A DNA stretch of 64,000 bases from Aplysia californica (Eukaryota). The position numbers and the translations under genes were made by a program. The stretch covers positions 861,942-925,941 of the forward strand of contig NW_004797343.1 in the NCBI RefSeq assembly GCF_000002075.1. The letters are read 5' to 3'. Below the pieces are notes generated by a model. The model had not been told where the DNA came from. It made no database searches and saw only the letters and a program-made list of their open reading frames with translations. Numbering within the stretch: position 1 is the first letter of the stretch; each line of letters starts with the position of its first letter. Of the stretch, positions 1 through 64,000 are shown in pieces.

Positions 1-298
1 TTAGTCACGTAAAGAAGGTTCTGGGGATATTTTTACGGTCCTGTAAAGACGATCTTTGGGGCTACTTTTACGGTCATTAGATTACATGAAAAATTTGTGA
101 TGCAGCGTGGTGAAATTAGGAGAAAAAGGAAAACCTATATGCCCCACAAAAATGAATTGGTCTCGTAAAGCCAAGTTCCTTATTATAGCTGCTTGTAGGC
201 CTAGTCATAAACTGTGGGGCTGTTTAAAGCCATTCAAGCTTTTTAAATTGAGGAAAGGAAACATAATATAGTGTTGATCGGGGCTTTAGAGCACATTA

Positions 299-1034
299 CA
301 GTTAAACCAGTATAAGACGGCCACCCATTGTCAAGGAAAAAAGTGGCAGTATAAGACAGGTGACCGTCTTAGGAAGGACGGATCAAAATGAAGAAAACAA
401 ACCATTCCCATGTTGTTTTTGTTGTTGTTGGTTTGTATTTTGTTTGTTATTTTTATTTGGTTGCTGATTTTGCAAAAGGGTGAAAATAAAACAAAATGTA
501 TCAGACGAGGAAGACCGAGTGCCATGTTAAAACAAACTAATGGGTCGCCACCACTTGGAGAAAGAGCGACGCTTCTGTCACAAGTTCATGTTGACGCCCA
601 TTGTTATTTTGTTACAGACTCGATAAACAGTGACCACTCATCTCACTTACGATTTGTGTTTGAGTTCTGGGCGGGGCTTATAGTTATAATGAGGGATCAC
701 ACGCTTACCTCACCAGCAACTGAAAATTGGTACCTATTGGTCAACAGTGGGAGGGGTCTACGCAACATGATCGGTTGGCGGGACTACCCACAACAACGAC
801 AGGTGATTGGATTATGACGGCTCGCCAACAACACCAGGGGCCAAGCATAATTTATGACAAAACGTAATGGAGTCACTAAGATGGCCGTCTAAGACAGGTG
901 TTTTTGTTTGGTGTTAAAGGGGTTGTGCGTTAAAATATGGTGGTCACGGCCGCGTTGGACAGGTGCCCATTTTACACATTTAAATTGTATAGAAAAAATG
1001 CAAGGGGGGAAATGGAAAGTGGCCGTTTGTACAG
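299..1034. mobile_element. Tc1/mariner(pogo)-type MITE, truncated; shorter relative at ~43947-44118
   Basis: TA|CAGTTAAACC terminus with repeated taagacggcc/taagacagg subterminal motifs; homologous inverted sequence near 44 kb. Confidence 0.45.
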
Positions 1035-4000
1035 CGAAGTCATTTCGTCACATGTAATGGGGTGTGACGGGATGACCGTGTGACGAAATGACCGGTTACC
1101 AAAATCTAGAATCTAGATGTCTAGATCTAGTAGTAATTTTAATGCCTCGTGAGGTCACGCATGCACTTGCACCGCTAAATATTTTCAAGGCCCCCCTGCC
1201 TAGATTGGTTTCAGGAGACACTTCCTCACTATTAATAGTATACCTAATAACATATTGACTACAATTACAGTTGTGTCCATTTGGAGGGGGGAAGGGCGGT
1301 GGTGGTTGAGCCAATCAAAAATAAAATAAAGTTGACAAACCAAAAGGGGTCAATTCCGACTGTAATGCACAAAGAAAAATCGGACCTGCCAATCTATAAA
1401 ATCTAAAAGTGAGGATCACCCCCTGGGGCGGTGCCACTGACTGAAGTGTCTTTAGGCCATTCCCAAAGGGGGGGGGGGGGGGGGGGGGGAACGACATTTC
1501 TTGTTCTAGTGCACAGTAGAATTGTAATCGGGCTGATCTAACATCATGCTGCTTTTTCTTTCCTAATCCTTACAGTCGTCATTTCCTCTACTTCTTTTGT
1601 ATGTTTGTCACACTCTTGTTACCCGCTATTTCCGGGGTGCCTTGATAGTCGAAGCAGACTTTGTGCTGTTGAAGCTAGAGAGGTGAGCAGAGTAAGTCTG
1701 ATTCCCTGTAAGGACTTCTCTGTTGACATCCACCCCTTGGCGTTCATATGACCTTATGCAGTAGAGAGCGCCGTAAAACCTCTACTAAAACTTTTAAAAA
1801 TAAAAGTCAGGATCTCAGAGGGGGGAACAAATCGGGATTTGGTGAAAAAAATCGGGATCAACGACAAATCACCAAGGTCACTGCCAAACTGACTTTAAAA
1901 ATTTCCAGGGATGTGAGTGAGTGTGTGTGCATACGCGTGCCTGTGTGTGTTTTACCATTATTTTTTTTTAATCCTGAAGTATCACGTCAAGCTTTCTTAG
2001 TTTAAGAGTTTTAAACGCGAATAAGTCCCGAAAGACGCTTCAGCCGCTGTGAATGAATTTAAATTGACCCTGTCAGCGGATGCTCCCCAATACACGCGGA
2101 ACTCACTTAGGTGGGAGTCATGTCACGTGGTGCGAAAGTGCGATTGAAAGAATTTTACTGAAGGGTCTTGATGACGGGCCCGACTAACCAGAACCTGGAC
2201 AAAGCTTGTTTTGAAAGTGAAAGTAATAGCAGAACTACGAATAATATTGATCATTAGTGCGTCGAAATTTAAACTAAAGGGCCTAGGTCTTGAGAATGTC
2301 TCGTCGGAATGCCAAACCAATACTACTTCCATTATACATGTACTTGAAACAACACGGGCGTGCAAAGATCCAAAACAAATACTAAATCCGGCATCGACAT
2401 TTAGGAAAATTGTGCTTCGAGTTTCTGCAGACAAAAAGTTTAACGAGTGCTTCCAACGATAGAAAAGAAGACAGAGTAAGATTGTAGAAAAATCCGGCAC
2501 AAAAAACGAAACAAAAAAAAAATCGGGTTACACGCAAAAATCAAAATTGGGAAAATCAAGATGCTTGAAATTTGGGGCCAAAAAATCTGGATATCCCGAT
2601 TACATCTGGATTTGTGGCAGGTTTCGAAAATAAACTAATTCAATTATTCTTCAGAGCCATTCCAGTCGTATGGTGGACAATTCATGTTTACTAGATCTAA
2701 TGTGTTTTAAAGAAGGAAGGGGGTAATCTCACGCTAGGGTAAACTCAAGGCACGACACCGGCAAATACTGTATAATGCAAGCGACCAGAATGTGGGCGGA
2801 GCTTCTCTGTGTTCAAGCAAGCAGGTGTCGCCGGGAACTGCGCGCAGATGATTATAAGTAGATTCTAGGTCGACTGCTTCTGACACACAGTAACAGACAA
2901 AACGTGACTGCGGTGTTATGTGTGTGGGTGTGTTGTTAAATCAGTGACACGGCTTCGGGGTAGAGAAGGGGGGAAATGATGATTGCCAGACACACACCAC
3001 CTACGTTTTAAAGCGTATGCAAACCTACGAAACGAAATTTTCAAGAGTAAAGCTCACGCAACACCAAAACTTAAAGGGGGTAATTTGCAGGTTTCATGCG
3101 TAATATACGCACATAAAACTTGTGCGTAAAGGGGAGCCCTGAAGGGTTAGAAATGGCAATGGTGATGCGAAAAATAAATTTTGAAAAAATTACATTCACC
3201 AAACATGTGAAAGCAAATCAGCATAGCTATCTTATCATATATATATATAAAAGCCAAGAGCGTAATCTTTAACTTTCTGAATGTGCAGCTTTTTATTTGA
3301 AAGCAATTATATATATATATTCCAATTTTAGTTTAAGTTATAATTATATTTATACTGAGTCCGATTACATCGTTTTGTTGATGCAAGACCGCAAGAACTA
3401 TTAATTCACTCGTTTTTCCACAAACCCACACTTTTGACAAAGTGAAACTAGATGTTTTTGTTTCCTAAATCCTTTCCGAGTTTTTTAATAGTAATAAAAA
3501 GTAATTTTATAAAATAACAGATCGTGTTAAAGTTAAAAGGAAACAATACAGAGGCACCCTGTCACAGGCGATCGGCGATACGTCCGCAAGGGGTATGGAC
3601 TCGCGCTGATAAATCGGCGATATTTCCGGAAAGAGTAGAAGCTCCCAACGGCCAACAACAGTTGAGAATCTGGGCAAATTCTACAATCCCCAACACCGGT
3701 TGGGAATACCGGTTGAGAATGCATGCAACTAAACAAAGAACGACGCAAACTATTTTGGGGCAAGGTGGCCATCTTGTGTGACATCAGACAGGATACACCT
3801 CCGATCACATGACTACATCTAAATATAGTTGACCGCATGGCACTAAAGATTGTGTAGAGAATCTTTGATGGCACGGTGCTTCGGTGCGATGTTTTTCCAA
3901 GAACATATATATATCGGTAATGTGATATGATGCTGTGCTTCAATGATGCACCTGCTATCTCTATTGCGTCAGCGCATTGTTTAAAGCGCCCAGGGGAGGG

Positions 4001-4976
4001 GAGGGGCTTAATCTTCTGGCGTCTTTACTGCAATTTTCACACACTTTATATTATTGTCTTTGCGTTTACAGTGTTTATATTTCAAGCATCACTACCAGAA
4101 TTCGAATATGTTAATTAACACGGAAACCTTTAGATCTAGATATTGCCAATCAAGTAGAGCATGGCATGGCTGACGGGCAGCAGTTAGCCGCAAGTGTGAA
4201 ATCATCTAGATCTAGATCGTATATCGGAAACACTTTTGTAACGAGCGACCGTCCCAACAAACACAATAAAGAAGAGACCTACCCCTACCCCTATCCGTAA
4301 CCCTACCCCTAACCCCAATCCTAATTTAATCCTAACCCTACCCCTCAAATAAAAGCTATAAAAGTCTTTAAAGTTCAAGAGATGACAGAGCAATATTATT
4401 CCCCGCATTTACCTCTTCATCCTGCCAGTATTTTTACCAAGTGAGTCCATTTTCTGCAACTCTGAAAAAAAGTCAACCGGACAACAGAAAGTGTACTCAA
4501 AGTGTCATTAGTTCAACTTTCGGTTTCCTACTTTCGTTTCGTAACAATAATCTCCGATTACGTAATATAAAAAGATAACATAACCAGTTTTGCGGGGCTC
4601 TAGTTGATTGGGGTTTGTTTGTTTTGTTTGTTTGGTTGTTGTTGTTGGGGTTGGGTTTTTTTTTGGGGGGGGCCTTCCTTATGACACCCACAAAAGCTCG
4701 GGGGTTTTGGGGGGGGGGGGGGCAATGAAATAGAAATAGAAGTGTTTGTTTCACTTTCTTGAAAGTCAAAGACGGTTTACCAGGTTGCTGCTTTTATTTT
4801 TCAGAGCTCTTCTGTTGGGAAACAAGAACCGCTGAAATAAACTTAACCAAAACTTCCTTACCTCATTTGTTGTGTGATTGACAGTCCTACAAATTATATG
4901 ATGACTGTTTTAGTCGCCTAACTTTACTATAGTTTTTGTCTATAGATATATATAAATCATAACAGGTATGTGTATG

Positions 4977-5248
4977 GGCCACCTCTATTCTCACCCCGGG
5001 TGAAAATAGTGCAGGTGAGTCTTTTGGCTATTCTCACCCGGTGCGCGTTCACCGTTAGTGGCGTTAGCCTAGATCTAGGCTAGGCCAACCAATTTTGCGT
5101 TCACCCTAAAACACAGAATTCTACACTGTGATAACAGAAAAATTGTTAGAATTCTGTGCCGTGAACAAACGTTCCATTACCACTGTTAGCCTACTAAAAA
5201 AAGCGTACAATTTTGTCTGTTGGCAGTGGAAAGAGAGAGAGAGAGAGG

Positions 5249-5306
<58 letters not shown>

Positions 5307-5838
5307 TGGGCCTAGCGCGAGAACTTCCAGGCAAAACAAAATGGCGACCCGCGTAGTTCGGCTCGATTCAAAAAGTTAAATAGCCGTAGCATCTTTGTAG
5401 ACGACCAAATTAATTTACTTTTGTGTTTTAACATCATTTTTAAAATAAATTTGTTTTGGTCAATTTGATCGTCCACACCGATAGACAGTATACAGAAAGA
5501 GATAGAGAGAGAGAAGAGGGGAGGAGTAGATCATGCGAGAACTTCCGGGCAAAACAAAATGGCGACCCCCATAGTCCGGCTCGATTCGAAAAGTGAAATA
5601 GCCATAGCATCTTTGTAGTCGATAAAAATAGCTTACTTTTTTGTGCTATATATAGATAACGTAATCTTTTCTTTGCCTTTATCCATTTGATCATCCACAT
5701 CGATAGAAAGTATTCCGAAATTAGGAAAAACAGGTCTTGTTTCACACCGGGTGAGAATAGCCTACGGTGGCAAGTCTCACCCGGGGTGAGAGGTCGATCG
5801 TATTTCTATTCTCACCGCGGGTGAGAATAGCCACTTCC
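4977..5838. mobile_element. Non-autonomous DNA transposon, GGCC...CACTTCC ends, 9-bp TSD (element C)
   Basis: TSD atgtgtatg at 4968-4976 and 5839-5847; palindrome CTATTCTCACC..GGTGAGAATAG at both ends; internal (GA)n and a direct duplication. Confidence 0.85.
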
Positions 5839-6021
5839 ATGTGTATGTCTCATAAATCCTGACGTTAAGCAAAAGGTCTGTTTTGTTTCTGTCCCAAGAT
5901 AAATATAAAAGCAAAGAGGGAGGGAGAGCAGCTAGATATAGATCTATATATATCTAGACGTCTAGATCTAGATAATCTAGATCTAAATCTGATCTTTATA
6001 TCAAGTGTCGAGTGACAGAGA

Positions 6022-6039
6022 GAAACCGAAAGTGAAAGT
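6022..6039 (+). promoter_or_regulatory. ISRE/IRF-E-like motif GAAACCGAAAGTGAAAGT
   Basis: Three tandem GAAA-NN units; related motifs at 4516-4540 and 4748-4758 on the minus strand. Function untested. Confidence 0.4.
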
Positions 6040-7078
6040 AGATCTAGAGAACAAGTGGAAGAATAGTTCTAGGCCTGGCCTACTTTTATCACTCACAGTG
6101 GTCGCTCATTACGGAAGTCCTCCCCCCTATATCTAGAGGTGGTCCCGACTTTTGTGACAGGGAAATGTAACCCAGAGTCCACAGAAAATCTAATCTAGAT
6201 CTAGAATCTAGTTTCGACCCCAACAACGATTAGATCTACTTCTGGTTATAAGTCTAAACAATTACTTTTTGATTCGTGTGTTGATATGGAGAGACAGCCT
6301 TTCAAACCTAATTTTGCCAAACATCGAATCGAGGTCAAATTCAGGGGGGACCCCATCAATGCCATCATGGTCCATGTTTTGTCAGGGGGGCAAACCCCCT
6401 TGCCTTCTTGGCTTGGGAAAAACAAGTGAAATTTTACGGCACGGCTCATTTTGTAGGCTAGTAGATATCTACTAATCCAGACTACTAATTAGTAGACCTA
6501 CATTTAGAACGCAAGTGTGTAAGTTACTGGGTAGCCAGTTACAGCACTGATATCTCTTCTGATGCAATCGCGAGAAAAGACATTCCCAGAACTCAGCAGA
6601 CGTTTCAGTGGCAGTGGTAGATTCTTGATCTGAATAGATCTAGATCTATAGCCTTGTGATGACGCGAATCTTGCAGGAAAAACACAAAACAGGAAGACGG
6701 TTAGATAGACAGTGTAGATCAGAGTGATATCCCTTGTCCTTAGAATGCCAAGAAGGCTGTTTTTATTCTGCTTTTCTGTAAATTAGTAGATCTAGTAACA
6801 GTTACAACAATTTCTATATAAACTATAACAGTAAAAGTTTATTGCCTTATATCTTTTGATGATAAATTAAAAACCTTATGCACCTGAAAAGCTTACACTA
6901 TGGAGCTCATCCATCATCATACCATTATTGACAAAATGACGTGCAAACGCGATAAGACCTGACACATGTTGTGATAAAATCATATGACTGAGTCTGAGAC
7001 CTGAGTCCTGTGAGTGGGTCCTGAGAAGTAGTCACTTGTGTAGCCTACCTGAGCCTACAACAAATATATCAAGCAAAA

Positions 7079-7129
7079 ATGGCTATATCGGCAGCAAGAG
7101 GAAAACTAATTGCCGTTATTGGCGACGAG
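7079..7129 (+). CDS. ATP6V1F: ATP6V1F exon 1 ([17 protein letters not shown])
   Basis: aaaATGg start, conserved [10 protein letters not shown], donor gtatga at 7130. Confidence 0.92.
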
Positions 7130-9129
7130 GTATGATACAGAAATTTGTCTACTTGCTTTCAATATGAGAGAGAAACCCAGTTGAACTCTGCAATGCCCAT
7201 GTTGACATTTGTCATTTGTTGAGTTCTGAGTTTCACTCCTCCGCCCTCTGCTCTGCAATGCCCATGTTGACATTTGTTGAGTTCTGAGTTTCACTCCGCC
7301 CTCTGCTGCGCTGCCAGATCTAGATCTAGATTCTATATCTAGACTATAGAGTCTGATCTAGATTCTAGATCTAGATTAGATATATACCCAATAATGATCG
7401 GAATAAGACAACGTCAATAAAAAAAGGAGTCAAATCCTAGAGCCTAGAGCCTAAGTAGCCTAGATCTATCGCAAATTTATATCAAGAAACTGAGAAAGCT
7501 TCCACAATTCAGGGAACGGAGTGTCTACGTACACGGTAACCGGGCACCTCCGCTGGCCTCAGTGTCTACGTACACGGTAGGCTAAATGGCAACCGGGCGG
7601 TAGCAGGAGGAGGAACACAAGAAGAAGAAGAAAAATCTAGTAGTAGATCTAGTATGGAAGTGGCTATTCTCACCCGGGGTGAGAATAAAAATACGATCTA
7701 CATGTCACCCCGCGTGAGACTTGCCAGCGTAGGCTATTCTCACCCAAGACCTGTTTTTTCCTCATTTCGGAATACTTTCTATCGGTGTGGATGATCAAAT
7801 TGATCAAAGCCAAGAAAAATTCCTTACGTTATAGACAAAAGTAAGCTAATTTGATCGTCTTCAAAGATGCTACATGGCTATTTCAGGGAGGACTTCCGTA
7901 ACGAGCGACCACTATTTATTCAAGATTTAACTTGTTGAGCACCACAATACTTATGGGAGACCGAAAGCCACTGTTATACTAGATCTACCTGGACAGGAAA
8001 AAATTACGGTCGTTTGCGCAGTTTGAGTTTTAGGCCCTGTTCAACCATTTGAAGATGGCCGTCGTTATTCGGACCCGAGTCCGAATAACATTTTTTCATA
8101 TTCGGACTCGAGTCCGAATAAAAAAAATTCTTATTCGGACTCGAGTTCGAATATGAAAAAATGTTATTCGGACTCGGGTCCGGAAAAAAGGAAGTGTCTT
8201 CGTTCTATAGATCTAACGTTCAGTGCTTCCAATTTTCCGCCTTTTTTAAGTTTTCCCCACACCTTATCTGCCGCTCCAATGCCCGCCGCCTCATTGATAT
8301 GCCCCCCCACGTTTCCCACTTTCATTGTTGTAGAAAAAGGTAAAATTGAAGATTAGCAGACCACCTGGCATATTATGAGCTGTGTAAAAAAAAAGGCCGG
8401 CACTATTTCTCCGAACGTTCGGGAAAATAAAGCTGGGCACTATTTCTCCGAACGTTCGGGAAAATAAAGCTGGGCACTATTTCTCCGAACGTTCAGGAAA
8501 ATAAAGCTGGGCACTATTTCTCCGAACACTCTGAAATATCATCCTTTCCCCCAAATTTCGGATATTATATAGATCTATAATTATAGTATGGGCCTACCAA
8601 AGATTGTTCGTATACAGTATGGTTCAATCGGTCCAAAAAATGTCCGCCGTAAATATTTATATAAAGAAATGCTACAATTCCAAACAGTTTTTCGCTATAG
8701 ATATGACGTGTTGCCTATGAAAGGTGCTGCTTTTAAACGTAATGTGTTGTGTTCACTCGTGTGCTGTCTAGATCTAGATCTACGGAGGGTTATTGATAAC
8801 GACACATAGAACTGGCATCTGCGTTTGTCACTGCTGCGACCAATGTACTGACACTGGCAAGCCCCTTAATGTGTGTGATTCCATAATTTACATGTAATAT
8901 CCTGTACTTTTTTTTAAATTACGCACATTTAGGGTTAAAACTGCCAATCTTCTTCGGACAGGTGGACACACGCCCTTATTTGTTATTGTTTGTTGTTGTT
9001 TATGGGCTGTTCTAATTTTGATTTCTTTCTGTTATGAAACCTTTCTTTTTCACGTTTTTACACTCATCTAAAAATCTCATCTAGACTAGCTGTTGAAAAT
9101 TTAAATAGATATAGACCCAAAAATTTGCT

Positions 9130-9174
<45 letters not shown>

Positions 9175-12100
9175 GTGAGTGTTTGAGTGTGTCTGTGTGT
9201 GGTAGTAAGTGGAGAGTGAGGAGTGTGTGTGTGTGTTTGTTTGTTTTTCGGGCTTTATTTCAGCCTTTATTCAGTAACAGTTCAAAGTATACAAAAATAG
9301 AAACACAGGATCCATTCACTCCAGGACTCATGAGTCATTCGTCTCTTTCAGTTTCACTCTTTCATTCAATTCCCGTGTTCTCTCCCGCGGCTCATCCCCG
9401 TCCGCATGACTTTCATACCCCACCCCATCCCTCCAGGCACACACAAAGAAAATCTCACTTGTTCCCTGCGAACCATGGACAATAATATAGGCAAAACACC
9501 GCCTGAGCTGCATTCCTTTTGTTCGTGAGCTGTGGACCAGGCCAGGGGTGGTCAGTGTCGTCGTCTTTTAGTTGCTGTCGTCTGTGGATACACTCGCACA
9601 TTCTTCCTTTCACCCGCTCTTTCACTCACACTGTCTCTCCATCCACAGTTCAGCTCGTCATACGTTCAAAAGTTGCCCACTAGTTATGTTTAGTTAGTGT
9701 GTGTACATGTGCATGATGGTGGTGGGTGTGTGGTGGGTGTTACTGAAGGTTGTCTGTAGGCGGGCTTGCCATGCGGTACGTGTTCCTTCCCAGACCAGAG
9801 GCAGAATGAAAGTTGGCGCCGAACTCTCGCAATAAATAGGCAAAAAATCACGAGACCGGAAGCCGAAAACCGTTCGGAGAAATAAAGATCGGCACTATTT
9901 CTCCGAACGTTCGGAGAAATAGTCACTTCGAAAAAAAAAAAGACCGATTCGTTCAAATACACAAGCCTGTGTCATATCGATTGTTTACCAAGAAAAAGTT
10001 GTGTTGCTGTGTAGAGCCGAGCATACGGCAACTTTTGATTCCATAGACCAGCGCACAATTCATTACGTATTCATTACGTAGATCTACGTCAAAACTAGCT
10101 TATTATTGTAATAATGATAAGTTGCCAGGGGGGAAAAGACCGACGCTTATGCGACGTTCAAAGCCCGGACCAATAGTGCCCCCCACCACCCTCCCTGACA
10201 CGCACACAGCCACACGTGTGCAGGCCGCCCATCCGACCCCGACACATGCTAACGAGCCATCTTTAATTAATTGTTTCTGATGACCTCTTGATAAATAAAC
10301 ATTTATTAGAAGCGCTATTACTTTTCAGGCCGGCCTCAAATTCATCATAAGATTAAAACTCGGCTCCTGCACAAAACGCCTTTTTGCCCGAAGTGATCCC
10401 GGTCTCTACCCAGCCTGAGGCGAGTCACGAGTGAGGCAGGACAGGAAGCCGGATTCACGAGTCACAGGAAGTCGGAAGTGATGTCATGCTGGACAAGAAT
10501 CAGAGTCCGAATAACATTTTTTCATATTCGGACTCGAGTCCGAATAATCACTTCGTTTGAAGATCTGAGTCGGGAATTAGTAGAATTTACTCAGGGCGCA
10601 GCCATTGTTGACCCCGCATACTTTATCAACTTCCGCTCTTCGGGAGCGCTGGTTTGCCAGGTTTTCGTCGGTTTCCAGCCAAATTTTCACTTTGATTAAT
10701 CCTCCAATAAATAACGAGCGACCACTATGAAACAGGTAGAATAGAGAATTCTGAGTTAAGGGTAGGGGTAGGATTAAGGTTAGTTAGTGTTAGTGTTAGG
10801 GCAAGGGCTAGGGATATGGCTAAGGTTAGAATTAGGGTTAGGGGTAATACGAAACCATTCACAATATAAAATCCCATGGGGGGGGGGGTTATAGGGGGGG
10901 CTTGCCCCCCTATTTACATTATAACAGAATCCCATGGGGAAGGGGGGGATGTAGGGGGGCTTGCCCCCCTATTTTCTCCCCTATTTCTAATACAGAATCC
11001 CATGGGGAGGGGGGGGTTATAGGGGACTTGCCCCCCTATTTACATAACAGAATCCCATGGGGAAGGGGGGGGGGTTATAGGGGGGCTTTCTTTTCTCAAA
11101 ACTAGGTTGATTTGGAATCCCATGGGGGGGGGGGGGCAATAAGGCCCCTATTTTCTCACATTTAGGTAGGGGTAGGGTAGCGATAGCATTAGAATTAGAT
11201 ATAAATCACCTACCTTTTCATGCATCCAGTCCTGGGTAAACCTTGGTGATCTCCTTCAGGAATCGTACAAACTTGCATTTGGCGTCTGCGTTCTGCCGGT
11301 GCCAAATATATTCCGCCAGGTGGGCAGCGAAGTGCTGCTTCTGGGTGTGAGATGACCGCAAACTCCTCTTCACTGCCCACCAGGTAGATTCGATGGTGTT
11401 GGTGTGGGCGCCGGTGTGCGGGTCAACAAAATTCTCCGTGTGGTTGGCGGTCAGGTGTCGGAAACCCTCTCGCTCCAGGCACTCGTAGCTCTTGAAACAA
11501 TCGCTGTAGATTATGGTACCTGGAGCGACGTGCTTCTTGATCAGACTGATGAGGGTATCCTGGGTGCGGTCTTGTACAGGGACAAGGAAGCACTCCTTGG
11601 TCTCTCGACAAATGCCGCCGAACACCCACTGGCCGTCGACCACCCTCCCACGATTATATTTTCGCTTTCCAAATTTGGCTTCGTCGACCTCGACGCTGTA
11701 GTTGGCCCCACCAATCTGCCGCACTTCCTCACCGCAGTAGAGACTTTCAATGATGACCTCTCTGCAATAATTATACAGATCGGCCATCGTTTCCGTACTG
11801 GTCTCGCAGTGGTCAAAGTCTGGTCCTGACGTTTCGCGGATGGCAGTGTCGTAACTACTGCGGTTGACGGGGGATTATTGATTTTTTTTTAAAGACGCAC
11901 GGGGGGGAAGGGGGGGGGGGTGAAGGCAACACCGGATGACAAAAACTAAACTTGGAAGCAGATTTTACTTTTCAGAATTTTGATTACTACTATCTAGATC
12001 TCAAGCTCTCTGCAATGCGCGCGTTGGTGCAGGCCTTGTATGGAATCGGGATCTGTCATACTCAAACCTTGTGAGCCGTGTGTTTGTAACTAAAGGGTTC

Positions 12101-15100
12101 CCGTTTCATTGGGTAGGTGATAGTAAATTATATGTACAGTAGTCTCCGCCTAAGATCCCACCGCTTACGATCCCGGTTCGCTTAAGATCCCGCTGTTTTA
12201 AGAAAACAAAATTTTTACTATATAAAAGTCACCCTAAGATCCCGCTCTGATTCACTCTTAAAAAGGTCTACATTCAGCTAAGATCCTGCATTTCAGATTA
12301 TAATTTGCTGAACAAAAACTCGGGCGGGCACAGCCGATCAACCAAGGGGGAAAAGTTGAGATCAATAAACTGTCCGTCGCGTCAAAGATCAGCCACTATC
12401 GTGAATGTGATCACATACACGTTGTAAAACTTGATGAAGCGATGCAATGTTTGCCCCAGACGGGATCACACCGAGGTGTGAACTGACCGACACGTTTGTT
12501 TTCCCCACGTATCGCACTCACACCTGAGCTCTCACCCTAAACTTACATCACTCGCTGGGTAGGTAGGGCCTATACGTTCGCTCCAGGCGGGATCACATCG
12601 AATCGTGAACTCTTCCCCGACCATTGCAGCAGTTGTCTCTACTCCAGAATTTGCGAGACAGACTGAATTTTAATTGGTGTGGTTGGGGGGGGGGGGACTC
12701 GGTCAGAGATGGCAAGCTATAAATTTTCGACAGGTGAAGGGGAGGGGCAGCTGGATAAGCGTAGATCTTGAGACTCATGATAGGATAATTCGTGAAAATG
12801 GCACGCCTCATGCCACTATGCACTGTGATAGGTCTTCAAGGTTAACAACTCTTTGCTCGCCATACGTCATAAACCCACCAAGGGGTCACGTCAGTTCATT
12901 TTAGAGTAAATATTAAGTAAATATCAATTCTAATTCCAAAACATTATGTTGTGAAATGCTGGAGGGCAAGCCCCCTCCCACAAAAAAAACCCAGATTCTT
13001 TTTAGGTCAGGGGGGGCATGCCCTATAAATCCCCACATGACTATTACGAGCCCGTTCATTGGTCACTTGAAATATGGCAGTGGCAGGCGCGCGCCTCCGG
13101 TTGTTTTTCTCTCCGTTCCCCTGTAACATCGCAATGGGGATATTCCAAGGCGAGCTTGTCTAGCCTCGGAGTGTTCGCGTCTCAACGGGGAAAAGGGTTT
13201 TTTATTGAACGGCATGCTAGATTGAATTAAATTAAATTTTATGGTTGGCATGGTCTAAAGTCATCAAAGAAAGCTTTGCCATTTATTTAGTCACGATGCC
13301 AACATATATTCTTAAAGGTCTCATGTTGTGATAAGATGCAAAAATAGAATGGACTCATCCCGACACCCCTTTATCGCAATATCGTAATATTTACACCAAA
13401 ATTTTGAATTATAACATTCTACGACATGGTTAATAAATCTGACGGCAGAAATGATTTCTCCACCCAAAAACACATCGGGTAGCCAAGTTTCTTTCTAACA
13501 CTACGATAAATTACTGAGATATCGTCGATTGTCTGAAAGAATCTGCTACAGCGTGGTCCACTGTTTATAGGTACCACAAGCGAAATTTTTTTTGAACAAT
13601 ATTGATGTTTAAACCTTAGGGGTTCAAATCTACTCTATAAAACAAGAACATTAAAAAAAGAATTATAAAAATCCATCAATAAACAATCGAGATATGGTAT
13701 TTCAAAGTTTTCTTTTTGAACGATACCTTTTCAACTGCGACGTTCACCCATGTTTGAGGTGTTCTAAAATACAAAGTACATGATCAAATCAATGAAAACT
13801 TTGTTTTTCCCAGAGCTGTCAACACAAATATTGGTATCTCCAAATCAAAGTATGTTAGAATGACTGGTTTCCAAGATGTAGGCCTTCAAAATTTGAAGGG
13901 AAAAAAGCCAAATTTTGTCATTAAGAGCTCAGAACCCTATTTCAACCTCTTCCTGCCTCCTCATTAGTGAAAAGCACAATCATTACTGAAAAGCACACAA
14001 TCATTACAAATGCATGCAGGGACTTAGCTGATTTTTTTGTGACCTCTCAGACCACAAGTAACTTTTCTGGAGTCCTCTGAAGTGGGCTTCGGTGCAAAAA
14101 ACGCCTCTTGGAAGAAAATTAGGGGAATTCTGGTACATCCTCGGGCAAAAAGCATCATAACAAGTGAAAATTAAGATTTCTGCTCACGGGGTTTAAAAAT
14201 TGGAATTAAATCAAATACTGTTCTACCGTGGTTCATCTTGTATAATACAGGTCTAGTTCTAGATTTAATTATCATTTTTGCTGAGAAAGAAACCAGTGGC
14301 AGGGGAAAAATACAATGTACCATCGTGTGTCCAGTTAGTGGATTGAAGAAAGAGTGGGGGGGGAGGGGGGTTCTCCAATTATCAGGTGACATCTAAGTCT
14401 AACCAAGTCTAATACGTAAAAAGGCTGGTTGATTCAATAATTGAATATTCACCAATCAAGAAGGTAGATCTAGCCTTTTTTGTTACCAAATTAAATGCCA
14501 AACAATAGATCTACGAACATTTCCATCGGTAACACTAACACCCGGTAACCCCCTTCCGAGTGTTTAGTAGTGTGTGATGACATGTTACTATAAATAGAAC
14601 TCCCAGTTCAACTCTTCACGGCTTTATTCTTTCACTTTGTCTACCAGAGATGCTAAGATTTCGATGCGTTTAGAATAAATAAGGTGTTCTTAGTTGAAAA
14701 GACAGCAAAAATACCACCACGAAGCGATACATTTGTATAGATCGCAATTAATTCACTATGAGGTGGTGGAAATGTAGGTCGCGTGATTCCCACCAAACAA
14801 TAACAATCTATTCACACGGCAAGTGGTGGCCGATTAGTCTTATTTTTCAAAACACGATATTCATAAGTATCATAAAAGAAAATTATGATAACACTTAAAT
14901 AAATTGACGCCATAAATGTCCTGATCTATCGAATGTTTCTTTTGCTGAACCATCATATAATCGTCTGCTGGTTGGGTCAAGTCAGAGGGGGTGGCAATGG
15001 GCGATGGAACAGCCGCAATGGCAGAATGACGATCTCCCGAAAGTGGTTGTTACCCTACTTCAGAAAAAGTAATATTTCTACTTCGTGGAACATAGTTGGC

Positions 15101-18100
15101 TTTTCTAAACACATAAACTAGATGGTAGAGATGTCTAGGAATATGATCCTGGCACGGATAGCCCGATTTGTGTTGAATTTCATATTTTAAAATGCTTTTT
15201 CCGTCTTAACATCGTACCACTCATGCTTTCCGCTCGGAATAAAAACATAAACATGATAGACTGATTTCAACTGTGTCAACGAAACCCAAAAATAACATAC
15301 AAACTGAAAACGACGGTCGATTCTGCATTTGATCAGAACTCTCTTTCTTTCCCCTCAGGACACGTGTGTTGGCTTCGTTCTTGGTGGCGTTGGGGAGCTG
15401 AACAAAACCAAACAGTCAAACTACATGGTTGTGGATAAAAGTGAGTTCCTGTAGTCAAAATTCTGTTTTTATTTTATGGGCCTTGTAGCCATTGAGGTAA
15501 GTTGATTGGACTCATCCACGCAAACATTTCACCTTAGTTATATTACAGTACAGTGGAGTCTGTTTTACCATTTAGAACCTAGAGCAGCGTTGGGCGGAGT
15601 TGATTTGCACCTAGACCGGCGTTGCACAGCGTATCAGTTGCCAAACATGCGAGACTGCCTTTGTATGCACATATTTCTGAGGTCGAGGAAGAATGTTGAC
15701 GGAAAACGAGACCGTAAAGTGAAATTAAAGTTGATTTTCTTTCTTTGAGTGTTTGAATGGTCGAAGTTAACCCAAAAATAATATGTGTGTGTGTGAATGA
15801 GGGTGGGATGGAGTTGAAACTTGGACAATTGGAAGGAAACTTTGAAAATACTTTAAAATTCGTCCCGTGAAGTGATCTCAACCTTATGTACTAGTGGAGC
15901 TGGGTTGTTTTTTTTATTTGACGAAATAGATGGGTATCGAATGAAAACCCGATAGTCAACTGTAAAGGGCCCTTTGGAAGCAATATTCTTTTCCAAAAAC
16001 AGTTGCCTTTTTCCCCCATTTGTTTTGTCAAAACATTTTTTTAACATAGTATTTCGGGACATACTGTTGGACTATTGCCTCAGAGCAAAATGGTTAAACT
16101 GAAATGTGCCTGCTGGACCGTCAGATTTGCAGAGAGGTTGCTCCAATAAATTTTTAAAAGCTGGAGCTGTACATGGTAGGCCTAGGGGGCCTACGTGGTA
16201 ATTGGTTGTTTCAGGTTTTTCACGTGCCCATGGCAAACGCCCAAGGCAAATCTAGATGAGTCAAGACTGGCCACAACTTGTGCAGACTCTGGTCTCCCCC
16301 AGTCTACGACTTTTCAAGATGGCAATCGGTGCTATTCTATTGTACTGCCAGCCCCGTTGTACCGCCAACTTCATGCCCGTCCCAAAGTGGGTGGCGTAAC
16401 AGGGTTTCCCTGTACAGTGGAGTCCACTCATAACGAGTCCGGAAAAAACGAGAAGTCTGTTATAAAGGCACTATTCTAAAACCGCAGGTTTTTTCCTCTT
16501 TACCAGGTGTAAATAAAATACTGCTTTCACGCTATCAGACAAACATGCGAGTCAATTATAGCGGGATATTGCAGCTGCTGTGCACAGCGCACAGGCCAAT
16601 TATACATAATGCAAAACCTCTCCAGTTGAGAAACTTGTTTCTGATCTTGCAAAACAAAGAATAGGAGAGCCCATGTGCGTCAACAATGAAGGCCGGAGTA
16701 ACTGAGTAGGGAGGGTGTGGTGGGGTGGGGGAAAACACAGCGGGCGAGTTAGCCTAGAGCCCTTTCTTTCTGATCGCCAACGCCGAGCTGTCAGTCAACA
16801 TAGCTAGATCTAGCGTTGGAGAAAGAAACCTGATTTGATTTTTTATCAAGTAAGACCTAGGGGTCATGTTGGAACAAAATCATCATCAGGGCAGATAGCA
16901 AAGGGAAATAAACAGAACATCAAACTCATAGATAGGCATACTTTACAGTTTCCCTTGAATCCTGCTATAACAGACATTTTGCTTTGGTCCCCTTCCTTTC
17001 GTTATAACAGGATTCCGCTGTACTAATGTAATGGTGGTGTAACAGAAACTGCTTGTACATCACTTTACGGACAGCTGATGAAATAATTATCTTTTGAATT
17101 AAAATGCTGTGTTGCCCAGTTTTTCATATTACTTTGCTTTTAGCTTTATTAATGCATTGTTATTTTTTTTTCCATTGATTCCTCAGACTCCAGCATTGGA
17201 GAGATTGAAGAAACATTCAGGAGTTTTCTCAGACGTGAAGACATCGGAATCGTTCTCATCAATCAAAATGTGAGGGTTTTTTTTACTTTTTGTACTGCAG
17301 CAACGGGTCCAGTTTTTGTTTTTAAGCAGAATAATACAATATGTTTTCTTTTTTCTAATGTTCTTCCTCTAATACTTTGCCATCACATGGCTCATATATA
17401 GTTAAACACCCTTGCCCATCACAAGCATTTTGGGTGGAATCCAAGAAAACTGGGTGGTATACATCACCAATCGGTGTTTTGTTACAGGGGTGGAGGTTTG
17501 GCATTCTGGCCAATCGACGAGATGTGACAGCAAAGTGTTAATCTCAGCTTAGTGCTTTGGCTTATTGGCTATTGATGAAGTGGACATGCTGATTTTCATG
17601 GGGGGAACCCATATTAAGTCAGTTTCTTTTCCTCCTAGAAAAGTTTTTTTTACTGCCTGTCTCTAATCAATGATCAAGACATTAAATTCTCCCTGTGGGT
17701 GGCTGGTAGGTGTGTTATTCTTCTTCTTCTCTGCATATATCTATCCCCCATGTCATATCTTTCCTTCTCCTTTTCTTTTTACGTTACTCTCCAGTAACAC
17801 CTCTAATCTTGGTCACTTATGACCTCTGTTTGTGTTGCAAACGCCATTAAACTTGTATTAGAATAAGCTACATTATGTTTTCCTAAGCTACCTAACCTGT
17901 TCTGTTTCTTGAGGAGCTTTACACACTTGCAAAAACAAAACCGTCTGTAGTGTAATTATGGGTGATTAGCAGGTGCTCTAGTGTGGTTTTTTCTCCTGCT
18001 TCCCTATCAAACATCTATCTTGCTTGTCTCTCCACCTTTTTTTGTGTACGTTACTCTCTTGTAACATCTCTAATCTTTGGCACTTATATGACCTTTATTT

Positions 18101-21100
18101 GTGTTGCAAGCGCCATAAAACTAAAACTAAACTAAATTATGCTTTACTTTCTAAATGACCTGTTGTGTCTCGCAGGGCACTACACGCTTGCCAAAATAAA
18201 CCCTTCTCTTACTCAAACTTAAATAAATGAATCAACAAGGCTTGATTTTCTACTTCAGGTAGCTGAGATGATCCGCCACGTCATCGACGCCCATGACCTT
18301 CCTATTCCCGCGGTGCTGGAGATTCCGAGCAAAGATGCACCCTATGACCCTTCCAAGGACTCCATTCTGAGGAGAGCAAAGGTATGCTTAAGGCCACACA
18401 CAGGTTTTTGGCGTCCAGTTAGGGTCCAAACATTGTTTTTTTGGGTTTTAAGAAACTTCACTTGAAAATTATGTGCAACATCAGATGGAAGTACTCCCAA
18501 AGTTTGAAACATTGTGAGCCAATACAGTGCTTCAGAGAAATTTTGATGTTTTTGCTCCTTTCCTCTACATGTTCGTTTCTAGGCTTTAAAGGTTTACTTT
18601 TACTTTTGTCCGCCGCTCATAATACCCTTTTTTTGGTGTCGCGAGAAGAAAGGGACATCTCTCTGCCACCAGCCGGAGAGCTTGAGTCAGGGGCAGAGTG
18701 TCCAGCAAGGTCGTAAAGTCGTATATTTGGCTCACTGGTGGTAAATGATAGTAAATGTGCTGTGAAGATAGTAAACATTTATTGGTGAACAGTCGTAAAT
18801 TAACCTGTGTACAGAGTGATGAAGCCAGCAAGACTTCAGCGAATAGAGTCGTAGCCATGGTACTCAGCGATTACCAAGTCCCATCTTTTGTCAAAGTAGT
18901 ACAACGATCTTTGAGTAGTAGGTCTATCAGTATCGTGGAACTACCTATCAAAACTAACAAAAGGACAATGATGCCTAAACTTCCACTCAAACAACACAGG
19001 AACTGACAACGCAGATTTCACTTACGACGAACTAATCTCATGCATCTCAGACCTGGGCAATACAGCCTCAGGTCTGGATGACATCCACAGCAAGATCATT
19101 AGACACTTACCCACAGAAACACTTACACTCCTACTAGACATACAACGTCATGTGGTGGTCGCACTTCTTTCCGGGGTCTTGGCGTCTCGCCACTGTCATT
19201 CCAATACCCTAACTTAACAAAGACCACACACACACATCCAATTACAGACCAATAACACGAACGAGCTGTCTATACGAACTTATAGAGAAAATAATTCACT
19301 GGTGACTCATGTGGTTTCTGGAGATGACAGGCTCGCTGACCAGTCTCCAGTGCGGATTCAGGAAAACCCGATCCACTCTGGATCAACTGGTCCACCTGGA
19401 GACCTTTCATGGGTCTCAATATTCCGCGGATTTCCGCTACCGCCATTTCCTCCGCTAAACTCCTCTACCGCGATAGCTGGCCAATCAGAAAGAGTTGCTG
19501 GGAGCAAGGTGACTGCCAGGCCCCGGGAATTTGAAAAAAATAGCTGAGACCCAAGAAAATACATAGAAGATCTCGAATATTTGGAAACCAATTCCGATAT
19601 AGTCTTTAAGCTCATTTTTGCTGGTCGCGATTTTGATATTCATTCGGCTTTTCCCGGTCTTAAAGTAAGTTTCACGCGGAAAGGCGGCTAGCGGAATTGT
19701 TTGTGACACCGAGGCTCCACCAGAAAATCAAGATCTACTTTCGTTTTCGTTACCACACAGAAATTTGTCAGTGCTTTTACTTTACCTTTACTTTTTCATC
19801 CTCTGTTGCTGTTAAGCGTCAAGGGGAGATGCAGTTTTCTATAGTAGGCCAGCTCCGCAGCTCTTTCAGTTATGTTATATTTTCTTAGGGTTTCCTTGAC
19901 ATCCTCGATCCACCTTTTGCGTGGCCTTCCTCTTCCTTTATAGCCTGAGTGCTTGGTGTTGTAGGCTCTCAAGGCTGGCTGGTCAGGTGACATGCGTAAC
20001 AGGTGGCCAAACCATTTTATCCTCTGTCTTTCTATGTAACTCAGGCAGGACTCGGTGCCGATAGCTGCTATTACTTCTTCATTTCTCTGCCTGTCTCGTC
20101 TTGTGATGTTACGGGTTTAGCGGAGACGTTTCATTTCACATGCGGTGATTTTGCTTTCATGGGTTTTACTTAACCTTCAAAGAATCGCGAGTACGCGAGC
20201 GCTCGTGGAAATGTGGTGGAACACTGACTGAAACGGTACAGTGTCATGTCAACGGAACAGTATCATAACTACGCCACTAGGCGAGCGCGAGTCCCACTCT
20301 TGTTCCACCATCCTCTCCGCCCCACACCCTTTGTTGCGCTGCTCTATCAACTGACCTCAATCAGTGACCCCCATAAATTCACACACCCCCCCCCCCCGGT
20401 TTCAACCCCATGATTTGCTAAAACAATGGCTCCATAAAATTACTTCTGCCTATTGGTCGTTCATTTTGTTTTAATAGGGGGGTTGGACTATACCATCTTT
20501 TGTCAAATAAGGGGAGCCGTACTAAGTGTTCCGTTCCGTTCTTGCGCTCATGACTCGACTCAGCAGTTGGTTAAACAAGCCAAAAGGTGGTGACAGCGAC
20601 AGGAGAGTGAATCGGGAATCGTTTGGCTATACTGTTCCGCGTTCCGCTGAGGTGAATTGTGAATTGCATTCCGCAGCCAAGAGTGGCGATTCAGTTCCGT
20701 TCTCGCGCTCGCGACCCAGGTCTACTCCCTAGAATCCTGAATTAAAAGTGAGATACTAGAAAAAACTAGGTTGGTTCATTGTTTTGTTTACTGTGTCTTT
20801 AATTGTTGTTAGATTTTACTGAAGTTTGAAAATGTTATTTATATATGAATGCACAGTCTGAACAAAAGGGGAAAAGGTTAAAACACTGGTTTGTAGGGCC
20901 AACTCAATGAGTTAAGTCATGTGTGTGATCCCCGACTTCACTTCAGTCAAAGTATCTTTGGACCCAGCCGTAGATCTAGCCTCAGGCAGCTTTAGTGGTG
21001 ATCCCCTGCCAATTCCACTGTCGTCAAAATCAACAGCAATGTTATGCGGAACATTGCAATCGTCTTCAACGGTCATATTTATCTATATATCCGACTTGGG

Positions 21101-23713
21101 GAGGTCATTATTGGGGTCTTGTTCAGGAGCAAAAATGTCAAAAATTTTGCAGCCCTGCGAAAAGATACTGATTTTTCTTCAAAACTCGCCAAATTTTTTA
21201 ACTTTCGGTGTAGAAATGCTCTCATGGCATTATCGGTACTTTCTGCTCGCGACAGAGTCATCAGGAGTTATTGACAGAATAAAGTGTTTGCGTTTCATTG
21301 GATGGGTGATAGTAAATTATAATTATATTTTTTTTAGCTTTCTGTTCAAGATTGGCAGATTTTCAGTGTCACTGCACCTTGACCTCTCTCAGTTCTTACA
21401 CCTCTCACACTGATTAGCCATTCAAGTTATCGCTCTACTTTGAGTTTGAGCAATAATTTTTGTCTTTCACGTTTATAATATATGAATCATGACAACAAGA
21501 TTGGTTCTTGGCAGTCGATTTTCTGGTTCTAGGCCCTTTCACAGGCTCAAAGCAGGATTCATTTGTATTATACAGTTCATATATTTTTTATTAAATGATG
21601 AGGGGAAAATATAAATAAGAAAATATATAACAATTAACAAGTAAGAACAGACTGAAATACGTAAGTCACACAAGACTCCAGTTCCACACTGAAATTTTGT
21701 TTACTTGATACATGTATAAATATTGGCTACACACTTGTTCATGTGTGTGTCTGTGTGTATTACATATATTTAAATAGAGCATGTGCTGTCATTGTTATGG
21801 CGAGGAAATGAGCCTGGTACTAGAAGGGAATCCTGTCCCCGTATAGTGTCAAATCCGGTTGCAGTACACGTCTGCCCGATCGGCAGAAGTGCACTGAAGG
21901 CACTGCAACCGTTTTGACGAGGAAAACTTGAAGCCGTTATTATTTGCCCACTTTTCAAATTTGTGCAGCTGCTTTTCCATAGACCTTAGTTGAGGATTTT
22001 TCAAGCAGCAGCATATGTATCAGGAAGTTGTCAACGTTATAACGAGCTGTCTATGCTATTTTGGAGGGTCTTAACAATGGAATCTATTTTAATTTCGAAT
22101 AGGAGAGGAGACAGGATGCTTCCCTACGTAACACCTTCCTTCTGTTGGTGGACCCAGTATGGTATTGACATGGCACCGGAGTCCGTAGAAAATTCTCCTA
22201 ACAAATCTTTCATCTTATCTGACTCTCTGTCTTGCATCACCTCACTTACAAACTACACACTCTTGGTCCCAAAAATAGTTAGGTTACAAAAATGTAATAC
22301 ACGCTTTGGCTGAAACCGGGAAAAATATCGTGTTCACGTGGCTACCTGGCCATGTAGGCATCCGAGGAAAGTGGACCTGCTGGCGAAAGAATCCTTGTCC
22401 CTTCTATTGGGATCAACGACAAACACTCTCCCATAGACTGACTTTAAAAATAAAGTCAAAAACTACACCTCCAGTCTGTGGGAGACTCATTGGAAAAAAC
22501 AAGAAAACAACAAACTACAAAACATTAAGCCCAAACTGGGTCCACGAAAACCTTCGGGCCTCCCCAGATGAGTCGACGAAGTCATTTTTACTCGATTACG
22601 CATCGGACACACGTCCCTCACACATAAAATGCAGTTGTGAGCGCCGTAAAAATTCTTACTAAAACAATAAATACCTCCTTCCGGGAGATGAGAAGCCGTT
22701 CTGTATCGGATGCGCCACTGATTTTACCTTTAGACATATTTTAACAGAATGTCTAGACTTCGGAGAGACCCGAAGGAAATATTTTAGATTTAAAAATTGC
22801 AAGATCTGTTTTCTGTCGTTGATCCCGACAGAATGCTGGATTTTATGAAGGCCATTGACACTGTAATTAGTATTACAATTTTTATGTTATTTAAAAAAGT
22901 TATTTTAAATAAAAAATTTATTTACACCAAATTTTATTATTTTAGCAGTTTAGTGGAGGTGTTGACCAGAACTGGGCTGTGCAATGTGCTGTTGCGAGAG
23001 AGCCAACTTTTTTTCGCGCGCTCATTTGACTTTATGCCGTTGCGAGCGCCGTAAGACTCTTACTAAAACACACAGGCTTCGGAGATACCCGAATAAAGTA
23101 TTTTAAATACAACAAATTGCAAAATCTGTTTTCTGTCATTAATCCCAACAGAGTATTTGATTTTATAAAGGCCATTGGCCTTAACGGAAAGTTGTGTAAA
23201 ACGTTAAAAAATTTTAATGTTATTTAAAAAGTTATTTTAAATTAAGAATTTATTTACATCAAATTTTTAGCATTTTAACCTTTTAATTAGAAATACTGAC
23301 CAAAATCAGGCCATGCGGTGATCTATTGCGAATAAATTTTTTAAATTGTTTCTCGCGCTCATATGACCTTATGCAGTTGCAAGTGCCGCAAAACCCTTAC
23401 TAATCAAACAAAGAGAGCAGCTCCAGTTGTGCTTTGTAGAACGAGTTGTACTAGTATGTGCAGGTGGTTGGTGGGGTGCTCTGGTGTGGTTTGCTCCTTC
23501 TGTCCCATCAAACATGTATCACTCATATCTTTCTTCCTTTTTTATGTTAGTTACTCTCTTGTAACACCTCTAATCTTCCACAAGATTTATATTACCTTTT
23601 TGTGTTGCAAGTGCCGTAAAACTCTTATTGAAGCTTAAAGTACTTGTATAATCTCATTGTCATGTTTTTGTTTTTCTCTTCAGGGCATGTTCTCAAGTGA
23701 AGACTTCCGGTGA
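7079..23713 (+). CDS. ATP6V1F: V-type proton ATPase subunit F, spliced gene: join(7079-7129,15359-15440,17187-17269,18259-18381,23684-23713), 122 aa
   Basis: Joined exons read [122 protein letters not shown]. All introns are GT-AG with compatible phases (0,1,0,0). Hallmark motifs IAVIGDEDT..GF.LGG and [20 protein letters not shown] are present. Confidence 0.97.
7656..7884 (-). mobile_element. Partial inverted copy of the element C end
   Basis: Begins ggaagtggctattctcacccggggtgagaat, the reverse complement of ~5595-5838. Confidence 0.8.
8057..10555. mobile_element. Non-autonomous DNA transposon, GGCC...CACTTCG ends, 9-bp TSD (element A, copy 1), containing nested element B
   Basis: TSD tttgaagat at 8048-8056 and 10556-10564; repeated palindrome TTATTCGGACTCGAGTCCGAATAA at both ends. 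Confidence 0.88.
8395..9930. mobile_element. Nested GGCC...CACTTCG element B with ~39-bp subterminal tandem repeats
   Basis: A-runs on both sides (A9-type TSD); palindrome CTATTTCTCCGAACGTTCGGAGAAATAG; the empty site is visible in element A copy 2 near 39560. Confidence 0.82.
10757..11180. repeat. Degenerate TTAGGG-like tracts and ~55-bp GC-rich tandem repeats (aatcccatgggg...cttgcccccctattt); probable subterminal arm of the Merlin element
   Basis: About 5 imperfect units directly visible; a partial inverted counterpart at ~12920-13040. Confidence 0.65.
11218..11787 (-). mobile_element. Merlin / IS1595(ISXO2)-like DDE transposase, catalytic domain (N-terminally truncated)
   Basis: [31 protein letters not shown]...Y, H..NFVDP.TG.HTNTIES.W...K, HLAEY.W are typical IS1595/Merlin motifs. 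Confidence 0.92.
12137..12900. mobile_element. Tc1/pogo-type MITE (CAGTAGTCTCCGCCTAAGATCC TIR), truncated
   Basis: TA|CAGT terminus; homologous to 46770-47497 and 60046-60790. Confidence 0.75.
15359..15440 (+). CDS. ATP6V1F: ATP6V1F exon 2 ([27 protein letters not shown])
   Basis: Polypyrimidine tract plus cag acceptor; donor gtgagt; conserved sequence. Confidence 0.95.
16415..17020. mobile_element. Tc1/pogo-type MITE (CAGTGGAGTCC...GGATTCCGCTG), TA TSD
   Basis: TIRs flanked by TA; longer copy at 40351-41153. Confidence 0.8.
17187..17269 (+). CDS. ATP6V1F: ATP6V1F exon 3 ([28 protein letters not shown])
   Basis: ttcctcag acceptor, gtgagg donor, phase 1 to 0, conserved EIEETF..F..R.DI.I.LINQ. 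Confidence 0.95.
17695..18205 (+). repeat. Two tandem copies of a short retroposon-like repeat ending tgacc...gttgcaagcgccataaaact(aaaact)n
   Basis: Same family at ~23460-23635 and ~28103-28267; tail resembles the Nimb/I LINE tail. Confidence 0.55.
18259..18381 (+). CDS. ATP6V1F: ATP6V1F exon 4 (VAEMIRH...SILRRAK)
   Basis: ttcag acceptor, gtatgc donor; overlaps track ORF 18268-18465. Confidence 0.96.
19010..19410 (+). pseudogene. Degraded Nimb/I-clade LINE reverse transcriptase fragment
   Basis: Frameshifted [18 protein letters not shown]...SNYRPI..TSC and [20 protein letters not shown]. Confidence 0.7.
19775..20172 (-). mobile_element. 3' fragment of an RTE LINE related to 53945-57140
   Basis: [26 protein letters not shown]...GRGRPRKRW and an (AAAGT)n-type tail. 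Confidence 0.8.
21985..23405 (+). mobile_element. Degraded Nimb/I-clade LINE 3' region (inverted RT piece, RNase H, duplicated 3' tail)
   Basis: [32 protein letters not shown]....T.RHIL.EC; tail catatgaccttatgcagttgcaagtgccg. Confidence 0.78.
23684..23713 (+). CDS. ATP6V1F: ATP6V1F exon 5 (GMFSSEDFR*)
   Basis: Long T-rich tract plus cag acceptor; typical C-terminus ending in TGA. Confidence 0.9.
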   Translation, partial: GMFSSEDFR

Positions 23714-25360
23714 GGCAGACGATGCGGTTAGGATCTACTTCAAAATTCCCTATGTTTTACTTCATCTTACAGTGACCCTGTATTGTAACATATGTAAGCA
23801 GTACCATGATGAACACACTGTAGGTGTCATTCATTCATTCCTTCCCTCATTGGTTTCTCTTTTGTATATGAGGTAATGCTTGGTTTATAAACAACATTTA
23901 GCCAGTGTGTATAGAAAATTTAAAAAAACAGAATTTTAGTGTTACGTGTCTAGTCATGTAGAATGTAAATGTCAGTCGTACTCTTGTTTTGAGTGACTAT
24001 CAGAGAGAGAGAGAAAGAGAGAGAGATGGTTTATTATGTGATATGTACAGGTTTAGTTGATTTTTTGTTGCATGAACAGCTGTCCTCGGAAGAGTTAACT
24101 ATTGTACTCCTTTGTTTATGTCATGGATAGTTTTGTCTGTCCAGAGTATTTGTACTAAATGTTTTCTTAGGTGATACTTCTGATACTTTACAAATGAACG
24201 TTTAACAGAAATTCTAAGCATAGGTGTGTGAAAGAGATTTGAAACTGTATTAAGTTTCGACTGGTCAGCGTAAGACTCCGTCATACGTCACTTTTCAAAA
24301 TGGGGTATAATATTATTTGTTTGTTTATAAGCATTTATTTGTATTTTGATGAATGAAAAAGTTGGTTCTCTTTTATTTCTACTGCATTCATTGTATTGTT
24401 TTGAACAAAATAGATTTCCAGCCCTCACTTGTCTATCTGTCAATTTGAAAAAAAGTTTGGTGACCCCTGTTGTAGAATTCATTGATCAGAATATGATACC
24501 TAGATGTCTAGTCTGATATATTTGTGTGTTCACATCACATTTACAGATAACAGAGTTCACTACTGCAAGTGACAGAATGTGTGAGTGGGACAGTTTTTGT
24601 GTTTGGTAAAAAATGATGGATAAAAAAAAAATGTTCCAGTTGTGAGTTGTGATTGATGGTAACGTAAAGGTTATAATCCACTTTGTTTTTTTAAGAATAC
24701 AATTGCATTCTTTACTAATTTACTGTTGAAAAGAATGTTGTTTGCACAATTAACCACAATGTTTTCAGTTTGTGTATCCTGATAGACATTGTTTAGTAAG
24801 TTGCTGCATGATCACATCTCATTCTCGATTTTGGTTTTAATTAGTAATAGCAACTAAATTTGGTTCATCATTAATTATTGCCGTTAAGTCGTATTTGTTG
24901 TAAGTCAAAGGATTAGCTGAATAAAAGCATGTGGCACAAAAGAATATTCATAATGTGAATTCTATGCATTGATGAACCTTACCTGAACTATTTATAATTC
25001 ATTGGAGGCTTTTGTTATAAAGTATAGTGTAAACTGACATAGAATTACTTGTTATCATTCTTCAAATTTGATTAACAGAGAAAAAGTCCAGTCTAAAGTC
25101 TGTATTATTTTTTTTTAATCTTTTGAAGTGAATTTACTTTGATCAGATCTCTCTTAACTGATTGTCTGCTCACTGCATAATGATTTATTTCATAGACAGG
25201 GCTAATGTTTTGTGCTGGTAGTTCATCTGGAATTTTTGCGTTTCACTGTCTCTGGCATTTGATAATGATCTGGCAATGTCTGTGTTTAAATGTAGAGAGG
25301 GATGCTTTTTTTAGTGGTGACTGAATGGTATAATTTCCAATAAAATTTTTGTCTCTGTAG
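23714..25360 (+). other. Probable ATP6V1F 3' UTR with candidate polyadenylation signals AATAAA at 24920-24925 and 25339-25344
   Basis: AT/GT-rich, repeat-poor stretch after the stop codon; the 25339 hexamer is followed by a GT/T-rich tract. Confidence 0.5.
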
Positions 25361-25433
25361 TAATGTTGTTTACTTTTTCTGTTGCTTTATACTTTTTAAT
25401 TGGTCAGGGTCGGTCAGATTTTCTTTCATTGGG

Positions 25434-26922
25434 CTAGCGTCTGCGTTTGTTGTCATATTTTTGTCCAAAAGTTGCCCAAAAAGTTGCCATTAGTTTTCAA
25501 GCTTTCTACTCTCTGTGGCGACGTATATATATTGCATTATGTTGACATAGGTAACTTCATCTAAAGCACCAGAATTTCTTGTGTTCTGTTTTATGCAACC
25601 AGAATATCATTTGTAGCCACATAGGATGAAAAACGTGAAAAATGAAGGTTTCAAAATAGAATGAAATCAAAATTAGAACAGCACATAAACAACTACAAAA
25701 ATTAATAAATAAAGACGTGTGTTAACCTATCCGAAGATTGGCCGTTTTAACCCTAAACGTGTTTAATTCAAGAAAAAGTAAAGGATATTACTTATTACAA
25801 GTAAATGGAATCACACACAAGGGGCCTGCCAGTGTCAGTATTCAGTTTTGGTAGAGCATGACACATTTTTTTAAAAGGCAGGAACAACATAAAATTAAAT
25901 AACATACGCTATATAGACATAAAAAACAGGGGCTCTCGTGGCCTACAGGTTAAGGTGTTCACCTCTCATTCAAAGGTCCCGGGTTCGAATCGGGTAGCGA
26001 CCGAAAAAAATTTCTTCTCTAGAATTGTCTCCTTTCACTTCCTTTCCTGCTCTCTAACAATGTTCTGTCGTCTGCTTTCGTCTCCTCTTCCTGTCCCCAC
26101 CCCCTCATCTCCTTTGCCCCCTCCTCTGGACTCTTTCTGCAGCCTATCTACTGCTACTGCTTGAATCCTTCTTACTGCTGTCTTTCAGCCCCACCCCTGA
26201 TCTTCTGGGAGGTCCCGTGTGCAAGTTGCGCACGTTAAAGATCCCTTGGTTGGTGGTCTAAAATCGATAAGAGTAGGTTTCGGTCGCCACCCAGGCAAAA
26301 TTCAAAATTTCCTACCTACTAAAAAAGTTTAACGGGTCATGCACTCTCATATGACCTTATGCAGTTGCGAGCACCGTAAAACACTTACCAAAAAAAACCC
26401 TTTAAAAAAAAAACCCAACAAAAAAAGCATCAAAAACCGAAAAAAGAACACATCAGAACAATAACAAGGCAAATTAAAACACAATAAAGAGGAACTAATT
26501 AAAGGGAAACAACAATACATATAAATTATAGTATGTAATGTTCTTATTCTTCACATGAAATTTCATTGAAAATAACAAATCAACGTGGTGTCAACAAGTG
26601 AGAAAGAGAGGAAGTGAAACTAAACTTTCTAGTTTGTCTTTCTAAAAGTAAAGTTAATCATTAAAAAACCCAAAAATAAAGAAACCGAACCTCATTAACT
26701 TAATGAGGTTCGGTTTCTTTATTTTTGGGTATTTTAATGTTTTCTTTTGCAGTTTCTCGACTTTTATTCCCAAGGGTTTGTTTTTTGACTTTTTATTCCC
26801 AAGCGGTGGGGAGGGGGAGGGGTTGTTTTTTTGGAGAGTTTTTTTTTTTTTTGTTATTTTAATGGAGAAATCGTGGGCCAACATTTGCCAAAAATCGCGG
26901 CCACGACAAACGTAGATGCTAG
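25434..26922. mobile_element. CTAG-ended TIR element, copy 1, with nested SINE
   Basis: Ends ctagcgtctgcgtttgt... and ...acaaacgtagatgctag; flanks attggg/attgag (5 of 6 match). Confidence 0.7.
25929..26397 (+). mobile_element. tRNA-derived SINE with Deu/Nin-like core and Nimb/I-LINE-like tail
   Basis: A box tggcctacagg, B box ggttcgaatc (25982), core gcacgttaaagatccc (26230-26245), tail catatgaccttatgcagttgcgagcaccgtaaaac followed by an A-rich end. Confidence 0.8.
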
Positions 26923-28046
26923 ATTGAGGGGAAAAAAGCTAACATTCTAGCCTGATATGACCAATTTGATTCACGACCTTGAACAACAAACATTTTATTT
27001 TAAAGGTCGCAGTTTAATTTGGTCTAATTGTGTCGAAATTACAGTTTTTGCCCTGTCCATGGAGGAAAATCGGGCTGATCCGAACTGTATCAAATTGATT
27101 TGAATGGCAGTCAGTGTGCACTCTGTATTAGCACAAACTTGAAAGGAATGAAAATAATGTGCTTGTTCATTGGATAAACCTATATTACTCCGCATAATAT
27201 ATTCCTAATCATGCTTTATGAAAACCTCATTGTGGTGATTTTCATTGTTGCTGGATANNNNNNNNNNNNNNNNNNNNNNNNNNNNNNNNNNNNNNNNNNN
27301 NNNNNNNNNNNNNNNNNNNNNNNNNNNNNNNNNNNNNNNNNNNNNNNNNNNNNNNNNNNNNNNNNNNNNNNNNNNNNNNNNNNNNNCGTGATTGACTGAT
27401 TCAACCGCCTAAGTTGAAAAATTGTCTAAAATCAGTTTTTGATCCCTTTATGCAGAACAGCCTTTTATACACCTTATGTTAAAGTGCCGAGTTTGAAAGG
27501 TTACTGCAAAGTGTTTCAATCCTTCAGTAAACCAATCGCCCATGTCACACCAGTCCCCTGTTTCCAAGTGATTCAACTGCCCCTATAGGCCTTTAGTCTT
27601 CCAGGTTCCAGACATTGGACGTCTGATTTTGATGGCATGTAATGCCTGATGTTGCGAAAGTTTAGGTACATTTCTTGCTTCTCCTTTCTACTGCTGCCCT
27701 GGGCCGTCGAGATTCCACACTCCATCTTTGTCGATCCGTGGCATCTCTTTCTCTGTGTGTAGAGGCGGGGGGGGGCATCTTTTGTTGCAGTTATCCCGGT
27801 GGCGTTTGAAGACGTAACATTCAGTGACAATAGAACTACATGTACCCACTAAGTCTAAAACACATGCAGCTGGTTGCGGGTCCTGGTAGGCTACATGGTA
27901 TTTGTACTTATAAACACATGATAGACTCAGGGCTGAAGCCTGCCTCCCAAATGATAATAATAATAATAATAATAATAAATTGCATTTATAGCGCATTTCC
28001 ACAAAGAAGTGCTCAATGCGCTGTGCAATAATACAGCTCCTATAGT

Positions 28047-28049
<3 letters not shown>

Positions 28050-28101
<52 letters not shown>
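28050..28101. repeat. (CT)n microsatellite; other simple repeats at 5232-5302 (GA), 9132-9166 (GT), 36664-36713 (GA), 57140-57173 (TA), 62102-62337 (CA), 63918-64000 (CA)
   Basis: Directly visible. Confidence 0.95.
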
Positions 28102-28103
<2 letters not shown>

Positions 28104-28508
28104 GGTGGGTGGTTGGCGGGTGCTCTGGTGTGGTTTGCTCTTTCTATCGTCCTGATTTCGCCTTCTTTTTTATGTTTGTTACTCACTTGTAACACCTCTA
28201 ATCTTCGCCACTTGTGTGACCTTATTGTGTTGCAAGTGCCATAAAACTCTTTCTAAAACTAAAACTCTCTCTCCAGTTCATCCTTGAATAAAGACAATCC
28301 CACAAAGCTTACCCTTACACCCTCGCACACATTGATGAATTCATAGTCATAATTAATTCTTACAGAATACAACAGCATGAATAAACAACATAATAATATT
28401 TGTATTTGGAATGTTGGAAATTACAGATTTGAAGCTGGACTGAAACAAATACGTTCTAAGTGCTGATTTAAATTTAGTTTTAGTGGTAGACTCCCGTAGC
28501 CCGTAGAT

Positions 28509-30697
28509 CTAGCATCTGCGTTTGTTGCCATTTTTTGCCCAAAAGTTGCCGTAACAGTAGCCATTAATTTTCAAACTATCATCTCTCTGTGACGACGTAT
28601 AGCAATTTGTTGATATAAGTAACGTAATCTATGGCACCACAATTTCTTGTCCAGAATCCAGAATATCATTTGTAGTTACACATAGTGTACAAACTACATA
28701 TATATTAAACTCAACAACAAAAGAAACTCAAGTGATATACAAAATAAAGGAAGATAAGGACATTGGTAAGTAATTTGTGATTTTATTGATTTTTTTGTCT
28801 CATCTATTGGAGAGGATTCCTCTGCAAGGCTTAACAGCCTCGTTGGAGAGAAAACAAGTTGAATTTGCTGTGAAAAATGATGTAACCCCAAAATTAAAGG
28901 GTATGTCCATAAGCCGGTGATGTCAACTTTAAATTGACAGCGTGTGTGCCCGCCATTTGCGTTCACAGCAGCTTGGCATCTGTTTGGCATTGACCTCACA
29001 AGTCTGTGAATGATGGCCATGTTCACATTTGCATAAATTCGTGTGATGGTTTGCTGCAGCTGAGGTGCTCTTGTTGGTCTTGGCTGCAAACGATTAAGTT
29101 CTCTTTGGGTGTGGTCCCAGTAGTGTTCGGTCAGGTTGAGGTCTGGGCTCATTGGGGGCTATGGCAGCATCCTGACATTGTTCTGCTGTAAGAAGGCTGC
29201 TGTAGCTCTTACAGTATGGGGTTGAGCATTGTCCTGTTGAAGGATAAGGTTCGGGTGTTTCTGGAAATGAGGTATGATCACAGGCGCCAGTATCTGTTGG
29301 ATGTAGCGGTGTTCATTAACACTAACCTCAACCACGTTAAATGTTCTGGAAAACAACGGGTCCCAAGTGTTGGATTACGCTGATTGGGCCCCAGATCATT
29401 ATGCTGGGACCACCCCATGTATCAACCCGCAGGACGTTGTTGTCGGCAAACCGTTGGTTGGATCTCCATTATATCCGGATTCTTCCATCTCCTCGAATGA
29501 CGCAAAAATGGCTTTCGTCAGTGAATAGGACATTTCTCCACTGTTGCAAGGTCCAATCACAAGTTGTGAGCCCACGCCAAACATTGCTGCCGATGTCTGG
29601 CAGAGAGGACTGTACGTCTCAAAGGTCGGCGACATTGCAGTTGTCTTTCTCGAAGCCAGCGGCGCACGTACAGTCTGACCTGAAACTGAAATGGAATGGC
29701 TCTCCCATGGTTTCCAACGAGATTTCAGGCCGATTCGGAAGCACACATGAAGTTGTCTCGCCGGTGATTCCGCAGAGGGACACGGTCTTGGCGTACTGAT
29801 GTCACTCGTGGTCGGCCAGCTCTGTGAGCATCACGTTTACGTCCAGTAACTTGAAAACGTCTTCGGAGTCGACATATTGTTGAGAGAGACACACCCATGG
29901 CAATAGATCCATCTATATTATTACTCTTTCCCGCTAGGAATCTGCCGATAGCCCTTTTCCGGTTTGCTTTGATGAGTCAACTGAACACTCAACTGAAGGA
30001 AGCGTTACGTCCTGTCAATTTATACCCATCGGTTGGTGATCACTTTTCAGAGGATAAAAACTGCTCACCTACTGGCATGCTCAAGAAAATACTCAGTTTG
30101 CATTTTTTTTTCTTCGCCGCCATATTGTGACCTCATTTTATTTTTCGAGCATGTTTTCAGCTTGGTGACATGAGCTCACAACATTACTGAATACAAAAAA
30201 ATCGGTCATGGCCTACATTCTAGCGAATATGGGTTACTAAATTCCTGAGTCTTTAAGTAGCTCTGTATGACTTGCGTAACTTTTGTTGTTGAGTATAAAA
30301 ACAAAAAATAGTAAAAGTAAAACAACACATCAGAACAATAACAATTTTAACAAATTAACACACCAACAAATTAAAACACAAAAAAGAAGAAAAAATAAGA
30401 GAAACAGCAATAGAAATAGTTTGTAAAGTACTTGGATCTATATTTTTCAAGTATAAAATAACAAATCAACGTAGTGTCAACAAGTACAAGTGAGAAAGTG
30501 AAGATGAAGTGAAAATAACCTTTCTTTCTAAAAGTAAAGAGGTTCTGTTTCTTTTCTTTTTTCTTTTCTTTTTTTTTTTCTTCTTTCTTTTTTTTATATT
30601 TTTATTCCCCGGCAGTGGGGTTTTTTTTTTTCTTTTTCTTTGTTTTTTTATTTTGAAAAATGCCAAAAATCGCGGCCGCGACAAACGCAGATGCTTG
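28509..30697. mobile_element. CTAG-ended TIR element, copy 2, 6-bp TSD, with nested Tc1
   Basis: TSD gtagat at 28503-28508 and 30698-30703; internal sequence matches copy 1. Confidence 0.78.
28708..30295 (-). mobile_element. Decayed Tc1-family DNA transposon (pseudo-transposase ~28935-29985)
   Basis: TIRs aactcaacaacaaaag.../...cttttgttgttgagta; GRPRVT, LFTDES.F, QQDNAQPH, PPMSPDLN..EHYWD, LVRSMPNRCQA...ANGGHT with stops and frameshifts. Confidence 0.9.
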
Positions 30698-30739
30698 GTA
30701 GATGAGCTGACACAGCGCTCCACAGGGAAGGGGGCATGG

Positions 30740-31090
30740 TGTGAAAAAAAGCTCTCCCTCCGAGTCTCTGACTTTTGCTTTGGACAGGTCTTAAAGCCTT
30801 CCTGTCGCCGACCTTAAAGGACGAGGTGGTACCGGTATATATTCGATGACCATGTCACAAATATATGATGGCGCTATGTTGTTGACGCACTTAAAACAAA
30901 GAACAATAAATAATTATTTCGTGCTGAATTCACGCTTTCACCGGGAGCCAATGTAGTTGAATTAGCATTGGAATTACATGATCTTTGAGAGATTTCTTTA
31001 AAAGGTATTCGAACAGCTTGGCTCTGGAGTCGCTGTAACATATTTAACGTTTCAGTGGGAAGGTTTCCAAACAAAGAATTGCAGTAGTCT
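30740..31090 (-). mobile_element. L2/CR1-type LINE 3' fragment
   Basis: DYCNSLFGNLP....MLQRLQ..AVRI and FKCVNNIAPSY. Confidence 0.6.
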
Positions 31091-31974
31091 TTACTCCTTC
31101 TCCGCGTACGGTAGTTCTAAATAAATTACTTTGCTTAGATTGTTTATATTATTGTGATGGTGCATAGATACATGTAGTTTGCAATCAAAATAAACGTCTA
31201 GATTTTTCGCTGTATCCGTGAGAAAGATATCAATCCCAACACGTACATGTATATGGTCAAAACTTCAAAGCAATATCCCTGGTACTTTTATGCCAATTTA
31301 TTTTTGCAATTGCCCATTTTATGAGATTTTTTGTTAAAATTAAACATGTTTCCCATGGTAGATTTTGGTTGAATTTTTAAGTCATACTAAAGACCCTAAA
31401 GAACAAATCTATGCAAAAATTTGGTAGTTAACCCCCATGTACGTGTTCACACCATTTTCGTGTCAATTTTTACTGGCCTATCACTTGAGTTCGAGAGTGA
31501 GACTTTCGTGCGACCCACGATCATGAGGGGTGGCTGAATGCTGACTGGACGACTACTGGCTGCTTACAGTTACAGAAGGCTCCACCAGAGACACTAAAAT
31601 ATCTGGCTCCACTTAGATTCTAAAAAACAGTCACGGGCGCTTCTGGATTTCGGCTGTAGCAGTAGGCTAGCAGGCTTATGATAACGTCCGGTAGTCTTAG
31701 AAGTTAGATAGGCTATGTGTTATGTATACGGGTAGATCTAGTACGATATAATATAGGCCCTATCAGTAGTGAAAAGGTTCTTTTAAAACCGCTTTTAAAA
31801 CAGGCATTCGGACAGACGTATGCTCGGCTTATAATTATAACAGTGGTCCAGCTGGCGCGAATTAAATCCCAGCACCAGCGGACAAGAAGAGCTCCGTTGG
31901 CTCCCACTGAAAGCGAGAATTGAATAGGCTATATTATTATAAGTTAGCCCTACGTATGCTTCAACGGTCAAACT

Positions 31975-32431
31975 AACCCGTCTCCCACATACATTCAAGA
32001 ACTCATTGTACCATACACACCATCACGTGAACTAAGATCCAGTGGCTCCAGACTAATTTCAACACCTCGTGTGTCACTGAAGAAATGTGGTGAGGAGAGG
32101 GTTTTTTCTTTTTCTGGGCCAACAGTTTGGAACACTCTCCCTCATGATTTGAGGAGCGAAATAAAACTTGATACCTTCAAAAGAGGACTCAAAACACATC
32201 TAAGAAATATTTTAATTAATGGACAGTACCTTTGCCTTTTTGTATGAGCATGTTTTATTGTCTGAAAGATGTTGCTGTCAAAAAGTGCGCACATGATGAA
32301 TGTGTATTCTGTTAGTATGAATGCGTTTTTAATCCCCTATGTACGCCTTGGGCCCATGCTGTGGGGAAAGGCGGGATACCAATGCTCTTATCATTATTAT
32401 TATTATTATTATTATTGTTATTATTATTATT
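31975..32431 (+). mobile_element. L2-type LINE 3' end with (TTA)n tail
   Basis: YTPSRELRSS, GPTVWNTLPHDLR, TFKRGLKTHL, followed by tandem tta. Confidence 0.7.
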
Positions 32432-32943
32432 AAGATTGAAAGCAGAAGGCAAACACTGCAAATGAAACAAAATAATACACATTGCGAATTGCTCCTACAA
32501 GAGCCCTAAGGCAGATTTTACGAATTCTATTATGTGTCAAACCATACTAATTAATTATTATTATGTACGCAGGGGAGGGAGTGGGGAAAGCTGGGTGCAC
32601 TTTGGTCTAATTGGTGCTACGATGGGCCCTACTTTACTTACATCTGTCACGGTTATAACAGGATTTCGGCCGTAGCAGGCTTACGGTACAGCCATCGACA
32701 AAACCCATCAACAAACAGACAAGAAAGCAGAAAAAAAGCAAAACAGAACAAAACAAAAACCCTTAGGGCGTTTTGCATTGCATGTACGTGACCCAAGAAG
32801 GCCTAAGTTGATTAATATGTAGGCCTACGTTTTATGGTGTGGCACCGCGTGTGCAGGGGAAAGAAGAATCTGGGAAGCTGAAACCTGGATGCACTTTGCT
32901 TGGTGTTTATGCAAATTTTGATTCAGTCCAATGACTTGGCTTA

Positions 32944-33145
32944 AAATTGGTCTGGCACCAGACCATAACAAAAGGATATCAAGGTAGGCCTACAAGGAAG
33001 ACCTGAATCGAAGGTGCGAAGGATACCCCCGAAGACCGACAACACATCCACCCTGCCAGGGCATCCAGCTTGTCAGAGACCAAAAGCTCTGTATCTCCCC
33101 CCGACGCCTTAGAGGGTACAAGAGGAAGAATAAAAGTAAAGTAAG
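32944..33145 (+). mobile_element. Short RTE 3' end fragment
   Basis: Similar to 57040-57140 (tctccccccgacgcc...gggtacaagaggaagaataaaagtaaagtaagt). Confidence 0.6.
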
Positions 33146-34139
33146 TCTGTCCCCGTTGTTTTATGCAAGAAAAATTATGAAATTATGCAAAATGAGCCCA
33201 AAAATGTGAAATCATTCGATTTTGTTAATTTTACCAAAGTATGATAAAGGAAATATTCAGAAATTAGGTAAAAAATTATCAAATTTTGCTACATTATGCG
33301 GGGTGCATAAAACCACGGAGACGGGTAAGTAGGCCTACTACATCGTTTGAGATGGCGAGACTTGTGGGGAATATGACTGAATACTGAATGAAAAGTGTGT
33401 ACTGGGCGCTAGATCTACCGTAGATCTATGGAAGGCCTATTACATGTATTCCTTGTCCCAATAGTGATAATATAATGCTGTTCGATTACTGATTAGGCCT
33501 TCGAATAGTTGTAAAGTACACATGAAAGCATGTTGTAGGCTCTATAGAGTATAATAGAGTATGGATATAAGCAGGCCTATTATGGTGTCATTGTTTCCCT
33601 ACAGCTTAAATCACGTCCAGCAAACCCTCTCTGTCTCTGTGAAACTAAGGAGACACATTATATTATTAAAATAGTCCAACCTCGTTNNNNNNNNNNNNNN
33701 NNNNNNNNNNNNNNNNNNNNNNNNNNNNNNNNNNNNNNNNNNNNNNNNNNNNNNNNNNNNNNNNNNNNNNNNNNNNNNNNNNNNNNNNNNNNNNNNNNNN
33801 NNNNNNNNNNNNNNNNNNNNNNNNNNNNNNNNNNNNNNNNNNNNNNNNNNNNNNNNNNNNNNNNNNNNNNNNNNNNNNNNTTTATATAGCGGTCTATCTC
33901 ATACTAGTCCGCTTTACACCAATCACATAATCTTTCACACTAGAAAAAAACATTTCACAGAAACGAGAAAAACATAAAAAAGAACTTTCACAACCATACA
34001 TTAACTATACACTAAAGGACAGCAGTTACCCCCCCCCCCCCCCCCCCCCTCCAAAAATATTTAAAGAAAAAAGAAAAAAAATCTACATTAAAAAAATTAG
34101 CACTTACTAACACATTATAACTTATAACCATCTCCGCTA

Positions 34140-34530
34140 TAACCAACAATTAAACAAATGAGACTTGAGCAATCGCATAAACCTATCAACATTTGTTGAA
34201 TTTCTGAGATCTTGAGGCAAGGTGTTCTAGATTTTTTTGGGGGAAAAAGAGAAACTTTTCTCATCAACAGATCATAATTTCATTTTAATATTAGGGGCCC
34301 CTAAATTTTGTTGCATCTGTGGAAGACCGTAACTGACTAGATAGAACATAGATCTACAGTGTTTAAAGCAGGATACGACTTAATCGTTAAGACATTTAAA
34401 ACAGATGGTAGAACTTTAAATTTGATTCTTTTATCAACTGGAACTGGAAGCCAATGCAGAGCTTTTAACTTTTTTGATACGGGATCTTTGTTCTTTTTCT
34501 TCAGCCCTAGTCTTGCGCGGTGTTATTTTG
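34140..34530 (-). mobile_element. Degraded L2-type LINE 3' fragment
   Basis: LHWLPVP..RIKFKVL...FKCLN and LPQDLRNSTNVDRF. Confidence 0.55.
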
Positions 34531-36030
34531 AGCCACTTGCAGTTTCCTCCAGTGGCATCGCGTGGGTTGCAGACAAGCATAATTGGAAAGTGAGCAAATG
34601 GGCAATAGGCTTACTAGCTACTATTACGATTTCTAGAGAAAGTCAATAATTAGAATCTGCAGGATATCCCGTAATCTACATCTATAAATATTCACAACTG
34701 TTTCTAGATCCAGATGAAACCCCATAAAAGCTGCAATAAAGTGAAACAATAATAACAGCTCACCATGCTCACAATCTGAGAAGATTTAAAGCTTTCTAAT
34801 TACTTCGTGAAGCACCAGGACATGCTACACAATCGAAGGAGACAACAGTTTCGACCTATTCTACACTTGGTTACCGTAGACCCTACTACTACACTACATG
34901 TTATTTACTATCATTGACTACATGTACTAGTGCTAGTGTAGTAGATAGACTAGTGGAAACTTGGATCAAATTTTTAGCAATTGCACCAAAATTAATGGAT
35001 GCTGCGGAGAGCAGCTTCATGCACCTTTCTTCTTGTGCGGGAAGAACAATGGCTAGTTTTCTCTACAGTGACAAAAATGACTTTGGTGCAAAGATTTTGC
35101 TTGCTCCCAGCAGACGCAACCTCAAGCGGTGAGACGAGCATAAACCCTCCTGTCTCTAGGCCATTTATCGTTGCGTGGAATGTTGATCTAGAGCTCTGAC
35201 TGGTTTAGAAAAATTAGAAAAGGGAGGAAGTGTGTGTGTGGGGGGGGGGGGGGGGGGTGAAGGCCAGGGTTAGGTGGAGCACTAATGGCGCCCCCGCCAG
35301 TTTTCCTCATTCGTTCACACGAAATACCAGACAGAACAGAATTAACAATGGGCGGTAGATCTAATTTCCTTTTCAGTAGCGCAAGGCTTTAGGGGACTGC
35401 AAAGTCCCCGAATAAGCAGCGCCAGAGGACTACGCTGTGCAGTCCCCGAGTGGGTAGCGCTTATGGGGACTGTGCAGTCCCCTATAACAAACTTCCTACA
35501 TTATATTTTATTTGAGGCACACTGCTTATTGATAAACGCAATAGCTTGGCTAAACTAAAGGATAACGTTTTTGTAAAAAATGATTGTTTGAAACCTCATT
35601 TCAGGTGCAGTCTGTTAGTTCTAATAATGGCCCGATGTCTTAAAAATACTGGGATAGTGCTTGGAGCATTATGAATGTCTAAACCGCGAAAATAACCACA
35701 GTAGTCTATAGATGAATGGCAATATTATAGTCATTTTTTGGCATGGGTAGTCAGGCGTGTAAGCGGTAGTGTTTTTTAGCTTAGATATACTGTTCATAGC
35801 ATAGTGTACACAAAAGTCATTAGGGTAGTATTTACATTGTGCAAAAACCACTACGGTAGTCTTTATTGCACGGTAGTGTTCTGATCGTGTTACACCGGAA
35901 CAGCTGATGCTCAAGGGGGTAGTGATGGGCCGATACCACAATTTAGGTATCGATGTTGATACCTAGTACTTTTTCAAGGTATCGATACCGATACCTCGAT
36001 ACCTAATGCTATTGGTAACATACGCCGGGG

Positions 36031-36547
36031 CAAAGATAGTACATAACAAGATGGGCCACTTCTCTCTTTGAGCCAATTAAAAAAGTGTCCTCAAAATTTG
36101 GTGGCGCCCTCTTCACAAAAGCGCACTCTTTGCGAACAGAGTTACCCTACTTGAGTTTTAAAAAATCAAAGTGAAACTAGCAAGTTTGGGGATAAATTTC
36201 GGAAGAACGCTTTTTTAAAATGGTTACGCTGACAAAAAAACCTCTTCCGGAGGAAAGGGTGATGGTTTTCTTCGTTAAATTTGACTTTAGAATGAAAGAC
36301 GAGAGGACATTAAAATTTAAAAAAAAACTAAAACTAGTAAAACTCCGTAAAACTCCGCACTGAACGTACCCGAACTGCTGATGAACAGCAGTCGATCTGC
36401 GCACGCAAGGAGGTGCTATTCCTATTCTTCTTCTGGAAAAACGAAAGAGAGCTTCAAAACAGACTGCAGCGCCATCTGAAGCAAAGAGCATACTTCCTGC
36501 GGACACTTTTTTGGCTGAGTGGCCCATCTTGTTATTCACTATCTTTG
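36031..36547. mobile_element. P-element-type MITE copy 1 (CAAAGATAGT...ACTATCTTTG)
   Basis: ~30-bp TIR; 7-bp TSD gccgggg on both sides. Confidence 0.85.
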
Positions 36548-36658
36548 GCCGGGGGTAATAAGTAAAGACAAAAATACAACTATACTTTTCCAAGTATTTA
36601 GGTAATCGTGTCTAGACAAGTTGTGACTATTTAGCTGAGACTCAAACAAAAATTATTT

Positions 36659-36717
<59 letters not shown>

Positions 36718-36880
36718 ATACCCAAATATGAGAATAAGAACAAAAATTAAGTGAAGTATTGGAGGAAAGTCAACTTTGCAGAAAATGTTAGTATTGGAAA
36801 ATAAAAACACAAGAGTTCTAAAAAGGCAATTCAATTTACCAGATTTTTAGCATCTTTGAATTAAACCAATGAGGATAAAT

Positions 36881-37054
36881 CAGGGTTGTCAGTTAGGATT
36901 TTGCAAAATCACTAGATAGATTTCATGAAAAACTTCTCTCTTTTTGTTAAAAAATCACTAGATTAATTTAAGACGCTTGCCCCCTACGAAAACTTATCAG
37001 TTTTGATAAACAAAACATTTTTCAAGGCCCAAGTCACTTGCTTTGGCAGCCCTG
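36881..37054. mobile_element. Small hAT-type MITE (CAGGGTTG...CAGCCCTG)
   Basis: 8-bp TSD ggataaat at 36873-36880 and 37055-37062. Confidence 0.8.
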
Positions 37055-37067
37055 GGATAAATAACAC

Positions 37068-37562
37068 CAATGATAGTACATAACAAGATGGGCCACTTCT
37101 CTCTTTGAGCCAATTAGAAAAGTGTCCTCAAAATTTGGTGGCGCCCTCTTCACAAAAGCGCACTCTTTGCGAACAGAGTTACCCTACTTGAGTTTTAAAA
37201 AATCAAAGTGAAACTAGCAAGTTTTGGGATAAATTTCGGAAGAACGCTTTTTAAAAATGATTACACTGACAAAAAACCTCTTCCGGAGGAAAAGGAGATG
37301 GTTTTCTTCGTTTAATTTGACTTTAGAATGAAGGGCGAGAGGTCATTAAAATTTAAAAAACCTAAGACTCCGCACTGAACGTACCCGAACCGCTGATGAA
37401 CAGCAGTCGATCTGCGCACGCAAGGAGGTGCTATTTCTATTCTTCTTCTGGAAAAACGAAAGAGAGCTTCAAAACAGACTGCAGCGCCATCTGAAGCAAA
37501 GAGCATACTTCCTGCGGACACTTTTTTGGCTGAGTGGCCCATCTTGTCTTGTACTATCTTTG
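37068..37562. mobile_element. P-element-type MITE copy 2
   Basis: Same TIR; 7-bp TSD ataacac. Confidence 0.85.
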
Positions 37563-37625
37563 ATAACACATAGGTATCGATGTTTAGAGCAGGTATCGGT
37601 AACGATACCGATACCTATAGGTATC

Positions 37626-38120
37626 CAATGATAGTACATAACAAGATGGGCCACTTCTCTCTTTGAGCCAATTAAAAAAGTGTCCTCAAAATTTGGTGGC
37701 GCCCTCTTCACAAAAGCGCACTCTTTGCGAACAGAGTTACCCTACTTGAGTTTTTAAAAATCAAAGTGAAACTAGCATGTTTTGGAATAAATTTCGGAAG
37801 AACGCTTTTTTAAAATGGTTACGCTGATAAAAAACCTCTTCCGGAGGAAAGGGTTATGGTTTTCTTCGTTTAATTTGACTTTAGAATGAAAGGCGAGAGG
37901 TCATTAAAATAAAAAAAACCTAAAACTACGCACTGAACGTACCCGAACTGCTGATGAACAGCAGTCGATCTGCGCACGCAAGGAGGTGCTATTCCTATTC
38001 TTCTTCTGGAAAAACGAAAGAGAGCTTCAAAACAGACTGCAGCGCCATCTGAAGCAAAGAGCATACTTCCTGCGGACACTTTTTTGGCTGAGTGGCCCAT
38101 CTTGTTATGTACTATCATTG
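37626..38120. mobile_element. P-element-type MITE copy 3
   Basis: Same TIR; 7-bp TSD aggtatc. Confidence 0.85.
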
Positions 38121-38545
38121 AGGTATCTAAGTATCGAGTATGGTATCGATACCTACCCATCACTACAAGGGGGTGTAATTCCTATTCTTCTTGAGATTAG
38201 GCCCTAGGCTAAGCTAGAATCATAGAGTGAACCACACACACAATAGCCTAGTTCTGCCCCAGACTACACACTACACTACATTAGATCTAGACCTAGATTC
38301 TAGAATCTAAATTCTCTAACACACAGCATTATGATGATGATGACCCTCTGTGTGACTCGGCAGTCGACAGCATGAGCAGCAGTGTGATGAAACAGCTGAT
38401 CAGTATTAGTATCAGGACTCTGGACTCCCCCCTCCGCCACCTCCGCCTGCTGTCAACTTTGAGTTCACCAAAACAGCATTCTTCTTGTGATTACACAGCT
38501 AAATCTAGATTTAGACCATCTAGGTTTTCTGTGAGAACAAGAAAC

Positions 38546-38565
38546 ATGAGTACAAGAGCCAAAAA
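38546..38565 (+). CDS. Thioesterase-like gene, candidate exon 1 (MSTRAK-K)
   Basis: aacATGa start and gtaagg donor; phase 2 matches the acceptor phase of the next exon. Confidence 0.55.
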
Positions 38566-41500
38566 GTAAGGATTAAATAGTTGGAAGTGCCTATTTGCAA
38601 CGCGGTGTTCCAATTAGACTTTTAGTGAAGTGCCAGTGCTATAAAACGCAGCGTTGCAATTAGCGCCAGATAAAACGCTGTATTGCCTTGTGTAAAATAT
38701 CAAGCTTTATCTGCACTTCGTTATCGGTAGTTCTGATGGTCAAATGGACAGCGCGTCTGCGCTTGAAGTCAAACCATTTTTTTTTTGGAAGTGCCTATTT
38801 GCAACGCCGCGTTGCCATAGCGCCAGTGCTAAAAATAAAACACTCTATGTGTTAGCCTAGGCTACATCATGAAGCTTAATCTACCCTTCGTTGTTGGAAG
38901 TTCTGATGGCCAAAGTGACAGCGCGTCTGCGTTTGAAGCCAAACTATTATTTTACGAAGTGATTATTCGGACTCGAGTCCGAATATGAAAAAATGTTATT
39001 CGGACTCTGATTCTTGTCCAGCATGACATCACTTCCGACTTCCTGTGACTCGTGAATCCGGCTTCCTGTCCTGCCTCACTTGTGACTCGCCTCAAGCTGG
39101 GTAGAGACCGGGATCACTTCGGGCAGAAAGGCGTTTTGTGCAGGAGCCGAGTTTTAATCTTATGATGAATTTGAGGCCGGCCTGAAAAGTTATAGCACTT
39201 CAAATAAATGTTTATTTATCAAGAGGTCATCAGAAGCAATTAAAGATGGCTCGTTAGTATGTGTCGGGGTCGGATGGGCGGCCTGCACACGTGTGGCTGT
39301 GTGCATGTCGGGGAGGGTGGTGGGGGGGGCACTTTCGGTCCGGGCTTTGAACGTCGCATAAGCGTCGGTCTTTTTCCCCCCGGCCACTGATCATTATTAC
39401 AATAATAAGCTAGTCTTGACGTAGATCTACGTAATGAATTGTGCGCTAGTCTATGAAATCAAAAGTTGCCGTATGCTCAGCTCTACACAGCAGCACAACT
39501 TTTTCTTGGTAAACAATCGATATGACACGTACAGGCTTGTGTATTTGAACGAATCAGACTTTTTTTTTTTTTTTTTACACAGCTCATAATATGCCAGGTG
39601 GTCTGCTAATCTTCAATTTTACCTTTTTCTACAACAAAGAAAGTGGGAAACGTGGGGGGGGGGGGGGGGCGTATCAATGAGACGGCGGGCATTGGATAGG
39701 CAGATAAGGTGTGGGGGAAACTAAAAAATGGCGGAAAATTGGAAGCACTGAACGTTAGATCTATAGAACGAAGACACTTCCTTTTTTCCGGACCCGAGTC
39801 CGAATAACATTTTTTTCATATTCGGACTCGAGTCCGAATAAGAATTTGGAGTCCGAATAACGACGGCCATTATTTTATGAGCGTGGGTTTGATCCCGGTC
39901 CTTATAGTATTTTTTTTTTTTCTTTTTTTTTCCGAAGTGGCTTGCCGTGCTTGGCTAGACTGCCAGTCTAGCCGTACTTAGATCTAGGTTTGGCCCTATC
40001 GACTCAAACCTGTTGAGTACACAGGGCTCATTAAAGATCTAGATCTAGATCTTGTAATTCAGGTTTAAAATTATAATGCTATCAGTAAGGCACCTTTTGG
40101 TTTTTTGTTTGAATACAAATACTTTAGGCATTGCAAACAAAAAATTTCATTTACATTTCAGCCATCATTATTATTAAGTACGGCTAGCCTGGCTGTCTAG
40201 CCGTCCTTAAGTACGGCTAGCCTCGTCGTCACGGCTAGCCAAGCAGTGTAGCCGTAGAGGAGCTCGAAAGTAGGCCTTAGTATAGCCTACATATATATTA
40301 TATACTTTTCCTTAATAAAAATACCAATTAGGTCTGATTAAAGTTCAATACAGTGGAGTCCACTTATAACGAGTCTGGAAAAAATGAGAAGTCTGTTATA
40401 AAGGCACTATTCTAAATCCCCGTTTTTTTCTTCTCTTTACCTTTGTTAAACAAAATACTGCTATAGCGCTATCAGACACACTTGCGAGTCGGTTATAGCG
40501 GAATATTGCTGCTGCTGTGCACATGGTATATAGGCCAATACATAATGCAAGACCTCGCCAGTTGAGAAACTTGTTGCTAGTCTTGCGAACAAAGAATAGG
40601 AGAGCCCATGTGCGTCAACAATGAAGGGCGGAGCAACTGAGTAGGGAGGGTCTGGCATGCGCAGACAAGCAGAACGCATCGCGTGGTAGGCCAGTTTAGA
40701 TTATCAAGGCCTGCCATGCCTCTCACTTCTCCGATGCGGGGATGGAGAGGTCACCGCAGTGTGATGGATGGAGCGAATGTGTGACGTGCGCAAGCAGACA
40801 ATGCACCACAGGGTGGGATGGGGTGGGGGGAAAACACAACGGACGAGTTAGCCCAGAGCCCTTTCTTTCTGATCGCCAACACCGAGCTGTCAGTCCACAT
40901 CGCTAGATCTAGCGCTAGAGAAACAAACCTGATTCGATTTTTGATCAAGTAATAGACCTAGGGGTCATGTTGAAATAAAATCATCATCACGGGGGATAGC
41001 AAAAGGAAAAACAGAACACCAAACTCAAAGATTAGGCCTACTTTACAGTTTCCCTTGAATTTATTACTGTACTGGATCCGGTATAGCGAGAATCCTGCTA
41101 TAACGGACATTTTGCTTTAGTCCCCTCCCTCTCGTTATAACAGGATTCCATTGTAGTGACTTTCCTTGGTCTGTGAGTCTAATTCTTATTTTTTTAAAAA
41201 CCCATATATTTTAGACTGGAGAAGAAAAAAAAAGGCCGGCACTATTTCTCCGAACGTTCGGGAAAATATAAAGCTTTGCACTATTTCTCCGAACACTCTG
41301 AAATCACATCCTTTCCCGCGAATTTTGGATATATAGATATATATTTATATTATTACCCTTCTCCCTCCGAGACCTAACATTGACAACACACTCTATGAAA
41401 CATTACAGAAACTGCAGCAAACCTGCACTTATCACTACATGGCATTGGACAGAAGGGGGAGAGCCCAGCTGTTGCTGGATCGATAACAACAACAACAACA

Positions 41501-44500
41501 TTTATATTATAGGCCTACCAAAGATTGTTCGTATACAATTTAAGGTTCAATCTGTCCAAAAAATGTCCGCAGTAAATATAAAGAAATGTTACAGTTCCAA
41601 ACAGTTTTTCGCTACAGATATGATGTGTTGCCTATGAAGGGTGCTTCTCTTAAACTTTATGTGTTGTGTTCACTCTTGTGCTGTCTAGATCTAGATCTAT
41701 GGAGGGTTATTGATAACAACGCATAGAACTAGCATATCTGTGCGTTTGTCGCGGCCGCGACTCAATCAATTAAGGCTCGATTTGTTTGCATTTTTTGGTC
41801 CCTAAATCGGGGAATAAAAGTCAAAAAAAAAAAGAAAAAGAAACCGAACATCTTTACTTTTGAAAGAAAGTTCACTTAGCTTCACTTTGTCTCTCTCACT
41901 TGTTGTCACCACGTTGATTTGTTGAATACGTTACATTATATACGATTTGTATTGCCGTTCCTCTTTTATTTTTCCCTCTTTGTGGTGTTTTATTTTGTTG
42001 GTCATGTAATTTTTTTTTCTTGTTATTGTCCTGATGTGTTGTTTTTTTATTAATTTTTTTGTTGTTGGGAAATTAGAGGGGGGGGGGGGATGTTGTATAG
42101 TGTAACCTAATTTAATTTGATGTTCCTACCTTCATTAGGACGTACACGATTCTCTCTACAATACGCAATTAAACAAAGCTCAACACCAGAGAACCCTGCA
42201 CACAACTGTATTTTCAGAACTAACTCAGACACCATCATAAACAAATTCCAAAACAACGAAAAACTCACCAAACCGTTCAGCCTCAGAGTCCTTGAGGACC
42301 TTAAAAACATATATACTTTTCCAAACAAGACCTTCAACAATTTCTTTTCCCCGAACTCCCTCCGTGGCGTGGCACCTCACCAAGGCAAAAGTAGACACAC
42401 AACTGACCACACACACCAAAGCAAGCACAAACACCAAAACATTTAAAGCAGCATACAACAAGAAACTTTTAGAAAAATATGGCGATGCGGAGCTAATCTT
42501 CACAAATGACCCTAAGTCGGACTCCGCTGTGGGCGCCGCTGCCTTATCCTCAAAACAGTACTCAGCAGAGGAGACTCTATCCATTTTCTCTGTGGAGGCC
42601 AGCCATTGACATGGCACTGGACTCCGTAGAAAGTTCTCCAAACAAATCTTTCCTTATCCTTTCTGACTCTTTGTCTTTCATCACCTCACTTACACAAACT
42701 ACACACTCTTACTCCCCAAAATAGTTAGGTTGCAAAAAAAATACACGCTTTGGCTGAAACCAGGAAAAGTATCGTGTTCGCATGGCTACCTAGCCATGTG
42801 GGCGTCTGAGGAAACAAGCAAGTGGACCTCCTGGCAAAGGAATCCTTTTCCCTTATGTTGGGATCAATGACGAACACTCTCCCACAGACTGACGTTAACT
42901 TTAAAAATAAAGTAAAAAACTACACCTCCAGTCTGTGGGAGACTCATTGGAAAAAGCAACAAAACAATAAATTGTACAACATCAAACTGAAACTAGGTCC
43001 GCGAAATCCTTTGAGCCTGTCCAGAAGAGACAAAGTCATTTTTATTCGATTACGCATTGGACACACGTTCCTGACTCACAAATACCTCCTTCAGGGAGAT
43101 GAGAAGCCATTTTGTGTTGGATGCGACACAGATCACATTTCAACAAAATGTGTAGACTTCGGAGAGACCCGAAGGAAAGGTTTTAGATGCAAAAAATTGC
43201 AAGATCTGTTTTCTGTCATAGAGCTTGCTGTTGAGCAGAGATTTGCGCTTTACCAATGCTATCTATTATGATTTTCAAATCAGCGGGGCGGGTGTTCTGA
43301 TGTAGTTTCCTCCTTCTTTCCTAGGACTAGATCTATCAGACAATAAATTTGTGGGACGACATGGTGAAATCAGGTACTTGTCAATTTTTTGGGCATGTGG
43401 AGTTATTGGTATCATCTTGCTTTCAAAGAAAAAAATAGCCATCTGTCTTAAATAGAAATCAAGATATTTCTGATTGAAGGAGAGAGGACTCGCCTGGTTT
43501 CTGTAGTGAAGTTATATAGGGGACAAAATGTGCGTCAAAGTTACGAAACTCCAATAGTCAAAGAGTCCTTGTAAACTGAAAAATGACATATTTTGTGCCT
43601 TTAATCAATGTTTTTCAGTAAAATTCATATATGGAAATATAAATGTCTTTATATGGACGTAAAAGGGGTTGAGGTAAAAAACAAAAATTTGATAAAAATT
43701 GCCAAACTGGGAGAAAAATTGCCTGTTTCTCCGATTGCGTTATTTTGACGAGCGCCTGATTTCACCACGCTGCCTCACATTTAGTTTTTTATCGTCGCTC
43801 TGCTGATAAAATAACTCTGACTAGATCTATAATGACCAACTATTATGGTGCGTAATAAAATAGCCTAATTGTCATGAAAACCATTTCAAGGTCGATCCAC
43901 AGGTCCTCGATAAACAAGAGGAGTCAGCGGTATGCATAGTAAAATACAGTAGGGCACCTTTAAAAGTCAATCATCTGTACAAATGGCCACTTCCCATTAA
44001 TTCGTCTCTTTCATTTTAAAATATATACCCTGACACTGTCTAAGACAACCACCAGTCCAAATATGACCACTTAATTTTCTCCTTGACATTGGGTGGCCTT
44101 TTAAGACAGTTTTGACTAGTTACAAAATGGGTTAACTGTTGTGCCAGTGCATGGTAGCAAAATTATTGGCGGGATCTGGAAATCTTGTCTAAATGTACGA
44201 ATTTCTCTTTAGATATATGTAACCTACGTATTTTGAACATTTGAAGAATGTGGAGAGGAAAATTTGGGAGCTGCAAATATGTTCACTATGAGGGGGTTTT
44301 GAATATTAGAAATGTGTGTATGCTAGATAGATCTATATGAGGCAGCATGGTGAAATCAGACGCTCGTCAAAATTATGAAACTGAAGGAATTGGCATTTTT
44401 CCACCAGCTCTAGTTTTGCAATTTTTATTGAATTTTTGTTTCTTGGCTTAACACCTTTTATATTAATTTAAAAACACATTTCTGTTTGGATTTTACTGAA

Positions 44501-47500
44501 AAACGTTGATTAGAGGCACAAATAATGTAAGTTTTCAGTTTCCACGGACTATCAAACTTTGTGACCATTTTCTCGATAATTCTACCTTTTAGACCAGGCG
44601 ATCCCACCTTCTTTAATCTCAGTATAATTATGATTTTGACTTTTGTTCAAGATAGATGGGCATTTTTTTTACCGACACCAAGACAACTGACCAAGCTTTA
44701 AGATACCAATAACTCCACATGCCCAAAAACTGACAAGCACCTGATTCCACTGCTCAGTGACATATTATATAGGCCTACTTATTAAATTGAAGATTTTCCT
44801 ACATTTTTAAGTTAGTTATTATTATTTAATTCTTTGGGTTTTTTTCCCAGGGACCTATCATTCTGGCAGGATAACTTCAAGCAATGGACAGTTAAGGATA
44901 TTTCGGTCATCCAAGAACCTTACTCTGCCACGCTGAGGGTTCCTGGTTTGACTCCCGAGAGCTTCAACCGATATGGTGAAATTTGCTGAAAATTGTTCAT
45001 CACTGTTAACACTTTTTGTTGTTCAGTCCACGAATGTCTTTGAGACACTTTTTTTCAGTTCTGCCATTGTTAACATTCTGTTGTACAGTGAGTCGCATGG
45101 ACTTGGTCAGCTCGGCCAGAGAAAAACTTGCATTGTAATACACTAATAAACACACAAGGGACAAATGTCTGTAATAGTCTTTATTATAGTGTATGAGTGA
45201 GAACTTGTAAATTGCATTGTGAACAGAATGGCCACAACATTTGTCTCTTGCTTTGGTCACAACATTTGTCTCATGCTTTGATCACAACATTTGTCTCATG
45301 CTTTGATCACAACATTTGTCTCATGCTTTGGTCACAACATTTGTCTCATGCTTTGATCACAACATTTGTCTCTTGCTTTGATCACAACATTTGTCTCATG
45401 CTTTGGTCACAACATTTGTCTCATGCTTTGATCACAACATTTGTCTCTTGCTTTGATCACAACATTTGTCTCATGCTTTGGTCACAACATTTGTCTCATG
45501 CTTTGGTTTTCAAGATACCTAGGCCTTATGTTACAAAAGATTATTTTTTACCTTCACAACACCAGGCTATTTTTAGCCTTCATTTCAGCCTGTCTCAGGT
45601 TCATTATGTTGGAGTCCTTGGCTCCTCAAACCCAGCCAAAACTGATTGTTTTGGTAATCTTAGGAAGACTTAGAAAAAAATTCTATACTGCTTTCATTTG
45701 AAGTTTCAGAAAATAATGTGTGTAGAATATTTTTCAGAGACAAACATTTGGATAGATTACAATTAATTAAGTACCTGACTGGGTCTGAACGCTGTGGCCC
45801 TGTGGGNNNNNNNNNNNNNNNNNNNNNNNNNNNNNNNNNNNNNNNNNNNNNNNNNNNNNNNNNNNNNNNNNNNNNNNNNNNNNNNNNNNNNNNNNNNNNN
45901 NNNNNNNNNNNNNNNNNNNNNNNNNNNNNNNNNNNNNNNNNNNNNNNNNNNNNNNNNNNNNNNNNNNNNNNNNNNNNNNNNNNNNNNNNNNNNNNNNNNN
46001 NNNNNNNNNNNNNNNNNNNNNNNNNNNNNNNNNNNNNNNNNNNNNNTGAGTGTGGGGGGGGGGATGAGAACTGGAGAGGAAAATGTACACAGCGAGGGCT
46101 GTATAGTACAGAGATAGAAGGGGTTAACATCATCACTTCAAGGTTTAGGTCTTGGAGTATTTAAATTGTGAGGGGATTAATTATGTGATCAATTATATTC
46201 CATTTGTTGAATATTTTACATGCTGCCATTTTTGCTGATTTTTCCTGTCATGTAGTGAAAAATATTGTTAGCATGTTGTATCTAATAAAGGGACTGAATT
46301 CGTATAGGGAGATATGAAAATATATATACTAACGTTACAATAAAGGTTTCAAAGTTTAACTTTCTTAATTTAGCCCCTCCGACTTGGATGCCTTAGAAGT
46401 TAGATCCACACAGCAGCTTCTTTCTTGAGTTAGTATTGCTGCCATCTTTTGTCTACTTCCCATCCACAAATGTGTTCCCAAATCTTTTATGCTCGCACCA
46501 AATGTTTTCACAAGAATGTGAAATGTGCACTACTCCATTGAATAGGAGTTACATCCTTGGACTTGTACTCCCAGTGCGGTGTATTGGCTACAGCTGTTTT
46601 CCCCTTATAATATAAAAAGTTGCTATTAATTAAAATGAAAGGCAAAAATACCAGTCTGATTGTAGTTGAATACATATAGTTTGAGATGTACTTAATTGAT
46701 GTGCTGAAATTTACCACCAGAGAAGTTTATGATATTTCTGTGTGTACAAAGTTAAAACAACACTTTAGATAGTAGTCTCCGCCTAAGATCCCGATGCTTG
46801 GGAACAAGGAAAATGCGGAATCTTAGGCGATTGGGATCTTACCGAATCTGAGGGAAGAATTTACGGGGACCCATGTTAAGGCAAACAACTGGTAAAATGG
46901 TCTCCTTTCACTTTAAAATCAAATGACGTGACCTTTGGGTGGGTTTATGACATACATGTATTATGTCGAGCAAAGAGTGGTCTTGATGACCAATCACAGT
47001 GGCATTAGGCGTGCCATTTCTTTGCCTATCCAGTGGCCCCTGCCCATTACACATCCAAAATATGTATAGCTTTCCATCTCTGACTGAGTTTCCCCCACCT
47101 TTGTCGTTACGCACCATTACATTGTGACCACACCAATTAAAATTCAGTCTGTCTCTCAAATTCAGGATTTGAGACAACAATGGTCAGGGAAGAGTTTTGC
47201 AACACTGTTTGACACTGTGTGATCTCATTCATGAGAGTGGCTGATCTTTAACGTGACGGGTAATTTAATGATCTCAACTTTTGACTCTTGGATGATAGGC
47301 TGTACCCGCCTGGGTTTTTTTTTCTGTAGATTATGATCTGAAATGGGGGGGTCTTAGCCGAATGTAGACCTTCAGAATGAATCAGAGTGGGGTTTTAGGG
47401 GTGTCTTTTTTTTGTAGTAAAAATTCTGTTATCTGAAAACAGCTGGTCTTAGGCGAACCGGGATCGTGAACGGTGGGATCTTAGTCGGAGACTGCTACAT

Positions 47501-49900
47501 TAGAAAGAAAAGACTTTTGTAAATATACTACAGTCTAGCATACACATAGCGAAAATACACAACGAAACATGCACATTGCAAACAGATTTCAGGTCCCAAA
47601 TATTTTTTAATGTATTCTTTGTATATATATATATAAAACAAATACGAAGCGAAATAGTACATAGTGTAAAGATTTACGCATCCCACCGGTTTTGCAATGT
47701 GTGTGCTAGACATTGGTAACTCAACCATCGTATTTCTTATTGTACTGACTGGTTGTTTTTTTTACTGTATTTTGATTCCTTCCAGCTAACCCACAGGCAC
47801 AGAGCCTGCTCTTCGTTGCCTTGTCTGCCCGTGTTTTCATGTTCCACGAACCTTACAATGATGCTGGTGATATATTCATGGATTGGGCTCGAACCACGTC
47901 AGACCGTCTTATATTCATATCTTCAACTGAAGTGAGTTTTTCAAGGGCCTTGTATGATCCAGAAGTGAAGAAAACTGAACTTGATGTCAAAATCAAACTG
48001 GGTTACGTGGGAAATGCCTCAGTTGCCATGGTCACAGAACTGTATTCCCCTGACAACAAGGATGAGCCAATATGCTCCCAGGTTGCTCAAACTGTGTCGA
48101 TAGACAAGAGCACAAGGAAACCCACGCCATTCCAGGATTGGTTCAGAGACAAGTTTGTGGGGAGAGGTATACGAGACAGGGGTCTCGTCATTCGACCTTT
48201 TGAAAGGCCAGAAAATGCATTCCCTTACGAACTCAAGGTGAGTACCTACCCTATTGTTACTGATAAGTCTCTGTAAGTAAAAAGTGAGTGTATGGTTTTA
48301 ACACCACTATCAACACTGCAAGGTTATTTAAGAGGGGGGGGGGGGGGGACATCTGAATTTAAAGTCTGTCTTCGATAGGCCAAAGCCAAATGGATTGTGA
48401 GCCAGCCTTGAAAACTCTACTTAATGACCCTAGCTCAAGAATGCCCAGTCTGGGATTTGAGCCAGGGCCATCCACTCTGTAGTCCAGCATGATACTTTCT
48501 GAGCTAATGGAGCGCCTTAAGTCTCCGTGTATATCTTTGTGTACTGTCTAGCACGTAAACATCCTGTACTTCGTGGTTGCCGCGCGCCAGTTCTAGTAAA
48601 CTACCAAGAAATGGTGTTTCTTGCCCCGTTCTTTGAAAAATAGGTAAATTTTAGGTAATATAATATTTTTACACTAAGTAATGAGCCATTTCTCATTTCA
48701 TGGTTATTAGTAAATAATGTTACTTTACGGCCTACTGATTTTTATCAAGATAATCTGTGGAAGTGCAGCTTTATACCAATTCCAGTGTGAGCTAAATTAT
48801 TAAAGTTATGGTGAACTTTTTTTTAATGCTTAAAAGTACTTGTATGTTGAATCTAATGGAATTTTTGCATTCAGCATGCTAAATTACATTATAAATTTAA
48901 ACGAATCAGTCTCATATCTGTAATTATCATTTAATTTTATGAAAGTTAACACTTACAAAAGATGTGTTTTTGCACATTCTTTTTGCCATCGTGCGAAATG
49001 AGGCTTTCAGTCATTTTCACGATGGCATACTTCCAACATTCTTTTTTCTATGCTGACCCCCAAAAAAATTGAGCTTTTACCCTGCATTATCAACATCATG
49101 TAGTTTTGACTTTGCTGGATAATAACTTTCCAAGCCTCTGAAATTGGCATTTTGTGGTGTAGCAAGTAAAATTTGTTCACTAAAAAGCCATTTTCATATA
49201 ATTTTATGTGTTTACAGAATAATCGGAATTATAAGCTCAAGGATTTTTTAAACGTTAAGTCTTTGTATGCCTCAATATTATCCTTAACTTCAAGAAGACA
49301 TAATATATGAGTATGTGCATTGTCATTACATGATTTTGTGGCTGTTCAAAGTCCTGCTTTTTTAACATACGCTCCATGAAATGTTCTACATTTTGATTGA
49401 ATTTCAACAGTGATGACTTTTTATTGGCTAATTTTAATGTTTTAAACGGTGAGTTTCATCATTTTTACTGCTCTTTCTGATCCATTGAAGAAAATCTACT
49501 TTTGGGAAATTTTAATTTTTTAATTTGTGGTACCTGCATGATTACTTTGATAGCATGCTTTTCTGTATATTTGTAGGTTCGATGGAGTGACACAGATGGT
49601 TATAACCATGTCAACGCCTTAAAGTACATCACATTTGCCGAGGATGCTGTGCATGCTGCTTTGGTTCACTCTGAAAGTGGGGAGAAGACTCACAACACTG
49701 CTCTGAGAGGCCTTACAGAGGACTTTCTGATTAACGGTTTCAAGAGTATGCAGATTTCATTTCAGAATGAGAGTTTGGAGGGTGAGAATCTTGTGGCTTA
49801 CGTGTGGCAGCCGGAAGAGGAGGATCCTTCTGTCGTTAAATGTTCTATAGAGAGGAATGATCAAAGGATTTGCCAGCTTCGATTTGAGTATTATGACTAG
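38546..49900 (+). CDS. Acyl-ACP-thioesterase-like double hot-dog protein, spliced: join(38546-38565,44851-44975,47786-48237,49577-49900), ~306 aa
   Basis: GT-AG introns with compatible phases (2,1,0). Motifs include LGYVGNAS, V.IDKSTRKPTP..DWF and VRWSDTDGYNHVNALKY, which resembles the D-x-D-x-x-x-H-V-N thioesterase motif. Exon 1 is the least certain. Confidence 0.8.
38955..39868 (-). mobile_element. Element A copy 2 (inverted, without nested element B)
   Basis: TSD attatttta at 38946-38954 and 39869-39877; closely similar to the reverse complement of 8057-8394 plus 9931-10555. Confidence 0.88.
40351..41153. mobile_element. Tc1/pogo-type MITE, longer copy of 16415-17020
   Basis: TA|CAGTGGAGTCC...GGATTCCATTG|TA. 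Confidence 0.8.
41234..42065 (+). mobile_element. Partial element B copy joined to a CTAG-element end (41729 onward)
   Basis: Matches 8395-8830, including the junction to ctagca..tgcgtttgtcgcggccgcga. Confidence 0.7.
42120..43220 (+). mobile_element. Degraded Nimb/I-clade LINE (RNase H and C-terminal region)
   Basis: IFTNDPKS, SIFSVEA, ILSDSLS, WLPSHVG, RLRIGHTFLTHKYLL; near-copy of 22165-22820. Confidence 0.8.
43349..44765. mobile_element. Two oppositely oriented ~430-bp TIR elements (~43349-43779 and ~44337-44762)
   Basis: Shared terminal motif ..catggtgaaatcagg..c.tgtcaa and mutually reverse-complementary interiors; superfamily unassigned. Confidence 0.55.
44851..44975 (+). CDS. Thioesterase-like gene exon 2 (DLSFWQDNFKQ...PGLTPESFNRY)
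   Basis: tttttcccag acceptor, open frame, gtgaaa donor, phase joins exon 3. Confidence 0.75.
45231..45505. repeat. Minisatellite, 11 copies of a 25-bp unit (RTCACAACATTTGTCTCWTGCTTTG)
   Basis: Head-to-tail units with no spacers. Confidence 0.95.
46770..47497. mobile_element. Tc1/pogo-type MITE with both TIRs (family of 12137 and 60046)
   Basis: tagtagtctccgcctaagatcc...ggatcttagtcggagactgcta. Confidence 0.75.
47786..48237 (+). CDS. Thioesterase-like gene exon 3 (first hot-dog domain and linker)
   Basis: ttccag acceptor, 150 open codons (track ORF 47821-48276), gtgagt donor. Confidence 0.88.
48285..48517 (-). mobile_element. Degraded tRNA-derived SINE; possible relative at ~52640-52835
   Basis: Minus strand ggcgctccattagctcag...ggctcaaatccc A/B-box-like head. 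Confidence 0.45.
49577..49900 (+). CDS. Thioesterase-like gene exon 4 (second hot-dog domain, VRWSDTDGYNHVN...YYD*)
   Basis: ttgtag acceptor, open to TAG (track ORF 49649-49900). Confidence 0.88.
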   Translation, partial: VRWSDTDGYNHVNALKYITFAEDAVHAALVHSESGEKTHNTALRGLTEDFLINGFKSMQISFQNESLEGENLVAYVWQPEEEDPSVVKCSIERNDQRICQLRFEYYD

Positions 49901-50449
49901 AATGTGATAGAAGGATACTTTGAGGCAACGGGCCATAGCGTGNNNNNNNNNNNNNNNNNNNNNNNNNNNNNNNNNNNNNNNNNNNNNNNNNNNNNNNNNN
50001 NNNNNNNNNNNNNNNNNNNNNNNNNNNNNNNNNNNNNNNNNNNNNNNNNNNNNNNNNNNNNNNNNNNNNNNNNNNNNNNNNNNNNNNNNNNNNNNNNNNN
50101 NNNNNNNNNNNNNNNCAATCTGGTGGTCCCCACAAACTGTGCAGTTCGCTTTAGATCCTCTAAGCCAGAGACCATAAATACTGAGATGATGCAATCCTTC
50201 TTCAGCCTTTGTGCACTGTTGGAGAATCTAGGCCAGTGATGGGGGCGCGTTGTTCTGAGCAGCGAAGAGCCTACACAGCACTTGCAGTATTTCTAACACC
50301 TGCTGTGCAGTGACTAGTTGTCCCCATTAGTTGCAGCGGATCAGCTCATACATTTATGTATTAGCGCTATCTGTATGTCATGCATATGTATGCCATTTTC
50401 TGATTTTCTGTAAGGGCTGGACTTTGACATCTTCCAGTGAATGCCTGAA

Positions 50450-63915: not shown

Positions 63916-64000
<85 letters not shown>

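Follow-up and report, generated by a model that had tools for sequence, protein, structure and literature searches.

The locus examined here raises two questions: whether several short insertions with shared outermost bases and differing palindromes just inside them belong to one group of transposons, and what kind of enzyme moves them. The window, i.e. the whole analysed stretch of 64,000 nucleotides of Aplysia californica DNA (contig NW_004797343.1, positions 861,942 to 925,941), carries complete elements designated C, A, B and A', together with fragments of related families.

Elements of the window

The following features were delimited (TSD, target site duplication):

4226..6124, + strand: host of C, without genes and derived from the Merlin family to which the host of A also belongs
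4977..5838, + strand: element C, complete non-autonomous copy of 862 bp; tips, both from outside inward, left GGCCACCT and right GGAAGTGG; palindromes 4985-5009 and 5806-5830; TSD 4968-4976 and 5839-5847, ATGTGTATG on the element strand
7079..7129, + strand: probable first coding exon of V-ATPase subunit F
7656..7885, - strand: older C copy, right end only, truncated; cut by the Merlin element starting at 7886
7886..11874, - strand: Merlin element with its own ends, host of A; far boundary approximate
8057..10555, + strand: element A, complete, with about 950 bp of its own sequence plus the nested B; tips GGCCGTCG / CGAAGTGA; palindrome present in several copies on the left and in one and a half on the right; TSD TTTGAAGAT
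8395..9930, + strand: element B, complete, 1,536 bp, within an A-run of A; tips GGCCGGCA / CGAAGTGA; 30-bp perfect palindrome at 9894-9923; TSD of ambiguous length in this copy (A-run), 9 bp in other B copies
35389..35496, + strand: doubtful member E, three palindrome copies followed by a degenerate tip
38583..41233, - strand: family D element in pieces, hosting A', an F fragment, a B fragment and an unrelated MITE (40349-41155); right tip GGAAGTGC at 38583, with a second occurrence at 38787; no left end visible, and the far boundary approximate
38955..39868, - strand: element A', complete, 914 bp, inside the D element; 9-bp TSD TAAAATAAT (element strand)
39933..40260, - strand: right part of a family F element, tip CGAAGTGG; truncated, without left tip, far boundary approximate
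41234..41766, + strand: left part of a family B element, tip GGCCGGCA; truncated

The ends and 9-bp flanking repeats of C, A, B and A' are exactly those given in a preliminary description of this DNA, and a one-base shift destroys the match in every case except B, which lies in an A-run. The palindromes claimed for C, A and B are also present. These four were the only GGCC...CACTTCS pairs with matching flanks in the window, against a chance expectation of 0.03 among 796 candidate pairs. An assembly artefact was rejected because the right junction of C is bridged by contigs of independent sequencing runs (X8 and X9). Among the sequencing-run joints listed, none corresponded to an empty site of C, A or B, and no RNA run was listed as containing this sequence. 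At A', which is 93% identical to A, a contig from run X3 leaves out 923 bases, i.e. the 914 of the element plus 9, and possibly represents another D copy; the unduplicated target site of A' is visible in the D copy of locus L169.

Two further ends proposed as members, at 38583 and 39933, turned out to be the right tips of families D and F, respectively. A complete D element with a 9-bp TSD was found at L148/L170, and four complete F copies exist elsewhere. The end at 35496, also proposed, could not be confirmed: it reads GGAAGTTT, no left end or TSD was found for it, and the 1.3 Mb searched contained no second copy. An IS1595-type transposase remnant (11221-11874) lies inside the Merlin element 7886..11874, which is the host of A and not the partner of the tip family. 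The host of C has an apparent 8-bp TSD with one mismatch, its boundary being uncertain by one base.

End architecture, families and occurrence

Each end consists of an 8-base tip followed, from about base 9, by a family-specific palindrome of 22-30 bp. The palindromes are mostly framed YTAT...ATAR, and their units occur in one to five copies per end, with spacers. Read from outside, the fixed tip is almost always SGAAGTG. In the scan that yielded the paired elements the right tip was defined as [CGT]GAAGTG, after which the eighth base is family-typical, and the left tip was required to start with G. A genome scan for tip plus palindrome returned 2,124 occurrences compared to 8 in controls. Another pattern scan gave no overall enrichment (61 versus 53 in controls) and was used solely for finding families H and J. 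The A. californica genome holds at least ten families and more than two thousand ends. The proposal of one radiation of DNA transposons with 9-bp TSDs, a conserved tip and family-specific palindromes is supported; the family interiors are mutually unrelated and non-coding.

The idea of two fixed asymmetric tips was not supported: only SGAAGTG is fixed, and the GGCC tip is found in 25 of the 38 complete elements. By family, the left tip begins GGCC in four of ten, varies in the others, and is identical to the fixed tip in family J. All left tips start with G, which the scan required and the four window elements confirm independently; most start GG, and that of family H starts GC. The fixed tip itself begins CG in six of the ten families (A, B, F, H, I and L). 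Inverted similarity between the two ends extends over about 25-100 bp, beginning after the 8-base tip. Because the left tip drifts and equals the fixed tip in J, the ends are imperfect terminal inverted repeats (TIRs) in which the outer 8 bases may mismatch.

In every one of the 38 pairs flanked by duplications, both ends belong to the same family. With flanks sought at 9 bp only, the TSD was exact in 33 of these elements and carried one mismatch in five; for unique copies, no length other than 9 gives a match. The duplicated sequences are 87% A+T compared to a background of 59%, i.e. the targets are AT-rich. The within-family pairing lends weak support to family-specific recognition, because descent alone predicts it. 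When six terminal pieces were subjected to DNA folding, four gave z values of -4.1 to -5.8, and the left ends of B and C only -2.2. Changes in the terminal palindromes were mostly one-sided (103, compared to 9 two-sided and 4 compensatory), which disfavours a hairpin maintained by selection in inserted copies.

The same tip and frame, combined with new palindromes, were also detected in unrelated animal DNA, where 17 of 120 metagenome matches passed the filter. In prokaryote genomes only 2 of 120 tip matches passed, both weak, and none of five matches in viral contigs resembled members. No bounded transposase was identified among 95 ORFs in or adjoining the metagenome members.

Proposed Mutator-type mobilisation

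The elements form at least ten families of DNA transposons without genes, and we lean towards the view that Mutator-type (MULE, Phantom/Tm1-like) cut-and-paste transposases mobilise them in trans. The palindrome would be the putative binding site of a dimeric DNA-binding domain and would set family identity; once bound there, the DNA-binding domain would position the catalytic domain at a distance of 8 bases from the cleavage site. The catalytic domain would read the tip, with strict recognition at one end and relaxed recognition at the opposite one, and a 9-base staggered cut of the target would give rise to the TSD. A new family would appear when binding domain and palindrome change together, with the tip unchanged.

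The closest parallel is Tm1 of root-knot nematodes, a Mutator/Foldback family of the Phantom subclass with a FLYWCH+MULE transposase and a 9-bp TSD; its 7-bp tips are asymmetric, the one being conserved and the other variable, and lie outside inner units that are repeated (PMC3169594). Since Tm1 was published with such lopsided tips, inner units and TSD, the layout reported here is not new. The likeness comprises short non-inverted tips, one highly conserved and the other variable, outside an inverted repeat, rare copies with the conserved tip twice, as in family J, a number of inner units that varies per end, the 9-bp TSD, and a mostly non-autonomous population. Tm1 is a single family with a 14-bp tandem unit and other tip sequences, whereas at least ten families with 22-30-bp palindromes occur here; Tm1 also has no target preference and a known transposase, in contrast to the AT-rich targets of the present families and the absence of a transposase between their ends in the 1.9 Mb examined. 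Still unusual are the palindromic nature and family specificity of the inner units and the conservation of the tip across hosts.

Two-part ends, with a short terminal motif and inner repeats that differ between families, are likewise described for Muta1 and other Aedes aegypti MULEs (PMC5499845, PMC5225508), as are 8-9-bp TSDs, unequal repeat numbers at the two ends of non-autonomous copies and genic insertion. The Muta1 transposase depends on the short terminal motif both to bind and to join the ends; binding, cleavage and excision are all increased by the inner repeats (PMC5499845). The ends of Muta1 are symmetric, with a palindromic 10-bp terminal motif and direct inner repeats, in contrast to the non-palindromic tip and palindromic inner unit found here. 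For MULEs in general, PMC6446971 gives TSDs of 8-11 bp and TIRs of 14-500 bp or none. MULE TSDs are mostly 9 bp, long TIRs are typical without being obligatory, and insertions are preferentially in or near genes.

The hunt for long transposase-coding members, called for in the preliminary description, came back empty: no transposase gene was found between family ends in the 1.9 Mb examined, a locus search that covered 0.2% of a gapped assembly and in which the profile searches score first-look candidates only. The genome contains 37 matches to the MULE profile PF10551; the PF21056 matches were largely the same loci again, and PF15299 gave only 2 weak matches. None of 20 of the 37 PF10551 loci was bounded by tips at 10 kb, and ten MULE loci, from those 20 or near kin, were not tip-bounded when widened to 20-90 kb. 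Two MULEs could be delimited, both with ends unlike those of the tip family; the one that is intact has an exact 9-bp TSD. The genome also has one FLYWCH+MULE remnant of Phantom type, without recognisable ends. The ORFs inward of unpaired tips (88 + 128 = 216) included no bounded transposase.

Several candidate associations were rejected. A 1,200-aa MULE ORF at C33 has a family L tip 8.2 kb downstream, and the link was dropped because no left end was found in 75 kb upstream and L is another short family. In L063, the A tip situated 2 kb away from a MULE belongs to a 95-bp fragment that lies within an element whose ends are different. The weak ZSWIM3_N match of L169 is 8 kb distant from a D tip and outside the D element, and in L077 no tip accompanies the 39-bp palindromic array that adjoins debris of MULE and Merlin elements.

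The constant 9-bp TSD, shared with the intact local MULE while the local Merlins mostly have 8 bp, favours Mutator-type mobilisation, as do the layout shared with Tm1 and the presence in the genome of MULE transposases, the Phantom-type remnant among them. Against it count the absence of a MULE gene between the ends at the loci examined and the different ends of the delimited MULEs, the inner units of Tm1 and Muta1 (12-15-bp tandem repeats, with other tip sequences), and the lack of target preference in Tm1 as opposed to the AT-rich TSDs here. The GG-starting left tips, a Merlin hallmark, count against it as well, as do the mismatched tips of two local Merlins.

Alternative enzymes, implications and genic surroundings

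The elements could instead be non-autonomous Merlin (IS1595-like) transposons, the Merlin transposase binding the palindromes and cutting at G-started tips; we regard this as rather unlikely. Merlin has TSDs of 8 or 9 bp, terminal GG and often imperfect TIRs (PMC8101967); GG-starting ends and mismatched outer bases are common to both groups. The genome yielded 70 Merlin/IS1595-type transposase matches, and A and C reside inside Merlin-derived elements. Two local Merlins have mismatched tips common to both of their families (GGCTGG / GGTAA), one of them with a 9-bp TSD containing one mismatch, and in a third the ends begin GGAAGG / GGGAAG, resembling the left tips of families F and I. However, the fixed tip starts CG in six of the ten families, the left tip of H starts GC, and none of 26 of the 70 loci (3.3 to 10 kb each) was tip-bounded, neighbouring members being separate short insertions. 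Moreover, three of the four Merlins delimited have an 8-bp TSD, whereas that of the tip families is 9 bp, and none of these four local families carries the SGAAGTG tip or terminal palindromes.

An equally doubtful alternative is a cut-and-paste lineage that is undescribed or poorly modelled, whose transposase or accessory palindrome-binding protein was missed by the Pfam models used. At its strongest, which seems improbable to a similar degree, this would be a widespread animal lineage with a universal SGAAGTG cleavage tip across distant hosts, in which a dimeric binding module and its 22-30-bp palindrome have changed specificity ten or more times within a single genome, the enzyme escaping MULE and Merlin models. 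Six Pfam family searches and the 216 ORFs gave no bounded transposase despite the more than 2,000 ends, and the tip and frame recur with new palindromes in animal DNA more often than in prokaryotes. No description of the SGAAGTG tip was found in the literature searched, although ends of this kind might be listed in the supplementary MULE tables of PMC6446971 and PMC13359780. Against such a lineage stand the small fraction of the assembly covered, the first-look nature of the family searches, and the layout and TSD, which already fit Tm1-like MULEs. In addition, MITE families often outlive their autonomous partner.

Membership of AcademH is very improbable: its TSDs are reportedly 9-10 bp, in animals and fungi, but its termini start with a pyrimidine and end with a purine at both ends, as opposed to the present elements, whose left tips start with G and whose fixed tips start with G or C. 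Autonomous Academ elements carry a transposase plus a RecQ-like helicase; the profile PF20231, which we take to be Academ-related, gave no match, and none in the control either. Kolobok-like transposases, as we assume those matching PF20700 to be, were rejected, since none of the best 20 loci of 114 matches was tip-bounded. Non-autonomous Helitron2/Helentron elements also have asymmetric inverted repeats and, at either end, sequences able to form hairpins (PMC3627910), and were rejected because they usually have no TSD or one of variable length, in contrast to the constant 9 bp here, where the palindromes are also equidistant from both ends.

If the elements are Tm1-like MULEs, as seems most likely, they represent a well-defined structural variant, useful for repeat annotation, with no new mechanism; were a novel lineage involved, they would form a natural series of orthogonal transposase-end pairs. 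Should partner enzymes be found, at least ten families with one tip and different palindromes would provide a test of how DNA-binding specificity changes with catalytic contacts kept, and of whether families avoid cross-mobilisation. The tip is a simple marker for relatives in other animals.

With regard to the surrounding genes, the elements appear to be common next to and within genes of this genome. The short exon query 7079..7129 matched V-ATPase F chains only (E 0.35), and a later exon of this gene, located through a motif, presumably lies near 18313. Relative to the probable V-ATPase F gene, C is situated 1.2 kb upstream, and A and B are intronic. Outside the window, host-gene exons adjoin several other tips.

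Elements of the window and of the genome

The window contains four complete elements, each lying between identical 9-mers, with coordinates and flanks exactly as claimed in the preliminary description:

4977-5838, element C
8057-10555, element A
8395-9930, element B, inside A
38955-39868, minus strand, element A', a second family-A copy

These were the sole GGCC...CACTTCS pairs with matching 9-bp flanks in the whole window, where 0.03 such pairs were expected by chance among 796 candidates. The right junction of C was spanned by contigs from two other sequencing runs, and one sequencing-run contig skipped exactly A' and one copy of its target site duplication (TSD), 923 bases in all. This contig may represent a paralogous empty site, since A' sits in a multicopy host, and the run behind it may derive from the assembly's own sample. 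In the window, an old C was followed by a Merlin, next by A and last by B, and a family-D element hosts A', an F element and a B fragment.

Two members of the same Merlin family (4226-6124 and 7886-11874) lie on either side of the start of a probable V-ATPase F gene; a member of the palindrome family has inserted into each of them. Element A contains internal GAAGTG words resembling its own tip (8190, 10389 and 10474), and element C two AAAATGGCG words (5339 and 5558). Such words are similar to ETS and YY1 sites; they might provide promoter-like activity near genes.

The genome assembly (927 Mb) was scanned with a pattern combining the fixed tip (SGAAGTG, read from outside) and a TATT...AATA palindrome frame, which gave 2,124 matches, compared to 8 with a reversed control pattern. 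Within 1.98 Mb of loci, 139 distinct fixed tips of ten families and 38 two-ended elements with matching flanks were identified. Both ends came from the same family in all 38. In a flank comparison that sought 9-bp repeats only, 33 TSDs were exact (three lie in A/T runs, where the length is ambiguous) and five had one mismatch; their composition was 87% A+T, compared to a background of 59%. The elements form a genuine, numerous and clearly defined group of non-autonomous transposons. Tips adjoined another member in 14 of 139 cases, against 49 of 2,000 control stretches, a comparison biased by the choice of loci. At one locus (L127:8230-9784) a B element lies directly against a C element, with the same 9-mer in three copies, as if B had inserted into the target duplication of C.

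Anatomy of the ends

Tips of the ten families, read from outside, and number of fixed tips in 1.98 Mb of loci (selected by tips or transposase matches; the tallies are not genome proportions)
Family A: left GGCCGTCG, right CGAAGTGA; 23
Family B: left GGCCGGCA, right CGAAGTGA; 31
Family C: left GGCCACCT, right GGAAGTGG; 34
Family D: left GGCAGGCG, right GGAAGTGC; 10
Family F: left GGAAGAGG, right CGAAGTGG; 11
Family G: left GGGTGACC, right GGAAGTGC; 8
Family H: left GCCWGTGG, right CGAAGTGG; 15
Family I: left GGAAAGCA, right CGAAGTGA; 3
Family J: GGAAGTGT at left and right alike; 3
Family L: left GGCC-type; 1 (9-bp TSD in locus L315)

Two fixed asymmetric tips had been proposed. SGAAGTG was indeed fixed, but the left tips differ by family, with GGCC present in only four of ten families and 25 of 38 elements, and SGAAGTG is therefore the sole fixed tip. 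The proposal of subfamily-specific palindromes just inside both ends held across all ten families. At both ends the palindrome starts at approximately base 9, which makes them imperfect TIRs in which the outer octamer is free at one side. The palindromes are 22-30 bp long, occur in one to five copies per end, and have decayed mostly on one side (103 one-sided, nine two-sided and four compensatory changes). The interiors of nine families compared had only a microsatellite and one 26-bp match in common, and no coding remnants were found in family interiors. One H copy terminates in a 45-bp perfect foldback (L244:1501-1545, G000:C156), in which a single family-H palindrome is flanked by two fixed tips.

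By end layout and TSD, the elements appear to work like Tm1, for which PMC3169594 describes 7-bp tips that are asymmetric (one is conserved, the other varies), occasional copies carrying the conserved tip at both ends, inner units that vary, a TSD of 9 bp and a MULE transposase of the Phantom type. The same paper calls such ends unusual, yet already known from other Mutator-like elements; the asymmetric-tip layout has published precedent. However, the inner units are palindromes here and short tandem repeats in Tm1. Subterminal repeats that differ between families are also reported for Aedes MULEs (PMC5225508). Neither long family-specific palindromes set at a constant spacing from the cut nor a tip common to other animals was found described in the literature searched.

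Candidate transposases

We propose that the elements would be moved in trans, by cut-and-paste, by a DDE transposase. The palindrome would be bound by a dimeric DNA-binding domain, giving family identity, and the catalytic domain would recognise the tip, stringently at one end. As suggested in the preliminary description, binding domain and palindrome may vary together. We infer this division of labour by analogy with Muta1, in which binding and end joining require the terminal motif and the inner repeats enhance binding, cleavage and excision (PMC5499845). No transposase gene was found between such ends in a search of 0.2% of the gapped assembly, which does not imply absence.

On balance, the enzyme is probably a MULE. 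Among 37 genome matches to MULE, 20 loci were read at 10 kb and 10 were widened, and none of these held an enzyme bounded by the tips. An apparently intact 14.3-kb MULE (G000:C386:562814-577098; L276, L074, L277) had 40-bp TIRs starting from ACATGCG and an exact 9-bp TSD. It contains a 1,291-aa open frame with MULE and SWIM domains and an N-terminal part that is Ulp1-like by eye; a relative has a 1,200-aa frame at C33:2414545-2418144. A broken MULE (L063:2331-8408, G000:C22) had GGGT(G/C)TA ends, resembling the terminal motif of Muta1, without a TSD; its SWIM domain, PHD-like cysteine pattern and 47-bp minisatellite before the right TIR form the layout described for Rehavkus in PMC6446971. No ends were recognised for a FLYWCH+MULE remnant. 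Mollusc MULEs for which that source records no TIR could conceal ends of the present kind.

A Merlin enzyme is an unlikely alternative to a MULE: its TSD range and most of the left tips fit, and imperfect TIRs are described for Merlin (PMC8101967), but its terminal GG is missing at the fixed tip in six of ten families. Of 70 Merlin matches in the genome, 26 loci were examined and four were delimited, all with other ends (TSDs of 8, 8, 8 and 9 bp). Two Merlin families (L042:294-3327 and L047:816-3180; TSDs of 8 and 9 bp) have the same mismatched 6-base tips, GGCTGG / GGTAA, with different inner TIRs behind them, and offer a protein-coding counterpart of the fixed-tip design. The 216 ORFs inward of unpaired tips were unrelated neighbours only, and none of 20 loci with PF20700 transposases, which we presume to be Kolobok-like, was bounded by the tips. 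The open frames of at least nine PF20700 transposases (L179-L208) are 580-820 aa long, which points to recent activity. An undescribed enzyme is as doubtful as a Merlin one, and an AcademH enzyme is very improbable.

Related elements in metagenomes and other repeats of the window

Of the 120 metagenome matches listed, 17 had C or G as first base together with a palindrome and a repeated arm, compared to two of 120 in prokaryote genomes and none of five in viral contigs; some four of these 17 resemble chance matches to AT-rich sequence. Several new palindrome types occur among these members, and a single 52-bp stretch was the sole match between the 17 contigs and the own-genome loci. Both ends were seen only in L347, a complete element of 116 bp that has three palindromes and the tips GGAAGTGG / CGAAGTGG; its 9-bp TSD is exact. 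The host DNA is likely animal, because the flanking exons are eukaryote-like and the sole match of one of them is a mussel Tudor protein (39% identity). Five metagenome contigs (L402, L405, L346, L357 and L384) carry a related family with a single fixed tip, in which neither an opposite tip nor a TSD was seen and the palindrome arms seem parted by ∼100 bp of repeats behind the tip.

The window also contains an 81-bp palindrome (26659-26739), near-perfect, which lies in AT-rich DNA and belongs to another repeat. A 500-bp repeat is present three times (36031-38121; 92-96% identity) where short inverted repeats cluster. Further features are thioesterase-like exons (47776-49897) and a non-LTR retrotransposon (54098-57176) with an endonuclease and a reverse transcriptase frame of 669 aa.

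Follow-up and report, generated by a model that had tools for sequence, protein, structure and literature searches.

A P-family MITE of Aplysia californica inserts preferentially near the word ATCGA and hence at the ends of a hAT-type MITE, a targeting pattern of which we are highly confident. In the window, as we call the analysed stretch of 64,000 nucleotides, one such host element carries three copies of the P-family MITE, which lie there because the family inserts near a short word that is packed into the host ends. Both the restriction to the host ends and the bias towards ATCGA are features beyond the sequence-only reading of this nest.

Architecture of the nest

The host element lies at positions 35920-38165 on the plus strand, has TAG...CTA ends and is bordered by the perfect 8-bp target duplication CAAGGGGG (35912-35919, repeated at 38166-38173). 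Its empty length is approximately 716 bp, and 88 exact left ends and 182 candidates were counted genome-wide. The three P-family copies, all on the minus strand, are located at 36031-36547 (copy 1), 37068-37562 (copy 2) and 37626-38120 (copy 3), the strand being given as the orientation of the transposase gene, since the coding element has its 5' end in common with the high-coordinate end of the MITE. Each copy has 30-bp TIRs and a perfect 7-bp target duplication of its own, GCCGGGG at host positions 105-111, ATAACAC at 614-620 and AGGTATC at 670-676, and after each insertion the host sequence is back in register. The proposal of three separate P-type insertions within one hAT MITE is thereby confirmed. 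The three copies are 91.9-95.8% identical to one another (BLAST). A host on contig C1 is occupied at the site of copy 2 as well, the insert being just 95.8% alike, and the host sites most often reused by the family are 669-676.

ATCGAT/CGATAC arrays are found beneath both host ends, the left one at 35931-36002 (host positions 12-83) and the right one in two parts, the inner at 37572-37617 and the outer, together with the right TIR of the host, at 38128-38165. The segment 36881-37054, which had been taken for a fourth insertion, is an older CAGGG...CCCTG element that has an 8-bp duplication. It is a fixed component of the host family instead: of 39 other host copies, 34 contain it and the remaining five are cut or deleted before that point.

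The likely first coding exon of a neighbouring thioesterase-like gene (38372-38569, plus strand) is given as context outside the mechanism. Its first in-frame ATG is at 38372, which places the end of the nest about 0.2 kb from the start codon and not about 0.4 kb as previously estimated. Later exons of this gene, at approximately 47776-48276 and 49577-49900, match PF13279 and PF20791, and the first exon encodes an Arg/Ser/Leu-rich leader that, judged by eye, resembles a mitochondrial targeting peptide. In two other samples, this exon lacks 6 bp at 38402, which leaves the frame intact. Database hits of the gene include a cluster dominated by Mollusca, a weak pointer to a molluscan source. A contig from a possible source sample covers 38112-38758 with zero differences, the host right end was also found in a second sample, and an RNA-like contig spans 38169-38566, its first 39 letters matching neither flank. 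No sample contig bridged the nest junctions at a 31-letter standard, and one raw RNA run showed no depth on the thioesterase-like exon.

All genome-wide counts refer to the 927-Mb assembly, in which 2,484 first-look candidates of the P-family MITE were found. At uniform density, the chance of three copies in one 716-bp host is about 1e-9, which excludes chance clustering for the nest and, with it, a random dispersal dense enough to make three copies per 2 kb expected.

Superfamily assignment of the inserted MITE

The P-family MITE has CA...TG termini with short TIRs on all three nest copies and 631 exact left ends genome-wide. An exact 7-bp duplication was found at 77 of its 90 free insertion sites, free meaning neither in a host nor beside another MITE copy. 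The target shows a 13-bp palindromic preference, with T at -3, +1 and +7 and A at -1, +5 and +9. A search for the transposase partner yielded 65 PF21788 matches, of which 39 were retrieved with 10-kb flanks; L134 is the sole locus among these 39 that shares an end with the MITE, several others having different TIRs. The first 111 bp of L134 are 91% identical to the high-coordinate end of the MITE and are followed by THAP exons and a 702-amino-acid P-transposase ORF that matches PF21787, PF21788, PF21789, PF12017 and the PDB entry 6p5a (E=1e-37). L134 is single-copy, with the 91% similarity at one end and an interruption on the 3' side, and a search of the 14 kb downstream did not reveal its 3' end. 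A relative on C18 shares this 5' end at 74% identity; in another, on C90, it is the opposite end of the MITE that is matched, likewise at 74% but with the outer TIR lacking. As a THAP/P-transposase family of the genome has matches to both of its ends, the MITE can be classified, from sequence, as a non-autonomous member of the P superfamily. The assignment made earlier from the window is thus upheld, and the search for a THAP-domain P transposase with shared ends recovered the L134 family. An intact, two-ended active master was not found among the 39 of 65 matches checked with their flanks. The candidate transposase gene itself contains a copy of the MITE, in intron 1 (L134:1790).

Other P elements are present in the genome. 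A second P family, with 8-bp duplications, has 1,608 exact ends and includes a transposase-coding element (L131:2647-7603); its mini-elements of 33-38 bp (L201, L242, L075, L377) are barely more than two TIR tips, and some of them lie within the first P-family MITE. Two-ended P elements of about 5 kb with CATAGA termini and 8-bp duplications were also observed (L129, L130, L142, L140). Three near-identical copies of one family among these, with an 892-amino-acid open frame in one of them, suggest that this family was recently active.

The host family and its BED-finger relatives

The 8-bp duplication of the host is perfect in the window; among 55 other copies, 35 have it with at most one mismatch, one has 7 bp and 19 could not be resolved. 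Coding elements with PF05699, and in L364 also PF02892, likewise end in TAG...CTA and bear ATCGAT arrays. The 8-bp duplication, together with TIRs and subterminal repeats that are common to elements with hAT transposases, identifies the host MITE as a likely member of the hAT superfamily. The best match to a same-end autonomous partner, among the 30 of 149 hAT loci examined, was 47 bp at 79%. Coding hAT elements with ATCGAT end arrays are L364:6143-8390 (C367), L365, L362 and L363, and a BED finger is found in L364 and L365, which are candidates for the source of a motif-binding protein. In hAT elements generally, the transposase binds subterminal repeats, and the ATCGAT arrays are putative binding sites of the transposase of the host clade. 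Two BED-finger proteins are described with similar words, DREF binding TATCGATA and BEAF-32 binding CGATA, and DREF also has a hAT dimerisation domain (PMC7471704). Host copies are often paired within 5 kb (C587, C1039, C20, C160, C198, C445), which may reflect local hopping of the hAT system.

Bias towards the host and its ends

Hosts were gathered by host sequence alone, which gave 69, of which 56 were full-length in the retrieved DNA, or 55 after exclusion of the window copy. The P-family MITE was found inside 21 of these 55 hosts, within 60 bp outside in seven, and in either position in 24; with 13 partial hosts added, 28 of 68 carry it. A uniform spread of the 2,484 copies would put 0.1 in these hosts, so the excess is approximately 200-fold (209 on 22 raw hits, or about 190 once a gap-split copy and the co-amplified C29/C6 pair each count as one). 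The part of the earlier proposal that invoked a preference for the host element is therefore supported. Counted from the MITE side, nine of 93 consecutively listed ends (C1-C46) lie in or beside a host. Strict target specificity as in Dada, with most copies at one fixed position, was not seen, 77 of these 93 copies being neither in a host nor beside another MITE copy. As a control, an abundant MITE-like family of the window was used (2,011 candidates, palindromic GACTCGAGTC end repeats, copies at 38954-39570, 9931-10556 and 8070-8394). The P-family MITE was inside or adjacent at none of its 29 other loci (p=6e-6), and one insertion into this family was found from the MITE side (C587).

When the insertions within hosts were mapped, including those of the window and leaving aside two flank matches outside the P family, all 31 fell at host positions 41-118 or 614-686 of 716, that is within 120 bp of the ends, and none in the middle (positions 121-609, about 490 bp). 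They occur in both orientations. The same two end regions contain the arrays, which hold 17 of the 19 ATCG/CGAT sites of the host. Outside the host, the first 60 bp hold 1.2 MITE copies per kb; the density is down to 0.04 per kb between 60 and 300 bp and to 0.02 per kb further out, these two values corresponding to one copy per bin, against a genome mean of 0.003 per kb. At the measured per-host rate, about one host with three hits is expected among 90-180 host copies, so the nest locus requires no special cause, and the promoter preference that had been offered as an alternative is unneeded.

It is highly improbable that the pattern reflects a plain target-site preference or an assembly artefact. 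The right host end does score slightly higher on the target matrix than the flanks (mean odds 1.5 versus 0.9), but the left end scores 0.8 and the middle, which is never hit, 1.0; the matrix was thus rejected as the cause of the end bias. Gaps do exist in the assembly, but the nest copies differ from one another both in duplication and in sequence, and insertions at the sites of copies 2 and 3 recur in other hosts. There is similarly very little probability that the count is inflated because hosts already bearing a MITE were duplicated as composites. One pair, on C29 and C6, does share site, orientation and inner mini-element at 98.0% identity, but the in-host insertions fall into 19-20 distinct site and orientation classes, and the other same-site pairs are 79-97% alike, with closer relatives of each copy elsewhere. 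The C29 and C6 hosts (C29:1238006 and C6:2949603) are probably a three-layer composite copied by the hAT system as a single unit.

Relationships among copies

Relatedness was assessed in 155 full P-family MITE copies, each being ranked against 154 others. MITE copies cluster genome-wide, and in one tandem pair on C26 the two copies are mutual nearest relatives, both of which would agree with local hopping, in which one copy seeded its neighbours. The three nest copies are not sisters, however: they rank one another 44th to 121st of 154, and their nearest relatives, at 98.2, 99.2 and 99.6%, are each on another contig. Among 42 neighbouring pairs less than 10 kb apart, only one consists of mutual nearest relatives, and the median identity of such pairs (95.3%) is not above that of random pairs (96.2%). 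The local hopping that the sequence-only reading offered as one option for the nest is therefore contradicted, by a tree of copies as well as by the nearest-neighbour comparisons, and we consider it very unlikely. Some tandem copies are split by one 7-bp duplication, and some copies sit in the TIR of another copy at GTACTAT (C26:808679-810177, C6:2264619-2265625, C15:1282125-1283600, C292:687022), a site that resembles the preferred target of the family.

A short motif near insertion sites

At free sites, ATCGA is the top enriched 5-mer, with 69 occurrences versus 17.8 expected. It was found within 50 bp of 33 of the 90 free sites, compared to 133 of 1,305 control windows (10%; p=2e-10). In the consecutively listed free set the counts were 22/77 versus 72/1,287, and the effect persisted after removal of motif arrays (20/71 versus 79/889). 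In successive 5-bp bins from the centre of the duplication, ATCGA occurs 0, 1, 11, 5, 9, 2, 8, 3, 4 and 0 times, with a far mean of 1.1; it thus peaks at 10-35 bp and is close to zero below 10 bp. The extended consensus at free sites is GWATCGATWC, without orientation bias. The bias is partial, since 57 of the 90 free insertions lie more than 50 bp from any ATCGA. Solitary motifs could be unrecognised, decayed hAT ends. Other TAG...CTA elements with ATCGAT arrays (on C8, C15 and C18) are likewise targeted at their ends.

Among related words, TTCGA and CTCGA are raised about 2.3-fold at free sites and the CUT-type word ATCAAT is weakly enriched (12/90, p=0.01), and ACGT, CCGG, GCGC, AACG, CG and WGATAR showed no enrichment per free site. 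CpG richness and GATA sites were accordingly rejected as attractors, as was the word GATGGGC, which is common to both TIRs and has no occurrence within 100 bp of free sites. The host itself showed no significant targeting to the motif (9/45 host flanks versus 81/597, p=0.26); its own insertion site compared to the interior of the MITE gave a similarity score of 48, the shuffled maximum being 45. In the second P family, ATCGA was found at one of 31 ends, against a 5% background. The contrast between the two P families is modest (p=0.02), and the 31 ends include both sides of some insertions.

Possible mechanisms of target choice

Three mechanisms were considered for the motif bias. In the first, to which we give even chances, the P transposase is tethered by a BED-finger protein, either a hAT transposase or a DREF-like protein, on ATCGAT. 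In the second, the P transposase itself would contact ATCGA, at a distance of 10-35 bp from the cut site, by means of an unoccupied THAP domain or some other DNA-binding surface. The match to hAT binding sites would then mean that hAT ends are exploited as safe sites, or would be a coincidence. Such direct contact agrees with the short and sharp reach of the effect, with its being specific to one of two P families of the same genome, with its presence at solo motifs and with the THAP domain of the transposase. The MITE ends, however, which the transposase must bind, contain no ATCG or CGAT (there is one internal site only) and share a different inverted repeat, which argues against the THAP domain reading ATCGA. 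By analogy with Drosophila P, this shared repeat is the likelier THAP site. Direct contact is accordingly a possible explanation, though a less probable one than the tether.

In the third, factors bound to the motif would maintain an open or promoter-like state at these spots, and the preference of the MITE would simply be for open chromatin, like that of Drosophila P elements. Hotspots of the latter are described as coinciding with BEAF-32, ORC2 and low nucleosome density (PMC3240664), and the distance between the nest and a likely start codon is about 0.2 kb. We regard this third mechanism as unlikely, as the host copies examined contain just three non-P insertions longer than 40 bp compared to the 31 of the P-family MITE, the motif excess is absent in the second P family and the effect is gone beyond about 40-60 bp. 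The lack of the motif in the MITE ends and the BED-finger link to the motif together favour tethering over direct contact and over general openness. One observation sits less easily with the tether: inside arrays, 13 of 31 insertion sites are within 7 bp of a motif, a poor fit to a protein covering it. Nor did the analysis identify an orthologue of DREF in the genome.

Starting from the observed enrichment, end restriction, spacing and non-sisterhood, we infer the following protein-level steps for a tethered P transposase. The MITE would be mobilised in trans by a THAP/P transposase of the L134 family, to which it is homologous and which is presumed to be active; for a P-type transposase, GTP would be the expected cofactor. 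Target choice would have two layers, the weak palindrome around the 7-bp duplication, seen directly at the insertion sites, and nearness to ATCGA or GWATCGATWC, seen as a statistical tendency. The host arrays, which are the subterminal repeats of a BED-finger-coding hAT clade, would act as binding sites. A hAT transposase or a domesticated BED protein similar to DREF or BEAF, sitting on them, would recruit the P transposase. Since the array survives an insertion, the same spot could be hit repeatedly, and nests would form without local hopping. More speculatively, the P transposase may dock on the hAT transposase, or on its DREF-like descendant, on ATCGAT repeats, thus parasitising hAT ends by using the DNA-binding protein of another superfamily as a landing beacon. 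If this were true, the same link could explain the preference of Drosophila P for DRE/BEAF promoters.

Comparison with known systems

These findings bear on how P-type transposases choose their hotspots beyond a weak target palindrome. The Aplysia MITE is a natural family with an approximately 200-fold bias to the ends of another transposon and a measurable preference for sites no more than about 40 bp away from a five-letter word, and the second P family, without this bias, provides a built-in comparison in the same genome. In the open-access literature, no earlier report was found of a P-family element that favours hAT ends or ATCGAT. One mobile element is seen to carry portable landing pads for another, also next to genes, and this may point to a way in which DNA transposition becomes semi-targeted in nature.

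Galileo is described as having a palindromic target preference around its 7-bp duplication, and Galileo/1360, which make 7-bp duplications, have in common with the Aplysia MITE the CA...TG ends, a palindromic target extending past the duplication and a THAP/P transposase (PMC4168063). The TIRs of the Aplysia MITE are short (30 bp), unlike those of Galileo/1360, and for these elements the accessible part of the same source describes neither a second motif 10-35 bp away nor a bias to the ends of another superfamily (PMC4168063). Plant MITEs are reported within or next to other MITEs above chance, and a safe haven has been proposed (PMC3695323, citing Jiang and Wessler 2001). Those nests mostly involve one family, with no motif or end restriction described in the part of that article available to us (PMC3695323), whereas the nesting reported here crosses superfamilies and is confined to subterminal arrays. 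Dada transposons are aimed at multicopy, low-harm sequences such as small RNA genes, in which they use fixed positions (PMC3706591, PMC8869645); the Aplysia MITE, in contrast, is loosely biased towards the vicinity of a motif, with about nine in ten copies outside the host.

The tethering of piggyBac by BET proteins (PMC8151067) is an example of the type of mechanism proposed here, in which a bound protein of the host guides a DNA transposase. What BET proteins recognise is acetylated histones and not a DNA word, however, and the piggyBac interaction has been demonstrated (PMC8151067), whereas the Aplysia tether is suggested by motif identity and spacing. In Drosophila P, hotspots are hit repeatedly and tandem copies are split by one duplication (PMC5932611). 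The Aplysia MITE likewise shows independent repeat hits and tandem copies with a single intervening duplication (on C26 and C6). Drosophila P hotspots also overlap the CGATA-binding BED protein BEAF-32 (PMC3240664), to which the ATCGAT link of the Aplysia MITE is similar. The Drosophila hotspots are, as far as these sources describe them, promoters and open chromatin over kilobases (PMC5932611, PMC3240664), whereas the hotspot reported here is the end of a mobile element, with the motif within about 40 bp.
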